Below are positions 1 through 64,000 of a stretch of DNA of 64,000 bases, one piece after another (position 1 is the stretch's first letter; the number at the start of each line of letters is the position of its first letter). The position numbers and the translations under genes were made by a program. Source of the stretch: Nitrospirota bacterium (GTDB lineage Bacteria; Nitrospirota; JACRHJ01). Location of the stretch: NCBI GenBank assembly GCA_963845245.1, contig CAWJRJ010000021.1:64001-128000 (forward strand). The letters are read 5' to 3'. The notes under the pieces are model-generated. The model worked only from the letters and a program-made list of their open reading frames with translations, did not search any database and was not told where the DNA came from.

Positions 1-812
1 CCGACATGGACGGCCAGCAGCGGATGCGAGCTTTGCCACAACCATACTCCGACCGAGGCCGCGAACAACAGCGCGTTAGCCATGGGCGGCAGGCCGCTCT
101 CATACGCGCACAGCCTGCACTTCAACGCGATATCGTCGATGCATATCGGTTCTGGCACGGTATCCAGGACCGACCTTACGCCGACCGGACTTCCGTCCTG
201 CAACGACTGCCACACGGACGCGCATACAGTCAACGCCGTTGGTGGCCCGCAGCTCTATCAGCTGCCGGTAAAGGATGGCGCCGCCGGCTTCTTGACATAC
301 GGTGGGCTACTCCGCAGCCGGTACCATATCGGTCAACGGTACCTGCACGAACACCAAGTGCCACATCAGCGCATCGCCGGCATGGAACTCCATAGCGACT
401 GGCGTCGTAGTCGGCACGACCGGCTGCGCGACTCTGCCACAGCTATCCGGGTGTTGCGGGCAGAGACTGGACCGGCACCAACGGCCATTCGATCAGGGCA
501 AACAACGTTCCAGGATGCCACGACTCCTGCTATCAGGAAGTCCATAAGCTCACCTGAACGTGGCCACGGCGTATAACAAGCTGACTGACTACATACGCAA
601 GCGTGACCGCTGATGTACGCAAGTGCGGAAAGTGCCACGCAGGCGCGACCCACATGAACGGTACTGTCAACGTAGCCGATTCCAACAGCCTCGGCCAGTG
701 CAACAGCACCAGCTTCACGTACAACAACATTTCGTCGAACCCGACGAACAGGATAGTGAACTGCAGCAACGTAAGCTGCCACTTCGGCAGGACCACGCCG
801 AACTGGTTCTAA
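1..812 (+). CDS. C-terminal part of a multiheme c-type cytochrome (CxxCH/CxxxxCH family); starts before the window and is split over several frames
   Basis: Motifs CELCH, CNDCH, CTNTKCH, CGKCH, CSNVSCH across ORFs 82-576, 302-547, 603-812; ends TTPNWF; clear paralog of 2703-3478. Confidence 0.85.
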
Positions 813-827
813 ATCTAATATGCAGCG

Positions 828-854
828 TTTGGGCCCCCCTGACGGGGGCCCAAA
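828..854 (+). terminator. GC-rich intergenic hairpin (stabiliser or weak terminator)
   Basis: TTTGGGCCCCC-ctgac-GGGGGCCCAAA just after the stop; no U-tract follows on the + strand. Confidence 0.5.
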
Positions 855-857
855 ACG

Positions 858-911
858 GCTGTGTTACTCACAGGGTGCGCAAGACCTTGCGCATCCTTTA
901 AGAAACACAGA
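858..911 (+). repeat. Conserved 54-nt intergenic stem-loop, copy A
   Basis: GCTGTGTTACTCACAGGGTGCGCAA-GACC-TTGCGCATCCTTTAAGAAACACAGA; aligns without gaps to 1343-1396 and 3527-3580. Confidence 0.85.
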
Positions 912-926
912 GGTAAGGAGAACGAA

Positions 927-1328
927 ATGAGCACCATGAAGAAAACAGTCTTAGCGATATTTACCTTGTTATTGGTTGCCGTGTTTGCTGGTTGTGCGTC
1001 CGAGCAGCAGCAGGCCGAGAAGGTAGTTTTTAATACGCTGGGGACGGTTTTGACGCTAAGAGACCGGCCGCTTTACACCAAGATTGTAAAAATCTCCTAC
1101 GAACATACCGGCAAGAATAAGCCTGGGGAGAAAAAGGCGTACTATATAAAGGGCTATGTAACTGTACGAAGGGTCGCGATGAAAGATTTCAAGTTCAGAG
1201 ACCAGACAGTACCTAAAGGGTCTACCCAGGACTACCGGTATTATTATGAAGCCAAGGTCGTCCAGGGCGTTAAGAACGCCCTGGTCCTGGTGCCGAGCGG
1301 GCTGACGATAAAACAGCAGGCGGGCTGA
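927..1328 (+). CDS. Basic lipoprotein of unknown function within the cytochrome cluster
   Basis: AAGGAG RBS before ATG 927; signal MSTMKKTVLAIFTLLLVAVFAG-C (lipobox); K/Y/V-rich body, no heme motif. Confidence 0.75.
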   Translation: MSTMKKTVLAIFTLLLVAVFAGCASEQQQAEKVVFNTLGTVLTLRDRPLYTKIVKISYEHTGKNKPGEKKAYYIKGYVTVRRVAMKDFKFRDQTVPKGSTQDYRYYYEAKVVQGVKNALVLVPSGLTIKQQAG

Positions 1329-1342
1329 CCCGTCTGGTATTG

Positions 1343-1396
1343 TTTGTATTTCTTGCAGGGCGCACAAGCCATTGCGTGCCTTGTCAGGGATACAGA
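1343..1396 (+). repeat. Conserved 54-nt intergenic stem-loop, copy B
   Basis: TTTGTATTTCTTGCAGGGCGCACAA-GCCA-TTGCGTGCCTTGTCAGGGATACAGA. Confidence 0.85.
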
Positions 1397-1444
1397 AAAC
1401 AAAATATTAAAGAAATTATAGAAATATTCAAAACGGAGGCTTAA

Positions 1445-3478
1445 ATGTCAAAAATGAGAATAGCAATAATCGCGCTCCTGGTCTTCGGACTGACCCTGGG
1501 CCTGTCCGGCATGGCCCTTGCGGTGACTATATCCTGCGGTCAGTGCCACGGCGCCTACGTCAACGACAACCACGGCGGAAAGACATTGATTCCGGGCGTG
1601 TCTGCGACTGAGGACACCAAGACACCTCAGGCCGGCGACATATGTGATAGCACAGGCCGCGGCCTGCACGGCATCCATATGAACTACTCCTCGGTAAGCT
1701 ACGGCAAGACCGGCGCTACGAGGGGCAACTGCAACTACTGCCACAACAAGCATGTACACGAGAACGGCTTCGTCGAGATGTCTGGATACAGCCCGGCCTC
1801 CGCAATTGGACCAGGTAGGCAACTTTACCATAACCAACGGCGGCACCGGCTATGTCGGCGGCGATCCGGGCGGCGATTATGTTACCGTAGTCGGCGGCAA
1901 CGGCGACGCACAGGCGTTGGTTACTACGGTTAGCGCCGGTGGCGTTATAACCGGTCTTTCCATGGGCGCGCATGGCCACAGCAAGGGCAGTGGCTATACT
2001 ACTGGTTCTGCCAACCTCTCGGGCGGGTCCGGCACGGGCGCTGTCATAAGCATAACATCGATCACCAACAACGGTTACCGTCAGTCGGTTACTTCAGCCG
2101 GCCTGGTAGTCACCGGCCCCGGTATGACCGCAGACGGCCTTGACATCACGCAGATGACCGGTAATGCAACCTGCGCCACCGCCTGCCACAAGGGCACCAG
2201 CGCAACCAACACCGCGCCGTGGGGCAACTTCACGACGCCGAGCATCCACCTGACCTGCAACAGCTGCCACGGTGACGCCTCCAACTACGGGCCCACCGCA
2301 TCGAACACCGGCCTCGGCAACGGCTTCTCCGGCACCGGCGGCCACAAGGTGCACCTGTACTCCGTAGGCGGAAGCCACGGCAACCAGCTGCTCGGCGGCA
2401 CCAAGATCGTGCTTGGCAGCTTCTCCACCGTCATCGACATGAACGGCAACAGCGACAAGGTCTGCGCGGCCTGCCACCCGGACAATACGAACGACCTTTG
2501 GAGCCAGGGCAGGGCGGACGACGGCAGCAAGAAGGCTTACCCGCACGCGACAGACGGTACCAACGTCCAGGCTAAGAATGCGAACTTTACTGCTCCTGCC
2601 AACATAGTGTTCACGAACGCTTCGGGCCTTGCCGACACCACTGGCAAACTGTCCTGCACCAACAACTGCCACTTCAACAAGTCGTCAGTGCAGAGCGCCA
2701 ACCCGACATGGACAGCGAGCAGCGGATGCGAGCTCTGCCACAACCATACGGCGACCGAGGCTGCGAACAACAGCGCCTTGGTCATGGGCGGCAGGGCGCT
2801 CTCATACGCGCACAGCCTGCACTTCAACCAGATATCGGCGATGCATGTCGGTTCGGCACGCCGCGCGGGCTTCCGTCCTGCAGCGACTGCCACACTGGCG
2901 CGCATACGATCAACGCGCTTGGCGGACCGCAGCTCATTCAGCTGCCTGTAAAGAATGGCGCCGCGGGCCTCGACTCGACGAAGGTCACCTACTCCGCTGC
3001 CGGCACCGTATCGGTCAGCGGTACCTGCACAACGACCAAGTGTCACATAACTCCCTCGCCTTCCTGGGACTCCATAGCGACTGGCGTCGTAGTCGGTACG
3101 ACCGGTTGCGCGACCTGCCACGAATATCCTGGCGCTCCGGGCAAGGACTGGGCTACGACCGGAAACGGCCACCTTGTCAGGTATGACGCTCCGGTCGTCA
3201 ACACCCACATGAAGGCGACTGGCTTCAACTACCAGACCGACAACTATGCCTCAGTTACTGCCGACACCGGCAAATGCGGCATCTGCCACAGGAACGTAAA
3301 GCACATGAACGGCACCGGCTTCGCTCACCTGAGCACGGTGACCGACACCACATACAGCGAGTGCGGCACGACTCCGTTCACGTTCTCAACAGGCGGCACC
3401 GGTACCGGCACAGACGCAGTAACCTGCAGCAACGTGAAATGCCACAGCGGCAATACTACCCCGAACTGGGGACCATAG
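1445..3478 (+). CDS. Secreted multiheme c-type cytochrome, ~12 heme motifs (apparent frameshifts near 1800 and 2860)
   Basis: GGAGG RBS; Sec signal ending MALA; CGQCH, CNYCH, CATACH, CNSCH, CAACH, CTNNCH, CELCH, CSDCH, CTTTKCH, CATCH, CGICH, CSNVKCH across ORFs 1445-1933, 1752-2951, 2708-3478. Confidence 0.88.
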
Positions 3479-3492
3479 TCTAAACCAGACAG

Positions 3493-3526
3493 CTTTGGGC
3501 CCCGCCCCGGAAGGCGGGGCCCAAAG
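3493..3526 (+). terminator. GC-rich intergenic hairpin, related to 828-854
   Basis: CTTTGGGCCCCGCC-ccggaa-GGCGGGGCCCAAAG, perfect 14-bp stem. Confidence 0.55.
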
Positions 3527-3580
3527 TCTGTATTTCTTGCAGGGTGCGCAAGACATTGCGCGCCATCCTAGGAATACAGA
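3527..3580 (+). repeat. Conserved 54-nt intergenic stem-loop, copy C
   Basis: TCTGTATTTCTTGCAGGGTGCGCAA-GACA-TTGCGCGCCATCCTAGGAATACAGA. Confidence 0.85.
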
Positions 3581-3639
3581 AGAGGAAATTAACCATTAAA
3601 AGTTTTCATCAATTTTGGTTTTCTATTAAGGAGGATAAA

Positions 3640-5266
3640 ATGGGATACACCAGTGAGTCGAAAAACAGAAGGTGGGGGTTGCCGGTAGGCCTTCTTGCCC
3701 TCATCCTGATGATGGTCCTTATAGGGACTGCGACGGCGCCTACCCCCGCAATGGCCGCGGCCATTACCTGCGGTGGGTGTCACAGCACGCCTCCCAAGGA
3801 CTCGGACAGCGGCGGCTGCAAGCAGACGACCAAGAGCCACCCGGACCACTCCACCGGTGCGGACCTGACCACTTGCGACCGCTGTCACCCGACGACCACT
3901 AGCTCTGTGCCGACGGCCAAGCACAACAACAACATCGTCAACATCACTTCGGTGGTTTCACCTGGATTGAGTTACAACAGCCTTAACGGAACGTGTACAA
4001 ACGCCTGCCACAAGAACGAACCAAACCCGACCTGGGGCGGGAGCGGCGCGGACTGCAACATCTGCCATTTCAGGAGCGGCGCAGTCGGCTCATACACTAT
4101 GTCCGGACTTCATGCTGCGCCCGGCAGGACATATATGCACTTCAGCTCTGCCATAAAAGTTGTGGACAATACCAAGACTGTAACCTGCAATAACTGCCAT
4201 CCTGCGGTGCCGTTCGCGAACAACACGACCAGCCCGCGTTCGCACATCAGGCTGCCGAACACCGCTGCAAACTTCAAGGCCCGCGCCGACATGTCGCAGG
4301 CCCATACATATGTAAGCGTTACCGGCATAGGTTATACAAAAGGTGCGACTGCGGCGGCGGGCACCTGCGCGCTTTCATGCCACAACAACTCAGGCGACAC
4401 GTTCGGCAACTACACGATCTACTTCAAGACCGGCCAGACCAGGCGTTTCGGGCCGTACTCCACGGCCAGGTGGGGTGCGTCCGACCTGAAGTGTAATGAA
4501 TGTCACAGCACGCCGAGTCAGTCGGCTACGTTCGGCGGTTCAAGCTCAGTCAACGCAAACAAGAGGCATAAGGCCCACATGTTCAGCTACAAGCTGAACC
4601 CATGGAACTTCGCCGGCCAGGACCGCAACATCTATTGCGACGACTGCCACAGGACACCGAACATAAACGCGACAAGGGGCTTTAGGGGTCACTCGACAAT
4701 CAGGCCAGGGCGGCAGCGGAATCATATCACTCCCTGTCAGATCCCAGAACGCAAAGGTCTACCTGACCTGGCGCAGCAACATCGGCCATGATGGACTTCC
4801 AACAGCATTCGATCCGTCGACCGTAACATGCTCCAACGTTTACTGCCATACCATCATGACCACGGCCCAGTGGACAGAGCAGGCCTGCAACTCATGCCAC
4901 GGCACAAAGGACGGAATCAACGTAGGTTCCGGCGCACCCGGCTACAAGGACTTTACCTCAATATCCGCGGCACAGTACCGCACGTTCGAGGACTATTCCG
5001 GCGGCGGCGGCGCGCATTACTCGCATGTCACCAAGCGTGGCTACGCCTGCCGTACATGCCATTACGATGGCGGCGGCGACGGCAACCCTGCGAACCATCA
5101 CAATAACAGCCTGACGGTATCCAGAGATAACGTAAACGTCGGTGTCGAGCCGCAGTACTGGTTCAACAACATGACCTCCAAGTACGACAAGGTTACCAGG
5201 AGCTGCAGCGACGTTGCTTGTCACTTCGGCGCGTCCCAGAACTGGGACTGCACACCGCTGCATTAG
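3640..5266 (+). CDS. Secreted multiheme c-type cytochrome, ~12 heme motifs (frameshift near 4700)
   Basis: AAGGAGG RBS before ATG 3640; hydrophobic signal; CGGCH, CDRCH, CTNACH, CNICH, CNNCH, CALSCH, CNECH, CDDCH, then CSNVYCH, CNSCH, CRTCH, CSDVACH in the frame of ORF 4856-5266. Confidence 0.88.
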
Positions 5267-5286
5267 CCTTCTGTCCATGTTTAATA

Positions 5287-5310
5287 CGGGGGCGGCGCTA
5301 GCCGCCCCCG
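5287..5310 (+). terminator. GC-rich hairpin after cytochrome gene
   Basis: CGGGGGCGGC-gcta-GCCGCCCCCG; no clear U-tract. Confidence 0.5.
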
Positions 5311-5458
5311 GTATAAAAGGTTAAATGAAGAAAAATTCACGAGGATATACGCATGGTCACAAATACATCTGGAATGCTTGTGTTTATGGGCGTAATCTTG
5401 TGAAATCTTGAATATAAAACTTAAGAATAATTTAAAAGTTTCCAACGAGGAGGAAGAA

Positions 5459-8400
5459 ATGACGAAGAGGATGAATAAATATTCCCGCAAGGCCCTTGCA
5501 ACCACAGGCATAATGCTGGTGATCGGGGTTCTCATATGGGCACTGATGGCGTTCGCGTATAATGCCACGGTAGCCACATATTCGGACGCCACGCATTCCA
5601 CTGGCAAGACGAGCTTCGGCCGCGGGGTAGATACGGTCTACACCAACATGACCGGCGGCATAGGTTCCAACACATACTATGCCGAATACTGGGGCCCGTC
5701 CACGAATGGCGGCACCGACATGGTGTACGAACCCGGAACGAGGAGCGCCCAGCTGACATCGCGGACGACCGGCGGCCTCAGTACTTCATACGTTACACAA
5801 GCTACGGACAATAGCGGCACCTGGCAGGCGAGGATATTGCACAACCCGCAGTATACCGCTCCGCAGGCGATAGTTATGGATGTCCCGGCCAAAGGGCAGG
5901 TTCTTACAGCCGGTACGGCAGTGACCCTCCAGTTCCATCTCGTTGACAGGAACGGCAACACGATGACCGGCACCGACTACCGCTCCAAGATGTACACATA
6001 CATGTCATACAACGGCTCAACAAGCTCCCCCGGCTGGCGCGCATACGCCGCCAACAACAGCAGGGCTACCTGGACGTTCAACTCAGGGACCGGCATGTAC
6101 ACCAAATCCTTTACGCCTGCCACGGCGAGCACCGGCCTCGCCCAGCTGCGCGTTTATATGTACAACTGGTGGGGCACGACCAACGGCGCGATTGAGACCG
6201 GTGACGCCTATTCCATAAGCGGCTCCACCTCGAACGACCTCTATACACAGGAGTTCTGGTATGCGACCGGCGGCACCACGACCCAGACCAACGCATTTAA
6301 TATAGTCAGCGTTGACAGCATGAACCCGAAGTTCGTGGCAAACCCGGGCGTGCCCACGATTAACTACACCTATTACTTCGACATATTCGACGGCAACGGC
6401 AACGCTGTAACAAGCGGCATCACATCATGGACGAACGTATGCCGTGGCGCAGCCGCATACGTTACCGCCGGCACACAGCCGACGGCTACGGTTTATGCCG
6501 CACCCGCATATGACGCAACCTCCGGGCACTGGAAGGTAACCTGGACGCTGCCCGCTCCCGGCAAATACGGCATTGACCTCAGGGCTACCCGCGGCAACCA
6601 GGTGAGGATGGAGGATGTCGTCCAGTACGCGGCATCAAGCGCGTTCAGCATGCTAGGCGACGTCACCCCGCCTGCAAACGTAGCTTTCGGCACGGTTACC
6701 CCGTCAGACAACAGGGTAACGCTTAACTGGACAAACCCGACCACAGACCAGGGCGGCGGCGCATTGACCGGGTTCAACGGCATCATCATACTTCGGAACC
6801 AGAACAGCCCGGTACCAACGGGCCCTTCAACAGGGCAGGAATACAGCGTGGACGGCTCAAATTCTCCATTGCCTCCTTATGGTCCGCGCCCGAACTCCAT
6901 TGGAACGAGCAGCGTCGTATATATAGGTAACGGTACGCAATACGCCGACGGCGACCCTTGCGGCGTACCTCTTACAAACGACACAATAACATATTATTAT
7001 AAGGCATATTCTTTTGACCAGTACTACAACTATTCTACCGGCATAGAGGTGTCGAGCACACCACATGACGGAGTCGCAATCGGGCCTGTGACAATTACCG
7101 GCGTTACTGCCGGCGACCAGCAGAACACCATCAACTGGATCAACCCGAGCAGGTGCGACTTCAAGGGAGTCGTGGTAAGGTACAGCACGGTTTCGTTCCC
7201 GACCGTGTGCAGCATTTCCCCATCTGCATACACTGAAACCAGCAACGGCAACCTTGTAACATATCCTGTAGGCACCGGTGTCAAGCCCGGCGGAACGCCT
7301 GGAGGAGCCGACAGCATCCCGCACACAAACCTTACAAACGGCTTTACGTATTACTATACAGTATGGGCTTACGACGACGAAGTAACGCCGTTATACAGCG
7401 CCGCGGCGAGCCCGGCGACCTATGCATCCCCGCATGACGTTACGGCGCCAGCACAGATCACAAGCCTGAGTGTTGTGGGTGGCTCTACGAACGCTTTCGG
7501 GTGCACGCTCTCCTGGACGGCCACAGGCGACGACGGGATGGTCGGGACTGCGACAAAATATGATATAAGATATTCGAAGAGCCCGATTTACATCTCAGGG
7601 GATCCGGTAGCTACCGCCACCAACTGGAACAATGCATGGGAGGCCGTAGGCACGCCCTTCCCACAGCCAATGGTCTCTGGGACGGTACAGACATATGACG
7701 TCGCCGGCCTTTCGCCGCTGACGCAGTACTATTTTGCCATCAGGGTTGCGGACGAAGTTCCCAACTGGTCTGGTGTATCCATAACTAATGCCTCGACGAC
7801 GACCCTGTGCAACCCGAAGATTTCGGCGTGCAACCAGTGCCACCTGATGCCGCCTGACGACGAACTGCCTGGCGCGCACCCGCGCGGCACCGGCAATATC
7901 GGCAACCATGACCTCCCCATACATGCGGGACAGGGCGGCGCAGACCAGTGCGACGTCTGCCACGCAGATGGCAACGTATGGCGCAACAACACGACGCTCT
8001 ACCAGGTCACGCACCAGAACGGTGTGATAGACATAAACGGCCCCGGCATGATCGGCAACGAGTGGGAGCGCACCCAGGTCCCCCCGCAAGGCGGCACGTT
8101 CTACCCATCGACCACCGTTGTATACAAGTTCAAGAACTACTCCTCGGGCGTAGGCTACAAACAGACGACGGGCTACTGCCAGAACACGTACTGCCACGGC
8201 TCCGGCCTTTCTTCCCCGATGTGGGGCCAGGGGACAATAGTCTGCGGCGAATACTGCCACGAGACCCCGCCCGCGACAGGACGCCACGTCAAGCATTACC
8301 ACCCCGGCCAGAGTTACGTCAACTTCGGTCCGGCCTCGGTCAAAGTAAGCGGCTATACCAATGGAGAAGGCGTAATCGACTCTTCGGACGACGGAACCAT

Positions 8401-11400
8401 AGGCTGGAGCCCGGCGGCTACGGCCAACTCGATGCCGCTGCCTGTTGGTAGCAACAGGGATTTGCGGTACGCCACTTACATATCCTCCTCGAACGGCTCA
8501 ACCAAAACCTTCAACGTGGGCAACGGGATATGGTATGTCACCGTCTGCGTAGGCGATTCGTTTGTTGCAAAAACGAAGCAGACCGTTATGGCATCCGGTG
8601 ACGGCGGGGCCTCCTGGGTCAAGCTTATAGACAACTTTGACACCATGCCACAGAAGCTCTACAAAAAGGCGGTCGACATACCGGTGTTGGTAACGGGCAG
8701 CAGCAATCTGCGGATAAAGATAGGCAATGGCAGCAATCCGACACAGCTTTGTTACCTTATAATAAACAGTACGCCAGAAGCCCCGAAGTCGAATAACACC
8801 CTGTTAAAGAACACGGCTACGGAGTATGGTTTCTCGTGCGGCAAGTGCCACACCGACGATACGACCCAGGCGAGGCATACAAGCCACGTCGACGGGCCGG
8901 TACAGAGAGGCATAAGGGACGCCGAGAACGCATTTGACGGCAACTCAAACCCCAAGAACCCCCTCGGGCTGTACACTTCAGATGTAGCGTTATTCGGCAA
9001 CATATCGACATATATCGACGGCCAGGGCTACCCCTACACCAACGGCCGCGGCTGCAAAAACCTGTACTGCCACGGTTCCACGCTGCATGCTGGCGGCAGC
9101 AACCATACGCCGACATGGAAGGACGGATACATAGACGTGACCGGGGCCTCGATCTGCGGGTCGTGCCACGATGCGGGCTATGCGGACACCACCCCGTTGT
9201 CAAACATTACCACCGGGTCGCATACAAAACACACGAATAACACCTACGCATACAGGTTCGACTGCTACAAGTGCCATAACAGGACGGTTCTGCAGAAAGA
9301 CCCTGCAAACGGCAATAAAATAAAGATCGCCAACAAGATCTATCACGTAAACGGCCAAGCGGACGTTTACTTTGACCCGACCGACAACACGATGCTGTTT
9401 GGCAAGTACTCGACCTCTCAAAAGACGTGCTACAACGTCTACTGCCACTCGAACGGTCTCCTGGATAAGGCGGACAAGCCTATAAGCTGGGCAACGAAAT
9501 ATGCGACTCCGCAGTGGGCCAGCGGCTCAAAGACCTGCAACTACTGCCATGGCACCAGCAGGCCTGACGGCATGCCGGACTATGCGAACTTCGTGAACAG
9601 CACTTCTGGAACTCCCAACAGTCATCCCAAGCATGTGGACGAGAACAAGCTCGGCTGCTCCAAGTGCCACTACAACACCACCAGGAACAACGGCGCCAGC
9701 ATCTATACGACGATGCAGCCCTCGCTCCATGTGAACGGCATAGCCGACGTGACGTTCGATTCGGAGAACAACAACGGGACGTTCAACGGCTCATTCGACC
9801 ATGCCAACCAGCAGTGTTCAGGCACTTACTGCCATGGCCGTAGCTCACCGCCACAATGGGGCGGCGTGGTTGACTGCGGTAGCTGTCACGGAGTCAGCCC
9901 AACGAACCCGAACCCAGGCATCGGCGCGCACCTCATACATAACAACGGCGCCTTCAGCCTTGTCACCAGTGTCGTCACCAACGCATCGAGCAGCACGACT
10001 TACAATTTCACGTGCAACTTCTGCCACTTCAGCAGGACACACGGCGGCGGCGAGTACATAACGGGCGTGCAGACGGCTGAAACGAATTTCAACACCGTCA
10101 CCCCGACAAACGGCTACAACAACAATGGCGCAACATATACGCGCGGTACGGCGACATTGACCGATACAAGTAACTGGCACTACTCCGCCGGAACCTGCGC
10201 AAACACCAAGTGTCACAGCAGCAACAGCACCGGTGGCGCACCGAACAACGCTTTTGTCACCTGGACCAGCAAGTTCGTAGGTACATCAAGAGAGTGCTAC
10301 CAGTGCCACAACGGCGACGCGAGCGCGCCCGCCGGCAGAAGGATGAAGAGCGGTGCGCATGCGATGCATGTATTTACCTCCGTATACAGGAGGTCATGTG
10401 AGGAGTGCCACGCATTGACGGCTTCTTTAAACACCGTCGCCGACAAGTCTAAGCATGTAAACGGCACGGTTGATGTGAGCATCCTCCCGGCATACGGCGG
10501 CACTTTCGACAGCTCCAAGAACTGCAGTAACGTCTATTGCCACTCAAACGCCAACCCGTCGGCATGGGGCACGGGCACGGTATACTACAAGTCGATGAAC
10601 TGGAACACCGGTCCGGCCACCACCTGCACCAGTTGCCACAGCAACAATCATGTTGTCGGCGGTGACGGAGTCAGGTCTGAAGATCAGACGCTTTCGTTCA
10701 ACCACAGGAAGCACCTGAACCCGGCCACCGACTCGCTGCTTGGCGGCTACGGCTCCAGGATCGGCTGCACGAACTGCCATAACCTGACGGCGAAGACCAA
10801 TACATCCCTATATACAAGCATTGTGCCGTCTAACCATAACAATATGAACAAGGACATCTACTTCTCGACCAGCTTCTTCACCATGTCCGGCGTAAACACC
10901 GTTTACGGTGGCGGCGTTAACGGTACTGCATACTGGGGTCAGTGGAACACCCCTAACTCCGGCAGCTGTACTGTCATATGCCACTCAGACGCGCGCGGCG
11001 GAGACCCGCTGGTGTTCCCGAACTGGTCAACGACTCAGGGCTCGTATGGCTGTACGTCGTGCCACGCGGCCGACGCGACTACGTTCGCGCTGCCGAACTA
11101 CACCGGCAACGACAGCCACGAGAAGCACGTGAGCAACGGGGTTACCTGCAACACCTGCCACCGTCTGACGGCAGGCAACAACGCTGGGACGCCGTTCATA
11201 AACGCATCAGGCTTTACTTCCCACCATGTCAACGGCAGCGCGGGCAACGACGTGAAACTTTCTGTCATAGGCAATTATTCCACGGTGTCGAGGTCGTGCT
11301 CAAGCCTGAGTTGCCATGGGCACAGGGTCTGGGGTCAGCATTATGCTTCGAGCTGCAACAGCTGCCACGCCGCGCCGCCCGCGTACGCCCAGCACACGTT

Positions 11401-14400
11401 CCACAGCGGCCAGACGGGTGTAACAGCGAACCTCAATACCGACACCTCGAACGCCACTACCTACAAGTTCGGCTGCGGTAAATGCCATACCCTGGCCGCT
11501 ACTTCTCATAACAGCGGCAACGTCTCGTTGTACCAGACCGCGGAGGTAAAGTTCGACGCGACGGTCAACCCGGTGAACTCGTTGGGCAAATACACCACGC
11601 TCGGCGCGTTATGGGCTACCGATGCCCAGGGCAAGACGTACACTGCCGGTACCTGCAAGAACCTCTACTGCCACAGCAACGGCCAGACAGGCACTTATGC
11701 GAAGTACAGTTCCGTCAGGTGGAATACGACGGCTGTCTACTGCACAAGCTGCCACGGCGACGCGACGGCAGGGACTCTTTCAACGCCGCACAACAAGCAC
11801 GTGAACACACTTGCGGCAGGCAGCTATAACTTCGGTTGCGTGCAGTGCCACAACAGGACTGTTGCCAGCAACTCCGCGATCAGCAACAAGGCGAACCACG
11901 TCAACGGTGTCAAGGACGTGTTCTTCAAGAAGTTCTCATCGGTGGCGTTCGGCAACAAGACCGGTTCGTACAATACGGTAAACTGCTCGAACACCTACTG
12001 CCACAGCGACGGGAACGGCACGTCAAAGACGCCGACGTGGGCGAGCGGGACTATAAACTGCGCGAGCTGCCACAACTACACGGTTGCGTCCGGCTCGGAA
12101 ATCACGACGGGCAAACACACGCAGCATATCCACAACGGCAACCTTGGCACCTACAGGTGTGTAGACTGCCACAGCGACACGGTTATGGCGAACAACTCCA
12201 CCATAATCTACACGAACGGCACGCACGTGAACGGCGTCAAGAACCTCAACTTCCTTGACAAGTCGTTGAACAACTTCACGGGCGCGTATGTTACGGCAAC
12301 CAAGACCTGCCGCAACAACTACTGCCATAGCTCCGGCCAGGCCAAGAGCGGCACCGGCTCGTTCGCCAACCTCTCCACGCCGGTATTCAGGACCACCGCC
12401 GTATGGACCGGTGGTGCGCTTGACTGCAAGGGTTGTCACGGCGCGGACACCGGCTTCACCAGCCAGTTCGGCGAACCGAACTACACCAACAGGTCCACGG
12501 CAAGCAGGGCATGGTACAACGGCCACGCGAAGCACGTGAAGAGCGTGACCGATTGCAATAAGTGTCATAACCTGACGACCGCCGACGGTGTTAGCATACT
12601 GGCCGGAGGCATGCACATCAACGGCAGCAGGGACGTCAACTTCAACCTGACACTGTTACCGGGCGCTTCATACAACAGCACGAGGAAGATGTGCACCGTG
12701 CCTACCTGCCACACAGGCACGGTAAGGTGGGGCGGCACGGTCCCGAACAGCTGCCAGAGCTGCCATGCGGACATGGGCGCTGGTAAATACACGAACCACA
12801 GCACGACCGGCAAGCACGCAAAGCATACGAATTCGACAACATACAAGTTCGCATGCGAGAACTGCCACAAGACGATGGACACCTCCGGCAACACGACTCA
12901 TGCTGGTGGTAACGTATCAACATATCAGACGGCGCAGGTGGCCTTCAGGACCAACTCCACCACCTGGGATTACGTGACCTACGACGGGGCCGGTACGCAG
13001 TTCAAGTATATAAGGATCGACTCGATGTACGGCACGACCGTGACACCGATATACAAGGCGGTCTCTACGACCAGCCCGCTCTCCGACAGCGTGGTGGCCA
13101 GCCGCAAGTTTACGCAGGGCAGGTGCTCGAACGTGTGGTGCCACTCTGACGGCCACAAGTTCGGCAACACGAGTACCGTATTCGTGAAGTATGCGAACTG
13201 GTCTACTGCGGAGACGACAAACTGCCGCAGCTGCCACGCTGGCGATAAGTCTGCTGCGCCGACGATGTCATCGGGCAAGCATACGAACCACATTAATAAC
13301 GGCAACCTCGGCAATTTCACCTGCTCGCGGTGCCACACGGACACGGTAAGGGGCAACTCGACCGTATACAACTATGACTACCACGTGAACGGAGTGAAGA
13401 ACATAAACTTCACCTCTATAGTGCAGGCAAACTATACCGGAGCCTACGTATCGGCTACCAGCACCTGCCGCAACGTGTACTGCCATAGCTCGGGTACGAA
13501 GTACACCAGCATGACAAACGCCACTTCCTCGCCTACGTTCAGGACCCCGACGTGGAGCGACACGGCCTGGGCCAGTAAGTGCAAGGGCTGCCACGGCGCG
13601 GACAGCGGCTTCACCAGCAAGTTCGGCGAGCCTAACTATGCGAACAGGTCAACGGCGAGCAGGGCCTGGTTTAACGGTCATTACGTGTCCAGCCACGTCA
13701 GTGTAGCAGCCGACTGCTTCAAGTGCCACGCTGCCACGGTTTTGAGTAACGGCACTTCCATCAACACATCGGGCAAGCACCTTAACGGGTTCAGGAACGT
13801 CTCGTTCACGGCAGGCGGCACTTATGACGCCACGAACAAACGTTGCAGCAACACCGCGACGGGTTGCCACGGCACGACCACGATGCGTTGGGGCGGTACT
13901 GGCACCTGCCAGACATGCCATGCGACCACCGGGACCGAGGTAAACGACTACGTATATGGCAACGGCACACAGGCCACCATAAGCATGACCCAGTACACCT
14001 CGATAGGCCACGGCAGGAAGATAGGCAGGTATGCCTACAGCAACCAGTCCGGCGCATCGAGCGCGAACCACAGCGCGGCGAGGAAGGTATCTGACTGCTC
14101 GACCTGCCATGACTCGACAGTGCTGCACAATATGACTTCCGGTGCGACGCCGAACTTCTTCAGGCTCAAGGGCGGCGGCGACCCGAACGCGCTATGCTCA
14201 TCCTGCCACTCGACGACTACTGAGGCGCACCACAACCAGGCCAACACCGGCGGCAACGCCAACTGGGCCATACTGACGCCGAAATGCGTGGACTGCCATG
14301 ACCCGCACGGAGACACAGGCGCAAACGGCAGGAGCAATGCGTACATGATCGGAGGTATGATAAACTACACCTCCAACAGCAAGTACGACGGCAGGCCTGC

Positions 14401-17243
14401 CGGTACCAACGGCAGCCTCATGAGGGCAGTGAACTTCCCTGCCAACGTGAGCCAGCCCACGGTGCTTAACTACACCAGCTTCGTGAGGCCCACTTACGAC
14501 GGCCTGTGCCAGATATGCCATATAAGGGGCGTCGATTCGGCTGCTCCCGGCGGCACTACATCACCGATACACTTCAACAGGGCGCTTTATACGACCCATA
14601 ACAACCCGACAGTCTGCACAAGCTGCCATAGCCACTCCACCGGCTTCCAGGGCGCAGGCGGCGACTGCAAGGGCTGCCACGGCACCGGCGGGTCCGCTAC
14701 ATTAGCTGGTAGACGCGACATGCAGCTAGAGTTCAACAACTCGTCCTCGCATCATATTGTAGGCAACTGGACGAACATCACGAAGTATGAATGTGCGGCA
14801 TGCCACGCAGAGGGCAACTATGCCGACGGCTCCCTCTCCGCACTACATACGGGTACACATGCAAAGCCTGTTTACCTGAAGAAGTGGAATGCGGCTATCA
14901 CTACGGGCAGCAACGGTACCTTTACCGTGATAAGCACAAACAGCCTCGCTACCAACAGCAGCGTGCTTACGCCGTTCTGCCTCGGCTGCCACAGCGACCA
15001 GAACAACGCCGCCACGCCGTTTGTGGCCTCAGGCGACACCAGGAACCCGACCAGCTACTCATGGGACAACAACTCTGTCGGGAGCAAGTACAGCAACGTA
15101 TCGACTACGCCGTGGGGCAAGTTCAACTCCTCGACGTACAACGTCGTCCCGGCCGACCAGGTCACCAAGGCATTCAGCCCGCACGGCCAGACCGGCAAGA
15201 ACGACATGCCAAAGAGCCTTAACTCGTTTGCCATCTACTCGGGCACCAAGGCCGTCCAGTGCTACGACTGCCATAACGCCCATGCCTCTAACGTCACCGG
15301 TGGCACTTCCTACACCAGCGGCAACAACGAGGGTGGCATAATCAAGACGACCTCCACCTATGTCCCGAGGGCGGGCGGCTCTACGGCTACGAAGAACGCG
15401 TACAGCTCAAGCGCCGACCTCTGCTTTGACTGCCACCTGGGCGAGAACGGCTCCGGCGCACCGAAGACCTACAGGGACTACGGTATACCGAGCGGCAAGG
15501 CGATTGTCGGCTACTACGACCGCGTGGGCATGAACTTCAGCAACTACAGCTCATCGAGGTGGTCAACAAGCGACGTGTGGCGCGGCAGCTTTGCCTACAA
15601 AGACGGCACGTTCAAGGGCGGCCACTTCGGCAACTCGCAGGGCTACCTACAGGAGGGCCTGGGCACCATGGGTACAAAGGTCAACGGCAACTGCACCGCC
15701 TGCCACGACCCGCACGGCGTTTCGCCTGCCATCAAGAGGGGCTTCACGAAGCTGACGCGTACAGTCTACGCGGCCGCCAGCACCGAAACCGACCCGGTCC
15801 TTTCGGGCAGCTATACCGGAACGGCGAACGCCTCGAACGTAAACGTCATACAGATTGTGGCCGGCGGCGCATTAGGCACGGCTACCTACAGGGCATCCAC
15901 CAACGCCGGCAAGACCTGGGGAAGCACTACCAGCACCAGCACCGCCTGGGCGGCTAACGGTATTACCGCTACATTCCAGGCCGGTAACTACAGCGTTGAC
16001 GATACATGGACCTTCCTGTCAGGCGCAAACCCGAACTTCATGGCCCCGGCACTGAAGGGTACATGGATGCACTCCCCGTACAAGGAGGACCGTACGCCGA
16101 GGAACACGTATACTACGGACAAGGGCAACGGCGAGGCCACTGCAAGGCTTGCAGGCATCTTTAAGGCCGACGACTACACCACCTATGCGGACCAGACGGG
16201 CTGGACTACCGCCAAGAGGTACTGGGATGACACTCACCGGCGGCACCAGCGCCGCAGGCACCAACAGGAAGGTCGGCGGCCCGGCCCCGAGGGCGAACCC
16301 GGACTTCAAGACCGGCTCTTACGTGCCGGGCTACAACACCCCTGCGATACAGGGCGACGGCTTCGGCCGCGGCCCGGTACGCAGCTACGGTGCCGGCTTC
16401 ACGAACGTGACCAGCATGAGGGGCTGGAACGGCTACTTCATAGACGAGAACACATTCGGGCAGACTACTGCCAAGCAATACGGGTATGTCAATCCGTATA
16501 GCAATATGAGTACGGCCAACCCGGCTGCATGGAACCCCGGCAACTTCGCCGGCCTGTGCCTGAAATGCCATGCATGGCAGAAGAACACGGCGAGTTCCAT
16601 ATCGCTTTCGAACGTGACCTCGGCGAACCTTGCCACTGGCACGCAGAGGGTGACGACCAAGGTCCACGAGACGGTCGCGAACCTGGGCACCATAACGGTC
16701 AACCTCTTCCAGCGTAACGAGGGCACCGGCTCATACACATCAATAGCCTGCCGACTGGTGGGTATGCATATGAGCCAGTACAACGGCAACGACGGCTCCG
16801 CCAGCGAGACCGGCGGACCAACCGGTGCGGCCGCAGCTAAGCTACACTGCTGTCTATGGTATCCTGGATACGACGGGCCAATCCGGAACCAGCGACCAGC
16901 GCAGCCATTACTACCGCTGGGGCGTGAGCGGCAGCGCGCAGAAGACCGCTGGCACAGATACAGGCCAAGTACCACCAGTTCCCGTGCAGCAAGTGCCATA
17001 CGCCGCATGCCTCCAGGCTGCCGAGGCTGATGAAGACGAACTGCCTCGACAACGACAACGTCGGCACGGCGCACACCACGATGGGCTATGTCGGCAACAC
17101 CGCCACCATGAGCGGCACCGCTGCTACGAACCTCTGGGGCGCGCTTGCCAGGAACGTGGCCTGCCACAGCACCAAGATAGGCTACGCTCGGCAGCTGCGC
17201 TACGTACACCCCCGGCGGCTGGAACAACAAGACGCCCTGGTAA
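5459..17243 (+). CDS. Giant surface multiheme cytochrome c (~3,900 aa) with N-terminal Ig/FN3-like domains; C-terminus reconstructed across several indels after ~16230
   Basis: GAGGAGG RBS before ATG 5459; signal/TM segment; manual count 41 CxxCH, 13 CxxxxCH, 2 CxxxCH and 1 Cx6CH in ORF 5408-16501; continues in shifted frames (GLCLKCH, HQFPCSKCHTPHASRLPRLMKTNCLD) to GWNNKTPW-stop at 17241-17243. Confidence 0.92.
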
Positions 17244-17254
17244 AGACTAAAGCA

Positions 17255-17276
17255 GGGGCCCCACGTACGGGGCCCC
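17255..17276 (+). other. GC-rich hairpin between the giant cytochrome and the peptide gene
   Basis: GGGGCCCC-acgtac-GGGGCCCC; no U-tract, so read-through is plausible. Confidence 0.5.
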
Positions 17277-17316
17277 GAAATATAAACAAAAAGTAAACAG
17301 GAAAGGAGGAAAACCA

Positions 17317-17376
17317 ATGAAGATAAAGTACACAGCTCCGAAAGTGGTAGCCAGCTCAAGCGTCCATCCCTGCTAA
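17317..17376 (+). CDS. 19-aa small peptide MKIKYTAPKVVASSSVHPC (RiPP-precursor-like); below the ORF-track cutoff
   Basis: AAAGGAGG Shine-Dalgarno 7 nt before ATG 17317; TAA at 17374-17376; YxxP leader-like motif; terminator follows. Confidence 0.75.
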   Translation: MKIKYTAPKVVASSSVHPC

Positions 17377-17399
17377 AAACAGACTGAAGTTGATATAAT

Positions 17400-17441
17400 C
17401 AAGGGCTGATGGTAAAATATAACCATCAGCCCTTGTCTTTT
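17400..17441 (+). terminator. Intrinsic terminator after the peptide gene
   Basis: CAAGGGCTGATGGT-aaaatata-ACCATCAGCCCTTG (14-bp perfect stem) followed by TCTTTT. Confidence 0.8.
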
Positions 17442-17474
17442 ATACAGGGATAGACCCTCTAAAGGAGATGTCAG

Positions 17475-18426
17475 ATGAAAAAAATCCTTGTGACTATAAG
17501 TATTGTTCTTGCCTGCTTGTCCGTTATGCCAGCTTATGCCAGGGCAGACAAGATTTATGTTGCAATGACTGATGGCAGCAGCGTCGAGGTGGTGGACCCT
17601 GCCCTGCTTGACTCGTGGGGTGATATACAAACAGGCAAGAATCCCATGATGCTCGCAGCCTCAAAGGACGGCAGCTACGTATTTGTTTCGATTTATGGTG
17701 AAGGCAAGGTGCAGGTAATAGATACCAAGACTGATAAGGTTGTCAATGATATCAATCTGGGTCAGGGGCCACACGCGATGGATATCTCACCGGACGGCGG
17801 CTTGCTCGCGGCCGGAATACTGGACGAACCGAAAGTCTACATTATCGACGCCAAGGAGTTCAAGGTGATAAAAGCGATAACGACCCTTGGGGGCGTCTCC
17901 GAGGTGAAGTTTTCGCCGGACGGAAAAAAACTCTATGTCGTGCAACGGGAAAAACCCATGCAGGTAATTGATATGGCTAATATGGAGCCTGTTGCGGAAA
18001 TGAATATTCCAACTGAGACATATGACATCGCATTTTCAAAATCAGGCGATAAATTATATGTGAACAGCACCGATGACGGCAACATGTCGATTATCGACAT
18101 TAAGACATCGGCCGTTTTGAAGAAAATACCGGCCGGCAAGACGGGGCTTGCAGTGTCTCCCGACGGTAATGAGATATGGTTTGGGGGGCCGGGGGACAAG
18201 ATAACGGTTTACTCCCTTACCAAGAACGCGGTGATAGCGACTCTACCGCAGGATTGCGACAGGAACTTCACGTTGCTGTTCAGCCCGGACGGGAAGACCG
18301 TTCTGGCTACTCCCGCCGGGAAAGATAACCTCAAATTATATGTTTACGATGCAATCAAAAAAACAAGGAAAGGGGTAGGTCGCACTCAAAGGCAACCCCC
18401 GCGGATTGGCATACATTACAAAATAA
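17475..18426 (+). CDS. Secreted YVTN/YncE-type beta-propeller protein (probable frameshift near 18378)
   Basis: AAGGAG RBS; signal ending ARA; repeated (F/I/V)SPDG..YV blades; shifted frame gives VALKGNPRGLAYITK-stop at 18426, which removes the overlap with the convergent gene. Confidence 0.85.
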
Positions 18427-18440
18427 TTGGATTATACGGG

Positions 18441-19490
18441 CTAACGGTTTATCGCTCCTTTATATCCCGCTTTTAAAGCCGCCGCCGCATCAAGTTCCTT
18501 GGATGCGGCTTCTTTTTGACCAACCTTCAAATACGCATAGGCAAGGTCGTAGTGGGTAGCCGCGTCCTTCGGGTATTCCTTCAAAAGTGTCAGATAGAGC
18601 GGTATGGCCTCCTTGAACGAACGCTGTTCCATCTTCCATGCGTCCGCGCGGTCAAGCCAGAGCTTCGGAGGCGCGCCGTTCAGCATCTTGGGGTTGGCGA
18701 AGAGTTCCGCGAAATAATCTGCAAGAAACCTGAACTTGTAAGGCACCAGCCCGTTTTTGTTGGATGCGCTGATCGATACCATGTCAGAGCTTAGACCCGA
18801 CTCCTGTAGTGTCTTGAAGAAACCTGACACGAGCGAGAGAATTCGGGTCTTTTTCTCATCCAGGTAGATATCAGAGAAAAAGGATAAATCTATATCCAGG
18901 AGTACCGGCTTGTCGATTTTCGGCAGGTCTTGGAGAGACACGATGAAAACAGGGATGCCGCTAATCGTCCCAGAGGCGACCTTGCCGTTCAGGACCAGTT
19001 TGTCGAACTCTTGTGACTGGGAGGGGTATGTCTTTTTTAGGTGCTCCTTAAAACCGTCCAGGCTTTCCTTGGTGAGACTTGTAAGGCTCGGTATGACCCA
19101 ATAAACATCCTTTACAAGGCCGAGCCTGGTCGCCGCAAATACTGTATTTTCTGCGGAGTAGGCCGGTTTCCCGTCTGACACATTACCCATGGACAGAAGC
19201 TTGTCCGAATCTCCCTTGCCAGCCGTATCTTTTAGTGACTTCAGAATGTTTTCGTCCAATGGCGCGAGTCCATCCATGTATGATATGTGGACAAGAGTGC
19301 GGTCTTTGGCGCCGTTTTGTGTCCAGTAAGGTATGTTGAAGTTCTCCTGTTCGAGAAGCTGCACCTTGATGGGGTCAACCGCCACATTTAATACCGGCAG
19401 TTGAGGCGCTTTTGGTTTTTCCTTCTCCTTTGCGCACGAGGATGAAAACAGGAGGATGAAAGCGGCAAACATCAGAAGGGACTTTTTCAT
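18441..19490 (-). CDS. Lipoprotein with degenerate UPF0489-like domain and C-terminal TPR
   Basis: Lipobox FSSSC; RTLVHISYMD, VYWVIP, LLDIDLSFF segments; TPR-like YPKDAATHYDLAYAYLKVGQKEAA. Confidence 0.6.
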   Translation of the reverse strand: MKKSLLMFAAFILLFSSSCAKEKEKPKAPQLPVLNVAVDPIKVQLLEQENFNIPYWTQNGAKDRTLVHISYMDGLAPLDENILKSLKDTAGKGDSDKLLSMGNVSDGKPAYSAENTVFAATRLGLVKDVYWVIPSLTSLTKESLDGFKEHLKKTYPSQSQEFDKLVLNGKVASGTISGIPVFIVSLQDLPKIDKPVLLDIDLSFFSDIYLDEKKTRILSLVSGFFKTLQESGLSSDMVSISASNKNGLVPYKFRFLADYFAELFANPKMLNGAPPKLWLDRADAWKMEQRSFKEAIPLYLTLLKEYPKDAATHYDLAYAYLKVGQKEAASKELDAAAALKAGYKGAINR

Positions 19491-19506
19491 GGGGCTCCTT
19501 AAACGG

Positions 19507-20724
19507 TTATGGCAGTATCTTCTCTACTTTGCATTCAAGCTCGCCGGCCTTCAGCCTGAGCTGTAACATATCACCGGGCGCGACCTGACCGGCGTCGGTA
19601 ACGACCTCAAGCCCGGGCAGCCTTCGTGCTATGGCGTAGCCGCGCGTGAGGGGGGCAAGCGGCTCAAGGGCTGATAGCCCGGCCACGCAGCGCTCAAACC
19701 GCTGCTTTGCGCCTTGCAGCTTGTATGTCATGGCCATCCTGAGCCTGCCGGACTTGTCGTCCAGTCGCAGGAGGTGCTCGTGTATGGCCCTGCCGCGGGT
19801 CGACAAACACGCGCATCTCGGCATCGAGCCTGTTCCTCGTGCGCCTGAGCAGCTGAGATGTGTAATAGCTGAGCCTGCTCCGGAGGTCTTGCACCTTCTC
19901 CCGGACCTCCTCTTCGCTCTTGGCGACAATCTCGGCAGCAGCGGAAGGGGTGGGGGCGCGCATGTCCGCAACGAAGTCTGCGATGGTGAAGTCAACCTCG
20001 TGTCCTACGGCGGAGATAATCGGTATGGCAGAGGCATGTATCGCACGCGCGACCGTCTCGGAATTGAAGGCCGCCAGGTCTTCCATGGAGCCGCCGCCGC
20101 GCCCGGCAGATTATGACGTCGAGCCCGCCCGCCTCGTTGAGGTCTGCAATGGCCCTGGCAATCTCATGAGGGGCTGCATCGCCCTGCACGGATGCGGGCG
20201 CGATTATTATATGCACGCCCGGCGCGCGTCTCTTTAATACCTTTAAAATATCCCTTATTGCCGCCCCGGTGGGGGATGTGACCACGCCGACCGTCTTGGG
20301 GTACTCGGGCAGCGCCCTCTTCCTCTCGGGGGCGAACAGGCCCTCCTTCTCAAGCTTTTCCCTGAGCTGGAGGAATGCGAGCTGGAGCGCGCCGAGGCCC
20401 TTTGGGCTCCATGTACTCCGCGATTATCTGGTACTCGCCGCGCGGCTCGTAGAGCGATATCCTGCCGCGCAGGATCACCTCCAGACCGTCCTCCGGCTTG
20501 AACTTGAGGAAGCGGCTGCCGGAACGGAAGAATACCGCCTTGATCTGCGCGTCTTTGTCTTTTAGTGAGAAGTAGAGGTGGCCGGAGGAGGGGATGCGAA
20601 GGCCGGTGATCTCGCCCTGCACCCATACGTCGGCAAAGCCCGCTTCGAGCGTTTCCTTTATCCTGCGGGTAAGCTCGGAGACGGTTATCGGGGTGTTTAA
20701 ATTGAAGCCGAGTTGCATAGGCAT
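19507..20724 (-). CDS. xseA: Exodeoxyribonuclease VII large subunit (several apparent frameshifts)
   Basis: [68 protein letters not shown]. Confidence 0.93.
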
Positions 20725-20730
20725 AGGAGT

Positions 20731-21513
20731 TTACTCCGTCATGCTTATACGTTCTATCGCTGTTGCCTTCCCGGTGTTCTGGTCGACCGTGATGGCGACG
20801 CCCTGGAGCGTGCCCGGCCCTTTTGCAGTGTCGAACCTTGTCGGCATCTGGGTGAGGAACCGGCTGATCGCAAGCTCGGCCGTCACGCCTATCACGGAGT
20901 CCTCGGGGCCTGTCAGGCCCGCGTCGGTGATGTATGCCGTGCCCTCAGGCAGGATCTTCTCGTCCGCCGTCTGGACGTGGGTGTGCGTGCCTACAACGGC
21001 CGTTACCTTGCCGTCCAGATACCTAGCAAGGGCTATTTTCTCGGATGTGGCCTCGGCATGGAAGTCCACAAGGATGACCTTCGCGCCTTCCTTCTTTAGC
21101 CTTGCTATCTCTTCGTCGGCCTTGCGGAACGGGCAGTCGATGATGGACATGAAGACGCGGCCCATCAGGTTTATTACCCCGACGCTTGTGCCGTTGGATG
21201 CGCGTACGATTGCGCTCCCGTAGCCCGGCACGCCTGGCGGGAAGTTAGCGGGCCGCAGCAGCCGCTTCTCCCGGTCGATGTATGTAAGTATGTCCTTCTT
21301 GTCCCAGATGTGGTTGCCGGACGTGATGATGTCTATCCCCATGTCGAACAGGTCGTCCGTGATCCTGGGGGTAAGGCCGAAGCCGCCCGCGGCGTTCTCG
21401 CCGTTTGCAACCACGAGGGCAGGGGAGTACTTATCCCGAAGCCTCGGAAGGCAGCTCATCACCGCCTTCCGGCCCGGGTCTCCCATTATATCGCTGATGA
21501 AGAGGATCTTCAT
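20731..21513 (-). CDS. ymdB: YmdB-family metallophosphoesterase
   Basis: ANGENAAGGFG, TSGNHIWD, DFHAEATSEK, GTHTHVQTAD; directly downstream of rny. Confidence 0.92.
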   Translation of the reverse strand: MKILFISDIMGDPGRKAVMSCLPRLRDKYSPALVVANGENAAGGFGLTPRITDDLFDMGIDIITSGNHIWDKKDILTYIDREKRLLRPANFPPGVPGYGSAIVRASNGTSVGVINLMGRVFMSIIDCPFRKADEEIARLKKEGAKVILVDFHAEATSEKIALARYLDGKVTAVVGTHTHVQTADEKILPEGTAYITDAGLTGPEDSVIGVTAELAISRFLTQMPTRFDTAKGPGTLQGVAITVDQNTGKATAIERISMTE

Positions 21514-23068
21514 TTACTTCGCGTACTCGACGTAACGGGCTTCCCTTATCACGGTGACCCTTATCTGGCCGGGATACGCCATCTCTTCTTCGATCTTCTT
21601 CGCTATCTCCCTGGAGATATGGGCGGCTGATACGTCGTCCACATCCTCGGGCTTTACTATCACGCGTATCTCGCGGCCTGCCTGAATTGCGAAACACTTC
21701 TCGACGCCGGGGAACGAGGTGGCTACCTCTTCGAGCTTTTCGAGGCGTTTTACGTATGTCTCAAGCGTCTCGCGCCTTGCGCCCGGCCTTGCAGCCGATA
21801 GGGCGTCCGCAGCCGCCACGAGCACGGACTCGACACAGGTGAATTCCACGTCGCCGTGATGTGCCATAATGGCGTTTAATACCTTGGCATTCTCTCCGTA
21901 CTTCTTGGCAAGGTCAAACCCGATGCTGGCGTGCGTGCCTTCGATCTCGTGGTCTACAGCCTTGCCCAGGTCGTGCAGAAGACCCGCGCGCTTGGCGAGC
22001 TTTACGTCCACGCCGAGTTCAGCCGCCATGACGCCCGCGAGGAATGCGACCTCCCTTGAGTGCATGAGCACGTTCTGGCCGTAGCTGGTGCGGTACTTGA
22101 GCCTGCCCAGGAGCTTTATAACGTCCGGGTGTATGCCGTGGAGCGTAAGGTCGAAGGCAGCCTTCTCGCCTTCCTCACGCATTGTTTCGTCCAGTTCCTT
22201 ACGTACCTTGTCAACGACTTCTTCTATACGGCCCGGGATGTATGCGTCCGTCCGCCATGAGCCGCTCGATGGATTGGCGTGCGATCTCTCTGCGTACGGG
22301 GTCGAAGCCTGATACTATTACGGCCTGCGGCGTGTCGTCGATTATGAGGTCTATGCCGGTCGCGGCCTCGAGCGCACGGATGTTCCTGCCCTCGCGGCCT
22401 ATTATGCGGCCCTTCATCTCGTCGTTGGGGAGGTTGACCAGGGATACGGTGGTCTCGGCCACGTAGTCGCTGGCGTAACGCTGGATGGCAAGCGCCATTA
22501 TGTCCTTGGACTTCTTGTCCGCAGTGGCCTTGGATTCGTCCTCTATGCGCTTTATCATCTTGGCGCCTTCGTGGGTGGCCTCCTCCTCCATGCGCAGGAG
22601 CAGCTCCCTCTTGGCGTCCTCGGAGCTCATCCCGGCGATACGCTCAAGCTGCCTTACCTGCTCAAGTATGCCGTCCTCGTACTTCTTTTCCTTTTCAAGC
22701 AGGACATTCTCGCGGTTTGCGAGGTCCTTTTCCTTTTTCAGGATGTCCGAATCCCTCTTGTCGAACTGTTCGGACTTCTTGTCGAGATGTTCCTCTTTCT
22801 GGACGAGGCGTTTCTCTGAGGCGTTAAGCTCGGTACGCCTGTCTTTTATCTCCTTCTCGAAGTCCGAACGCTGCTGGTAGAGCTTGTCCTTCGCTTCGAG
22901 AAGCAGTTCCTTCTTCTTCGTCTCGGCGTCGCGTTCCGCGTCCTTCAGCATCCTCTTGGCCTGCTCTTCGGCATCTTTTATCTTGGATTCCGCCATCCCC
23001 CGCTTTATCAGCATGCCGATCGCAAGGCCGACAACCCCAGCCACCGCTATCCAAATGTAATCAACATA
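21514..23068 (-). CDS. rny: Ribonuclease Y (frameshifts near 22200-22230; start approximate)
   Basis: N-terminal TM, coiled coil, KH motif [18 protein letters not shown] domain [33 protein letters not shown]. Confidence 0.95.
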
Positions 23069-23094
23069 ATAACTGAGCCCTCCCGTTTTGATAT

Positions 23095-24414
23095 TTATAC
23101 TGGTTTTGTTCCATCCGTAGTCTTCAGTCCTGCAAGTCTACTGCTTATCTCTTTTTCATATCCAACGTCTGCCGGCCTGTAAAATGACTTTTTCACAGGC
23201 AGGTATTCCTGTTCTACCCAATGCCCCGGGTAATCGTGCGGGTACTTGTAGCCCTTGCCGTGCCCGAGCCTCCCAGCCCCTTTGTAGCTGGCGTCGCGCA
23301 GGTGGTCGGGGACGGGCATGACGGCCCCGTCTTCGATCGTCCTCAGCGCCTCGTTTACGGCAACGTACGACGCGTTGGACTTCGGTGCGCAGGCCACGTA
23401 GATGGCCGCCTGCGCCAGCGGTATCCTGCCCTCCGGCATCCCGATGTGTTCGAGCGCGTGAAGGGCCGAGACCGCGACGCCCAGCGCCGCCGGGTCGGCG
23501 TTGCCCACGTCCTCCGAGGCCGCTATTATTATGCGCCTCGCAACGAACAGCGGGTCCTCGCCCGCATAGAGCATCTTCGACATCCAGTAGATCGCCGCAT
23601 CAGGGTCGCTGCCCCTCATGCTCTTTATGAACGCGGAAATGGTGTCGTAGTGCTCGTCCTCCTCGTATACGACCGCCTTCTTCTGAATGGACTCCTCGGC
23701 GACGCCGAGGGTGAACCTGATAACCCCGTCGTTGCCTGGAGGGGTGGTCAGGATGCCTATCTCAAGGGCGTTCAGCGCCCTTCGCGCATCCCCTGCGGAG
23801 CTTGATACGATAAATTCCACGGCCGCATCGTCCAGGGCGACCTTATAGGCGCCCATGCCGCGCTCAGTGTCGCTAAGCGCGCGCGCAATGAGCGTACGAA
23901 GCGCATCGCCGTCAAGCGGCCTGAGTTCAAAAATGCGGGAACGGGAGGAAAGGGCGGGTATTACCGAGAAAAACGGGTTTGCCGTGGAAGCGCCGATAAG
24001 GATTATGGCGCCCCTCTCGACGTCCGGCAGGAGCGCGTCCTGCTGGGATTTGTTGAAACGGTGTATCTCGTCTATGAAAAGGATTGTTTTTCTGCCGCTT
24101 GAACGGACTTCTTTATCTGCGGCGGCGGTGACCCTGCGGATGTCCGCCACTCCGGAGGTGACAGCATTTATGGGCTCGAAGAGCGCCTTTGTCCTGCCGG
24201 CGATGACGTGCGCAAGCGCGGTCTTGCCGCAGCCTGGTGGGCCATAGAGGATGAGCGAGCTTATCCTGTCGGCTTCGATGGCGCGGCGTAGAAGCTTCCC
24301 TGGGCCGAGTATATGCTCCTGGCCCACGAACTCGTCAAGCTCCCGTGGCCTCATACGCCATGCCAGAGGCGCGTTTTCTGCGTCTTTTCGGGCGAGGCCG
24401 AACAAATCAGGCAT
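23095..24414 (-). CDS. rarA: Replication-associated recombination protein A (AAA+ ATPase)
   Basis: [59 protein letters not shown]. Confidence 0.96.
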
Positions 24415-24774
24415 GATAAGCCTTAACTAGTGCAAAAAGGATTGACGACTTAGGAATAGCTTTGGGAGAGGCTAAAAAAGCGGAAATCTCCGGCCCGGGG
24501 ACCGGTATGCAGTTTGGGCGCGCAAATATGGAGGAGCCCCCCCTGTAGGAGGACTAAAATAGAACAAAAGACCCCTCTCGGCTTTAATGGTGCAAAAAGC
24601 CAAATTATAAACGGCAGGACCGGCCCACTCCAGTCTGGAGACGACCGCTGAAAGAAGCAATAAGAGGACGGCCATGCCGGCGCTAAACCCAAAAGACATC
24701 ATTTCAACCTTTAAAACCATTCCGTTAGCTTTATTCCCGGGGGACCGTATAAGACCGGTTCCCCGCTTGAATTC

Positions 24775-24951
24775 AACCCCCGCCGACTGCCGTGTTGGAG
24801 TATTTTTTGAGCCTGGCTGTCACCAGGTGGGTGCCAGGTCGGAAGGTTCAGGCTTCCCCGAAGGGCATGCACACCCCTTCCTGTTTCCCAGCTCCCTATT
24901 TAATAGCGTTGGTCAAAAAAAGCTCCATAATCACAAACAGGGCAGGGGAAC
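24775..24951 (-). ncRNA. ssrS: 6S RNA
   Basis: ~177-nt rod with pairing ends (CCCCTGCC/GGCGGGGG) immediately downstream of zapA, the usual position; internal segments GACCAAC..AGGGAGC..GTGTGCATGCC..GGAAGCCTGAA..GCACCCACCTG resemble deltaproteobacterial 6S. Confidence 0.85.
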
Positions 24952-25015
24952 CCTATACTCTAACCCTGTAACACCTATAACATACTGCAAACAAGGCAAA
25001 AATTCAAGAAAAAAA

Positions 25016-25294
25016 TCATTCTCCGCCGAGCATATCGAAGAGGTCCCCGGTCTTCTTTTCGACCATCTCCTCAACCTTGCGCTGGCGGTTCCGAAGCCGG
25101 AAAATTTCGTCCGCCATGTTGACCGCGGCGAGTACCGCTATCCTCTGGGCGCTGACGGTCGACGGGCTCCTCAGGGCGAGCGCACGCATCTTTTCGTCCA
25201 CGAACCGGGCAAGCTGCCTTACGTATTCCGGGTCGGCATCTCCCTTGATCGAATATGTGCCGCCGAATATCTCGACGTCAACACTCTTGGTCAT
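25016..25294 (-). CDS. zapA: Cell division protein ZapA
   Basis: VDVEIFGGTYSIKG..EYVRQLARFVDEKM..IAVLAAVNMADE. Confidence 0.92.
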   Translation of the reverse strand: MTKSVDVEIFGGTYSIKGDADPEYVRQLARFVDEKMRALALRSPSTVSAQRIAVLAAVNMADEIFRLRNRQRKVEEMVEKKTGDLFDMLGGE

Positions 25295-25524
25295 GCTGTA
25301 AGGCCCTCGATACCCTGTATGATGTTTTCCAGGCGCTCGCGCACCTGGTCCCTCTCCTTGCGCAGAAGGGCCGCCTCTTCTTCCACGGCTTTCTTCGCAT
25401 CAAGCACGGAACCAAGGCGTGTAACCTCTTCTTCCAGCATGTTTTTTTCTTCCTTAAGCTCCTTTACAAGCTCGATAATTTTTGATATTCTCTGTTCCAG
25501 TGCGTCTATCTTTTCAAGGGACAT
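25291..25524 (-). CDS. zapB: ZapB-like coiled-coil protein
   Basis: MSLEKIDALEQRISKIIELVKELKEEK heptads; overlaps the zapA start. Confidence 0.75.
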   Translation of the reverse strand: MSLEKIDALEQRISKIIELVKELKEEKNMLEEEVTRLGSVLDAKKAVEEEAALLRKERDQVRERLENIIQGIEGLTA

Positions 25525-25560
25525 ATTCTTAACTCCTTTGGTAGGTGAATAAACAAGACC

Positions 25561-25589
25561 ATTATCTTTCAGGCTGGCACGCATGTCAA
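25561..25589 (-). promoter_or_regulatory. Sigma70-type promoter for zapB-zapA
   Basis: TTGACA-17 bp-GATAAT on the minus strand. Confidence 0.65.
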
Positions 25590-25662
25590 GGTTTTTTGCC
25601 CCTGTTTTTTGGCCAACAAAGCGGTTTTATCGATATTTTTTTCTCATTTAGTAAAATGATAG

Positions 25663-25691
25663 TTGACAAAGGTAATTGATTTGAATAAACT
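25663..25691 (+). promoter_or_regulatory. Sigma70-type promoter
   Basis: TTGACA-17 bp-TAAACT upstream of the small lipoprotein. Confidence 0.65.
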
Positions 25692-25749
25692 CTTTAGAAC
25701 TCGCAAGTGCGGGTGATTTTATAGACCATAATGAAAGGAGAAAAAAAAG

Positions 25750-25935
25750 ATGAAGATGAAGACGATCGCAGCTTTATTGGTTTCTGGTGCCCTTATGTTC
25801 TCCCTCGCCGCCTGCGGCAAGAAGGAAGAAGCGCCTGCGCCCGCGCCCGCGCCCGCTCCTGCTACCACTCCGGCTCCGGCAATGGGTGGCGCAACAACAG
25901 CAGCACCTGCTGCAACACCTGCTCCGGCTAAGTAA
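25750..25935 (+). CDS. Small Pro/Ala-rich lipoprotein
   Basis: AAAGGAG RBS; lipobox LAAC; KKEEAPAPAPAPAP low-complexity tail. Confidence 0.8.
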   Translation: MKMKTIAALLVSGALMFSLAACGKKEEAPAPAPAPAPATTPAPAMGGATTAAPAATPAPAK

Positions 25936-25955
25936 GAAGTTCTCTCTAAAAGAGA

Positions 25956-26303
25956 ATGGTTTTGAAAAAAAGGCTGGGTATCTTATTATTGTTCGCGGCG
26001 CTGGTTTCCGGTCCCGCCTGCTCTAAAGGCGGCGGACAGGGAGGGGGCGAAGCGGCAAAGGTCGTTGACGGCAAGGCAGTTTTCGATAGATACTGTGCTT
26101 CCTGTCATAAAGGCGGCGGAAACGTCGTGAATCCTGTCAAGACGCTTTCGCGCTCTGACAGGGAGGCCAACGGGATCAATAGTCCCGGCGACATAGAAAA
26201 AATAATAAGGAACCCCGGTCCGGGTATGCCGAAGTTCGACCAGAGCGCAATCTCTGACGATGAGGCAAAAGCTTTAGCCGAATACGTATTCAGCACTTTT
26301 TAA
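25956..26303 (+). CDS. Monoheme cytochrome c6-like lipoprotein
   Basis: CASCH; GGNVVNPVKTL; NPGPGMPKF with likely axial Met; Cys after signal (GPAC). Confidence 0.87.
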   Translation: MVLKKRLGILLLFAALVSGPACSKGGGQGGGEAAKVVDGKAVFDRYCASCHKGGGNVVNPVKTLSRSDREANGINSPGDIEKIIRNPGPGMPKFDQSAISDDEAKALAEYVFSTF

Positions 26304-26321
26304 CTGTTAGGCCAGTAGTTT

Positions 26322-26351
26322 AAAAAGCCCGTCTTAATGACGGGCTTTTTT
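26322..26351 (+). terminator. Intrinsic terminator
   Basis: AAAAAGCCCGTC-ttaat-GACGGGCTTTTT. Confidence 0.85.
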
Positions 26352-26419
26352 ATTTTCCAAAAGTTGACGCCACGGGCGGATTTGATATACTTCAAGGATT
26401 ATAAACTTGGGAGGTAATC

Positions 26420-26750
26420 ATGAAAAAGTTAGCTGTGCTTGTGATGGCCGGGCTGTTCGCGGTATCGGCCGCTGCCGCATCCGCCGACACCCCCAAAGGT
26501 GCCAAGATCGACGGAAAGAAAGAGTTCATGGAACACTGCAACGCCTGTCACGCAAACGGCGGGAACATCATCAACCCCAAGAAGACCCTGAAAAAGGCCG
26601 ACCGGGAAGCAAACGGGATAAAGAAGCCTGCGGACATCGCTGAAGCTCGTCCGCAACCCCGGCCCAGGCATGACCAAGTTCGACACCAAGACCCTCTCGG
26701 ACAAAGAGGCGAAGGCGGTAGCCGACTACATCATGAAGACGTTTAAATAG
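26420..26750 (+). CDS. Periplasmic monoheme cytochrome c6-like protein (frameshift near 26640)
   Basis: GGAGG RBS; signal; CNACH; shifted frame LVRNPGPGMTKFDTKTLSDKEAKAVADYIMKTFK; paralog of 25956-26303. Confidence 0.87.
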
Positions 26751-26767
26751 AGAACTTATATTTAAAA

Positions 26768-26797
26768 GAGCCCGCCCTAAACAGGCGGGCTTTTTTA
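26768..26797 (+). terminator. Intrinsic terminator
   Basis: AGCCCGCC-ctaaaca-GGCGGGCT followed by a T-tract. Confidence 0.85.
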
Positions 26798-26930
26798 TGA
26801 CCATCCTGCACCCATCACTTCTTGCGCCATTTTTTGTCCCTTGATTTACTCATACATCCCTGTATAATGCCTCAACGGCCTATCTCCAGAAACATGGCTT
26901 ATTTTATTCTTTTTCTTAAGGAACAGGGCT

Positions 26931-27455
26931 ATGGATACCACGTCTGTTGTACCAGCGGAGAGGATTGAGCGGTCGATCTTTTTGATCCGTGGGCATAAGG
27001 TCATGCTGGACTTTGATTTGGCGGACATTTACGGCGTGACGACCAAGCGCCTGAATGAGCAAGTCAAAAGAAACCTGGACCGTTTCCCGGAAGACTTTAT
27101 GTTTCAGCTGACATATCAAGAGTTTGCAATCTTGAGGTCGCAAATTGCGACCTCAAGTTGGGGCGGGAAAAGACATATACCTTACGCATTTACTGAGCAT
27201 GGGACTGTGATGCTTGCCAGCGTGTTAAACAGCCCTGTCGCCGTGAATGCCAGCGTGCAGGTCGTACGCGCTTTTGTACGGTTGCGCAAGTTACTTTCTT
27301 CTCATACGGAGCTTGCGCGCAAACTAAATGCGCTTGAGAATAAATACGATACACAGTTCAGAGAGGTATTCAAGGTTATACGCGAGTTGATGCAGCCTGA
27401 CGGAACCTCCAAGCGGCGGAAGATAGGGTTTCGTCGCGATGGGGGAGAGGTTTAA
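26931..27455 (+). CDS. ORF6N-domain DNA-binding protein
   Basis: IRGHKVMLDFDLADIYGVTTKRLNEQVKRNLDRFPEDFMFQLT..PYAFTEHG..RRKIGF. Confidence 0.92.
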   Translation: MDTTSVVPAERIERSIFLIRGHKVMLDFDLADIYGVTTKRLNEQVKRNLDRFPEDFMFQLTYQEFAILRSQIATSSWGGKRHIPYAFTEHGTVMLASVLNSPVAVNASVQVVRAFVRLRKLLSSHTELARKLNALENKYDTQFREVFKVIRELMQPDGTSKRRKIGFRRDGGEV

Positions 27456-27524
27456 ACCCGTGCGCCGCAACGCATAAAAAGCTTTCGATGAAGCGTTCTC
27501 GGACTTTGAGGCAAAGGGAGGGAA

Positions 27525-28913
27525 ATGAAAAAAATCCTCGCTACAGTGGTGTTGGGTTTACTGCTTATCATACCCGAAATCATTTCGCTTGCTGAAAATT
27601 CTGCGCCTGATAAGGAGATTAAGCGGGAAGTCATATTGACTACAAATCCTGGCCCATATGGTTCCGTAGTCTACAGCCCTGACGGAAAACTCATTGCCGT
27701 TCCGGGTGATAAAAATGAAATTATCATCCTCAATGCCGCCTCTCGTAAACCAATAAAAACTCTCAATGGTCATGTAGGGAATGTCTATGCTCTTGATTTC
27801 AGTCCTGATGGTAAATACTTGGCGTCCGGTGGAGAGGATGGATCTTTAATTTTGTGGAGTATTGATGGAAGAATCCTTGATAAAATTACATTCAAAGATG
27901 CAGGTGCTTTAGGTTTTACTGATGTCAAATTCAGTCCGGACGGTGACAAGCTTGTTGCGGTAACTTATAATTTAGTCGTCATAATGGATATTAGATCAGG
28001 GAAAGAAATCATCAATAAATTATATCGCTATCAAGAGAACTTTATCCGTTCGATGTCCTTTAATAATGACGGGTCAAAATTGGCATTAGGTATTCAGGAT
28101 AATAAAACTAATTTGAAAATTTTATCTATTTCAGATGGGAAATTTCTAATTTCTGTGGATGGGGATAAGCTATGCCTTCATCCTCATATTGAAAAAATTA
28201 CATCGGTTAAATTTACTCCCGATGGGACGAAAGTAGTTGCCTATTCATTTAATCACTCAACGCAAGTGTTGGACGCTTCTAGTGGGAAAATTCTTTGGCG
28301 GATAAAAAACTTCAACTCCAATATCAAAAGCAAATGCGATGTTTGCCATCCGCCTCATGATGGCGGAAAAGATTCGTTGGATCCATTATGGACTCATTCA
28401 AGGGGAGCTCATTCTTTTGATATTAGTAGGGATGGGAAAATGCTTTCAACAGGTAGCAAGGATAAGACGATAATAATTCGAGATGTTGATACTGGTAAAA
28501 GGTTGAAAACTTTTCCCAATATGTCTTCGACTGCAATTATTTTATCGATGGCCTTCAGCCCTGATAGCAAGGAAGTTGCTGTTTTAATACTTGACAGTAA
28601 CATACGTTCAATCCCGGACTCTTTTCGTATAAAGCAGGACGCGCAAGCCCGAAACAGCCAAAGTAAGTTAACTTTTTATAATAAATTATTGTTCTATAAT
28701 TTAAACGAAGATAGTTGTTCTTCAGAAATTCAAAATAGAATTTTAGACTTAACTGAGGAGAGGGATACAAAAATCAACATTGCATATTCAACCAAACCAG
28801 AATATGAAGCAACCGCAGAGGAAGAACGTCTGATGAAAGAATACGACGCCCTTATCGAGAAAGAGAAGAAGGCGTTTGAGCAAAAGACAAAGGGCGCTGC
28901 CCCTGCCCAGTAA
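27525..28913 (+). CDS. Secreted WD40-repeat protein with one CxxCH motif; AT-rich gene
   Basis: Signal peptide; GHVGNVYALDFSPDGKYLASGGEDGSLILW and further blades; SKCDVCHPPH. Confidence 0.85.
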   Translation: MKKILATVVLGLLLIIPEIISLAENSAPDKEIKREVILTTNPGPYGSVVYSPDGKLIAVPGDKNEIIILNAASRKPIKTLNGHVGNVYALDFSPDGKYLASGGEDGSLILWSIDGRILDKITFKDAGALGFTDVKFSPDGDKLVAVTYNLVVIMDIRSGKEIINKLYRYQENFIRSMSFNNDGSKLALGIQDNKTNLKILSISDGKFLISVDGDKLCLHPHIEKITSVKFTPDGTKVVAYSFNHSTQVLDASSGKILWRIKNFNSNIKSKCDVCHPPHDGGKDSLDPLWTHSRGAHSFDISRDGKMLSTGSKDKTIIIRDVDTGKRLKTFPNMSSTAIILSMAFSPDSKEVAVLILDSNIRSIPDSFRIKQDAQARNSQSKLTFYNKLLFYNLNEDSCSSEIQNRILDLTEERDTKINIAYSTKPEYEATAEEERLMKEYDALIEKEKKAFEQKTKGAAPAQ

Positions 28914-28927
28914 AGGTGCCCCGCTCC

Positions 28928-30372
28928 TCACGCCCCCATGAACGAACTTATCAAATCAAGCAGCCTGCCCGGTAGCACACCCAGATAAATCACGACGGCC
29001 ACTATGACGGCAAGCCCCGCCTGCCCTGCAAAGTCGAGCGACGGAACGGGATGTGTCTCATCTTCCGTCAGCTCGTCGCCCCGCATGTACAGGTACACCA
29101 CCACCCTCAGATAATAGAAGACGGATATGATCGCGGTTATGATACCCAGGATGGAGAGGTTCACGTAACCGGCCTTCATGCCTGAGTAGAAGATGCCGAA
29201 CTTGCCGATGAACCCGGCGGTCGGGGGCAGGCCCGCAAGGGATATCAGGCAGATAGCGAGCACGAAGCTCCGATAAGGGTGTGTGTACCCGAGGCCACGC
29301 AGTGCGGTAATGTCGCCAAGGTCGCGTTCCTTGCCGGAGAATGCCGCCACCGCGCCGAATGCGCCCAGGTCCATCAGCAATGTATGCGATGAGGTAGAAG
29401 ACGGCTTGCGTGCCGCCGACGGCAGGGGCGGAGATTACCGCGAGCAGGACGTATCCCATCTGCGCGATGGAGGAATAGGCGAGCAGCCTCTTTATGTTGT
29501 CCTGGGTAAGCGCCGCAACGTTGCCGAACACCATGGTGGCGGCCGAGATGGCCCAGAGGGCCGGTACGAGCGATGCCCAGCCGGGTTTGCTCAGAAGTGC
29601 AAGCTTTATGAACAGGGCAAAGACGGAGGCCTTGGACATGGTGGACAGGAACGCCACCACGGGCGCGGGGCCGCCCTCGTAGACGTCCGGCGCCCAGAAG
29701 TGGAACGGGAAGAGAGAGGTCTTGAAGCCCAGGCCGACGATAAGCATCGCCCAGCCCGCAAGCCCGACCGGGTTTATCCTGCCGCCTGAAGGATATCGCA
29801 GACATAGAGCCGGAAAGAGACAGTGTGCCCGTCTGCGCATAGATCAGCGAGAGGCCGTAGGCGAAAAACGCGGTGGATATCGCGCCGACCACGAGGTATT
29901 TCAGCCCCGCCTCGCCGGAGAGGGCGTCTGACTTGTTGGAGGCCAGCAGTACGTAGAACGCGAGCGACATGCTCTCAAGGCCTAGGAATACCCCAAGCAG
30001 GCTGTTCGAGGAGGCGAGCAGGGACATCCCGAAGGCGGCGAACAGCACAAGGGCCGGGTACTCCTCGTTCCCAAGGTTCCTCCTGCCGCAGTATCCACGT
30101 GAGAGCAGCAGGACGAGGACGGCGGAGAAAGACGCCGCCGCCGTGAAGAACCTGCCGAAGCTGTCAGGCTGTATGAAACCCCCGACAGAGGTTACGGACG
30201 GAACGTAGAACGCGGCCGCAAGCCCCGCGGCAAGCGCCAGCGCAGCCCCTAGCATGTTCAGGGCCTTGGGGCCGATATCCGAAGCGAACGCCCCCAGCAA
30301 CAGGACAAACACCGCCCCTAGTGCGAGTATGTCATACGGGAGAAGCGCTGCTATGTCGTTCAGGCTAATTAT
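28928..30372 (-). CDS. nuoN: NADH-quinone oxidoreductase subunit N (frameshifts; start codon unclear)
   Basis: EAGLKYLVVG, GFKTSLFPFHFWAPDVYEG, KRLLAYSSIAQMGY, SLAGLPPTAGFIGKF. Confidence 0.92.
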
Positions 30373-31887
30373 AATGCGCCTCCATTTAAAGCCCTGCGGT
30401 GCGGGCAGCGGCCCCCACGAGGTCCCTGACCGGGCCCTGTATCTGTCTCAACAGTATGGCCGGGTATACGCCTATTACCACCACCAGAAACGCAAGCGGG
30501 ACCAGTACGGTCAGTTCTCTTGCCGACAGGTCTGTCATGCCGGGTTCCAGTACGCTTTGGCCTTGTGGCCCGAACAGCACGTTCTGGGCGAGCCTCAAAA
30601 GATATATCAACCCCGCTACCAGCCCGGCGAATGCCGCCGCGGCGATGTACGGGTGCGCGCGGAAGAGTCCGACGAGTATCAGGAACTCGCCCGTGAAGTT
30701 GTTGAGCCCCGGGAGCCCGAGGGATGAGAGGATGAACAACAGGAAGAAGGCCGAAAATGCCGGGGCCTTCGACCATAGCCCGCCGAAGCCGCTTATGTCC
30801 CTCGTATGCGCGCGTTCGTCCAGCATCCCGACCATTATGAATAGCGCCGCCGTCGAGATGCCGTGGTTCACCATCTGGAGCACCGAGCCCGCGAGAGACA
30901 CCTCGTTCCAGGCCGCTATGCCGATCACCACGTAGGCAAGGTGCGAGACGCTTGAATATGCCACCAGCCTCTTCATGTCGGTTTGGGCGAACGCTATCCA
31001 TGAAGCGTAGAATATGCCGATTATGCCGACAGTGAAAAGAACCGGAAGGAAGGCGGCCGCCGCCTGGGGGAACAACGGGAAGGCGAACCGCAGTATACCG
31101 TATGTGCCGGTTTTGAGCAGCAGGCCCGCGAGTATCACGCTGCCAGCGGTCGGCGCGTCGGTGTGCGCGTCCGGCAGCCATGTGTGCAGCGGGAATATGG
31201 GTACTTTTACGGCGAAGCCCAGCAGGAAACCCGGAAAAAAGAACCAGGGAAACCGGGAAGGATAACTGTGTGCCGACCAGCCTGTCAAGCGCGAAGGTGT
31301 AGTCGCCAGTCTGGCTCCCGTGGATAACATAAAGACCTATGATCGAGAGGAGCATGAAGAGGCTTCCGGTAACCGTGAATATCAGGAACTTGACCGCCGA
31401 GTATATGCGCCTGCCGTGTCCCCAGACGCCTATCAGGAAGAACATGGGTATCAGCATTACCTCCCAGAAGAGGTAGAACAGGAAAAGGTCGGTCGACTAA
31501 AAATACGCCCAGCACGCCCGTCTCGAGCACCAGCAGCATCGCATGGAAGAGGGGGACCTTCGTCTTCACGGAGCGCCAGGAGACGATAACTGACAGCAAA
31601 AAGAGTAATGCGGTAAGGTTGACCAGCAGCAGGCTTATCCCGTCCATGCCCAGGCTGAACCTCATGCCGTACCGGTCCACCCACGGCAGGTCGATTGCAA
31701 GAAACCAGCGGCCCGGCCCGGCGTATCCCTTCAAGAGAACCCAATAAAGCACAATGCTGATGACAAGCTCCGCGCCCGTCACCATAAGCGCAAGTATCCT
31801 GCAAACGCGCTCGCTCTTTTCAAAAAGAATAAGTACGGCGGTCAATACCGGCAGAAAAAGCATGTATATTAAGAAGCCAGAGTACAT
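30369..31887 (-). CDS. nuoM: NADH-quinone oxidoreductase subunit M (frameshifts)
   Basis: LGMDGISL, LIPMFFLIGVWG, FAVKVPIFPLHTWLPDAH, SLGLPGLNNFTGEF. Confidence 0.93.
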
Positions 31888-33756
31888 CAGTGAGAGCTCC
31901 AGGTGAAAAATATCAGTATTGCCGCCGCGCCGATCACGGTGGCTATTATATATGCGGACGCGCGGCCGGTCACGGATGTCCTGAGGTAAGTGCCTGCCCC
32001 GGCGAGTGACGAGCCAAGCCCGTCAAGCGCGCCGTCTATCACGCCCTCGTCCACCTTATTCCACAGCATGTCCGCAAACTTTACGAAAGGTTTTACCAAT
32101 ACTGCACTGTAGAGCCAGTCGAGCCGCCATCCGGCAAACAGGAACGACTCAAGTCCGGAGTACCGCGCCGAGATGCGTAGCCGGACGTCAGGCCTTTTTG
32201 AGTAAAGGTAGTATGACAGGACCAGGCCGGCAATGAATACGGCCGAAGTGACTCCAGCGAGTAAGAAGTGCGGCGCCCCTTCTGGAGCAAGGGGGCCTAG
32301 CCCTTGAGAGGCCAGGGCTTTTGAAAGACGTTCTGACCCGCCGAGAAACACAGGCATGTTTATAATCCCGCCCGCAAGACTGAGCAGCGGCAAGGGGTAT
32401 GATCGTAGCCGGCATGATGGCCGGTATCGCGTGAGGTTCACCCTTTGGCTTGTCCAGGAAAACGAGATAGACTACACGGAAGATATAAAGGGTTGTAATC
32501 AGCGCGGTAAGCTCAGCCATGGCCCAAAGGATGTAGTAATAGAGCGTGCCCTGCGAAAAGACCGCCGTCAGGATGTCGTCCTTGCTGAAGAACCCGGCAG
32601 TGCCCGGGGCAGCCGCAAGCGCGATCGCTCCGGCAAGGAAGCTCCAAAAGACAACCGGCATCCTGGCGGCCAGGCCGCCCATCTTGAAGATGTCGTGTTC
32701 CTCGTGCATCGCCTGTATCACGCAGCCCGCGCCCATGAACAGCAGGGCCTTGAAGAAGGCATGCGTTATCAGATGGAACAGCGACGCGCCCACCGAGCCC
32801 GCGCCCACCGCAAGGGCCATGTAACCTATCTGGCTGATGGTGGAGTAGGCAAGAACCTTCTTTATGTCCCTCTGTACGAGCGCGACGGTGGCGGCATAGA
32901 GTGCCGTAACGGCACCCACGCCCGCTATAACGGCCATTGCCGTTTTTGACATGCTGATTACCGGGAACAGCCTCATCAGCAGGTATATGCCGGCCGTGAC
33001 CATCGTGGCGGCGTGTATGAGGGCGGAGACCGGCGTCGGGCCCGCCATCGCGTCCGGGAGCCAGACGGTAAGCGGCAACTGAGCGGACTTGCCAGCCGCC
33101 CCGAAGAGCAAGAGCAGGCCGATAAACGTAGCGGTTGCAACTGGCATCGTGGCCTGTGCGGCGGCGTTGATATCGGATGTGTTTGTCGTACCTGCAAAGT
33201 ACGAAAGCCATATGATAGCCATTCCGAATGCAACGTCGCCTATGCGCGTTACGATGAAGGCCTTCCTGCCCGCGTTTGCGTTGGCTATGTCGGAATACCA
33301 GAAGCCAATCAGGGCATAGGAGCAGAACCCGACCCCCTCCCAGCCTACGAACATCAGCGGTAGGTTGTCGGCAAGCACCAGCAGGAGCATTGAGAAAACG
33401 AAGAGGTTTAAAAGAGTAAAGTATCTGGCATAGCCCGGGTCGTCCTTCATGTACCCGGCGCTATAGACGTGGATCAGGAAGGATACCCCTGTGACCATGA
33501 GGGCCATCGAGGCCGAAAGCACGTCGAGCCGCACACCGATTTGTGCGCTGAACCACGAGAAGGACAGCCAGTCGGCAAAGACGATGTCGGCAGGTGAGCC
33601 GGACATCTGAAACGCGCGTATTGCATAAACGAACGCGGCGCCGACCGATGCGCAGGCGATAATCTCTACTACGCGTCGGTTCAGCTTCCAGCCGACTAAG
33701 CCGTTTATAACCGCGCCCGCAAGCGGCAAGGCCAGTATGTACAGGACAGGGTGCAT
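31887..33756 (-). CDS. nuoL: NADH-quinone oxidoreductase subunit L (frameshift near 32400)
   Basis: GWEGVGFCSYALIGFW, GKSAQLPLTVWLPDAMAGPTPVSALIHAATMV, FHLITHAFFKALLF. Confidence 0.95.
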
Positions 33757-33759
33757 GCG

Positions 33760-34062
33760 TTATCCCTTCATATCGCTGAAGTCGTCAAGGTCCACGCTCC
33801 GCTTCCTCTTCTGCATATAGACGATCATGGCGAGGCCGACCGAGACCTCCGAGGCGGCCATTGCTGCCAGGAACAGGACGAATATCTGGCCGTCCGGCTG
33901 CCCCCACCGCAGGCTCCCGGCGACAAAGGCCAGCCCGGCCGCGTTTATCATAACCTCGACGCCGATGAGTATCATAAGAAGGTTCCTGCGCACCGCGACA
34001 CAGGCCACGCCCAGCGCGAACAGTATGCCTGAGAGGATGAGTATGTGAGTGATGGGCACCAT
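33760..34062 (-). CDS. nuoK: NADH-quinone oxidoreductase subunit K
   Basis: RRNLLMILIGVEVMINAA..AASEVSVGLA. Confidence 0.95.
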   Translation of the reverse strand: MVPITHILILSGILFALGVACVAVRRNLLMILIGVEVMINAAGLAFVAGSLRWGQPDGQIFVLFLAAMAASEVSVGLAMIVYMQKRKRSVDLDDFSDMKG

Positions 34063-34550
34063 CAGTCATGCCTCCCGAGATAGAGCGCCCCGACAAGCGC
34101 GAAAAGAAGGAGAAGCGATACCGCCTCTACCGCAAGCGCCTGTGTATTATAAAGTGCCTTCCCGAAGGCCCTTGGCGTAATGTAGACCGCGCCCGCGGCC
34201 AGTCCGTGCTCGGGTGTTGACGTGAGCAGCAGGGCGGTACAGGCCAGTATCACGGCGGCCAGGGCAGCCGCTGGCCCCCATACCTTCCAGTATGGTGTGA
34301 GCTTTCGCTTGGGCGTGCCCATCTCCAGCATCATCACTATGAACAGGAACAGGACCATTATAGCGCCCGCATAGACAAGCACCTCAAGGGCCGCGATAAG
34401 TGGGGCGCCCATCATGAAAAATATCAGCGCAAGGCAGAAGAACGACAGCACGAGGTACACGACGGCGTGTACCATCTCGCGGCGCGTAATAGCCATGAAG
34501 GTGGCCAGTACGGTTGCGGCAGCCAGAATGTAGAAAACAGTCGCGTTCAA
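34062..34550 (-). CDS. nuoJ: NADH-quinone oxidoreductase subunit J
   Basis: [22 protein letters not shown]. Confidence 0.95.
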
Positions 34551-35075
34551 GGCATGTTCCCCTTTACGTCCACAGTCGGGTACTCGTCCGGGTTCTCCCC
34601 CTTCGGGTTTACCACGCCGATGCCGGAGTGACGGTAGAAGTTGTAGCCCGGGTATTTGCCCTGGCCGTCGACGAGCAGGTCTTCTTTTTCATAGACCATG
34701 TCAAGGATGTCGTACTTGGTGAACTCGTAATCGGGCGTAAGCTGTATCGCGTACGTCGGGCATGCCTCCTCGCACATCCCGCACAGGATGCACCTGGAGA
34801 AGTTTATGCGAAACCAAGCGGGGTAGCGCCTGCCGTCAGGCTCGCGCTCGACCGACTGCATCGAGATGCATGAGACCGGACATACCGCCGAACAGAGGTA
34901 GCAGGCGACGCAGCGCTCCTCGCCGTCGGGGTCGCGTGTCAGGACTATGCGCCACCTCGCACGTTCAGACAGAGGCTTTTCTCTCTTCTGGGTACTGTAT
35001 GGTTACAGGCCTCCTGAACATCTCTTCCAGAGTTGTGAAGAGTGCCCCGAAGAAACCGGATATGTATTCCATCAT
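34547..35075 (-). CDS. nuoI: NADH-quinone oxidoreductase subunit I (frameshifts)
   Basis: [42 protein letters not shown]. Confidence 0.93.
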
Positions 35076-36079
35076 GCCCCTCCCCAGTGGAAGAAGAGGG
35101 CCAGGAATCCGGTGACGATGATGTTCAAAAGGGACAGCGGGAGCAGGAACTTCCAGCCGAAATGCATAAGCTGGTCGTAGCGGAGCCTTGGGAGGGTTGC
35201 CCGTATCCACATGAAGCCGAACGCTATGAAGGCCGCCTTGAAGAAGAACCAGAACAAAGACAGCCATGCAGGGCCGGGGCCGAGCCAGCCGCCCAGGAAG
35301 AATGTGACGGCGAGGGCGGAGAGGACTATGATGTTGACGTACTCGCCGATGAAGAAGAGGCCGAACCTCATCCCGCTGTACTCGGTGTGGTAGCCCGCCA
35401 CAAGCTCGTTCTCGGCCTCCGGCAGGTCGAACGGTATCCTCTTCGCCTCCGCCGCCACGCTTATGAGGAATATGACGAAGCTGACAGGGGCATATACCAC
35501 GAATGGTACCGGACGCTGTGCGGATATTATGTCGCTCAGACTGAACGAACCCGCAAGCATTATTACCGGCACCAAGGATAGCCCCATCGAAAGCTCGTAG
35601 GATATGAGCTGGGCCGAGCCGCGTATGCCGCCCAGAAGGCTGTACTTCGAGCCGGACGACCAACCGCCGAGCGCGATGCCGTATACGTTCAGGGATGAGA
35701 GCGCAAGGAAATAGAGCACTCCGACGTTGAGGTCGATGACCGGCATGTCGATACGGAACCCTCCGAACATAATGGGCGCGCCGAACGGGACCACCGCAAA
35801 AGACAATAGGACGGTGCCCGCGACTATGCCCGGGGCAATCAGGAAGATCGCCCTGTCCGCCTCGTCCGGTATGACGTCCTCCTTGGTGATAAGCTTTATG
35901 ACGTCGGCAAGCGGCTGCAGGAGGCCAAATGGCCCGACCCTGTTGGGGCCGTACCTGTTTTGTATGCGAGCGAGCACCTTCCTTTCGGCAAGCACCATGT
36001 ATGCCGCAAGCGTCAGGGTGACGAAAAGTATCAGCGCCAGCTTTATTATTATGATTATGATAGGTAAGCCCTGGGTCAT
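35072..36079 (-). CDS. nuoH: NADH-quinone oxidoreductase subunit H
   Basis: ERKVLARIQNRYGPNRVGPFGLLQPLAD, PFDLPEAENELVAGYHTEYSG, PRLRYDQLM. Confidence 0.96.
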   Translation of the reverse strand: MTQGLPIIIIIIKLALILFVTLTLAAYMVLAERKVLARIQNRYGPNRVGPFGLLQPLADVIKLITKEDVIPDEADRAIFLIAPGIVAGTVLLSFAVVPFGAPIMFGGFRIDMPVIDLNVGVLYFLALSSLNVYGIALGGWSSGSKYSLLGGIRGSAQLISYELSMGLSLVPVIMLAGSFSLSDIISAQRPVPFVVYAPVSFVIFLISVAAEAKRIPFDLPEAENELVAGYHTEYSGMRFGLFFIGEYVNIIVLSALAVTFFLGGWLGPGPAWLSLFWFFFKAAFIAFGFMWIRATLPRLRYDQLMHFGWKFLLPLSLLNIIVTGFLALFFHWGGA

Positions 36080-38419
36080 GCCTTGGCCCTTATTGTTATC
36101 TTTTTGCCGGCGAGCCCGGAAACCGGGAATCCCTTGACCTTCGGTGCGATAGCGACGCCCTCTGCCGCCTTGGCGCTTACAGCAAGCCTGCACTCAAGCA
36201 TCGTCCCGCCACTAGATATCTCGACCATCACTCCGGATTCAAGGCCCAGCCGTGCGGCCTCATCTTTATTCAAAAGCACGTACGGCTCCGGCGCGCGAAG
36301 CTGTGTCTTGTCGGAATAGGTCGACAGCTCCTCGGTCCCGAATGTCAGCTCCGTGGATATCAGCGTGAGTGCCGCTCCCCCGGTCTCGGATACGTCCGGC
36401 TTCACCGGCGGGTTGTAAGGCGCTCCCGGTAAAAGCAGTGTCCCATCTCCGGGCAACAGCCCCGTTAAGCGGCGCAAGCGCCGGAAACGCATCTGCCATC
36501 TCGGCCCGTATCGCGGCGGCGGAGGAGGTCAGGAAACATTCAGGCTTCATGATACAGGCAAGCTCCTTTAATGTTTCCCAGACGGGGAGCGAGTGGCCTG
36601 GAACCTCCGCTGAAAATGTCCTGGGCGGGTGCGCGTCCGGCCCCATGTCGTTGATTGGTACGCCGGAAATATACGCCTGACCGAACACCTGTGCCCGGCC
36701 CTCCTGGTTTACGAACGTGCCTTCCTGCTCGGCATATGCCGCTGCGGGCAGGAAGACGTCCGCCCGGCTTGCCGTGTTGCTTGGCAGATAGTCCATGACT
36801 ATAAGGGCGTCGAGCTTTTCGAATGCCTTTGCCACTCTTTCACGGTCTGGGTATTGGCCAAGCGGGTCGGACTCGACAACCACAAGGACCTTGATCCGGC
36901 CCTTTTCGATGCCGTCCAGAAGGGTTTCGAAGTCAGGGCCGTCTCCCGCAAGGGTTGCGGCCCCGAACGAGTTCGGCCCGTACATTATATAGAAGAGCCC
37001 GCAGTCCTTACCTTCCGACCTTGCTGATGCCGTCAGCGAGGCGGCCTTCTCGATAAGCTCCTCACTGCCCACACTCGTGCCGACAATAATCGTGGGCCTA
37101 TCGCCCTTGATGCCATTGGTCGCATCGGTGAGCGTGTCCACAAGCTTATCGGGTGCTACCGGCAGGTGTGTGAACTCAAACGGCAGCGATACCGGTCTAG
37201 GATCTATTACAATTACCGTAGCCCCCTTCCTTGCAGCCTGCCGCATCATAAGGGCAAGCATCGGGGCCTCGTTTACCGGGTCCACGGCCGCGCATATTAT
37301 AAAGTCTGACTCTTCCAACTCTTTCAGAGAGCGGGCAAACTCAGGTTTCAGCATGGATGTCGCAAGCCTGTCCCTACTCTCGCGTTCAGGGTCGGGTGAA
37401 TAGAACACGTTAACAGAGCCAAAGGCGTCCGCGAACTTCTTCATGTAGTATGCATTCTCAAGGGGCATCCTGGGCGAGCCTGTCAATGCGATACTACCGG
37501 CACCATGCCTTAAAATGGCCTCGGATATTTTGTTCGCGGCCTTATCCATTGCATCGGCCAGGTTTGCTTTTTCACCTTTTATCATCGGAAAATAGGGCCT
37601 GTTCTTCCGGCCCGCGAAGCCGTAGCCGAAACGTCCCCTGTCGCAGATGAACCAGCCGTTCACGGTCTGGTTTTCACGCGCCGTTATCTTTACGAGCTTC
37701 CTGTACCTCCCGCCTGGTATGGTGTTGCATCCGAGCGAGCAGTGCGGGCATACCGAAGGCGCAGTCTCCAAATCCCAAGGACGTGCCACGTAATGGTAAG
37801 TCTTGTCCGTGAACACACCCGTCGGGCATACCTCGGCGAGGTTGCCAGCGAATTCGCTTTCAAGCCAGCCTTCCTCGTGTCTGCCGAAAAAAACTTTGTT
37901 TGATATTTTAAGTGTTCCGAAGTCCGTCCCGCCGCAGTAGTCCTGGTAGAACCTGCTGCAACGGTAGCACTGTATGCAGCGGTTCATCTCCTGATAGATG
38001 AACTCGCCCAGGTACTGGCTCTGGTATGTTCGTTTTTTGCCCTTATACCTGCGTATGCCGTGGCCGCCTGCGATGGTATAGTCCTGCAGCAGGCACATAC
38101 CGCCCTCATCGCATACCGGGCAGTCGTGCGGATGGTTCAGCATCAGCCACTCTATTACCATCCTGCGAAGCCTTGCGGCGTCACCATCTGTCGTCGAGAC
38201 GACCATGCCGTCGGCGGCCTTGACCATGCAGCTCACCTGCACCCCTTTAACAGGGCCCTCGATGAACTTCATGGCGCACAGGCGGCACGCCCCCACCGAA
38301 CCAAGGGCTGGGTGGTAGCAGAAGTGGGGGATCACTATCCCGACCTTCTTCGCTGCCTCAAGGACGTTGGTCCCTTCGGCGACCTCCACCTCTATACCAT
38401 CTATAACAAGCTTAGGCAA
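36076..38419 (-). CDS. nuoG: NADH-quinone oxidoreductase subunit G (frameshift near 36450)
   Basis: IPHFCYHPALGSVGACRLC, NHPHDCPVCDEGGMC, MNRCIQCYRC, CPHCSLGC. Confidence 0.95.
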
Positions 38420-38432
38420 AATATAATCCTCT

Positions 38433-38611
38433 ACTGATTATGTAGCCATTGGCTCACGCCCTGTTTGACATTATTGACTAATCTATAGCTCGTAAAGCTA
38501 TGCAGGAAAAACTCGCTTCGCTCAGACAGTTTCCTGCATGGCCGCTTTGCTTCGCCATGATTAGTATCCAACAAAGTCAAAATGTGCGTTCGTCAATAGC
38601 TACATAATAGT
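38433..38611. repeat. ~180-nt imperfect palindromic element (MITE/REP-like) between nuoF and nuoG
   Basis: Ends ATTATGTAGC.ATTG / CAAT.GCTACATAAT; inner arms TTTGAC/GTCAAA, ACTAATC/GATTAGT, ATGCAGGAAA/TTTCCTGCAT; apical ACTCGCTTCGCTCAGACAG. Confidence 0.75.
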
Positions 38612-39885
38612 CACTGAGTTTGCAGTGGACAAGCGTGTAGCTTGATATGTTCTTCTACTTCGTCTCGGAACAGCCTAAGCATACTCTTTACAGGGTCGAC
38701 CGCACCGGGAGCAAATGCACAGAAAGAGTTCGGATATATCACCTCGCAGTTCTCTTCCAGGATGCCGATGTCTTCATGCGTCGCAGTACCTGCCTCTATC
38801 TCTTTTAATATCTCAAGCACAAACGGAAGCCCGTCCCGGCACGGGGTACACCACCCGCATGACTCCCGCGTGAAGAATGTGAGCAGGTTTATCATTACGC
38901 GCACTATGCAGCACTTGTCATCAAGGACGGTAACACATCCGGTGCCGAGCCGTGAGCCCGCCTGCTGCACGGCGTCGAAGTCCATCTCGACATCCAGGTG
39001 GTCGGCAGTGAGTAGCGGCGTCGAGGCCCCGCCCGGAAGGCAGGCCTTGAACTTATAGCCGGGCAACATCCCGCCTGCATGCTCGAATATTATCTCCCTT
39101 AACGGCGTACCAATAGGTAGTTCGAAAAGCCCCGGCCTCTGTACCTTGCCCGATGCGCCGTAGAGCTTTGGCCCGGCCCCGTTCTCTGAGCGGGCAACGC
39201 CTTTCCATGCACCGGCCCCCATCGCTAGTATATGAGGCACGTTCGATATCGTCTCGGCGTTGTTGATTATTGTAGGCCGCATCCACAGCCCGGCTACGGG
39301 CGGGAAAGGCGGCTTCGAGCGTGGGTTGGCCCTCTTGCCCTCCAGGGCGTTCAATAGCGCCGTTTCCTCGCCGCATTCGTACCGGCCTGCGCTACGGTGG
39401 ATCGTTATGTCCATCGAGAAGCCGGAACCTAATATGTTCACCCCGAGGTAGCCCGCATCTTTCGCCTCACTAATCGCGGTTGCAAGCGCCCTTGCCGCTT
39501 CTGCGTATTCATAACGGATGAATATATAGCCGCTTGCTATCCCTGTAGCATATCCCGCTATTATTATTCCTTCGATCAGGGTGTGCGGGTCGTGCTCCAT
39601 TATGAAGCGGTCTTTGAAGGTGCCAGGCTCCATCTCGTCCGCGTTGACTACGAGATACCTGGGGCCCGGCGTCTTCTTCTCAAGGAAACTCCATTTCCTG
39701 CCGGTGAGAAATCCCGCCCCGCCGCGCCCGCGAAGCCCCGAGTTTGTTACGGTCTTTTCGACGTCGGCAGGGGACATCACTATGGCATTCCTCAAGCCCA
39801 CATACCCGCCTGAAGACTCATATTCCTTGAGGCTGGCAGGGTGGCCGAGGTTGAAGTTCCTTGATAAAATAGCCGAAAAAGTCAT
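38611..39885 (-). CDS. nuoF: NADH-quinone oxidoreductase subunit F
   Basis: SGLRGRGGAGF, NADEMEPGTFKDR, YECGEETALL, ESCGWCTPCRDG. Confidence 0.96.
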   Translation of the reverse strand: MTFSAILSRNFNLGHPASLKEYESSGGYVGLRNAIVMSPADVEKTVTNSGLRGRGGAGFLTGRKWSFLEKKTPGPRYLVVNADEMEPGTFKDRFIMEHDPHTLIEGIIIAGYATGIASGYIFIRYEYAEAARALATAISEAKDAGYLGVNILGSGFSMDITIHRSAGRYECGEETALLNALEGKRANPRSKPPFPPVAGLWMRPTIINNAETISNVPHILAMGAGAWKGVARSENGAGPKLYGASGKVQRPGLFELPIGTPLREIIFEHAGGMLPGYKFKACLPGGASTPLLTADHLDVEMDFDAVQQAGSRLGTGCVTVLDDKCCIVRVMINLLTFFTRESCGWCTPCRDGLPFVLEILKEIEAGTATHEDIGILEENCEVIYPNSFCAFAPGAVDPVKSMLRLFRDEVEEHIKLHACPLQTQ

Positions 39886-40184
39886 AATAAATTCATGTTG
39901 TAGATGCAACTTTGCGAGGTCCGCCCGCTTACATTAACAATTAAAGATAACACATTTACCATATAAAGGGAACAGTTCACGCACAGTATATGATATCAGG
40001 GAAAACGAAGGCCCACAAACGGGCCCCGGGCATTTCAAAGCGGGACCAGCGCTTTTGATTTTTCCACATAATTATGATAATATATTAACCAATATGGTTT
40101 GACTCAGGTTGTCCAAAACCAAGACGGTTTATTAGTACCATGCTTTCTGTTGGCATCCAGATGTTTCCGCGGATAGGGGGCGTC

Positions 40185-40633
40185 ATGAAAATATTGGCAT
40201 TGGTACTGGTACTGCTGTTTCTCCTTATTGTTATCCCACCGGCATAGCTCAACCACTCGGCGCGATCGGACACGTCCAAACCCTTAAGGGGATGTCCAGC
40301 ATACTTCGGGATAAAACCGAGCTACCCGCAAAGGTGGGGACGGCTGTCTACCGGGGCGACCTGGTCAGGACTTCAAAGGATGGCGCCGTGGGAATAGTCC
40401 TTGTAGACGATACGACGATTTCCCTTGGGCCCAACAGCGAGCTGTCCATCAAGGATTACGTATTCAACCCTAAAGAGGGGAAATTTGCTTTTCTGGCGCG
40501 TATGGCGAAGGGGACCTTCGCGTATTTCTCAGGGCTTATAGGCAAGCTCGCCCCGGACTCGATCCGTCTGGAAGTCCCGGATGCCACTATCGCAGTGAGG
40601 GGGACCAAGCTGCTGGTAGCCGTCCAGGAATAA
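40185..40633 (+). CDS. Secreted FecR-domain protein (frameshift after the signal peptide)
   Basis: MKILALVLVLLFLL signal at 40185; GDLVRTSKDGAVGIVLVDDTTISLGPNSEL..PDATIAVRGT. Confidence 0.85.
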
Positions 40634-40670
40634 GGCTGGGACGTAACCGTCCATCATATGGGAGGTTTCG

Positions 40671-41279
40671 ATGAGAAGCATTGCAATCGTCATGCTGGCC
40701 GCAGCCTTGTTCCTGCCTGTCATATACGGCTGTTCAACCACGCATTCTGCCGTTGTATTGTCCCAGGACCCTGGTGGGCATGTCGGCAAGGCGGAAGTGG
40801 CTACGGAGGGGGGAAAACAGCTCCTTGAAAAACAAAACGACATGACCACTGTATCCGGCAAGACAAAAACTCCGTCCCCGGTAGTAACTGCTGACCGTAA
40901 ATACATCGATTCGACATTCGGCGAGGTGTTGGCAATCGAACCTCCTCAACCGGAGAAATTTATCCTCTATTTCAAATCGGGTGGCACAGATTTGGTGCCT
41001 GAGTCCCAGACTGAGATCAATGACATCATTGCCTCCATAAAACGGCGCGGTGCAATCAGTGTCAGTGTCACCGGGCATTGCGACTCGGTCGGTTCGGTGC
41101 AGCTAAACGACAAGCTTTCCCTATCCCGTGCCGAGGCGGTAAGGGACCTGCTGATAAAGGACGGCGCCGACCCGGAACGTCTGGCGGTATCTTCGCACGG
41201 CAAAGGCGACCCTCTTGTACCGACTCCTGACGGAGTCGCTGAACCACGAAACCGGCGCGTCGAGGTAATCGTCCGCTAA
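40671..41279 (+). CDS. OmpA-family peptidoglycan-binding lipoprotein
   Basis: Lipobox IYGC; GHCDSVG..NDKLSLSRAEAV..NRRVEV. Confidence 0.92.
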   Translation: MRSIAIVMLAAALFLPVIYGCSTTHSAVVLSQDPGGHVGKAEVATEGGKQLLEKQNDMTTVSGKTKTPSPVVTADRKYIDSTFGEVLAIEPPQPEKFILYFKSGGTDLVPESQTEINDIIASIKRRGAISVSVTGHCDSVGSVQLNDKLSLSRAEAVRDLLIKDGADPERLAVSSHGKGDPLVPTPDGVAEPRNRRVEVIVR

Positions 41280-41291
41280 CAGGGTCAGCAC

Positions 41292-43328
41292 ATGTCCGGC
41301 TCAGCTTTGTCACGCAAACGTTCTCAACGCCTGGCCCCCCTGTGGGATGGGCGTTCCATGTTGATCGCCACAGGGCTTTTTCTGACGCTACTCGTGGCGT
41401 TGCTCTTGATTTTCCCTCCGTTATCCGTGCAGGAGGCTGAACTGCGCCTCTACGACCTCATGCTCTCCGGGCGCGTTACCCAGCCGAAAACCGGTGTCCC
41501 GCTGATCGTGGCGATAGATGATGAAAGCCTTGAAGAATACGGGCAGTGGCCTTGGCCGCGCTACCGGTTGGCGCGTCTTGTAGACCGGCTTGGCGAACTT
41601 GGTGCGGATGTTGTCGCAATTGATATCCTGATGCCGGAGCCGGACCGCACATCGCCAGATGTTATAATGATGGAACGGCGGCGAGACATGGGAATTGCCC
41701 CGTCAACCCATTTCAGTTCCGTCCCGAGAGACACAGGTTCACAACGTCTGGCGCAATCTCTGGAGGAAAGAAAGTCAATCCTAGGCTATCTGTTTACGTT
41801 TTCCGCATCTGCCAGATCCGGGACGGAAAACGTCCCTGCCGTCCCTGCCGGCATGGTCGTGGCCAGCGTGGCTGGAAACGGCGCCGGATGGCCAGTACCT
41901 GCCGGGATGATACGCAGCATACCGGCCCTGACCGAGGCGGCCCATGCCGAAGGTTTCACCAACGCCCAACACGATATTGACGGCGTCCTCCGGCGAGTAC
42001 CTCTATTGCTACACCATAATGGCACATATTATCCTTCACTAGCGCTGGGGGCCATCCTGCTTGCACACCCGGACCGAAGCATCCGTATAATAGACGACTC
42101 GCACGAAACTACGCTGGTATGGGCAAACCATCGCATCCCCCTGGACAGGGGAGGGAACTTCTTTATCGACTTCAGGGAAAAAGGTAAGCCATTCCCATAC
42201 GTCTCTGCAAGGGAGGTACTGGGCGGCAATCTAAAAACAGGAAGCCTGCGGGGGAAAATTGCCGTGGTGGGGGTATTGGCGAAGGGGTTGGGTGATATTC
42301 ACCTTGTGCCGGACGGCAGGCCGATCAATGGCCTTGAGGTCCACGCAACCATCATGGACGATATCTTATCCGGCACCTACATATCCCATCCGGGCTGGGC
42401 AAGAGGCGCCGAACTTTTTGCCGTAATCTTCCTGGGTGTGCTGTGCTCCTGGTTCCTGAGCAGGGTGGGGTTGACCCTCTCTCTCTTCATAGTTGCTACA
42501 GCGACCGGCGGCAGTTATCTGGCCGGCCGGCAGCTGCTTCTTTCAAAAGGCGTTTATATATCGCCTTTGCTGCCGATGCTGACACCGGTTGTGATTATGA
42601 CCGTCCTGAGCCTTTTGAGGTACGGTATCGAGGCTAGAAAGGTGCGACAGCGAAACCGCGACCTTATCGACGCCCAGGATGCGATCATAATAAGCATGTC
42701 CGCGCTCGCCGAGGCCCGCGACAAAGAGACGGGAGGACACATCTTTCGGACCCAGCGCTATGTCGAGACCATAGCCCGGCATCTCTCGACCCTTCCCGGC
42801 CGTAATGGCCTCGATAAGGCGGGAGTCAAACTCATAACAAAATCCGCGCCTCTTCATGATATAGGCAAGGTGGGGATACCCGACCATATATTAAACAAGC
42901 CGGGGCCGCTGACGGATGAAGAGTTCGAAGTCATGAAGACGCATACGCTCATCGGGGCCAGTGCCCTGTCAACTACCATCCGCAGGACCGGGCATCCGGA
43001 AAACCTCGAATTCCTGCACTACGCGCGCCAGATAACCATATCACACCACGAGAAATGGGACGGCAGCGGCTACCCTCATGGCCTGAAAGGGACGGACATA
43101 CCCCTGGCGGGCCGCATTATGGCGCTTGCGGACGTGTACGACGCCCTTATCAGCAACAGGGTGTACAGAGGGGCCCTCCCTCACGAAGAAGCGACTAAAA
43201 TCATCGTGGATGATTCCGGTAAGCGGTTCGACCCTCAGGTGGTCGAGGCATTTTTGGCGAAGAGCAGCGAGTTCATCCGCATAGCCAGGGAATTCTCAGA
43301 CGAAAGCCATGCATTTGCTACGCATTAA
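41292..43328 (+). CDS. CHASE2-domain membrane sensor with HD-GYP phosphodiesterase
   Basis: IDDESLEEYGQWPWPR, DIDGVLRRVPL, GLEVHA, three TM helices, APLHDIGKVGIPD, HHEKWDGSGYP. Confidence 0.93.
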   Translation: MSGSALSRKRSQRLAPLWDGRSMLIATGLFLTLLVALLLIFPPLSVQEAELRLYDLMLSGRVTQPKTGVPLIVAIDDESLEEYGQWPWPRYRLARLVDRLGELGADVVAIDILMPEPDRTSPDVIMMERRRDMGIAPSTHFSSVPRDTGSQRLAQSLEERKSILGYLFTFSASARSGTENVPAVPAGMVVASVAGNGAGWPVPAGMIRSIPALTEAAHAEGFTNAQHDIDGVLRRVPLLLHHNGTYYPSLALGAILLAHPDRSIRIIDDSHETTLVWANHRIPLDRGGNFFIDFREKGKPFPYVSAREVLGGNLKTGSLRGKIAVVGVLAKGLGDIHLVPDGRPINGLEVHATIMDDILSGTYISHPGWARGAELFAVIFLGVLCSWFLSRVGLTLSLFIVATATGGSYLAGRQLLLSKGVYISPLLPMLTPVVIMTVLSLLRYGIEARKVRQRNRDLIDAQDAIIISMSALAEARDKETGGHIFRTQRYVETIARHLSTLPGRNGLDKAGVKLITKSAPLHDIGKVGIPDHILNKPGPLTDEEFEVMKTHTLIGASALSTTIRRTGHPENLEFLHYARQITISHHEKWDGSGYPHGLKGTDIPLAGRIMALADVYDALISNRVYRGALPHEEATKIIVDDSGKRFDPQVVEAFLAKSSEFIRIAREFSDESHAFATH

Positions 43329-43810
43329 TTCGTCCCCTGCATTCTTTCTTTTTCCAAAATATAATCTATCTTATCCGGCGTCAGGTTGCCGTATAGTGTC
43401 TCGCCAACCATCATCGCGGGCGCGACATGGCAGGCCCCTAGGCAGACTATCGGCAGCAGCGTGAACGCCCCATCTTCGGTCGTACCGCCGAGATTCACGC
43501 CGAGCCGTTGTTTCAGGTGCTCGAAGACGTCATCCATGCCCATGACCCAGCAGGAGATGCTGTCGCAGACGAGTATAACCTTCCGGCCTACGGCCCGCCT
43601 GAATATAAGGTTGTAGAAGGTGGCGAGTTCCTCAACCTTGATTGGCGGGACGCCGGTTATGTCGGCCACGAGCTTTACGCCGTCGTCGCTCAGCCAGCCG
43701 TTTGCGCGCTGCACCTCGTGCATCACGTCTACTATCGCCTCTTCCGGGTGTTCAAGACCGGATATATGCGCCTTAAGCTCTGTTATCTTCTCTATCGGGA
43801 GCAGGTTCAT
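43325..43810 (-). CDS. nuoE: NADH-quinone oxidoreductase subunit E
   Basis: [28 protein letters not shown]. Confidence 0.95.
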
Positions 43811-46230
43811 CTGTCTATGTCCGCCATAACGTAGTCGACCGCGCCAGAGATTGCGATGAGGTCCGATATCAACCAGCCCTTAGCCAGCCAGGGTATCATC
43901 TGGATGTGCGCAAAGTCCGCGCCGCGCACACGTACCCTGTACGGGTAGTTGAGGCCGTCCGAGACGACATAGTACCCATATTCGCCCCTTGGGCCTTCGA
44001 TGCTCGAATAACACTCGCCCTTCGGCGGCGTCAGGCCACGGCTCACGTTCACGAAGTGATGTATCAGGCTCTCTATGTCCTTCATCGTGTCTTCCTTCTG
44101 GGGAAGGCAGTAGCGGTAGTCGTCGGTTATCCATCGGCCCGGCGGCATATCGCGTACTGCCTGCGCTATGATGCGCGTGCTCTGGCGCATCTCCTCCAGC
44201 CGCACGAGGTAGCGGTCGTAGCAGTCGCCGGATTTCCCGGTCGGTATCTCAAAATCGAATGCGCCGTATGCGGAATACGGCATCTTCTTCCGAAGGTCCC
44301 ACTCCATTCCCGCCGCACGGAGGTTCGGCCCGGTGACACCCCAGTCCACCGCGTCCGCCTGGCTGAGCGCCCCGACGCCCTTCGTCCTGGCCGCGAAAAT
44401 CACGCTCTTCGTGAGCAGGCTGGCGTACTCTTCTATCCGGGCCGGGAACATCTTTATGAAAGATTCCACCATTTCTTTCCAGCCCTCCGGGAGGTCCTGC
44501 GCCACGCCGCCGATCCGGAACCAGCTCGGGTGCAGCCTGCCGCCGGTGATGAGCTCGACGATGTCCATGATAAGCTCACGGTCACGGAAACAGTAGAAGA
44601 CTGGCGTCATCGCGCCTATGTCGTGTGCGTACGTACCGAGCCATACCAGATGGCTGGAGAGCCGAAACAGCTCGCAGAGCATGACACGTATGTACTCGGC
44701 TCGGTCCGGCGGCTTCACGCCCAGGAGCCTCTCCACCGAGTTCAGGTAGGCGAGGTTGTTGTTGACTCCCGCGAGGTACTCTGCCCTGTCCGTGTATACC
44801 ACGTACTGGTGCCAGGACTGTCTCTCGCCTGTCTTCTCGTTCGCGCGGTGATGGTATCCTATGTCCACGGCACTGTCCACTATCTGCTCGCCCTTCAGCT
44901 TCAGGCAGTAGCGCACGATGCCGTGGGTCCCGACGTGGTGCGGGCCGAAGTTGAGGTAGGAGAAGTCCTGCCCGTCATCCGGTGAGTTCACGTCGTCTTC
45001 AAAATAAGACATTATGTCGCGGGGGTTCTTGCTACTTGCGTCCTCCGTGGTGTAGGGGGCCATCTCCGTCGCGCGGTAAGGGTGGTTCTTCCGCAGGGGA
45101 TGGCCCACCCAGTCCTCCGGCATTATGAGCCGCCTCAACTCCGGGTGGCCCTTGAACTTTATGCCGAACATGTCGTAGACTTCGCGTTCGTAGAAGTTTG
45201 CCGAGGGCCAGACGCCTGTTGCCGTTGGTACCGAGGGATACTCGCCTTCGAGCTCGGACTTTATCCGAATGTAACCTCGGGCGTCGAAAGAGAACAGGGT
45301 GTGTACGAGCGTGAAGTCCTTGTAGGTTGCACGGTCCCTGCGGACCGATTCGTCCACGGCTGTCAGGTCTTCAAGCCTCTGGAACCTGACAGGGGCCTTG
45401 TGCTTGAGGAATGAAAGCACCTCGGGAAGCTTATCCGGGTGGGCCTTTATGGTGTAGATATCCTTGGCCGTGGGGTCTTCGATAATGGCGTCCCCGAACT
45501 CCGCCTTGAGCGGGCCGATAAGTGCTGCTATGCCCTCCGGGAAGTCCCGTTTGGGCTGCGGAGGTGTCCACATGAGCGGCGCCCTGCTGCCCCACAGATG
45601 TGGCGGATGTACCTCCGTTCCGCGCATTGCGCTGCCCTCGCAGCCGGGGCCCCTGCCGTCCCTGGATTTGCTGATTCCGTCAACCAGAACCGGCTTTGTT
45701 GTACCTTGTGTCCCGCCCTTTATGTGGAGGGTCGGCCGCAAAGGCCTCTCCTTGGCCGATATCTTCTCCTGGAGCATGACGAGCGCCCGGAGGACTTCCT
45801 CAGGTCTTGGCGGGCAGCCCGGTATGTAGACGTCCACCGGCAATATCTGGTTGATGCCCTGCACGACGCTGTAGACGTCGAACATGCCGCCTGAATTGGA
45901 ACAGGAGCCCATGGACACGACCCATCTGGGCTCGGCCATCTGCTCGTACAGCCTGTAGATCGCTGGGGTGATCTTCTTGAAGACGGTGCCTGCGATGAAC
46001 ATGACGTCGGCCTGGCGGGGCGAACCGCGCATGACCTCCGCGCCGAAGCGTGCCATGTCGTAGCGGGGCGTGAGGGTGTTGGTGAACTCGATGAAGCAGC
46101 ATGAGGTGCCGAAGAACATCGGCCAGAGGCTGTTCTTGCGCCCCCAGTTCAGGCCGTTGTTCAGGATGTCCTCAATGGAGCCCAGGACCACTCCTGCCGC
46201 GCCATTCCTTATTTCTGTTTCGGTCCCCAT
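43807..46230 (-). CDS. nuoBCD: Fused NADH-quinone oxidoreductase subunits B/C/D
   Basis: FGTSCCFIE and IPGCPPRPE (B); [16 protein letters not shown] (C); [17 protein letters not shown] (D) in one 807-aa ORF. Confidence 0.95.
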
Positions 46231-46646
46231 TCAAGGCCTTTCTTTTTCCAGACATAGACGAGACCGGCAAACAGCGTGACGATGAAAAACGTGATATAGG
46301 CGTAGCCCGCCCAGCCCAGTATGTCGAAGGCGACGGCCCAGGAATAGACGAATACCGCTTCGAGGTCGAAGATGATGAAGAAGATGGCGACGAGATAGAA
46401 CTGGACGGGGACCCTCAGGCGCGCTCGTCCTGTCGGTATCACTCCCGACTCGTATGGGCGGTCCTTTTCGGGCGTGTGCCTCTTCTGCCCGAGCCATGTC
46501 GCAAGGAACATGAGCAGGCCCAGGATGACGACCACCATTATCGTATAAATGCCGAGGCTTGCGAGGTCGGTGCCCGAGGTTGGCTTCTCGCCGGCCGAAG
46601 CAGTAAACAACTGGAGTATATTGTGCTGGTTGAACATTAGTTCCAA
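46209..46646 (-). CDS. nuoA: NADH-quinone oxidoreductase subunit A (start could be ATG 46637)
   Basis: [35 protein letters not shown]. Confidence 0.94.
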
Positions 46647-46671
46647 TCCGGATTTATGAAGTTATCTTCTA

Positions 46672-46700
46672 AATTTACAGGTGCGGGAACCCTTTGTCAA
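46672..46700 (-). promoter_or_regulatory. Sigma70-type promoter of the nuo operon
   Basis: TTGACA-17 bp-TAAATT on the minus strand. Confidence 0.65.
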
Positions 46701-46816
46701 GGATAAGCATCGGCTAATAATTATGTGTCTATAACCTTATTTTTGTTGTAAACGATAAAAGCTAATTGTATATTATAAAAACTTTCCCGAAATCTACCCA
46801 CAACCAAGGAGGTTTT

Positions 46817-48259
46817 ATGGAAGAAAAGAAGTCGGGTCTCTCCGAAGACTGGCTGGCGGTAATCATCGGCCTTGCCATCTTCCTGCTTTCCATGTTGGCG
46901 TTCACCGGCTTTGAGGTCTTTGGCTGGGGTATCAAGACCAAGGTCTGGATGGACCCCTCAAAGATCATGTCGCCCGTCTCCGACAGATTCCATATCCCCG
47001 GTATTCTCTCGCTCATCCTCACCTACGTTTTTACGACAATCATACTCTCCATCGGCGCGAAGGCGATGAAGTTGGACGTCAAGAAGTTCGTGGTCGGCTT
47101 CTCCCTGGTCTTTTTCATCAGTTATGCCTGCTGGGCTACGGGCCATTTCGCGTACATCGCCGCGACTCCGGACCAGCTTGCGAAGTTCAATATCCCATGG
47201 TCGCTTAACCTGACGGGTGAGGCGGGCTTCATCATCGCTCTTCTAGCCGGGCTGTTCGTGGGCAACCTGATGCCCGGTCTGGCGGCAAAGATGGAGGAGG
47301 CGATACGGCCCGAGTGGTACATAAAGACCGCCATCGTCATCCTGGGTGCGGGGCTTGGTGTGCGAGGCGCGGAGGCGATGGGGCTGGCGTCCGCTGTAAT
47401 GTTCAGCGGGCTGTGCGCGATCATCGGAGCGTACCTCATCTTCTGGACGCTGACCTATTACATCGCCCGCAGGTTCTTCAAGTTCAACAGGGAGTGGGCG
47501 GCGCCGCTTGCCTCCGGCATATCCATCTGCGGCGTCTCGGCGGCCATAGCAACCGGCGGCGCCATACGCGCCAGGCCCATCATCCCGATCATGGTCTCCT
47601 CGCTCGTCGTCATATTCGCGGTGGTGGAGCTTCTGCTCCTGCCGTTTCTGGCGTCGCACTATCTGTATAAAGAGCCGATGGTCGCGGGCGCATGGATGGG
47701 GCTATCGGTGAAGACGGACGGCGCGGCAGTGGCATCCGGCGCGATAACCGACGCGCTCGTACGCGCGAAGGCGATGGCGGCGGACGGCGTGAACTACAAG
47801 GACGGCTGGATAACGATGGCGGCCACGACTGTCAAGGTGTTCATAGACATGTTCATCGGCGTCTGGGCCTTCATACTCGCGATAATATGGTGCACGTTCA
47901 TCGAGTGCAAGCCGGGCGAGAAGATACGCTTCGGCGAGATATGGGACCGGTTCCCCAAGTTCGTCATGGGTTACGTCCTCACCTTCCTCATCCTGCTCTT
48001 CGTGTGCATACGTAACCCCGGCCTGATCGCGCCCGCGAAGAACGTCACGGCTGGCGGTGACGTGTTCCGTTCGCTCTTCTTCGTCATGACCTTCTTCACG
48101 ATAGGCGTCGTGTCCAACTTCAAGAAGCTCTGGGAGGAGGGCATAGGCAAGCTCGCCGCGATATACGTCATCTGCCTGTTCGGGTACATAGTCTGGATTG
48201 GCCTGGCAATTGCCTGGCTGTTCTTCCACGGGATCAAACCGCCTATCGTCGGCGCATAA
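46817..48259 (+). CDS. YeiH / putative sulfate exporter (PSE) family transporter
   Basis: GGAGG RBS; SEDWLAV; IKTAIVILG; LASGISICGVSAAIATGGAI; many TM helices. Confidence 0.88.
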   Translation: MEEKKSGLSEDWLAVIIGLAIFLLSMLAFTGFEVFGWGIKTKVWMDPSKIMSPVSDRFHIPGILSLILTYVFTTIILSIGAKAMKLDVKKFVVGFSLVFFISYACWATGHFAYIAATPDQLAKFNIPWSLNLTGEAGFIIALLAGLFVGNLMPGLAAKMEEAIRPEWYIKTAIVILGAGLGVRGAEAMGLASAVMFSGLCAIIGAYLIFWTLTYYIARRFFKFNREWAAPLASGISICGVSAAIATGGAIRARPIIPIMVSSLVVIFAVVELLLLPFLASHYLYKEPMVAGAWMGLSVKTDGAAVASGAITDALVRAKAMAADGVNYKDGWITMAATTVKVFIDMFIGVWAFILAIIWCTFIECKPGEKIRFGEIWDRFPKFVMGYVLTFLILLFVCIRNPGLIAPAKNVTAGGDVFRSLFFVMTFFTIGVVSNFKKLWEEGIGKLAAIYVICLFGYIVWIGLAIAWLFFHGIKPPIVGA

Positions 48260-48355
48260 CAGGTTGGGTAACATCCCCCTCTCCCGGCGCAAAGCGCCAC
48301 CCTCCCCCGCGAGGGGTGAGGGATAAAGGGTAGGGTGAAATTACAGGAGGATAAA

Positions 48356-48616
48356 ATGGCGGACAAGCCGAACATTTCGGAAGAAATGAAAAAGATGGAT
48401 TACGAGCCTCTTCTCCCGGCGGAGAAGAAGATGATCGTCTATAACCTCGTGATAGGCGTCGTGCTGCTCACGGTGCTGGTCTGGGTGAACCACACCTACT
48501 TCCCGACAACGCAGATACAGGCTCCGGTGGTGGCGCAGCCGGCGGGCCAGACGGCAATCCCGGGCAATCCCGTGGTGCCTGCGGCGAATGCGGCGCCTGT
48601 GGCGCAGGGGAAATAA
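48356..48616 (+). CDS. Small single-TM protein downstream of the YeiH-family gene
   Basis: AGGAGG RBS; EEMKKMDYEPLLPAEKKMI followed by a TM helix and a P/A-rich tail. Confidence 0.75.
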   Translation: MADKPNISEEMKKMDYEPLLPAEKKMIVYNLVIGVVLLTVLVWVNHTYFPTTQIQAPVVAQPAGQTAIPGNPVVPAANAAPVAQGK

Positions 48617-48636
48617 GAGAAAGAGAAGATGGAAAT

Positions 48637-48666
48637 AAAAAAGCCCGCCAGCCGGCGGGCTATTTA
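48637..48666. terminator. Bidirectional terminator between convergent genes
   Basis: A-tract-GCCCGCC-agcc-GGCGGGC-TATTT. Confidence 0.75.
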
Positions 48667-48681
48667 ATTTAAAAGCGTAGC

Positions 48682-49636
48682 TTATTTAACGGCCTTCTTT
48701 ATCGCCGCGTCTATCTCTTTCTGTATATCGCCCGGCATGGTCATGTTCTTCATGAATGCCCAGTTGCCCGCGTCCTGGAAGTAGAGCTTCATCCTCCACA
48801 TCTCGGTCAGGATGTTCACGCTGGTCGAGCCGCCCTTCTTGTAGATTACGGCTTCGATGGGGAAGGCCGAGGCGTGGTCAATGCCGGGGCACGGGTTTGT
48901 CTTGTTGGCCCTCGCGTCGCCCGCAATGCCGAATGCGCTTCGCCTCGGTGCTCTGCGTTCGTAAGCCCGACTATGGCAACGTCTCCGGCTGTGTATGAAT
49001 ATATCGGTGTGCCAGCCGGACCTTGTTCGCGACGCCCTTCTTTATCATCTCCGCAACCTCATGGGCTGGCTTGGCGGATGATGCCGCGGTGACTATCTTT
49101 TCCGCAAACGGACCGCCGCCCATGCCGGTGATCTCGCCTGAGTCGCGAAGCTGGCCGATCTGCTTCATGGATACCGGCCCGACCGCCTTCAGGGCCGCCG
49201 CCACCTCATCGACAACCTTCTGGGCGGGCTCGTCCATGGAGTTGCCCCGGAATATGGTGCGGTTGACGGATACCGGGTTCATCATCTCAACGTTCGTCCC
49301 TGTCTCGTCCTCGTATACTGAAAGCCGGAGCGGGAGCGCGAACGCCTTGTCTGGGCCGCCTGCAATGACCCTGGAAGCGTAGGCATCGTTTGTGAATACC
49401 ACGGTGAAGGCCTTGAACCGGCAGCCTGCGGGCGCGCCGTTTTCAAACGAGGCAAGCGGCGTAAAACCCGCTGCCTTGAGCGCGGCCTCTGCTTTTGAGG
49501 CCGTCTGGGCCGGGTCCGCCTTCAGCCCGTGCACCATCTGGACATACACTCCCTGGGTCTTTGCCGCCGCGAAGGCGTTTACGCAGAGCGCCAACACAGC
49601 AATCGCTGTAACCGCTGCCAACCGGATCGTCTTCAT
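48682..49636 (-). CDS. Periplasmic protein of unknown function (frameshifts near 48950-49020)
   Basis: Signal ending AFA; FALPLRLSVYED..MMNP (DUF302-like); C-terminal frame CPGIDHASAFPIE..MKLYFQDAGNWAFMKNMTMPGDIQ..AVK-stop at 48682. Confidence 0.7.
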
Positions 49637-49654
49637 TGTTACCTCCTTACAAAT

Positions 49655-49683
49655 AAAAAAAGAGGGGCATAGGCCCCTCTTTT
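49655..49683 (-). terminator. Hairpin plus U-tract between the FadL-like gene and the periplasmic gene
   Basis: Minus strand AAAAGAGGGGC-ctat-GCCCCTCTTTTTTT. Confidence 0.7.
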
Positions 49684-49696
49684 AATAAGAACATTG

Positions 49697-50982
49697 TTAG
49701 AACATCATGTTCAGGCCGACCTCGTAGGAGTTTTCGGAAAGCGTGCTTTCAGTAGGTCACACGTCCACCAGTCGGGAGGGGTGCGCTTGTCTCCGATACT
49801 GTTTTCTCGAAAGCGTGCATGTAGCCGACGTTTAAGGAAACTTTCTTAGTGATGTTTATCGCCCAGGCCAGCGGTCACGTGGTGTTCCACGATGGCCGGG
49901 AAGCCGACTATCCTGAAGCCCTCGACAAGCGCGGTGCTGGTCGGGGTGCCTTGGATGTCTGGTCGTTCCGAGGAAGTTAAAACCATTATGCTGCTTGACC
50001 GGGTTGTTGCCGTAGTTGTAGCCCATGCGTATTGCGAGCCAGTCCATCGGCTTTGCCTGCATGCCCACAGCCGCAACCCACTGGTCCTTCCAGCCGAAGT
50101 CCTTGTAGCCGTCGGCATTGCCCCAGTTAAGCCACTTGCCGTTGACTTCCACGAGGAGCTTGTTGGGTATGATGTCATAGGCCACGCCGAGGACTACCTG
50201 CTGGGGCTGCTCAAGGGCCAGCGTTCGTGTCGTCGCTGGCCCAGTGGCCTGGTTGAAGTTCGAATACCCTCTTGAAGGTGTGTTTCTGCGCGGCTCTGGT
50301 AGGTGACGCCGAGGAGAGGGGGTCGATCGGCTTGTATATGACACCGACCTGTGTGCCGACGCCGAAGTTGTGCGCGCTGCCGTCGCCCAGGTCAAGCTGC
50401 GCCCAGTTGATCTGAAGGGCCGCGCCGACGGAGAGGTTCGGGAGTATCCGGTACGCCAGGTTCGGGGCGAACTTCATTATCTGGAGGTCGGTCTTTGATG
50501 TCAAACGGCCCGAAGTCGCCGAACTGGCCGCCGATGTTCTTCAGGTCGGAGTCCTTGTAGTCAACGCCCAGCCCGCTGACGCCGTAGGCCGCAAGGCCGA
50601 ACCTCAGGTCCGGGGTTATCGGGGTGTAGATACCTATCGCCGGGAAGGCGTAAGGCGCGCCCTGGCTGGTCGGATGCATCGTCGATCCGGAGACCTGGCC
50701 CTGAGGCCTGCTAGACGGCAGGGTTACCTTGGCCTTGACTGTCGGGTCAAAGATGGTCGCCGCGAAGTCGACCTCGGACGTCTCGCAGGGAATGTAGCAC
50801 ATCGCGGCGGGGTTGCCGAAGACCGCCGTGATGGCGTCCTGCGGGGCGGCCGCGCCTACGCCGCCCATGGAGCGTGAGATCGTGCCGACACCGATAATGT
50901 TGTCGCCGTTTGTCGCGAATGCGGGTACCGCAAACGCCGCCACGGCCAGGGCCATGACAATGCTGACTGCTAACTTCCTCAT
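49697..50982 (-). CDS. FadL/OmpP1-family outer-membrane channel (several frameshifts)
   Basis: Signal then TNGDNIIGVGTISRSMGG..GNPAAM; YGVSGLGVDY; FGWKDQWV; FPAIVEHHVTAG; C-terminal Phe (NMMF). Confidence 0.85.
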
Positions 50983-51073
50983 TTTTCCCCCTTTCGATTC
51001 TACGCCGGCCAAATCCGGCGCACCCACAAAGCATGCGGGGGCCTATCCCCCGCACTCAGTTTTACTGCCGGTA

Positions 51074-51547
51074 CTACACGAACAGTGGTATCTGGGCATT
51101 TGCCGCGAACTCGAGGTACATCGCGGCGCCGCCGAATTCAACCCCGTCGATGAAGTCGGACTGCTTCATACCGAAGAGGTCTACGGTCATCTGGCATGCG
51201 ACCATCTTGACGTCGCACATCTGGCACATCTCGACGAGTTTGCGGATCGAGAGCACGTTGTGCTTCTTCATCATGCCCTTCATCATCATGGTGGCCATGG
51301 AGGGCATACCGGGCAGTGTGCCGAGGAAGCCCTGGAACGGTCCGGGCATACCCGGGTTTCCGTGCGGGAACACCATCATGTTGTCCATCCGCTCCTTGTG
51401 TATGATGTTCAGTCCGTAGAATGTGAAGAAAATCTGGGCCTCCATGTCGAGGGCCGAGGCCGCGGTCGCAAGGATCAGCGGCGGGTAGGCCATGTCAAGG
51501 GTGCCCTTCGAGGCTACTATCGCTATTTTGGTCTGCTCTTCTGACAT
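51074..51547 (-). CDS. DsrE/DsrF/DrsH-like sulfurtransferase family protein
   Basis: IVASKGTLDMAYPPLILATAA..FFTFYGL..VACQMTVDLFG..GGAAMYL. Confidence 0.9.
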   Translation of the reverse strand: MSEEQTKIAIVASKGTLDMAYPPLILATAASALDMEAQIFFTFYGLNIIHKERMDNMMVFPHGNPGMPGPFQGFLGTLPGMPSMATMMMKGMMKKHNVLSIRKLVEMCQMCDVKMVACQMTVDLFGMKQSDFIDGVEFGGAAMYLEFAANAQIPLFV

Positions 51548-51629
51548 TTTAATTTACCTCCTGAATAGAATTAAATCAACAAAATAAAACCTGATGAAAA
51601 TGCTTTTTATTCCACCTCCTATGAAACAG

Positions 51630-51705
51630 AAAAAGCCTTTCCAGATGGACTACATAATCCTGGAAAGGCCTCGGGACCTTCAATACAGCCGCCATCATGA
51701 GCGGC
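51630..51705 (-). promoter_or_regulatory. Putative ANTAR-type attenuator: two hexaloop hairpins, the second overlapping an intrinsic terminator
   Basis: Minus strand GCCGCT-CATGAT-GGCGGC, 7-nt linker, AAGGT-CCCGAG-GCCTT; terminator GCCTTTCCAG..CTGGAAAGGC-TTTTT. Confidence 0.7.
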
Positions 51706-51739
51706 ATTTATTACAAACCCCGACGGGGGGCTCTAACCT

Positions 51740-52312
51740 CTATATTATCTCATCGGCCGTGATTATCGACTCCGCAACTTTCTCCATCTTTACGTTTTTG
51801 TCACGCGCAAGCTTTTGCAGCCTCAGGAAAGCCTGTTCCTCGCTCAGTGAGCCCCTCTTCATCAGGATGCCCTTTGCACGTTCGACCAGCTTCCGTATCC
51901 TCAAGGCCTCCCTGCATTCGCCGACCTCAGCCCTGAGCACCTGGCACTGCCTGAACCTTGAGATACCGAGCTCTATCGCCCCGAGCAGGCTCTCGCGGGT
52001 TATGGGCCTGAACAGGTGTGCCGAAACCCCGATTGTCTCTGCCTTCATAACCAGGTCTATCTGGCTATGGGTCGAATGCATTATTATAGGGAGAGGCCTT
52101 TCGGCCATCAGCTTTTCAGCTATCGACAGCGAGTCGTCACATGCAAGCGTGACGTCCATCAGTATAGCATCCGGAGACAGGTTGCGCGCGGTCTCGATAG
52201 CGTTGGCACAATCCTGAACTATGGTTACGTCCGTGTAGCCTTCGGCTTTCAGTATACCCGCAAGCCTGCTGGACTGCCTTGAACCGCCTATAATTAAAAC
52301 TTTGTAAGCCAT
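51740..52312 (-). CDS. REC-ANTAR RNA-binding antiterminator (AmiR/NasT/EutV-like)
   Basis: PDAILMDV receiver; RKLVERAKGILMKRGSLSEEQAFLRLQKLARDKNVKMEKVAESII. Confidence 0.93.
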   Translation of the reverse strand: MAYKVLIIGGSRQSSRLAGILKAEGYTDVTIVQDCANAIETARNLSPDAILMDVTLACDDSLSIAEKLMAERPLPIIMHSTHSQIDLVMKAETIGVSAHLFRPITRESLLGAIELGISRFRQCQVLRAEVGECREALRIRKLVERAKGILMKRGSLSEEQAFLRLQKLARDKNVKMEKVAESIITADEII

Positions 52313-52336
52313 CTTTGTTGTTACTTTTCTTGGGAT

Positions 52337-52365
52337 ATGATAGAGTTTTAAAACAATTTTGTCAA
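52337..52365 (-). promoter_or_regulatory. Sigma70-type promoter of the ANTAR gene
   Basis: TTGACA-17 bp-TATCAT on the minus strand. Confidence 0.7.
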
Positions 52366-52397
52366 GTTTTTTCCCGAGGCCCCGCCTCGATATTTCC

Positions 52398-54549
52398 CTA
52401 TTGCATATACGGCGAAAGAGACTCCCACAGCTCCGGCGCGTACTTTACCGCGAGGGCGAAGTTCTGCTGCGCCATGGGCTTGCGGCCCATCTCTATATAT
52501 TGCTTCCCGAGGTCGGAAAGGACATAGCCGTAGATGCTGACCGCTTTTTCCTCGTCCAGGTCCAGCGCGATGGTGGGTGCCGGCAGGCCCCTTGTTACCA
52601 TGTAGGCCCAGGTCCTGAGGTTCTCCTCCACGTAGTCCTTCTCCATGGAACGGTATGTGATGCCGTACGGTTCCACGCTGTATGGCATGTTCACCGAATA
52701 CCTGGATGAATAGTCGAACGCAAAAGGCCTCTCCTTGTTGAACTGCGTTATCTCTTTTATCATCGCTTCCGGGTCTCTGAAGTCCTCCGGCATGGCAAGA
52801 AGCTGTTCTATGCCTTTTATGCCGTTATAGTTTTTCAAATACTTGTAGTCCTTTATCTCGCCGACGTCGCCAAGTTCGCCGGGCTCCCTCCTGATGCTCT
52901 GGAGGAACCACTCCAGAGGCAGATGCGGGGTGTGGATAAGCAGGACGTCAGGCCTTTTCCTTTCGACATCCTGGAGGTACCACATCGGGAAGGCGCCGGA
53001 GTCGCCCCAGGTGAAAAGGACTGTGAACTGGGGCGCAAATGTGAGTTCGGCGTTGCCCATGTCATATGCAATGAAGTTGCGGCTTCTGTCGTTCTTCCAG
53101 TAGTGGGCCTTCAGTTCGGATACCGGATAAAAGACGAAAAGCAGGAAAAAGACCCCGACATAGGCAACCTTGTTGTACCGTTTTCCGTCCATAGGGAGCA
53201 TGGAGAGGACTATAATGATTATGGCCGCTACCATTGCGTAGAACACGAAAAACATCCACGGGTCATAGGTCATGCCCATAAGGTGGAACGTCTCCTGCCC
53301 ACCGGTTGTACCCAGAACCTTGTTGACGTAACCTGCCGGGATGTTGCCCAGGAAGATGAACGGCATCGTAAGCCCCAGCACCCAGGGACCGAGTTTCCTG
53401 TTTTCAAGGACCATGTAGGCCGCGCCACCCATCAGGACGCATAGGAAGATGTAAACGGGGATGTAGAACTGCTCCAGAAGGAAGATGTTCTCCTCGATGG
53501 GGTTACCACCGATGACTATTGCGGATATCAACAGTACGGAGCCGGAGAGCAGGATGAGGAAGTGCCGCCAGTCCTTGCGGAAATGGCTGTACAGGCCGAG
53601 CAATACGAGCGGTATACCCGCCCAGGTGAACTCCCTGACCATATTGAAGCTCTGGAGCTGTTTCCAGAAAAGACCCAACGACCTCTCGCCGCCTACCGAC
53701 GGATATCCTTCGCGGTTGTATACCCACTTGAAACCTGCCCAGTCGGTGGCGCCGCCCCAGTTGATGAGCGGCTCCTGCGCGGCACGGATGGGGAGGTGCA
53801 GGTAGATGGAATGGCCCAAAGCAAAGAAGAAGGCCATTATAATGAGGGTCTTGAAATTCACCCTCTTTATCAGGCTTACGGGGTTCCACCTGTCGCTGCC
53901 GGTATACCCCTTCATTTCGACAAAAACGCTTCCATCGACTATCAGTATGTAGAGAAGATACACCGGTATCAGTACGAACTGCGATATGTGCACGACTCCA
54001 GCGATGCCCCATATGAAGGCCATGACGTAGAGGTAGGAAAGTGAATGCCCCCCGCCCGTGTCGCCCTCCTCTTTCCTTGCCCTCCTCCACCTTATAAGGA
54101 GCATGAGTATGCATGCGACCACGAATGCGTTCAGGGTATAGAACTTCGAGACGACCGCCCATGCCCAGAGGTTGTACGAGAAGGAGAAGGCGAATGCGGC
54201 AAACATCCCGGCGGCGCCGGCTGGCGTGGCCTTCATCCAGGGCAGGCCGGGTATGATAGGTTTATCGTCCCCGGTTTCAAGCATGGACTTGGTGATGTAG
54301 TAGATCAGCACAGAGGTCATCGATGCGAAGAACGACGACATCAGGTTCACCCTGAAGGCTACGTTACCCAGCGGCAGGAAGCTGAACAGCTTGCCCAAGC
54401 GTCACGTAGACCGGGTATCCCGGCGGGTGCGATACGCCCAGTGTATATGCCCCGGCTATCATCTCGCCGCTGTCAAAAAATGAAAGCGTAGGCGCTATGG
54501 TGGACAGGTAAACGGTCATAGTTGCGGCAAATATGAAAAGAGCGGTCAT
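52398..54549 (-). CDS. DUF2723/TMEM260-like GT-C membrane glycosyltransferase with C-terminal TPR (frameshift near 54400)
   Basis: APTLSFFDSGEMIAGAYTLGVSHPPGYPVY; YLHLPIRAAQEPLINWG; FTWGDSGAFPMWYLQDVERKRPDV. Confidence 0.85.
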
Positions 54550-54550
54550 C

Positions 54551-55552
54551 TTATGCTTCGGCCTCCACCTCCCTGATGCCGGAAAGGCTCAGGTTCTCTC
54601 TGTAAAGGAATACAAATCCGATCAGCGTCACTGGTATGAAATTCGCCGCATGAGCGAGGATTGCAAAACCGAGAGCGGTCTCCTTGTCCAGGCCGAGTAG
54701 CATCATCGCGCCAGCCCCTGCTGCCTCGAATGTCCCGACGAAGCCCGGGGTGGAAGGTACGGCCACGCTGAACGCGGTAACTACCAAAAAGAATACGGCG
54801 GCATATGTCCCGAGACCAAGCCCGAAGGACTTGAACAACAGCCAGATGGGCAGGTACAGCGGGGCCCAGTGCAGTGCCGAATAAAATAGTATCAGCGCGA
54901 GCAGTTTTGGGTCTCGGACCACGCCAAGCCCGGTCGCGAACATTCCCGCAAGCTCCGCCGCTTTATCGGCAAGTTTGACAGAAATCGGTGACAATATTGT
55001 AAATATCCATTTTGTAACCGTCTGCGGTTTGTATACGAAAAAGGCCAGTACCACAATTGCGATGGCGTACAACCCAAGTGCGACCATCCCGGTGTGTCTG
55101 AACGTGCCGGCGAGGCTTCCGCCCGCAATATCCTTAGGCATATATGCGAGGACGACCACCAGCAGGAGCAGTACCGACATGGAGTCGAACAGCCGCTCCA
55201 CGACGATCGTGGCGAATACGGAGCTTTTGGGGATGTCCTCCCTGCGGGCCAGCGCATACGCCCGCACGAACTCGCCAAGCCTGGCCGGGAGGACGTTATT
55301 TGCCATGAACCCGATCATCGTAGCCGAGAGAAGGTTCAGCAGGGAGACATCCTTTTTGACCGGTTCCATGAGGTAACGCCACCTGACGGTCCTGACGAGG
55401 AAGAACGCGAGGTTTACGACAGCCGCCGCCGCAACGAGCCATGGGTTGGCGGACTTTATCACCGTCCAGAGACGGTTGAAATCTATTTTTGAGAAGAGGA
55501 ACACCAGGAGGCCTGCGCTTACAGCCATGCCGATCCAGAATTTAAGCTTCAA
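54551..55552 (-). CDS. Lysylphosphatidylglycerol synthase TM-domain (UPF0104) flippase-like protein
   Basis: RTVRW..IGFMANNVLPARLGEFVR..ATIVVERLFD..PSTPGFVGTFE. Confidence 0.88.
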   Translation of the reverse strand: MKLKFWIGMAVSAGLLVFLFSKIDFNRLWTVIKSANPWLVAAAAVVNLAFFLVRTVRWRYLMEPVKKDVSLLNLLSATMIGFMANNVLPARLGEFVRAYALARREDIPKSSVFATIVVERLFDSMSVLLLLVVVLAYMPKDIAGGSLAGTFRHTGMVALGLYAIAIVVLAFFVYKPQTVTKWIFTILSPISVKLADKAAELAGMFATGLGVVRDPKLLALILFYSALHWAPLYLPIWLLFKSFGLGLGTYAAVFFLVVTAFSVAVPSTPGFVGTFEAAGAGAMMLLGLDKETALGFAILAHAANFIPVTLIGFVFLYRENLSLSGIREVEAEA

Positions 55553-55564
55553 TTTTTCTCCGCA

Positions 55565-56488
55565 TCAGTACAGGATCGCCTTTACCCGCTCAACGTCCTT
55601 CTTTATCTGCTCCGCGAGCTCGGCCGCGTCCTTGAACCTCACTTCGTCGCGTACCCTCTTTATGAACTTCATCTTCAGGAATTTGCCATAAAGGTCGCCT
55701 TCAAAATCAAAAAGGTGTACCTCATAAGATGACGTCGCGTCGGAGAACGTCGGGTTTTTGCCGATGTTTGCAGCCCCCTTGTAGTCCTTGCCTTCAATGA
55801 GTACCGAGACTGCATAGACGCCTTCCTTGGGGGGAAGCTCATTGGGAGTCGTGATGTTTGCTGTGGGGAAGCCCAGCGTGCGCCCCCGGGAGTGGCCGGC
55901 TATTACCGTGCCCTCGATGGAATATGGCCGACCGAGGAGCTTGGAGGCCAGGCAGACCTCTCCGTCCACGATAAGCTGGCGTATCTTTGTGGAAGATACG
56001 ACTATCCCTTCTACCTTGACCGGCCCTATGACATGCAGCTCGAAGCCTAACCGCGCGCCAGCATCCCGCAGGAACGGTATGTCGCCCTTGCGGTTTTTGC
56101 CGAATGCGTAGTCGTGCCCGACGAAAAGGGCCTTGACCCCGAGCGTGTCCACCAGCACTTCTTTAACAAAGTCTTCCGGGTTCTGGGATGCGAACTCGGG
56201 TGTGAAGTTTGCGCAGATGACCGCGTCCATGCCGGAGGCCTCTATCTGCTCCATCTTCTCCCTGAATGTGGAGAGGAGCTTGGGCGAGCGCTGGGGCGCA
56301 AGGACCTTGAGCGGGTGAGGCTCGAAGGTGAAGACGGCTGACGTGCCGCCGGTGGAGAGCGCCCAGGCCACAACCTGTTTGAAAATCGCCTGATGTCCCA
56401 GGTGAACCCCGTCGAAGTTGCCCAGAGTGACCACCGGGTCTTTCATGGGGGTCTTCTTGATATCCTTTAGCCCCCGGATAATCTTCAT
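55565..56488 (-). CDS. ribF: Bifunctional riboflavin kinase / FAD synthetase
   Basis: LGNFDGVHLGHQ, TFEPHP, VSSTKIR, GRTLGFPTAN, GKNPTF. Confidence 0.96.
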   Translation of the reverse strand: MKIIRGLKDIKKTPMKDPVVTLGNFDGVHLGHQAIFKQVVAWALSTGGTSAVFTFEPHPLKVLAPQRSPKLLSTFREKMEQIEASGMDAVICANFTPEFASQNPEDFVKEVLVDTLGVKALFVGHDYAFGKNRKGDIPFLRDAGARLGFELHVIGPVKVEGIVVSSTKIRQLIVDGEVCLASKLLGRPYSIEGTVIAGHSRGRTLGFPTANITTPNELPPKEGVYAVSVLIEGKDYKGAANIGKNPTFSDATSSYEVHLFDFEGDLYGKFLKMKFIKRVRDEVRFKDAAELAEQIKKDVERVKAILY

Positions 56489-56589
56489 GAAATGCCTTTC
56501 TCCCAGGATATAAAAAGCCCCTACAAATGCAAAATTTTGTCACAACGGCCCATTGCTTGTCAACAGAATAAGGCTCGCCCGGTTTTTTC

Positions 56590-56618
56590 TTGACAGCCAA
56601 AGAGCATGAAGCTAATAT
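56590..56618 (+). promoter_or_regulatory. Sigma70-type promoter for the rpiB-glyA operon
   Basis: TTGACA-17 bp-TAATAT. Confidence 0.6.
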
Positions 56619-56671
56619 ATCTACTCTGCTTTTCCTGTTTAATACACTACTATATATGGAAGGTTCTGGCG

Positions 56672-57118
56672 ATGAAAATAGCATTGGGCTGCGACCACGG
56701 CGGGCTTGAACTCAAAAACGCGATAGAAGCCGTCCTCAAGTCTCTGGATATCGAGGTGGTGGACATGGGGACGATGAGTGAGGAGTCGGTGGACTACCCC
56801 GACTTCGCGTCCAAGGTGGCCGAGTCCGTCTCGGAGGGCAAAACCGACAGGGGTATCGCGATATGCGGGACCGGTATAGGGATGTCCATCGTCGCCAACA
56901 AATACCACGGCGTCAGGGCGGCGCTGTGCCATGACAGCTATACAGCCAGGATGTCCAGGCTCCATAACGACGCCAACATCCTAGTGCTGGGAGGACGGGT
57001 CATCGGCACGGAAGTGGCCATAGAGCTTCTTAAACAGTGGCTCGCCACCCAGTTCGAGGGCGGAAGGCACCAGAAGAGGCTTGAGAAGATAAGCGAGATA
57101 GAAAAGAAGGTCTGCTGA
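56672..57118 (+). CDS. rpiB: Ribose-5-phosphate isomerase B
   Basis: [41 protein letters not shown]. Confidence 0.96.
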
Positions 57119-57169
57119 GACCGTAATTGAAGGCCATAAATAGTAAGATCGTTGAAAGGGTAACAACAG

Positions 57170-58432
57170 ATGAGTGCACTCAGGCAGTCGGACCCGGAGG
57201 TCTGGCAGGCGATAGAAGACGAGAAGAAGCGTGAAAGCGAGAAGATAGTCCTCATAGCATCCGAGAACTATGCCTCGCAGGCCGTGCTGGAGGCCCAGGG
57301 TTCGGTACTGACCAACAAATACGCTGAAGGGTACCCCGGACATCGCTACTACGGCGGCTGCGATTTTGCGGATGCGGTGGAGGAGCTGGCCATAAACCGC
57401 GCCAAAGAGCTGTTCGGCATGGAATACGTCAACGTCCAGCCCCACTCCGGCTCCCAGGCCAACATGGCGGTATACTTTTCGGCCCTCAAGCCCGGCGACA
57501 CGATACTGGGCATGAAGCTTACGCACGGTGGGCACCTGACGCATGGCGCGACGGTGAGCTTCTCCGGCAACCTGTACAACTCCGTCTCCTACGGCGTTCG
57601 CCGCGAGGATAGCTATATAGACTACGATGAGGTGGCCTCGCTCGCAAAAGAGCACAACCCGAAGATGATAGTCGTCGGGGCTTCCGCATACCCGAGGATC
57701 ATAGACTTCAAGAAGTTCAGGGAGATAGCCGACTCGGTCGGCGCGCTCCTGATGGCCGACATGGCCCATATCGCGGGCCTGGTAGCCGGTGGCCAGCACC
57801 CGAGCCCGGCGCCCTACGCCGACTTCGTGACGTCCACCACCCACAAGACCCTCAGGGGGCCAAGGGGCGGCATGATCATGACTACGCGCCGCGAGTTGGC
57901 AAAGGCGGTCGACAAGGTCATATTCCCCGGCATCCAGGGCGGGCCGCTCATGCACGTCATTGCGGCAAAGGCAGTCGCCTTTAAAGAAGCAATGGAGCCG
58001 GAGTTTAAGGTTTATCAGGCGCAGGTCGTGAAAAACGCCTCCACGCTTGCGGGTGAGCTGGCATCAAGGGGCTTCAAACTGGTCTCGGGCGGTACAGAGA
58101 ACCACCTCATGCTGCTGGACCTTACAGGCAAGGGCGTCACCGGCCACGAGGCGGAGACCGCGCTGGACATTGCCGGTATCACAGTGAACAAGAACGGCAT
58201 ACCGTTCGACGAAAAGCCCCCAACCGTTACTTCGGGGATAAGGATCGGCACGCCCATCGTCACGACCCGCGGTATGAGGGAGCCTGAGATGGCACTAATA
58301 GCCGAGATGATCGCGGACGTGATACATGACATCAAGGACGCCGCAGTCCTCTCCCGTGTCCGTGAGAGGGCGGAAACCCTTGCGCTCAAGTTCCCGGTTT
58401 ACCAGGGCTTAGAGACTTCTGCTGGATTTTAA
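57170..58432 (+). CDS. glyA: Serine hydroxymethyltransferase
   Basis: [45 protein letters not shown]. Confidence 0.98.
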
Positions 58433-58445
58433 TGAAAGGCCTGAA

Positions 58446-58910
58446 ATGACCAGACCCAGCTGGGACGAGTACTTCATGGATATCGCCCACCTGGTCAAGA
58501 AGCGTTCCACCTGCCTGAGACGGCAGGTAGGGGCCGTCCTGGCCAAGGACAAGAATATCCTGGCCACCGGCTACAACGGCCCGCCATCCGGAACAGCCCA
58601 CTGCATAGACGCGGGGTGCCTCAGGGAGAAGCTGGGTATACCGTCTGGCGAGCGGCATGAGATATGCCGTGGGCTTCACGCCGAACAAAACGCCATAATA
58701 CAGGCCGCCAAACATGGTACGGGCATAAAGGACTCCGTCCTGTACTGCACCAACCTGCCATGCGTGATCTGCTCAAAGATGATCATCAACGCCGGTATAA
58801 AAAAGATTATCTATGACGACGGTTACCCTGACAAGCTGGGCGAGGAGATGCTTGCCGAGGCGGGCGTGTTGCTCTTAAAGTTCGAACGGGATTCGAGGGG
58901 TTCAACATGA
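58446..58910 (+). CDS. dCMP deaminase family protein (ComEB-like)
   Basis: [33 protein letters not shown]. Confidence 0.92.
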
Positions 58911-59374
58911 AATGTCCGTTTTGCGGGCATATAGAAGACAAGGTAGTGGATTCAAGGCTCTCCACCGACGCAGAGACGATCAGGAGGCGCCGGGAGTGCG
59001 AGAAATGCGGCAGGCGCTTCACCAGCTACGAGCGGGTGGAGGAGATCATGCCTATGGTGGTAAAGAAGGACGGGCGCAGGGAGCCTTTCGACCGTCTGAA
59101 GGTGCTATCCGGCCTGAAGAAGGCCTGCGAAAAACGCGCCGTCTCGATGGACACCCTGGCAAATGTCGTGGATGAGATAGAAAAGAAGCTCCTTGAAGGG
59201 GCTCAGAAAGAGATATCGTCAAGCGCGGTGGGCGAAGAGATCATGCGTAACCTTCAGGAGTTGGACAAGGTCGCGTACGTGCGTTTCGCCTCGGTCTACC
59301 GCGACTTCAAGGACATAGACGAGTTCGTAAAAGAGCTTGCAGGCCTTCTGGGCCAGGAGAAGAAAAAGCGTTGA
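58907..59374 (+). CDS. nrdR: Transcriptional repressor NrdR
   Basis: [37 protein letters not shown]. Confidence 0.97.
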
Positions 59375-60765
59375 AGGGTGCGGGTTTCAAAGGCGGAGTA
59401 CATCCGCCCGACAACAAGAAGGCGACTGCCGCATTGCAGGTGCAGGATGCGAGGCTTCCCGATAGAGTAGTCATACCCATGGCCCAGCATATAGGCGCGC
59501 CAGCCCAGCCGCTTGTCAAGGTGGGCGATGTCGTAAAGAAGGGCCAGAAGATAGGCGAGGCGCAGGGTGCGGTCTCCGTGCCGGTGCATGCCTCGTTATC
59601 GGGTAAGGTGGTGGCCGTGGGCGGCTTCCCGTCCCCGATGGGTACCGACGCCCAGGCCGTGGTGATAGAGTCGGACGGGCTGGACGAATGGGCTGACGGA
59701 CTCACGGGCCACGAAGACTACATGTCGATGAGCCCTGGCGACATAAAAGAGATAATAAAAGAGGCCGGGATAGTGGGTATGGGCGGCGCGACGTTCCCGA
59801 CCCATATAAAGCTTTCCCCGCCCAAAGAAAAGAAGATAAAGTACGCCATCTTGAACGGGGCGGAATGCGAGCCCTACCTTACCTCCGACTCCAGGCTGAT
59901 GGAGGAAAACGCGGAGGCGGTGATTGAGGGCCTCAAGATAATAATGAGCGTCCTCAGGGTTACTGAGGGTTTTGTCGGTATCGAGGCGAACAAGCCCGCC
60001 GCCATTAAGCGTATGGCTGAGGAAGCCGGCAAGGTCGCCTGTGAGCTTGTGTTGGAGACCTACTACGACCGCTCAGGGTTGGAGCTTGACGTACCCAAGG
60101 GCTGCCGCATGGGCGTGAAGGTGGTGCCGCTCGAGGTGAAGTATCCCCAAGGCTCCGAGAAGCAGCTGATAAAGGCCGTAACCGGCCTTGAGGTGCCGCC
60201 GGGGTTCCTTCCCATGGACGTGGGCGCGGTCGTGCAGAACGTTGCGACAGCGGCCGCCATATACGAGGCGGTACGCTTTGGCAGGCCGCTTATAGAGCGC
60301 ATCGTCACCGTGACAGGCCCCGGCGTGAAAGAGCCTAAAAACCTCAGGGTGAGGGTAGGGACCCTTTTCGCCGACCTTATAGAGCAGTGCGGCGGAATGA
60401 GCGAAGACGCCTCTAAGGTAATAATGGGCGGCCCCATGATGGGTGTCGCGCAGACGGACCTGATGGTGCCGGTAATAAAGGGCACGTCGGGTGTTGTTGT
60501 GATGACCGGCAAGGATGCGCGAGTCGTTGATTTCGGGCCGTGTATCCGCTGCGGCAGGTGCCTGGATGTCTGCCCGATGGGGCTTAACCCGTCGGTTATC
60601 GGCCAGCTTATAGAGAAGGGCAAGTTCGAGGAGGCCAAAGACTACGGCGTCATGGACTGTTTCGAGTGCGGTTCCTGTTCGTTCGTCTGCCCTTCGAACA
60701 GGCCTATGGTCCAGTTCGCAAAATGGGCCAAACGCGAGCTTGCGAAGAAAAAGGCGAAGGCCTGA
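59371..60765 (+). CDS. rnfC: Rnf electron transport complex subunit C
   Basis: [59 protein letters not shown]. Confidence 0.95.
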
Positions 60766-60802
60766 GTTATAAGTTTTAACCAGTTCTTTTAAAAGGGGTT
60801 TC

Positions 60803-61821
60803 ATGGACACACCGGCCATTCCGCCAAAGGAAACGGCGCCGGCGAAGCCGCGGCTTGCGGCATCGATCGGCCCGCATATCCGTTCGGGCGAGACCGTTGA
60901 AAAGATAATGTGGACAGTGTCGGCGTCCCTCGTTCCGGCAGCCGCACTTTCCGTATATTATTTCGGGATACCGGCGCTTCTGGTCCTGGCCGTGTCCATC
61001 GCCTCATGCGTATTCTTCGAGGCCGCTCACCCAGAAGATCGCGGGTGGCAAGATAACCGCGGGAGACGGGAGCGCATTCCTCACCGGGCTCCTGTTCGGG
61101 ATGAACCTCCCGTCGGGCGTGCCCCTCTATATCCCCGTCGTGGGTTCTGCAGTCGCAATAATAATAACAAAACAGCTTTTCGGCGGTCTCGGGTACAACA
61201 TATTCAACCCGGCCCTCATTGCCCGCGCGTTCGTCGTCGCCGCTTTCCCCAGGCTGATGACCACATGGCCGCTGCCTTCTTCATCCCTGAGTTTCGCTAC
61301 CCTGGATGCAAAAACCGGCGCAACACCCCTTGCAATCCTCAAGGAAGAGGGCTACCAGAAGCTTCTTGAGCATTTCGGGAGCAGCCACAGCATGTATGCA
61401 GCAGATGTTCGTAGGGCACAGGGGAGGCGCGCTCGGGGAGGTCTCTATCGTAGCCCTGCTTCTCGGTGCGGCATACCTCCTTATCAAAAGATATATATCA
61501 TGGCATATACCTGTGAGCTTCATAGCGACTGTGGCCGTCCTGACGTGGGTATTTGGCGGGGACCCGGTCCTTTCCATGTTGTCGGGCGGGCTGGTGCTAG
61601 GCGCGTTCTTCATGGCCACCGATTACGTCACTGTGCCGCAGATCAAGAAGGCGCAGATACTCTTTGGGGTCGGGTGCGGCGCCATAACCGTGCTGATAAG
61701 GCTTAAGGGCGGGTACCCCGAGGGCGTCTGCTATGCGATACTCCTCATGAACTGCTTTACACCGCTTCTGGACCGTGCGCTAAAGACAAGGAAGTTCGGC
61801 GAGGTAAAGGTAAAGGCATGA
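60803..61821 (+). CDS. rnfD: Rnf complex subunit D (two frameshifts)
   Basis: KQLFGGLGYNIFNPAL, TGATPL FMN site, GAFFMATDYVT, GGYPEGVCYAILLMN. Confidence 0.93.
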
Positions 61822-62378
61822 ACGATATCATCAAGGTGACAATAAACCTCGTCCTGATATGCGCAGCCGCAGGGGTAATACTCTCGGCCACCTGGGCCCT
61901 CACAGACCCAGTAAAGATTGCACGTGAGAACGAGGAAAGGGAGCAGGCGCTTAAAGGCCTGATCCCCACCGCCACAAGCATAAAGCCAGTAAAGGATGTG
62001 ACGATTGCCGGCAAGGAAGGCATCATCTACAAGGCCCTGAACGGCGAGAAGACCGAAGGCTACATCGTGTTGAGCTACGGGAAGGGCTATTCCAGCTTCA
62101 TAAAACTCTTGGTAGCTGTGGACGCAAACATGAAGGTCACCGGCATAGACGTCCTCGACCATAAAGAGACACCGGGCCTTGGAGACCAGATAACGAATGA
62201 CTGGTTCAAGGACCGGTTCAAGGGCAAGGGCATTGATAACCTGGTAGTGGTAAAAGGTGAGACGCAGACGGACATACAGGCCATCTCCGGCGCGACTATA
62301 TCTTCAAGGGGCGTGACGAGAGGCGTGAAGGAAGCCGTGGAGATATTACAGAAAGAATTGGAAACAGAGAAGAAATAA
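61818..62378 (+). CDS. rnfG: Rnf complex subunit G
   Basis: HKETPGLG; ISGATISS FMN site. Confidence 0.94.
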   Translation: MNDIIKVTINLVLICAAAGVILSATWALTDPVKIARENEEREQALKGLIPTATSIKPVKDVTIAGKEGIIYKALNGEKTEGYIVLSYGKGYSSFIKLLVAVDANMKVTGIDVLDHKETPGLGDQITNDWFKDRFKGKGIDNLVVVKGETQTDIQAISGATISSRGVTRGVKEAVEILQKELETEKK

Positions 62379-62384
62379 AACCAT

Positions 62385-62470
62385 ACTTTTCTTTCAGGTA
62401 AAAGAAAAGTAATCAAAAGAAAGCCATTATTAAAATTCTTTGGGCCGCATTTCTTTTAAGAAAGGCGGGA
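62385..62470. repeat. AT-rich composite palindromic element, copy 1
   Basis: TACTTTT(T)CTTT-caggta-AAAGAAAAGTA hairpin plus CCGCATTTCTT..AAGAAAGGCGG; related in inverted orientation to 63126-63212. Confidence 0.6.
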
Positions 62471-62481
62471 CTTGGGGCTTC

Positions 62482-63119
62482 ATGACCACGAAAATAAGCT
62501 ATAAAAAACTTATAACAAACGGTATCTTCTCCGAGAACCCGGTGTTCAAGCTTGCGCTCTCGCTCTGCCCGGCGGTGGCCGTCACTACGTCGGTTAAGAA
62601 CGGGTTCCTTATGGGCGTCGCTGTCCTGTTCGTCATGACCATGGTGAACATCACCGTGTCCATCCTCAGGAAGTTCATAAACCCGAAGGTGAGGATACCG
62701 GCCTACATACTCATAATCGCGACATACGTCAGCATGACGGACATGGTCATGGCGGCTTACTCGCGCACGGCATACAAGGAGATGGGCCTGTACATCCAGC
62801 TCATCGTCGTCTTCGCGATCATCATCTCCCGCGCGGAGCTTTTTGCAAGCAAGAACAAGGTCGTCCCGTCCGCGGTGGACGGCATAGGTATGGGGCTTGG
62901 GTTCCTTGGCGCGCTCGTGCTTGTCGGTGCGGTCCGTGAGCTGTTCGGCAAGGGGAGCCTTCTGGGTTTCAACCTGCTCGGCTCAAACCCGCTCCTTATC
63001 ATGGTGCTCCCGACAGGCGGCTTCTTTGTCATCGGGCTTCTGATGGGCCTTTTCAACTGGGTTGAAGGAAGTACTTCGGCGGGACGGGCATGGGTTCCAG
63101 CGGGGGCGGGCACCACTAA
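62482..63119 (+). CDS. rnfE: Rnf complex subunit E (frameshift near 63065)
   Basis: ENPVFKLALSLCPAVAVT, VRIPAYI, VRELFG; shifted end KYFGGTGMGSSGGGHH-stop. Confidence 0.92.
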
Positions 63120-63125
63120 GAGCAA

Positions 63126-63212
63126 CACCGCCACCTTTTTGGAAAAAGGTGAGCGCCAAAAACTTTTAAAATTATAGTTTCTTTGGGTTACTTTCTTTAC
63201 TAAAGAAAGTAA
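63126..63212. repeat. AT-rich composite palindromic element, copy 2 (inverted)
   Basis: CACCTTTTT-gg-AAAAAGGTG plus GTTACTTTCTTT-act-AAAGAAAGTAAC. Confidence 0.6.
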
Positions 63213-63224
63213 CGGAGGGTTTGG

Positions 63225-63810
63225 ATGTTTAAAGACCTGGGCACGATATTTATAGCTTCAGCTATCATAAATAACTTCGTATTCTCCCGCTACCTGGGGT
63301 TATGCATCTTCTTCGGGGTAACCAAGAAGATGGAGACCGCGCTTGGCATGAGCATGACATTCACGGCCGTCATGGTCATTTCCTCCGCGCTCTCCTGGAT
63401 AGTCTATAACCTCGTGATGCTGCCGCTAAACCTTGGGTTCCTCAAAATAGTCCTGTTCATCGGCATCGTCGCGGGCTTCGTGCAGGGGGCGGATACCGTC
63501 CTAAAAAAGCTCAACCCGGCGCTGTACTACAAGCTGGGCATCTACCTCGTGCTCATCACCACCAACTGCATCATACTGGCCGTGCCGGTGATAAGCTCCG
63601 ACGAGAAGTATAACTTCATGCAGGCCCTGACTCTGGGCCTTGGGCTCGGGCGCCGGTTTCTCGCTTGCGCTTATAATCATGGCGAGCATCAGGGAGAGGC
63701 TTGAGCTGGCGAACGTGCCGAAGCCCTTCCAGGGGATGCCGATCGCGTTCATAGTTACAGGCCTTATCGCGCTTGCATTCCTCGGGTTTTCCGGGCTTAT
63801 TGCAGTATAG
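63225..63810 (+). CDS. rnfA: Rnf complex subunit A (frameshift near 63650)
   Basis: NNFVFSRYLGLC, LGIYLVLITTNC; shifted end IRERLELANVPKPFQGMPIAFIVTGLIALAFLGFSGL. Confidence 0.93.
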
Positions 63811-63883
63811 TAATTGTCCAGTGTTTTTGTTATAATAGACCATGCTCCCCCGATACGGGGAATTTGATAATTCAGGAGATTTT

Positions 63884-64000
63884 ATGCAGGAAACGGTTCA
63901 GCCTGATCTCGTTCAGGTGGTGCTGAAAAGCCTCGCCTTCATGGGCACGGTAGGCGCGGTTTTCGGGATCAGCCTCGCGGTGGCGGCAAGGAAGTTCGCG
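63884..64000 (+). CDS. rnfB: N-terminus of probable Rnf complex subunit B (truncated by the window end)
   Basis: AGGAG RBS; ..LAFMGTVGAVFGISLAVAARKFA matches the RnfB N-terminal TM pattern; position after rnfA. Confidence 0.75.
   Translation, partial: MQETVQPDLVQVVLKSLAFMGTVGAVFGISLAVAARKFA

Follow-up and report, generated by a model that had tools for sequence, protein, structure and literature searches.

INTRODUCTION

In the early region of phage T7, the RNase III processing hairpins R1 to R5 lie between the genes of polycistronic mRNAs. Stem-loops that stabilize mRNA segments are also found between cistrons, as in the puf operon of Rhodobacter capsulatus and, in the form of REP sequences, in malE-malF and the his transport operon; Higgins 1982 and Stern 1988 are among the references given in PMC3184786.

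Here, we describe a hairpin, HP-B, that occurs in consecutive gaps of a cytochrome operon within a 64,000-nucleotide stretch of a Nitrospirota genome (positions 64,001 to 128,000 of contig C21; hereafter, the window). HP-B resembles T7 R1 to R5 in being present once per gap along a long co-oriented array and in its form, an imperfect duplex of about two turns that is interrupted by small internal mismatches and lacks a U-tract; if HP-B were cut, the upstream message would end in a 3' hairpin. It differs from the T7 sites, to which it has no sequence relationship, in its strongly conserved paired nucleotides, in the presence of a separate upstream GC hairpin, and in its host, which is a bacterial chromosome and not a phage; cleavage of HP-B is also putative. 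With the puf and REP stem-loops it shares a stable hairpin without a U-tail inside an operon and a presumed effect, a difference in abundance between upstream and downstream segments. In contrast to those elements, HP-B has a greater length, an apex that can expand, and in most cases a second hairpin as its partner, and whereas REP sequences are dispersed in hundreds of copies, this genome has five copies of HP-B, all in one operon type. Like the candidate structured RNA motifs of Rfam, HP-B is conserved, covarying, located in cis, and tied to a gene class, but it has no match there at gathering thresholds. Finally, the upstream hairpin, HP-A, recalls attenuators of the intrinsic-terminator type, since its GC-rich stem comes right behind a stop codon and a moderately U-rich stretch follows it. 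Unlike intrinsic terminators, HP-B has no U-tail, and the A/U polarity of HP-A is the reverse of that of the canonical terminators of this genome.

RESULTS

Three hairpins in consecutive gaps of a cytochrome operon

The genes beside the window copies of HP-B encode c-type cytochromes with a CxxxxCH/CxxCH domain (TIGR01904) and a small predicted lipoprotein. The region contains the following features, with fold energies and scores against two covariance models (R1 and R2) given for each HP-B copy.

1 to 812, plus strand: cytA, the 3' part of a cytochrome gene that runs in from upstream, with its stop codon at 810 to 812 and a frame break near 576 to 603 (open reading frame list; weak TIGR01904 and MtrC-like matches)
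828 to 854 (C21:64828-64854), plus strand: HP-A1, a GC-rich hairpin (TTTGGGCCCC...GGGGCCCAAA) that folds with an 11-bp perfect stem and has no U-tract after it
858 to 911, plus strand: HP-B copy 1 (a-type), paired core 859 to 910; -27.9 kcal/mol, z = -6.98; R1, 79 bits; R2, 71.1 bits
927 to 1328, plus strand: gene for a 133-amino-acid predicted lipoprotein (from its translation), with a paralogue on contig C24
1317 to 1336, plus strand: weak 8-bp hairpin over the lipoprotein stop codon (folding and terminator scan)
1343 to 1396, plus strand: HP-B copy 2 (b-type); -28.5 kcal/mol, z = -5.40; R1, 69.5 bits; R2, 59.7 bits
1445 to 3478, plus strand: cytA2, a cytochrome gene in three reading frames (2, 3, 2), the 3' part of which (2703 to 3478) is paralogous to 1 to 812
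3493 to 3526 (C21:67493-67526), plus strand: HP-A3, a GC-rich hairpin with a 14-bp perfect stem, terminator-like in the scan
3527 to 3580, plus strand: HP-B copy 3 (b-type); -29.7 kcal/mol, z = -7.73; R1, 80 bits; R2, 66.7 bits
3581 to 3639, plus strand: A/U-rich spacer between copy 3 and cytB, with a strong Shine-Dalgarno sequence at its end (AAGGAGGAUAAA AUG)
3640 to 5266, plus strand: cytB, a cytochrome gene interrupted near 4789 to 4856 (open reading frame list; family searches)

The cytA gene has homologues in L005 and L006, where the upstream cytochromes are intact, and neither cytA nor cytB had a relative of solved structure at an E value of ≤ 0.01. The lipoprotein call is based on a cysteine-containing signal-peptide motif read from the sequence; the protein had no family match in Pfam or NCBIfam. 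Two other junctions of the same cluster, cyt1 to cytA (L002, 16607 to 16742) and cytB to a giant cytochrome gene (window positions 5266 to 5408), are free of HP-B.

An initial annotation of this DNA had reported three hairpins of about 54 nt at the positions given above for HP-B. These coordinates are right, and the proposed consensus core stands as written; the ungapped alignment of the three copies spans 58 nt. Each copy had also been placed between a stop codon and the next ribosome binding site with no U-tract behind it, which agrees with the stops at 810 to 812, 1326 to 1328, and 3476 to 3478, the starts at 927, 1445, and 3640, and the purine-rich sequence that follows the copies. The separate GC-rich hairpins just upstream of the copies (828 to 854, 1317 to 1336, and 3493 to 3526) were absent from that annotation. 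Each HP-B copy, folded alone, gave a long hairpin, and none of 200 shuffles folded as well.

Copies 2 and 3 are of one subtype, 79% identical, and lie on either side of an inserted cytochrome gene, while copy 1 is 93% identical to C24a, an HP-B copy on contig C24. The genes before copies 1 and 3 are themselves 84 to 91% identical over window positions 1 to 812 and 2703 to 3478. Thus, the three window copies are not fully independent, and their number is owed partly to the insertion of a gene, by which one hairpin subtype was duplicated.

HP-B is a covarying helix with invariant paired segments

Searches of relatives and metagenomes brought the total to 20 HP-B instances. Pair counts were taken from a strand-pure MAFFT alignment of these instances that was not fitted to a model (A5); an alignment in which both strands were mixed (A4) was left out of the counts. 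HP-B has about 22 base pairs with small recurrent 1x1 mismatches, and both sequence and structure are conserved. The invariant parts are CUGU...ACAG at the base, an internal CU...AG, and CAA...UUG at the top, with columns 26 to 28 and 98 to 100 of A5 unchanged in 20 of 20 instances. In most instances the 5' arm is pyrimidine and U rich. Overall, 90.7% of the 440 cells of A5 pair, which falls to 30 to 52% when the partners are shifted by 1 to 3 columns, and compensatory changes are found at 12 of the 22 pairs. In a shuffle control with five measures, the alignment was matched by 0 of 500 shuffles on four of them and by 1 of 500 on the remaining one (further pair types), a result that overstates significance because the 20 instances are relatives. 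The covariation that had been looked for in a larger alignment is clear in 20 sequences, and all 12 relatives that were folded independently gave the same long hairpin as the window copies, well below their own shuffles.

Compensatory changes also occur within this genome, at 4 of 21 pairs among its five copies. The G-C to A-U exchange noted earlier in the basal stem is real (alignment columns 9 and 52 hold A-U three times and G-C twice among these five copies). The same annotation had assigned the structure to the plus strand from its G-U pairs; this holds in the window (7 G·U versus 1 A·C), but the bias is modest over the 20 instances (29 versus 17).

We favor a structure that would form in RNA, or in a single strand, over an operator in duplex DNA, because the apex ranges from 4 nt in the window copies to between 6 and about 70 nt in relatives while the arms and stems are kept, and because compensatory changes are found inside one genome. 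The alternative is that HP-B is an inverted repeat recognized as duplex DNA by a transcription factor, for example, a NarL/LuxR-type regulator, at internal promoters. The repeat is indeed near perfect and scores on both strands: the minus strands of the three window copies fold at -26.8, -16.7, and -22.1 kcal/mol and also score with the covariance model. A two-component system, a DNA-binding NarL/LuxR-type response regulator and its kinase, is encoded just upstream of the cluster, and one weak sigma-70-like match (9 of 12) covers the 3' arm of copy 2 at 1381 to 1408. However, a half-site spacing of 4 to about 70 nt led us to reject a dimeric duplex-DNA operator on the criterion of fixed spacing, and the half-site preference of a single protein does not account for compensatory changes between copies of the same genome. 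The 16 nt from copy 1 to the next start codon leave no room for a promoter, and sigma-70 promoters inside or after the hairpin were rejected with promoter-like matches at chance level (3 found versus 2.2 expected). We consider an operator of this kind extremely unlikely. A sigma-54 -24/-12 reading of GG...TTGC was rejected by its spacing, judged by eye against the consensus.

All HP-B copies found belong to one operon type and one lineage

Searches with models R1 and R2 found five HP-B copies in this 2.88-Mb genome (assembly 90% complete), three in the window and the other two on contig C24, in a cytochrome locus paralogous to that of the window. The initial annotation had asked for a genome-wide search for scattered copies, and none lie outside these two loci. 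The long-apex copies (L018 and L020) were missed by cmsearch with filters off and recovered with default filters. Matches of model R1 in G012, G025, and G040 proved on reading to be unrelated short terminator-like hairpins and were dropped.

All 20 instances are in sense orientation between cistrons of homologous multiheme cytochrome operons with co-oriented genes. Of the 12 genomes of the class-level lineage, 5 have the motif; it was found in none of the 139 other Nitrospirota genomes searched. A cytB-type gene at an E value of ≤ 1e-20 was found in four class genomes, all four of which have the motif, and was absent from all seven class genomes without it. In the remaining genome (G008), the motif is present, yet there is only a more distant cytochrome. 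HP-B is intercistronic and not a gene leader, because no hairpin accompanies a cytB paralogue (G002:C29) that is the first gene of its own unit, downstream of an AT-rich region; L021 and L022 also lack it. The A/U-rich spacer and Shine-Dalgarno layout of the window recurs ahead of the cytB-type genes of relatives, with 52 to 65 nt from the hairpin end to the start codon.

These distributions bear on whether HP-B is a selfish or neutral repeat, similar to REP or MITE sequences, or a recombination scar of cytochrome gene duplication with no role in expression. Such an origin would fit the single subtype shared by copies 2 and 3 around the inserted cytochrome gene where the matching C24 junction has a single copy, the extra cytochrome gene between hairpins in G007, and the conserved arms around a variable inside, which look like terminal inverted repeats. 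Against it, the five copies per genome stay within the cytochrome loci, their positions are syntenic across five genera plus metagenomic relatives, no target-site duplications are visible at the copy ends, and the covariation points to selection on pairing; we judge it very improbable. A REP/BIME repeat was rejected since there are only five loci, none dispersed, versus the tens to hundreds expected, and a MITE was rejected for the lack of direct repeats or target-site duplications at the copies and of dispersed copies. Integron attC sites are imperfect palindromes of consensus 5'-RYYYAAC ... GTTRRRY-3' that separate cassettes without promoters and lie near an integron integrase. This identity was also rejected, as the ends of HP-B, 5'-CUGURUU ... 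AAYACAG-3', have the opposite order, with the GTT type in first and the AAC type in last place, and its genes form an operon that is syntenic across genera.

A second, GC-rich hairpin usually precedes HP-B

A strong GC hairpin ends 0 to 5 nt upstream of HP-B in 17 of the 20 copies, usually directly before HP-B after cytochrome genes; the three copies without a strong HP-A all lie behind the lipoprotein gene. The bases right after HP-A are ACGG, UCUG, AAGG, or GGGC and not U, whereas the canonical terminators of this genome have 6 to 9 T's in the next 10 nt, so that the polarity of HP-A is reversed (T upstream, A downstream). HP-B itself was rejected as an intrinsic terminator, given the AGAA/AGAG purine runs and lack of a U-tract after it.

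HP-A together with the U-rich 5' arm of HP-B could nevertheless form a leaky intrinsic terminator that steps transcription down after each cytochrome gene, with the rest of HP-B secondary. The terminator scan flags 3492 to 3527 and 1317 to 1336, which are followed by T-rich sequence (CUGUAUUUCU / GUAUUGUUUG), and a pyrimidine- and U-rich arm is common to most instances. These sites are flagged because the T-rich arm of HP-B comes next, and the hairpin before copy 1 is not flagged. The non-U bases after HP-A and its reversed polarity speak against termination, the region has no excess of terminator-like sites (4 found versus 5.9 expected), and the proposal accounts neither for the copies that lack HP-A nor for the way in which the 3' arm and upper stem are conserved and covary. 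We regard it as improbable.

HP-B is outside the known RNA families searched

A search of the whole window against Rfam 15 (4,227 families) at gathering thresholds gave a single match, 6S RNA at 24773 to 24951. Region 780 to 3680 at an E value of ≤ 10 gave only four chance-level matches, all far below gathering scores, the best being to microRNA-precursor models (E values of 0.79 to 7.5). This lack of a match agrees with the initial annotation, in which no known riboswitch had been recognized. A riboswitch, whose ligand pocket would be built from conserved unpaired or junction nucleotides and which would have a terminator or a sequestered ribosome binding site as its expression platform, was also rejected on anatomy, as HP-B is a single unbranched hairpin with its invariant nucleotides paired, no terminator after it, and a ribosome binding site 52 to 65 nt away in 14 of 20 instances, and anti-Shine-Dalgarno pairing of its AUCCU stretch was rejected because the columns vary. 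In the text covered by a full-text literature search, which included parts of PMC3184786, we found no description of HP-B. HP-B is a family whose sequence was previously uncatalogued, although elements of its kind are known.

DISCUSSION

The most likely role of HP-B, which we hold with somewhat less than even confidence, is that of a cis-acting mRNA processing and segment-stability signal of the RNase III-substrate type. On a presumed polycistronic mRNA, its long imperfect duplex would be cut by a double-strand-specific endonuclease. The upstream cytochrome message would then end in HP-A, which would block 3' exonucleases, and the downstream message would have at its start a leader that is short, A rich, and unstructured, together with a strong Shine-Dalgarno sequence, so that adjacent genes of one transcript could reach different steady-state levels. 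RNase III substrates are duplexes, mostly Watson-Crick, of about 20 bp or more in which an internal loop is common; the 22 consensus pairs of HP-B amount to about two helical turns, the size known for such substrates. This design fits because HP-B is a duplex of about two turns that usually abuts an HP-A without a U-tail and because the genome encodes an intact rnc (RNase III; C30:57610-58272) and RNase E/G. The anatomy is likewise consistent with the role put forward in the initial annotation, a putative endonuclease or stabilization site or RNA-binding-protein operator that sets stoichiometry.

The two-hairpin logic is not universal, because three copies lack a strong HP-A. The junctions of the same cluster without HP-B, the modest strand bias (29 versus 17), and the folding and model scores of the minus strand count against the processing model. 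RNase III has a weak sequence preference, and the strictly kept paired sequence of HP-B (CUGU/ACAG, CU/AG, and CAA/UUG) counts against this enzyme because such conservation would rather be expected of a site bound by a sequence-specific protein.

HP-B could accordingly serve as an operator at which a dedicated RNA-binding protein with sequence specificity binds the hairpin without cutting it and coordinates expression of the cytochrome genes, a possibility that we take seriously but consider unlikely. Examples of such a protein are a translational repressor or activator and a processive antitermination factor. Invariant segments among pairs that covary would suit a binding protein, as would an apex that is dispensable and variable, like that of many protein-bound hairpins, and the limitation of the motif to one operon type in one lineage. 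On the other hand, no candidate protein is encoded nearby, where the adjacent regulator is of the DNA-binding NarL/LuxR type, and the hairpin does not overlap the ribosome binding site in 14 of 20 instances, in which it lies 52 to 65 nt upstream of the start codon. HP-B also comes after the GC hairpin and not before it, so it cannot be a classical antiterminator of that hairpin.

There is, in addition, a small chance that HP-B is a gene-junction module that can be carried from place to place and is recognized by a sequence-specific factor dedicated to it in this lineage, which would bind or cut the RNA, with the invariant paired nucleotides as the recognition code. With one and the same hairpin at each junction, recombination between copies could then insert, duplicate, or swap whole cytochrome genes; cytA2 in the window and the extra cytB in G007 would be examples. 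If this were true, newly placed genes would arrive with their processing signal, and the arrangement would be a recombination-based, integrase-free analogue of cassette arrays for extracellular electron transfer genes.

Extracellular electron transfer and metal cycling are carried out by multiheme cytochrome clusters, and to our knowledge, how cells arrive at the very different amounts of their components is largely unknown outside Geobacter and Shewanella. HP-B alone reveals no new principle. It does provide a concrete candidate for a post-transcriptional signal in an uncultured Nitrospirota lineage, one that is short, covarying, and tied to one operon type, and it could be used as an entry in an RNA family database and as a marker of operon junctions in metagenomes.

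A paired hairpin between the cytochrome genes

By reading window positions 1 to 5000 and aligning the stretches concerned, we found a 54- to 58-nt hairpin element, HP-B, in three gap-free copies on the + strand, which confirms the coordinates and alignment of the initial annotation. As had been claimed, every copy sits in the gap from a stop codon to the following gene and lacks a U-tract on its 3′ side; GC-rich hairpins just upstream, including the separate hairpin HP-A, had been missed.

Features of the cytochrome cluster (window coordinates unless stated).
828-854, + strand: HP-A before HP-B copy 1, ending 0 to 5 nt upstream of it
858-911, + strand: HP-B copy 1, in the gap between stop 810-812 and start 927
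1317-1336, + strand: weaker 8-bp hairpin before HP-B copy 2
1343-1396, + strand: HP-B copy 2, in the gap between stop 1326-1328 and start 1445
3493-3526, + strand: HP-A before HP-B copy 3, ending 0 to 5 nt upstream of it
3527-3580, + strand: HP-B copy 3, in the gap between stop 3476-3478 and start 3640
5408-16501, + strand: giant multi-haem cytochrome, one open frame of 3697 aa with many CxxCH-type haem motifs
G000:C21:55983-60062 (source genome; L002 9983-14062), upstream of the window: sensor kinase in pieces (dCache, two GAF, HisKA_3) and NarL/LuxR-type response regulator

Each copy folds as a single hairpin (copy 1, -27.9 kcal/mol, z = -7.0; copy 2, -28.5 kcal/mol, z = -5.4; copy 3, -29.7 kcal/mol, z = -7.7), in every case more stable than all 200 shuffles, and the reverse complements are weaker, at -26.8, -16.7, and -22.1 kcal/mol, respectively. 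A sigma-70-like match at 1381-1408 (+ strand; TTGTCA, 16-nt spacer, AATATT; 9/12) overlaps the 3′ arm of copy 2 only, and the count of such matches in the region is at chance level.

The flanking genes encode c-type cytochromes with the CxxxxCH/CxxCH domain TIGR01904, and the 133-aa predicted lipoprotein encoded between copies 1 and 2 had no family match. In each of the cytochrome genes at 1-812, 1445-3478, and 3640-5266, the coding sequence is spread across two or three reading frames, in contrast to intact homologues. Because a housekeeping RNase E/G gene on another contig (G000:C13:11646-12954) is also split, over two adjoining frames, the pattern suggests assembly indel errors as the likeliest cause, rather than pseudogenes or programmed frameshifting. 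Within cytA2, the cytochrome gene at 1445-3478, about 300 nt (1816-2127) are Gly-rich, with GGxG-type repeats by eye, and have no aligned counterpart in the homologous cytochromes of loci L005 and L006, judging by a gap between tblastn segments. The 3697-aa cytochrome directly downstream of the cluster contains 8 stretches of GSu_C4xC__C2xCH and MtrC/MtrF-like domains. Between the upstream regulator genes and the first cytochrome gene lies ~440 bp of AT-rich sequence, which is probably the regulated promoter region of the cluster.

Distribution and genomic context

The only Rfam 15 match in the whole window was 6S RNA (RF00013; 24773-24951, - strand, 103.1 bits, full length), and region 780-3680 gave only chance-level miRNA-precursor matches, which is the outcome that the initial annotation had expected of a novel motif. 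A covariance model, R1, was derived from the five HP-B copies of the source genome and recovered exactly those five loci in that genome (2.88 Mb, 37 contigs, 90% complete), as did the broader model R2, rather than the many genome-wide copies against which the initial annotation had cautioned. On the features tested, HP-B is not a REP, Rfam family member, attC, MITE, or terminator, and we found no description of it in the portions available of the literature searched, which included one review.

R1 found one syntenic copy in each of 4 of 11 genomes of the same family; its matches in G012, G025, and G040 were rejected as unrelated terminator-like hairpins. A locus search anchored on A3, an alignment of the downstream cytochrome, yielded 5 loci in genome contigs (Nitrospirae/Nitrospirota MAGs) and 11 in metagenome contigs. 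Upstream regions were read and searched with cmsearch, giving a total of 20 distinct sense-strand instances, all with a common context: 17 follow a cytA-type gene (protein end ...TPNW[WFY]) and its strong GC hairpin, 3 follow a small lipoprotein gene, and in 14 a cytB-type start codon lies 52 to 65 nt downstream, behind a conserved AAGGAGG.

With R2, HP-B was detected in 5 of the 12 genomes of the class, which consists of one family only, with three consecutive copies in G007, and in none of the 139 Nitrospirota genomes sampled outside the class. At E <= 1e-20, a cytB-type gene is present in four class genomes, each of which has HP-B; the seven without HP-B also lack such a gene at this threshold, and G008 has HP-B but only a more distant cytochrome. 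HP-B is absent before a cytB paralogue (G002:C29) that is the first gene of a separate unit and is preceded by an AT-rich region, and before the cytB-type genes that follow AT-rich sequence at L021 and L022; judged by its placement, it is an intercistronic element and not a gene leader. Some junctions of the cluster nevertheless have no HP-B. None lies between the first and second cytochrome genes (L002 16607-16742), and ahead of the 3697-aa cytochrome (5266-5408) there is a GC hairpin only, a 10-bp all-GC stem at 5285-5312 (CGGGGGCGGC...GCCGCCCCCG) with no HP-B after it.

Pairing and the case for RNA

A 22-pair structure was evaluated on A5, a MAFFT alignment of the 20 instances that was not fitted to any model. 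In this alignment, 90.7% of 440 cells pair, compared to 83.6 ± 0.8% in shuffles, and 12 pairs change on both sides, compared to 6.3 ± 1.5 (0 of 500 shuffles reach either value), although this control overstates significance because the sequences are related. Sliding the partners by 1 to 3 columns, a control free of that weakness, lowers pairing to 30 to 52%. The compensatory change reported initially is thus upheld, at 4 of 21 pairs among the five source-genome copies and 12 of 22 in A5, and on this alignment the HP-B structure is under selection.

Four pairs show no variation, columns 26-28 with 98-100 (CAA/UUG) are invariant in 20/20 instances, and the basal CUGU/ACAG and internal CU/AG are nearly so. 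Such strict conservation of paired nucleotides fits cleavage no better than it fits recognition by a sequence-specific RNA-binding protein. No such protein is encoded nearby, however, where the regulatory genes are those for a Cache-GAF-HisKA_3 kinase, present in pieces, and for a NarL/LuxR-type response regulator, and we consider the RNA-binding-protein reading unlikely.

The apex is 4 nt in the source genome and 6 to ~70 nt in relatives (longest element, 122 nt, L004 929-1050), with the arms conserved throughout and the inserts mostly lengthening the helix. Since the two half-sites of a dimeric DNA-binding protein must lie a fixed distance apart, this variation argues against a duplex-DNA operator, which we regard as very improbable, and for an RNA (or single-strand) element. 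G·U outnumbers A·C over all pairs (29 versus 17), so the bias cited initially for a + strand RNA is present but weaker than claimed; for the orientation, the chief argument is that all 20 instances lie in the sense direction. Several of the long apical inserts (L004 929-1050, L020 1358-1450, and L032 1366-1450) have a GGGCAAGCGGG-like stretch in common, and for this reason the long form may be ancestral and the 54-nt form a deletion derivative.

Kinship of the copies

The coding sequences at window positions 1-812 and 2703-3478 are paralogues (84 to 91% identity), and HP-B falls into two subtypes, an a-type (858) and a b-type (1343 and 3527, 79% identical to each other). From these similarities, the three window copies are not independent. 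The source genome has a second locus:

G000:C24:141295-144000, minus strand: paralogous cytochrome locus L001, with an intact 547-aa cytB

Its order is cytA, HP-A plus a-type hairpin, lipoprotein, b-type hairpin, cytB. Given the paralogous genes, the subtypes, and this order, the window locus looks like the C24 arrangement with cytochrome gene 1445-3478 inserted, and the C24 locus probably shows the arrangement that predates the insertion. A b-type hairpin stands on both sides of the inserted gene; HP-B as a neutral recombination junction or selfish repeat seems quite improbable to us.

A candidate processing signal

Canonical terminators of the source genome have an AAGGGCC...GGCCCTT stem followed by 6 to 9 T. 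In HP-A this polarity is reversed (TTTGGG...CCCAAA) and the next bases are not U, so by these features it is a poor terminator but a good 3′ exonuclease barrier. A reading in which the U-rich 5′ arm of HP-B brings about leaky termination is improbable and ranks, with the repeat and operator readings, below cleavage and RNA-binding-protein recognition.

RNase III substrates span about two turns of duplex, which is also the approximate length of the imperfect duplex of HP-B, and the source genome carries an intact rnc. The simplest model, which we hold tentatively, is that HP-B is a cleavage site: the polycistronic transcript would be cut within HP-B, leaving an upstream cytochrome segment stabilized by HP-A at its end and a downstream segment that would have an A-rich leader and strong Shine-Dalgarno sequence at its start.

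Phage T7 early mRNA has intergenic RNase III sites, and the puf, mal, and his operons have intercistronic stabilizing stem-loops. By analogy, HP-B would work most like the former, and like the latter. The kind of element is known; the sequence family is new and restricted to one small, uncultured lineage. HP-B is chiefly of value as a clean, testable candidate for a post-transcriptional signal in gene clusters of extracellular electron transfer.

Follow-up and report, generated by a model that had tools for sequence, protein, structure and literature searches.

A giant CxxxxCH/CxxCH-family cytochrome gene, most likely intact, and its peptide-encoding neighbor in a Nitrospirota bacterium

The DNA analyzed here, a 64,000-nucleotide stretch of a Nitrospirota contig (the window), carries a very long reading frame filled with heme-binding motifs that breaks up near its 3' end. 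This raises the question of whether the locus holds one real gene, and of what its product might do. Uncultured subsurface bacteria may respire minerals or exchange electrons with partners by means of giant single-chain multiheme cytochromes, which are also of interest as protein wires of fixed length. The account we lean toward as a whole is that of a single intact gene for a Sec-exported CxxxxCH/CxxCH cytochrome of ~3,926 amino acids (aa), which serves as an electron conduit and whose frame breaks are errors of a noisy assembly.

Extent of the gene and its frame breaks

The open reading frame as called runs from 5408 to 16501 (+), begins with TTG, and encodes 3,697 aa. We place the likely start at the ATG at 5459 (MTKRMNKY...), which is preceded by GAGGAGGAGG and agrees with the starts of homologues. 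The initial annotation had held that the called frame is artificially truncated and that the gene ends in GWNNKTPW at 17243, and comparison with homologues and a paralogue supports both claims. The C terminus (...GGWNNKTPW, then stop) matches that of the homologue P0004, and it is close to the ...GGWNKVTPW of an intact 3,829-aa paralogue with unchanged motif order, found on another contig of the same genome (G000:C24). The whole gene is collinear with the paralogue and with homologues P0003 and P0004. It spans 5459..17243 (+) and, with translation carried across four single-base frame breaks, amounts to ~3,926 codons and 59 heme motifs.

Measured against the paralogue, all four breaks are surplus single bases, at about 16233, 16837, 16956, and 17188. 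Paralogue alignment and three-frame translation recover a conserved C-terminal domain across them (16233..17243, +), with two more CxxCH motifs, CLKCH and CSKCH, in shifting frames (X at each break). The breaks were assessed by sequence comparison alone. Their distribution is uneven, with four inside 1 kb after 10.8 kb free of breaks, and similar patchiness occurs elsewhere in the region.

If the breaks were genuine, the gene would be a decaying or truncated paralogue that ends at 16501 (3,680 aa) and lacks the two-heme C-terminal domain, with the intact C24 copy doing the work. The clustering within 1 kb fits such decay, as does the finding that no homopolymer lies at any of the four break sites; the upstream cytochrome genes of the cluster are broken as well, another part of the genome holds an intact paralogous cluster, and the protein stands in the database in its truncated form of 3,680 aa. 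However, the essential single-copy genes for RNase Y and XseA and the regulator pair in the same stretch are broken alike (XseA three times, RNase Y once, the sensor kinase four times, and the regulator once). In addition, the intact locus of a relative is syntenic with the present locus and not with the C24 locus, and the extra base at 16232 is absent from the contig of a relative, where the frame continues past the first break. Protein sequence past each break still matches homologues, and the out-of-frame parts keep 83-93% DNA identity to the paralogue, with the protein conserved too. We therefore regard genuine decay as improbable. Since the paralogue has no breaks and the nearby genes for RNase Y, XseA, and the kinase are similarly broken, the breaks are most likely assembly errors, and the comparisons indicate that this is most likely one real gene, cut short in appearance by sequencing errors near its end.

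Heme motifs and protein regions

The main frame contains 57 motifs (41 CxxCH, 2 Cx3CH, 13 Cx4CH, and 1 Cx6CH), and the two gained past the breaks bring the pattern count to exactly the ~59 sites first reported (43 CxxCH, 13 Cx4CH, 2 Cx3CH, and 1 Cx6CH). Across 1,000 shuffles, the main-frame protein yielded a mean of 0.79 motifs and a maximum of 5. Fifty-nine hemes are not a record, and the size of the protein is unexceptional for its family, judged by PMC11492766 and by 23 of the 66 proteins compared, which carry at least 59 heme motifs.

A triplet rhythm had also been described, and its strict order (CxxCH, CxxCH, Cx4CH, with Cx3CH or Cx6CH substituting at three positions) holds from nucleotide 7829 to about 13870, although we count 15 complete triplets and not the claimed ~16. 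Every one of the 13 Cx4CH motifs and of the Cx3CH or Cx6CH stand-ins is followed by a CxxCH after 19-38 residues, and the Cx4CH-then-CxxCH pairing is unvarying in five homologues. Beyond the triplets, CxxCH alone occurs from 13907 onward, again as first annotated.

All 57 main-frame motifs are invariant in five sequences at about 50-54% identity, which is evidence that every one of the noncanonical motifs is under selection; Cx3CH and Cx4CH are listed among accepted heme-binding motifs in PMC11492766. Outside the motifs, the same five sequences share 61 invariant His: the triplet region has 49 of them to its 45 motifs, and the part that follows has 12 to its 12 motifs. The H..H and HVNG elements proposed earlier as distal-ligand candidates are real conserved features. 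An alignment of 33 type-A units leaves as invariant the three heme motifs, one Trp, and precisely three His besides those of the motifs. Because each triheme unit brings three motifs and three invariant His, all hemes are expected to be low-spin and bis-His ligated, and the pattern of invariant motifs and His fits bis-His hemes throughout the protein.

These His residues also bear on whether the protein could be chiefly an enzyme, namely a terminal reductase acting on something soluble or colloidal (e.g., sulfur, selenium, or metal species), with a heme chain that feeds a catalytic site. Two observations lean that way: a YedE-type selenium transporter is linked in related loci to the companion peptide system described below, and a profile of the repeat unit weakly matches NrfA-type reductases, via heme motifs only. 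However, the invariant His suffice for six-coordination of all 57 main-frame hemes, so there is no obvious open catalytic heme. A motif scan of the protein found no CxxCK or other catalytic-type motif, family-model searches matched no catalytic-domain family, and we consider this role highly improbable.

From the N terminus onward, several regions can be distinguished. A basic stretch is followed by the sole hydrophobic segment of the protein (aa 12-34; in a hydropathy scan, every top-scoring 19-aa window begins at aa 12-16) and then by AFA before YN (5459..5590, +). W44, A45, L46, and A48 are invariant in four sequences, and the segment could be a Sec signal peptide or could serve as a signal anchor. 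The next ~750 aa (5591..7828, +) carry no heme motifs and probably form beta-sandwich (Ig/FN3-like) domains. The PF00041 fn3 match at aa 669-764 is weak and under the cutoff (E 2e-4), homologue P0003 has a precomputed PF00041 match, and no PDB sequence match to this region was better than E 0.46.

The fifteen triheme units (Cx4CH ... CxxCH ... HxxH ... CxxCH ... HVNG; 7829..13870, +), a region that TIGR01904 matches in 15 stretches, come in two types, arranged as B A A B A A A B A A A B A A B. They measure 108-148 aa, except the first, which reaches 292 aa with a non-heme insert of ~180 aa (8291..8833, +). The insert, present in four of four aligned sequences (the giant and three homologues), may be galactose-binding or malectin-like. 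This is a lead only: its ESM Atlas feature matches score 0.92-0.93 and include PF21254 and Malectin clusters, and there was no Pfam match at E<=1. Unit number differs among relatives, with about 5 triplets in the relative G007 versus 15 here. What emerges is a well-defined orthologue group in Nitrospirota with a unit grammar of three hemes plus three His in two unit types. The CxxCH-only region (13907..16231, +) has 12 motifs in MtrC/MtrF-like and cytochrome-c7-like domains (PF22113, 97.8 bits; PF14522, 98.9 bits). Overall, the protein is rich in Thr, Gly, Ser, and Asn and poor in Glu, and its 8 [ST]P[ST] motifs of the hematite-binding type are no enrichment over the 7.7 expected.

Possible roles and neighboring genes

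We propose a layout in which a signal or anchor helix would lead into a ~750-aa beta-sandwich-type stalk, followed by the fifteen triheme units, the 12-heme MtrC/c7-like region, and the strongly conserved two-heme C-terminal domain. The hemes would lie close enough together to let electrons hop down the chain. With the upstream cytochromes, the giant would most likely form a conduit that carries respiratory electrons over tens of nanometers, through or beyond the envelope, to an acceptor that may be insoluble or extracellular. Two structure predictions of our own reached confidence too low to show a rod; that shape is therefore taken from models published for related proteins. In PMC11492766, AlphaFold models of GSU2884/OmcA, OmcH, and OmcG are long single-chain wires with iron-iron distances of <15 Angstrom.

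The neighboring genes provide context for this proposal. A Cache/GAF sensor kinase and a LuxR-type regulator precede three to four smaller multiheme cytochromes upstream of the giant. The tail of a first MtrC-like copy lies at 1-576 and a 155-aa protein of no known family at 861..1328 (+), the latter kept in the paralogous cluster at 75% identity. These are followed by a second MtrC-like copy of ~584 aa, broken into three frames (1445..3478, +), and by an orthologue of a 555-567-aa cytochrome (3544..5266, +), split into 3544-4791 and 4856-5266. Full synteny with the intact locus of a groundwater Nitrospirae bacterium runs from the kinase, regulator, 12-heme cytochrome, MtrC-like gene, 567-aa cytochrome, and giant on through the propeller, TPR, XseA, YmdB, RNase Y, and MgsA genes. 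The YncE-like beta-propeller gene (17475..18476, +) adjoins the giant gene in that locus too.

The initial annotation saw in the giant a wire reaching out from the cell surface, which we find plausible but unproven. Counting toward it are the single N-terminal hydrophobic segment, the ~750-aa non-heme region with its weak FN3 match, the malectin-like insert (lead only), the Thr/Gly/Ser/Asn-rich composition, and the MtrC/OmcA-like neighbor genes; counting against a firm claim are the low-confidence structure predictions and the neighborhood, where no outer-membrane porin or secretion gene was recognized among the genes scanned. Alternatively, the protein may stay within the envelope, anchored in the inner membrane by an uncleaved helix, as a periplasm-spanning conduit or an electron store ("capacitor"). 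In favor of this, the hydrophobic segment is long (about 22 residues), and the scan for porin and secretion genes points the same way. PMC11492766 envisages two roles for proteins with very many hemes, electron storage being one, and reports that certain groups rich in heme are predicted to be periplasmic. Yet the helix is followed by an Ala-x-Ala site, and an outward location is suggested by the composition, which resembles that of surface proteins, by the modules similar to FN3 and carbohydrate-binding domains, and by the MtrC/OmcA-like neighbors. Such chains measure roughly 1 nm per heme, and at that length 59 hemes would exceed the width of the periplasm. An envelope-internal protein is thus a possible but doubtful alternative to an extracellular wire.

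A 19-codon gene (MKIKYTAPKVVASSSVHPC, ending His-Pro-Cys; 17317..17376, +) sits 74 nucleotides behind the giant gene, with AGGAGG 8 nucleotides upstream. A terminator-like hairpin of 14 pairs with a T-rich tail (17400..17435, +; consensus scan only) would end a cytochrome-peptide transcription unit. Compared with the orthologous locus, the peptide gene shows 7 synonymous and 0 nonsynonymous differences. The peptide is a candidate precursor, and probably the substrate, of the uncharacterized GeoRSP radical-SAM system, whose models are TIGR04302 (PqqD), TIGR04303 (radical SAM/SPASM), and TIGR04304 (SPASM). In one relative (G154, locus L038), the peptide lies 11 kb upstream of the trio, all above cutoff and in the same cluster, and in another (G030) it lies 60 nucleotides after the TIGR04303 gene. 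The source genome has PqqD and radical-SAM genes on another contig (C16), the latter frame-broken; no SPASM-only gene was found there, and its query matched two radical-SAM frames, through their SPASM domains, and nothing else.

This peptide gene, tiny and part of a conserved operon context, may link giant cytochromes to an orphan radical-SAM system. It is tightly linked to the cytochrome gene and under selection, and the two may form a functional pair, in which the peptide, once matured by the GeoRSP enzymes, would act with the heme chain as a small redox cofactor, a shuttle, a ligand for metal or selenium, or a cap. The evidence bears on linkage and selection and not on chemistry, and we consider such a pairing less likely than not. 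If true, it would give extracellular electron transfer a partner derived from a peptide, comparable to PQQ and mycofactocin for dehydrogenases.

Relatives and comparison with known systems

The family assignment made at the outset, to the Geobacter-type CxxxxCH..CxxCH cytochromes, proved right: TIGR01904 scores 323.2 bits (cutoff, 27; E 1e-98) over 15 stretches, PF09698 scores 77.4 bits (cutoff, 21.7) over 10, and PF09698, PF14522, and PF22113 each exceed their cutoffs. Judged by these matches, the giant is a member of a named family, that of very large "heme-wire" cytochromes, and the locus leaves existing knowledge of that family unchanged. To our knowledge, no member of the family has a tested function, nor has any giant single-chain multiheme cytochrome been characterized biochemically.

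The closest relatives are already annotated. The orthologue in the groundwater Nitrospirae metagenome-assembled genome (contig JACRHJ010000039, locus L005; 3,807 aa, intact) and P0004 (3,798 aa, annotated "CxxxxCH/CxxCH domain-containing protein") share 49-50% identity with the giant over 99% of its length, as well as the C-terminal tail. In the orthologue, the heme motifs come in the same order (58 versus 59 motifs), the genes on either flank are the same, and the gene for the 19-aa peptide again follows. The present locus differs in its four frame breaks and in the additional tandem MtrC-like copy upstream.

Members from Geobacter, Geotalea, and Anaeromyxobacter (TIGR01904 and PF09698), such as a "53 heme-binding sites" protein of Geotalea daltonii (P0042), have the repeat family, the giant size class, and the mix of PF09698, PF14522, PF22113, and PF14537 in common with the giant. 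However, the Desulfuromonadia and Anaeromyxobacter members reach only 24-34% identity over 12-56% of it, and the N-terminal stalk, malectin-like insert, conserved ...GGWNNKTPW tail, and B-A-A-A unit order are the giant's own.

The Shewanella outer-surface decahemes MtrC, OmcA, and MtrF resemble it in domain: their domain II/IV model, PF22113, matches the C-terminal region of the giant and two neighbor genes, while TIGR03507 (OmcA/MtrC decaheme family) does not match the giant. Unlike in the Shewanella systems, no MtrAB-type porin partner was recognized among the neighboring genes scanned. GSU1996 is a dodecaheme "nanowire" built of c7-type triheme domains. The giant likewise strings triheme domains together as modules of a single polypeptide, and PF14522 (cytochrome c7) matches its C-terminal region, but its 15 units open with a Cx4CH motif and match TIGR01904, not c7. 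In PDB searches, two 750-aa pieces had no phmmer matches, and the unit profile gave only partial, motif-driven matches, the best aligning 52 of the 105 profile positions to a photosynthetic reaction-center cytochrome (E 9e-8), with no chain named as an OmcS, OmcE, or OmcZ filament subunit among the 60 matches listed. The proposed job is nevertheless like that of the OmcS, OmcE, and OmcZ nanowires, long-range transport along stacked bis-His hemes as described in PMC11492766. Those nanowires are filaments of 4-8-heme subunits, whereas the giant would do the same work as a single chain of fixed length.

Reading frame and sequence breaks

The giant multiheme cytochrome gene occupies an open frame at 5408-16501 (+), which encodes 3,697 aa when counted from a TTG. 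Alignment with the starts of homologues places its probable start at the ATG at 5459 (MTKRMNKY...), after a GAGGAGGAGG stretch. Downstream of ~16230 the main frame turns into arginine-rich nonsense, and the sensible protein shifts from frame to frame until a stop at 17243. Reading across these shifts recovered the C-terminus ...GGWNNKTPW, followed by that stop, just as the initial annotation had reconstructed it. Its proposed count of Cx{2,6}CH motifs confirmed the overall observation: the main frame contains 41 CxxCH, 2 Cx3CH, 13 Cx4CH, and 1 Cx6CH motifs, and the full reading of ~3,926 aa, with an X at each break, yields the claimed 59 (43 CxxCH, 13 Cx4CH, 2 Cx3CH, and 1 Cx6CH). By chance, shuffling the main-frame protein 1,000 times gave 0.79 motifs on average and 5 at most.

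The breaks could be real or could be errors of the assembly, which comprises 2.88 Mb in 37 contigs (90% complete, 5.2% contamination). We compared the giant gene with an intact paralogue on contig C24 of the same genome, whose 3,829-aa product shares the motif order and terminates in ...GGWNKVTPW before the stop. The two proteins are 54% identical overall, and the last 2.3 kb of the genes shows 79-93% DNA identity in 300-base blocks. Relative to the paralogue, the window has one surplus base each at ~16233, 16837, 16956, and 17188, none of which falls in a homopolymer, and also one 2+1 insertion that stays in frame. Compensated frameshifts are absent from the first 10.8 kb of the giant gene, where tblastn with the paralogue gave a single HSP in a single frame (5420-16354).

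The whole locus is also syntenic with the locus L005 of a groundwater 'Nitrospirae bacterium' MAG, where all genes are intact. Compared with L005, the window and its upstream flank contain three frame changes in XseA (four pieces), one in RNase Y (two pieces), four in a sensor kinase (five pieces), and one in a response regulator (two pieces), while the alignment of a 379-aa M29 peptidase homologue covers its first 221 residues only; the remaining genes show zero frame changes. The frame changes in XseA, RNase Y, the kinase, and the regulator therefore indicate that indel errors crowd into patches of the assembly and affect essential genes as well. These patches lie at window 1-5266, 16233-17243, 19507-20724, and 21514-23044 and upstream at ~56,000-59,600 of contig C21, the window's own; several cytochrome genes are split within them, and long clean stretches separate them.

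A public sequencing run (X1) contained a fraction of 0.05 of the sampled words and gave 115 pieces on the giant gene, 67 of them less than 90% alike. These pieces are short contigs of relatives, not of the source organism, and the sole informative one spans 16144-16450; it lacks the base at 16232, and thus the first break is read through. Taken with the comparisons to the paralogue and L005, we consider it very probable that the frame breaks are artefacts.

Heme units and their conservation

Residues 1-44 comprise a basic stretch and the sole hydrophobic segment of the protein, then AFA|YN. Next is a heme-free region of ~750 aa, to which FN3 matches weakly, and the heme part begins at residue 791 (counted from the ATG at 5459). 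The triplet rhythm described in the initial annotation proved to be strict, with 15 full triplets of CxxCH, CxxCH, and Cx4CH from nt 7829 to ~13870, and the order of the motifs likewise bore out the CxxCH-only region after them. Cutting at every Cx4CH gave 15 units of two types, type A (n = 10; Cx4CH ... W ... CxxCH ... HxxH ... CxxCH ... HVNG) and type B (n = 5; with TTYxFxCxxCH), in the order B A A B A A A B A A A B A A B.

An alignment of 33 type A units, drawn from four proteins, has as its invariant columns the three motifs, three further histidines, and one tryptophan. Across five full-length sequences, all 57 main-frame motifs were invariant, as were 61 histidines outside the motifs; the triplet region has 49 of these histidines to its 45 motifs, and the region after it has 12 to its 12. 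This is the stoichiometry expected if all hemes are bis-His coordinated, and the invariance of motifs and histidines speaks for use of the Cx3CH, Cx4CH, and Cx6CH sites. The number of units can differ between relatives, in that a locus in a member of the same taxonomic family (L004, G007:C6:299847-303083) shares both terminal modules (N and C) with the giant but has only ~5 triplets versus 15 here; chain length thus varies by whole units.

Two further features stand outside the heme count. A 180-aa non-heme insert sits between hemes of the first B unit (window 8291-8833, +) and is kept in 4/4 aligned sequences. Language-model features liken it to galactose-binding/malectin-like domains (score 0.92-0.93), which is a lead only and suggests a candidate binding module within the heme chain. 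In the C-terminal domain, a conserved single-cysteine xCH site (window ~17155-17170, +; ...NVACHST...), separate from the 59, reads NVACH in the window protein, the paralogue, and the homologue P0004, and ECH and QCH in the homologues P0003 and P0005. Either single-thioether heme attachment or a ligand role is conceivable for this site. The protein as a whole is rich in Thr (12.9%), Gly (10.6%), Ser (9.8%), and Asn (8.5%), with Glu at 1.3%, and [ST]P[ST] motifs of the hematite-binding type are not enriched (8 observed versus 7.7 +/- 2.8 in shuffles).

Structure prediction was unusable for a 12-heme B-A-A-A block (window aa 1936-2400; 10-row in-register alignment; mean pLDDT 30.8, pTM 0.16) and poor for a single type A unit (33 aligned units; mean pLDDT 57.5, pTM 0.42). 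With the latter model, which is too poor to inform on fold, Foldseek against the PDB returned nothing at E <= 0.001 and two chance-level rows (E 6-9), and VIA-align returned 0/48,161 chains at Z >= 2. Sequence searches of the PDB gave no matches for the repeat or C-terminal pieces and chance-level matches only for the N-terminal piece, and the unit profile produced only partial, motif-driven matches.

A peptide gene behind the giant gene

An unannotated 19-codon gene (MKIKYTAPKVVASSSVHPC, then a stop) lies at window 17317-17376 (+), 74 bases past the giant's stop codon, with a GC-rich hairpin and AGGAGG ahead and a terminator-like hairpin behind. Further copies occur at G000:C24:129482-129541 and 129292-129360 (-), in the window's own genome (G000), and at 26454-26513 of L005. 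The identical peptide follows a giant gene in 5/6 genome loci (the window, the paralogous locus, the groundwater MAG, and the relatives G004 and G007); the copy in G003 is 95% identical and has no cytochrome upstream. Between the window and the groundwater locus, the peptide gene shows 7 synonymous and 0 non-synonymous differences, when the giants themselves are only 50% identical. Judged from these DNA differences, the peptide gene is under purifying selection.

Searching metagenome contigs with a degenerate DNA pattern returned 109 stretches; in the 80 loci examined, 82/82 matches were the same peptide family, with its HPC end, and 14 of these loci had an ORF with at least 4 CxxCH. No NCBIfam model matches the peptide, even at E <= 10, and only three called proteins in a large protein database resemble it, all unnamed.

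In other genomes, the peptide gene keeps company with GeoRSP, a radical-SAM system of PqqD (TIGR04302), radical SAM/SPASM (TIGR04303), and SPASM (TIGR04304) proteins. It lies 60 nt after a TIGR04303 gene in G030 and shares a cluster with the GeoRSP radical-SAM gene in G154 and G265; the G154 cluster has all three models above cutoff and includes a YedE selenium transporter. Across 301 genomes, of which related ones are not independent, a peptide match at E <= 1 occurred in 13/14 with TIGR04303 above cutoff and in 10/286 others, at least 4 of these 10 in long frames that look false. Since members of this widespread family of HPC-ending peptides sit inside GeoRSP clusters of other Nitrospirota, the peptide is probably the system's missing substrate; searches of a paper library for GeoRSP and TIGR04302/3/4 turned up nothing on this link.

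In the window's genome, PqqD and radical-SAM genes are on contig C16, and all three of its copies of the peptide gene follow one or other of the two giant cytochromes. The C16 genes are the last of a large cluster (G000:C16:134000-162300) made up of repeated NosD-like beta-helix genes and genes of unknown family. At C14:102300-105000, a selenium transporter of the YedE type is encoded together with its binding protein.

Genomic setting and comparison with known cytochromes

Upstream of the giant gene are a Cache/GAF histidine kinase with a LuxR-type regulator, a 12-heme cytochrome (701 aa), a tandemly duplicated MtrC-like cytochrome of ~584 aa (copies at window 1445-3478 and -1285 to 576, the latter numbering running onto C21), a 155-aa protein of unknown family, and a cytochrome of ~555 aa; downstream are a YncE-like beta-propeller and a TPR protein. 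No porin or secretion genes were recognised among the neighbouring genes scanned. The paralogous cluster on C24 keeps this gene order at 66-85% DNA identity, and it and the orthologous locus have one copy each of the MtrC-like gene. Six ORFs in the genome have 41-50 CxxCH each; one is the intact paralogue (G000:C24:129612-141140, -), with its own upstream cytochrome cluster, and by size and motif count, contigs C15 and C18 look like they contain two further pairs.

In multiheme cytochromes, electrons hop between closely stacked bis-His hemes. The giant protein may serve as a fixed-length conduit fed by smaller cytochromes; its far end could lie inside the periplasm, on the cell surface, or farther out, and a surface wire is a reasonable hypothesis.

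The HMM search proposed in the initial annotation matched TIGR01904 (E 1e-98, 15 stretches), and the protein also matches PF09698, PF14522, PF22113, and PF14537. The family model is present in 15/31 genomes (ours and 30 relatives), including 9/11 of the same taxonomic family. Searching genome contigs with a 419-aa middle piece of the giant found no relative, and an alignment-based search found one locus. Of 5.8 billion proteins searched, 2,064 candidates were scored and 65 fell at E <= 0.001, among them the window protein's own truncated form (3,680 aa), a 3,713-aa protein (54% identity), a 3,798-aa protein annotated as 'CxxxxCH/CxxCH domain-containing protein [Nitrospirae bacterium]' (50% identity over 99% of the query), and many Geobacteraceae and Anaeromyxobacter proteins (24-34% identity).

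At least 59 motifs occur in 23/66 long proteins compared, with a maximum of 112, and a published account gives a record of 113 heme motifs and a Desulfuromonadia maximum of 87 (PMC11492766); the giant's size is therefore ordinary for its family. On the sequence comparisons made here, the giant gene, very probably intact in the living organism, is an ordinary-sized, well-conserved member of the known CxxxxCH/CxxCH family, members of which appear in AlphaFold models in that same account as long single-chain wires (PMC11492766).

Follow-up and report, generated by a model that had tools for sequence, protein, structure and literature searches.

The stretch of DNA analysed here, referred to as the window, comprises 64,000 nucleotides of contig C21 from the genome of a Nitrospirota bacterium. 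It contains a giant multihaem cytochrome gene and, downstream of it, a gene for a peptide of only 19 residues. The following features were identified:

5408 to 17243, forward strand: giant multihaem cytochrome gene, open from 5408 to 16501 and then continued through four frame changes to the TAA at 17241-17243
17255 to 17276, forward strand: G+C hairpin of 8 pairs with no U tract, between the cytochrome stop and the Shine-Dalgarno sequence of the peptide
17302 to 17309, forward strand: Shine-Dalgarno sequence AAAGGAGG (GGAGG at 17305-17309), 7 nt before the ATG
17317 to 17376, forward strand: peptide gene, MKIKYTAPKVVASSSVHPC plus TAA (ATG 17317-17319, 19 codons, TAA 17374-17376), a type A member of its family and the proposed GeoRSP precursor
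17317 to 17352, forward strand: peptide residues 1-12 (MKIKYTAPKVVA), the proposed leader with invariant Y5, P8, V10 and V11 and a putative boundary
17353 to 17373, forward strand: peptide residues 13-19 (SSSVHPC), the proposed core with an invariant C-terminal His-Pro-Cys; boundary and modification putative
17400 to 17445, forward strand: intrinsic terminator with a 14-bp stem and a loop of 8 at 17400-17435, then TCTTTTATAC, located by terminator search and fold
17475 to 18476, forward strand: the next gene, given as context, which is preceded by a Shine-Dalgarno sequence of its own and codes for a secreted protein with beta-propeller repeats of the Cytochrome D1 / YNCE-like kind

The open frame from 5408 to 16501 codes for 3697 residues with 41 CxxCH and 13 CxxxxCH motifs. 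An intact cytochrome paralogue of 3838 residues is encoded on contig C24 of the same genome. Homology to this paralogue reaches the TAA at 17241-17243, and a tblastn search with it covers 5432-17188 in frames 2, 3, 1 and 2. The frame changes lie near 16250-16350, 16837, 16957 and 17190; identity to the paralogue is 75-92% over the last ~1 kb and 54% over the remainder. In a preliminary description of this DNA the peptide gene was placed directly behind the giant cytochrome. This holds once the frame changes are read, with the cytochrome stop 73 nt upstream of the peptide ATG, but not for the open frame itself, which ends at 16501.

The Shine-Dalgarno sequence, the 7-nt spacer, the ATG at 17317, the TAA at 17376 and the 14-bp terminator given in that description were all re-read in the sequence, and the hairpin preceding the peptide was likewise confirmed to have no U tract. 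For this hairpin (8 G-C pairs, -20.7 kcal/mol, z -4.43, with 0 of 200 shuffles as stable) no terminator was predicted on the forward strand, and it is likely to serve RNA stability or partial pausing rather than termination. The stem of the downstream terminator consists of 14 pairs, 8 of them G-C, and folds with -26 to -27 kcal/mol (z -5.0). No separate promoter was seen for the peptide gene of the window, which is probably the last cistron of the giant cytochrome transcript, ending at the terminator at 17400-17445. The beta-propeller gene is also located 3' of the peptide copy in the related genome G002, while in the relative G007 a convergent TPR gene, and not a beta-propeller gene, is the next gene after the peptide copy.

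The preliminary description had claimed that the peptide gene escaped gene calling, and had proposed a pattern search for homologues with the signature Y-x-x-P...VHPC-stop. Homologues were found that are conserved at the codon level in other genera and spread over two phyla, which places the ORF far beyond chance. For the family of the window, six copies from five genera, designated type A, were aligned at the codon level. Pairs of these copies differ by 0-9 nt in 57 coding bases, and all differences are synonymous except one Ser-to-Thr exchange (2 nt) in the relative G003. The synonymous changes include a switch between the serine codons AGC and TCC. Beyond the Shine-Dalgarno sequence the flanks of the type A copies are unalignable, while the peptide is kept, and a Shine-Dalgarno sequence of the GGAGG, GGGGG or GGAGA type precedes the homologues displayed. 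On the evidence of these codon alignments, the peptide gene is real and under purifying selection at the amino acid level, and the ORF 17317-17376 is presumably translated.

The tiny size of the ORF, which was reported by no gene caller, and the repetition of the peptide region at 82% identity on contig C24 would also be expected if the ORF had arisen by chance within a non-coding RNA that is conserved, or within a 3' element that is repeated among cytochrome operons. However, a chance ORF is contradicted by substitutions that are nearly all synonymous and include a change of serine codon family, by DNA flanks which diverge around an identical peptide, and by the conservation of length, start, Shine-Dalgarno sequence and stop of the peptide family across two phyla. 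In Rfam, no family was found for positions 16900-17800 at the gathering score, the matches to P26 (20.4 bits versus 36) and to an IRES (13.8 bits versus 100) lying well below it. The chance that this is not a gene at all is considered negligible.

No Pfam or NCBIfam model matched at E<=10 when two peptide variants of 20 residues were scanned in place of the window copy, which with 19 residues lies below the 20-residue minimum of these scans. Eight variants of 20 residues had no exact match in a collection of 15 billion proteins, which may hold few so short. Peptides of 17-21 residues are, we assume, likely to be too short for routine gene calling. The synonymous-only divergence, together with the absence of the variants from the protein collection, upheld the claim of a genuine but uncalled gene, and the peptide clearly illustrates how a gene family can be conserved and yet invisible to automatic annotation.

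The members of the peptide family are 17-21 residues long and follow the consensus M-K/R-(0-3 residues)-Y-x-x-P-x-[VI]-[VI]-G/A-x-x-x-[VI]-H-P-C-stop. A scan with a degenerate pattern identified at least 124 matching stretches. The pattern matches listed comprise 79 loci with 83 distinct sites, nearly all in records of Desulfuromonadales/Geobacteraceae and Nitrospirota, and the matches include the cultured carriers Geobacter hydrogenophilus DSM 13691 and Geobacter sp. OR-1. An HMM built from 66 distinct peptides detected the family in 19 of the 301 genomes sampled from Nitrospirota, the phylum of the window, and in 67 of the 201 sampled from Desulfuromonadia, the class of G. hydrogenophilus; positive genomes often contain 2-6 peptide copies. 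The 20 weakest HMM matches fetched all retain Y-x-x-P and HPC-stop, and HPC-stop is also present in four variants from Nitrospirota loci. The possibility that the peptide merely forms the C-terminal end of a longer protein was considered for five cases with an open frame of 75-396 residues and rejected in all five; here, a Shine-Dalgarno sequence and an ATG immediately precede the peptide, and the upstream text is of low complexity and out of frame.

A second group of copies, designated type B, carries a sigma-54-type -24/-12 element about 52 nt upstream of the start. With a strict sigma-54 pattern, three of the type B elements were found versus ~0.09 expected. Visual inspection added further sigma-54-type elements in G002 and G003; for the type B copy on contig C24 of the window's genome, the element seen in this way has a spacing one base too long. 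Every type B copy displayed adjoins a gene for an NtrC-family response regulator and has its own terminator: a stem-loop with a T run follows all five of them, and such stem-loops are also visible after copies on C24, in G002 and in G003. On C24, two different peptide copies are present in tandem with one terminator each.

As candidate partners of the peptide, the preliminary description had named the GeoRSP system, which consists of a PqqD-family chaperone (NCBIfam TIGR04302), a radical SAM/SPASM protein (TIGR04303) and a SPASM-domain protein (TIGR04304). The system is defined by proteins only, and the peptide lies outside its models. To our knowledge, the target of GeoRSP is recorded as 'unknown', and no paper on GeoRSP, TIGR04302/TIGR04303/TIGR04304, 'geopeptide' or a VHPC radical SAM substrate was found in the open literature searched. 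For the PqqD and radical SAM/SPASM proteins the suggestion was borne out by adjacency, by co-occurrence and by their presence in the window's own genome, the peptide gene being either embedded in the GeoRSP cassette or co-occurring with it. An identification with TIGRFAM entries named 'geopeptide' and 'geopeptide radical SAM maturase' was considered and dropped; the neighbouring radical SAM proteins match TIGR04303.

Adjacency is most evident in Desulfuromonadia, where at least 27 of the 33 genomes with a radical SAM match of 430-472 bits contain a peptide at most 210 nt 3' of this gene. When 38 ORFs (150-520 residues) upstream of peptide copies were tested, 10 were identified as TIGR04303 with over 400 bits, and one more is cut by a contig end. 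The locus L073 contains, in this order, genes for YedE, a TPR protein, the GeoRSP PqqD, the radical SAM protein, the peptide, a SPASM-only protein and a protein of the cysteine-desulfurase family. In the Nitrospirota genome G030, the peptide is likewise located just 3' of the radical SAM gene. For Geobacter-type genomes with radical SAM matches of 550-690 bits, some of the peptide copies listed lie on the contig of the radical SAM gene at a distance of 8-35 kb (G301, G306, G310, G320, G338, G354, G364, G410 and G490).

This gene order also bears on a regulatory role, in which translation of a leader or arrest peptide, perhaps with stalling at VHPC-stop, would control the hairpin or terminator and the downstream genes. 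Arrest peptides are conserved at the amino acid level and often end in Pro-containing motifs, and both the conservation and the Pro-containing end of the peptide recall them; the strong Shine-Dalgarno sequence, the tiny ORF and the terminator 23 nt past the stop resemble an attenuator. Attenuator leaders, however, precede a regulated gene and form terminator/antiterminator pairings, which are absent here: there is no consistent downstream gene, the one in G007 being convergent, and in many genomes the ORF lies inside a cassette between two GeoRSP genes. The terminator fold of the window has no competing alternative pairing, and the tandem copies on C24 each have their own terminator. A leader peptide would also leave the co-occurrence with the radical SAM gene unexplained, and this role is regarded as very improbable.

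Among the 201 Desulfuromonadia genomes, 66 contain both the peptide and the radical SAM gene, 1 the peptide only, 1 the radical SAM gene only and 133 neither. The corresponding numbers for the 301 Nitrospirota genomes are 14, 5, 1 and 281; in both counts related genomes are not independent, and the positives fall into five Nitrospirota families plus the other phylum. The peptide gene is tightly linked to the GeoRSP genes by position and by presence and absence. Five of the 19 peptide-positive Nitrospirota genomes, one of them rated 100% complete, contain no GeoRSP radical SAM protein at E<=1e-60, and four of these five also have no match to a GeoRSP PqqD. In G002 there is only a weak PqqD-like match (26 bits), adjoining a divergent radical SAM/SPASM protein (93 bits).

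Within the window, neither a radical SAM protein nor a PqqD was found among the ORFs scanned (16 with Pfam, 30 with NCBIfam at E<=1e-40), as the statement that no maturase is visible there had implied, and six of the ten TIGR04303 matches of the genome, those listed, all lie on contigs other than C21. A search of the genome for PqqD and radical SAM/SPASM genes identified both on another contig, C16. The GeoRSP PqqD (positions 8805-9242 within locus L156) matches TIGR04302 with 124 bits versus a cut-off of 100. It is directly followed by the GeoRSP radical SAM gene, which is split by a frameshift into two frames with 95.6 bits (model positions 3-96) and 283.6 bits (135-325), each piece being below the cut-off of 400. 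The orthologue in G007 is intact with 454 bits, and the CxxxCxxC and SPASM cysteines are present in the intact relatives. For the third GeoRSP protein the suggestion was not borne out: no TIGR04304 protein over the cut-off was found in the window's genome, the best match being the SPASM domain of the radical SAM protein itself (58.9 bits versus 300). Elsewhere, three Nitrospirota loci contain a TIGR04304 partner, with 350, 212 and 189 bits, and in Desulfuromonadales loci the partner reaches only 86-105 bits. The peptide copy of the window is not physically linked to the GeoRSP cassette. More generally, in the family of the window no TIGR04304 partner is located beside the radical SAM gene, and the peptide genes are placed elsewhere, with none beside the radical SAM gene in the eight such loci examined.

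The basic N terminus and Y-x-x-P had been interpreted as a leader motif for PqqD-like recognition elements, and structure prediction of a peptide-PqqD complex had been proposed. For the model, residues 38-142 of the G007 PqqD were combined with the 19-residue peptide, whose sequence is shared by G007 and the window. The complex scored 0.67 versus 0.20 for the best of three controls, on a calibration that held no proteins under 30 residues; of 78 solved complexes 51 attained this mark, as did 2 of 108 mismatched pairs. At least 97% of the contacts are common to the runs, and the partner pLDDT is at least 74. In the model the PqqD contacts peptide residues 2-17, most tightly A7, P8, K9, V10 and V11, and the Y-x-x-P stretch is the modelled binding site. 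Complexes of PqqD or recognition elements with leaders have already been solved structurally, and the pass may therefore reflect likeness to known complexes. The model supports the view that the GeoRSP PqqD would bind the peptide around residues 7-11.

A small unmodified protein would account for part of these observations in a different way. The peptide could be a tiny subunit, a haem or metal ligand acting via His17 and Cys19, or an assembly factor of giant complexes, while GeoRSP acts elsewhere and co-occurs via one larger pathway. At 65 evaluable peptide sites, the upstream gene codes for a giant cytochrome in 18 cases, a smaller cytochrome in 5 and a giant non-haem protein in 5; in the family of the window the peptide is never beside the radical SAM gene; and five peptide-positive Nitrospirota genomes are devoid of the latter. 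The wider conserved neighbourhood, with genes for NosD-like beta-helix proteins, CarboxypepD_reg, YedE and permeases, is also in line with a larger system, and the co-occurrence is equally expected if peptide and GeoRSP share such a system without being substrate and enzyme. This explanation has to accommodate, however, the peptide gene between the radical SAM and the SPASM-only gene in many genomes, an adjacent PqqD family that is named 'peptide chaperone' in NCBIfam and modelled as gripping the invariant stretch, a cassette which is explained without any other candidate small ORF, and a match of presence and absence that is near perfect in the 201 Desulfuromonadia. An unmodified protein is considered improbable.

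It is probable that 17317-17376 is a translated gene coding for a 19-residue ribosomal precursor peptide for the GeoRSP PqqD and radical SAM/SPASM protein. In the mechanism proposed, the small PqqD-family chaperone would bind the N-terminal two thirds with Y5, P8, V10 and V11 as an additional strand and would present the C-terminal S-x-x-V-H-P-Cys-COOH to the radical SAM/SPASM enzyme for radical modification. In the window's genome, chaperone and enzyme would be supplied from contig C16, apart from this peptide copy. The leader/core boundary may lie between residues 12 and 13. With about 12 residues, the leader would be short by RiPP standards, which counts against the precursor reading. MftC acts on the C-terminal Val-Tyr of the mycofactocin precursor, and SPASM enzymes make thioethers; by analogy, the most plausible chemistry would alter the terminal cysteine or crosslink it to another site, and the His-Pro-Cys end may become crosslinked.

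A close parallel to a GeoRSP precursor is offered by mycofactocin, for which a very short precursor, MftA, a separate PqqD-like protein, MftB, and the radical SAM/SPASM protein MftC with chemistry at the C terminus of the precursor lead to a cofactor rather than an antibiotic. The same three-part logic is seen for the peptide, PqqD and radical SAM protein described here. However, MftA ends in Gly-Val-Tyr and the peptide in His-Pro-Cys, and no match to the MftA model was obtained for the two 20-residue variants. With the MftC model, which ranks second to fifth among the family matches, GeoRSP radical SAM proteins score 174-209 bits, below the cut-off of 265. MftD/E/F-type genes were not seen in the annotated neighbourhoods, and the peptide copies are dispersed behind cytochrome genes. 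The PQQ system (PqqA, PqqD, PqqE) shares a precursor of ~20 residues, a PqqD chaperone and a SPASM radical SAM protein, and the GeoRSP PqqDs match PqqD models with 29-41 bits. In contrast, PqqA contains Glu-x3-Tyr, whereas the window peptide is devoid of Glu and the two 20-residue variants do not match the PqqA model; the GeoRSP radical SAM proteins score 119-147 bits with the PqqE model, far under the cut-off of 381, and no pqqB or pqqC was seen.

For lasso peptides, the leader motif Y-x-x-P-x-L is bound by a PqqD-like recognition element, and the peptide contains Y-x-x-P-x-[VI] with modelled contacts centred on P8-V11. The GeoRSP PqqDs give weak matches to lasso PqqD models, but no cyclase or leader peptidase is named in the annotated neighbourhoods, and the core of about seven residues, SSSVHPC, has no Asp or Glu for ring closure. 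Sactipeptide and ranthipeptide systems (PapB, AlbA, the SCIFF maturase) share the SPASM radical SAM protein and an invariant core cysteine. Here, however, the PapB and AlbA models give only 75-95 bits, far under their cut-offs, the peptide is much shorter with usually one cysteine at the very C terminus, and no protease or exporter was identified among the annotated peptide and GeoRSP neighbourhoods.

GeoRSP is a named but uncharacterised system, present in about one third of Desulfuromonadia (67 of 201 genomes) and in scattered Nitrospirota (15 of 301), and no model, stored protein record or paper was found for any GeoRSP substrate in the databases and literature described above. The peptide is most likely the long-missing substrate of this orphan radical SAM system of Geobacter relatives and Nitrospirota. 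With a concrete substrate that can be put to the test, this orphan enzyme family becomes accessible to biochemistry. In two phyla, peptide copies are repeatedly placed at the 3' end of operons for giant multihaem cytochromes, which further suggests that extracellular electron transfer or metalloid reduction has a small-molecule partner so far overlooked; the product may act in extracellular electron transfer or together with the cytochrome.

A more detailed proposal, which we regard as speculative and rather unlikely, is that the mature GeoRSP peptide would serve metal-reducing bacteria not as an antibiotic but as a small cofactor, or a carrier of sulfur, selenium or metal, for their outward-facing redox machinery; one copy per giant operon would be synthesised in step with the cytochrome, and others would be switched by sigma-54 two-component systems. 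The selenium reading is weak for the genome of the window, since its YedE is split (271 and 106 bits) and no SelD over the cut-off was found in the assembly, rated 90% complete (43 bits versus 125). A hand-over of chalcogen or metal to or from the cytochrome complexes would fit the invariant His-Pro-Cys-COOH and the neighbouring genes. A YedE-type selenium/sulfur transporter is encoded in eight annotated peptide or GeoRSP loci, and the cassette is repeatedly flanked by genes for ArsP or MFS permeases, for NosD-like beta-helix proteins and for cysteine-desulfurase / selenocysteine-lyase-like proteins. One of the neighbours in Geobacter sp. OR-1 codes for an ExtH-like rhodanese belonging to the selenite/tellurite reduction operon.

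In the window, an uncalled gene was identified which encodes a peptide of 19 residues and which most likely codes for the precursor peptide of the GeoRSP system, consisting of a PqqD-family chaperone (TIGR04302), a radical SAM/SPASM enzyme (rSAM, TIGR04303) and a SPASM-only partner (TIGR04304). The gene and its surroundings comprise the following elements:

5408-16501, + strand: open frame of the giant cytochrome, 3697 aa with 41 CxxCH and 13 CxxxxCH motifs
17255-17276, + strand: G+C hairpin of 8 pairs, between the cytochrome stop and the Shine-Dalgarno sequence of the peptide
17302-17309, + strand: Shine-Dalgarno sequence AAAGGAGG, 7 bases before the start codon
17317-17376, + strand: peptide ORF, ATG at 17317 and TAA at 17374-17376, 19 codons, MKIKYTAPKVVASSSVHPC
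17400-17435, + strand: terminator-like site, a 14-pair stem with a loop of 8, followed by TCTTTTATAC

For the Shine-Dalgarno sequence, the spacer and the start and stop codons, a re-reading of the sequence agreed with the preliminary description. The 14-bp terminator that it had placed behind the ORF was recovered with a fold of -26 to -27 kcal/mol (z -5.0), and the preceding hairpin (-20.7 kcal/mol, z -4.4) indeed has no U tract. The peptide gene had also been described as lying directly behind the giant cytochrome, and this holds when four frame changes in the last kilobase of the cytochrome gene in this assembly (near 16250-16350, 16837, 16957 and 17190) are read through. Homology to an intact paralogue of 3838 aa on contig C24 of the same genome (G000) reaches position 17188 via frames 2, 3, 1 and 2, and the final frame stops at TAA 17241-17243, so that the peptide gene follows at a distance of 73 nt. 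It is probably cotranscribed with the cytochrome gene, since a sigma-54-type (-24/-12) promoter is absent from these 73 nt. Between 16250 and 17243, the cytochrome has 75-92% protein identity to the C24 paralogue, compared to 54% over the remainder of the gene, which points to either gene conversion between the two operons or an assembly chimera of these two repeats.

A blastn search with 17200-17480 against 41 related genomes gave matches in six, the shared part being the Shine-Dalgarno sequence and the ORF (query positions 102-180) as well as the end of the cytochrome gene. Translated matches revealed the identical peptide in the related genomes G002, G004 and G007 and at a second site in the window's own genome, while G003 differs by a single Ser-to-Thr change. 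The six copies of this form, designated type A, differ pairwise at 0-9 of the 57 coding bases, and all differences are synonymous except for the 2-nt Ser-to-Thr change; serine 13 is encoded by either AGC or TCC, depending on the copy, and the flanks cannot be aligned. This pattern, which confirms the proposed gene as genuine, excludes a chance ORF and indicates that it is the peptide which is under selection, rather than an RNA or a DNA site.

A search of the collection of species-representative genomes with the degenerate pattern Y-x2-P-x-V-V-x4-V-H-P-C-stop, an approach suggested in the preliminary description, matched at least 124 stretches, where about two are expected by chance according to our own arithmetic. 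Nearly all of the 79 loci among the matches listed, with 83 distinct sites, belong to Desulfuromonadales/Geobacteraceae or Nitrospirota records, including the cultured Geobacter hydrogenophilus DSM 13691 and Geobacter sp. OR-1. From these sites and the earlier loci, 66 distinct peptides of 17-21 aa were used to build an HMM (alignment A1), which identified the peptide in 19 of the 301 genomes that were sampled for the window's phylum. In the class of G. hydrogenophilus, 67 of 201 sampled genomes were positive, mostly with 2-6 copies each. As the pattern had fixed some columns, 20 of the weakest HMM matches were fetched; all 20 retain Y-x-x-P and the H-P-C-stop end, with the paired valines replaced by I, T or S, and V or I preceding the histidine. 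Four further variants were supplied by Nitrospirota loci. Four peptide contigs are titled Acidithiobacillus, Chitinophagales, Kiloniellaceae and Phycisphaerae (L027, L036, L048 and L099), one of which, L036, also carries a GeoRSP rSAM; these are probably mis-binned Desulfuromonadales or Nitrospirota contigs, transfer being the less likely alternative.

A short precursor combined with a PqqD chaperone and a SPASM radical SAM enzyme is a known kind of system, and curated models exist for the GeoRSP proteins. For the peptide itself, no family model was found, nor a stored protein record for eight of its variants, and no mention was identified in the searchable literature. Its unusual features are the very small size, a C-terminal His-Pro-Cys that is invariant, a coupling to operons of giant multihaem cytochromes that recurs in two phyla, and the solo copies driven by sigma-54.

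The GeoRSP proteins had been named as candidate partners, and this was borne out by both adjacency and co-occurrence. Among 24 long loci with annotated neighbours, three from Desulfuromonadales have a GeoRSP rSAM (430-463 bits, cut-off 400) immediately 5' of the peptide, near a YedE-type transporter and, in L073, also a GeoRSP PqqD; 3' of the peptide, a SPASM-only protein with a weak TIGR04304 match and a cysteine-desulfurase-family protein were identified. TIGR04303 was matched above the cut-off by 10 of 38 upstream ORFs of 150-520 aa, with one more clipped by a contig end, the remaining identified ones being three sigma-54 response regulators and one YedE. For rSAMs of 430-472 bits in the sample from the class of G. 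hydrogenophilus, at least 27 of 33 genomes have, among the matches listed, a peptide at most 210 nt 3' of the rSAM; of the other six, one has no peptide and five have listed matches elsewhere, 25 peptide matches being additional to those listed. In Geobacter-type genomes (rSAM of 550-690 bits), some peptides among the matches listed share a contig with the rSAM, at distances of 8-35 kb (G301, G306, G310, G320, G338, G354, G364, G410 and G490), and in others, for example G388, the listed copies are hundreds of kilobases away. An attenuator leader is unlikely, since no consistent downstream gene is present and the ORF often lies inside the GeoRSP cassette.

Among the 201 genomes of the class of G. 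hydrogenophilus (Desulfuromonadia), 66 of the 68 positives carry both peptide and rSAM, one only the peptide (G473) and one only the rSAM (G409), and 133 carry neither. In the 301 genomes of the window's phylum, 14 carry both, five only the peptide (G002, 93% complete; G166, 83%; G210, 100%; G250, 86%; G256, 74%), one only the rSAM (G235, 86%) and 281 neither. Related genomes are not independent in these counts, although the positives span five Nitrospirota families and another phylum. That the peptide is an unmodified small subunit would agree with the five genomes without rSAM, four of which also lack a GeoRSP PqqD, and with its being kept away from the rSAM in the window's family (none beside the rSAM at eight loci examined), and is considered improbable. 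G002 carries peptides, yet a GeoRSP rSAM above the cut-off is absent; here, a weak PqqD-like ORF (26 bits) directly precedes a divergent rSAM/SPASM (93 bits against TIGR04303) at G002:C4:4892-6039, a pair which could be a replacement maturase.

The window's own genome contains the proposed maturation genes on contig C16: a GeoRSP PqqD (124 bits, cut-off 100) is immediately followed by the rSAM, which is split into two frames of 95.6 bits (model positions 3-96) and 283.6 bits (135-325). In G007, both orthologues are unbroken, with 106 and 454 bits. No TIGR04304 partner above the cut-off was found in the window's genome. In its family, beta-helix/NosD-like and TPR proteins precede the GeoRSP cassette. 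Since YedE, RNase Y and the cytochrome end are split as well, the breaks are likely to stem from indels in the assembly: rSAM and YedE each lie in two frames (G000:C16:161238-162244 and G000:C14:102374-103379), and RNase Y is broken into 277 aa and 222 aa (window 21514-23044, - strand). Exonuclease VII large subunit is left as a 162-aa piece. Further along the window, 29374-63704 contains ordinary housekeeping genes that show no apparent connection to the peptide, coding for complex I subunits (NuoB/C/D fusion, E, F, G, H, L), RibF, GlyA, NrdR and Rnf subunits.

Binding of the peptide was modelled with residues 38-142 of PqqD from G007, where the peptide is the same as in the window. Scores of 0.67, 0.67 and 0.65 were obtained, compared to 0.20 for the best of three controls. 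In the calibration, which contained no chains under 30 residues, 51 of the 78 solved complexes and 2 of the 108 mismatched pairs attained this mark. The runs share at least 97% of contacts (partner pLDDT 74-75), which span peptide residues 2-17, with the lowest modelled error for A7, P8, K9, V10 and V11 against PqqD residues 86-95 and 125-133. Complexes of PqqD/RRE proteins with leaders have been solved, and likeness to solved complexes can by itself produce a pass; because of this and the range of the calibration, the model supports the mode of binding, short of proof. In the most likely reading, the Y-x-x-P-x-V-V part would be gripped by PqqD, leaving the S-x-x-V-H-P-Cys-COOH end to be modified by the radical SAM/SPASM enzyme. 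Intact GeoRSP rSAMs contain the CxxxCxxC motif and the SPASM cysteines, and CxxxCxxC is missing from the SPASM-only partner. By score, the nearest characterised relatives are AhbD/NirJ-type enzymes, MftC and PqqE. MftC acts on the two C-terminal residues of a short peptide that is bound to a PqqD-like partner, so that by analogy chemistry might be expected at the terminal cysteine.

Where 1.5 kb or more of sequence was available upstream (65 sites), the peptide follows an ORF of at least 800 aa with at least five haem motifs in 18 cases, a smaller cytochrome in five, a giant protein without haem motifs in five and something else, including the rSAM cases, in 37. In four Geobacteraceae records (L029, L060, L065, L092), the upstream ORF has 2156-3296 aa and no CxxCH-type motif. 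The peptide is therefore linked not to cytochromes alone but to giant, secreted-looking proteins generally. Genes 3' of the peptide often code for repeat scaffolds (Ankyrin, CarboxypepD_reg, NosD-like beta-helix, beta-propeller, NHL, FG-GAP, HEAT). In four Nitrospirota loci (L158, L159, L160 and L161, from G154, G265, G165 and G030), the peptide and the GeoRSP genes are embedded in a larger conserved cluster of about 15 kb, with CarboxypepD_reg proteins, NosD-like beta-helix proteins (830-850 aa), PhnD/OpuAC-like binding proteins, a ResB-like protein, YedE, an ArsP or MFS permease, a cupin, PqqD, rSAM and a SPASM protein. In Geobacter sp. OR-1 (L074, 7638-11780), the peptide is flanked by rhodanese-domain genes on one side and a YedE-type transporter on the other; one of the rhodanese genes matches ExtH of the selenite/tellurite reduction operon with 150 bits, below the cut-off of 200. 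No protease or exporter was seen in the annotated neighbourhoods, copies are scattered behind cytochrome operons, and YedE, desulfurase-like, rhodanese and NosD-like neighbours recur; these observations would fit a product that serves the cytochrome machinery as a cofactor or as a carrier of chalcogen or metal. No SelD above the cut-off was found in the window's genome, which weakens a selenium-specific reading there.

A second form, type B (for example, MNKIKYTKPLVVGGSSVHPC), was identified at four sites:

L014:19796-19855 (G000:C24), 190 nt after a type A copy
L019:9968-10027 (G002:C12), standing alone
L020:9905-9964 (G007:C6), standing alone
L005:980-1039 (G003), standing alone

Type B copies are preceded by an NtrC-family sigma-54 activator and followed by HEAT-repeat proteins, with an adjoining histidine kinase and DUF1573 proteins downstream. 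About 52 nt ahead of the start codon, a -24/-12 element of the sigma-54 type is present. The strict pattern was found at three type B sites, all from one lineage, compared to about 0.09 expected; the copies in G002 and G003 match with one deviation, and in the G000:C24 copy the spacing is one base over. Each type B copy printed ends with its own terminator.
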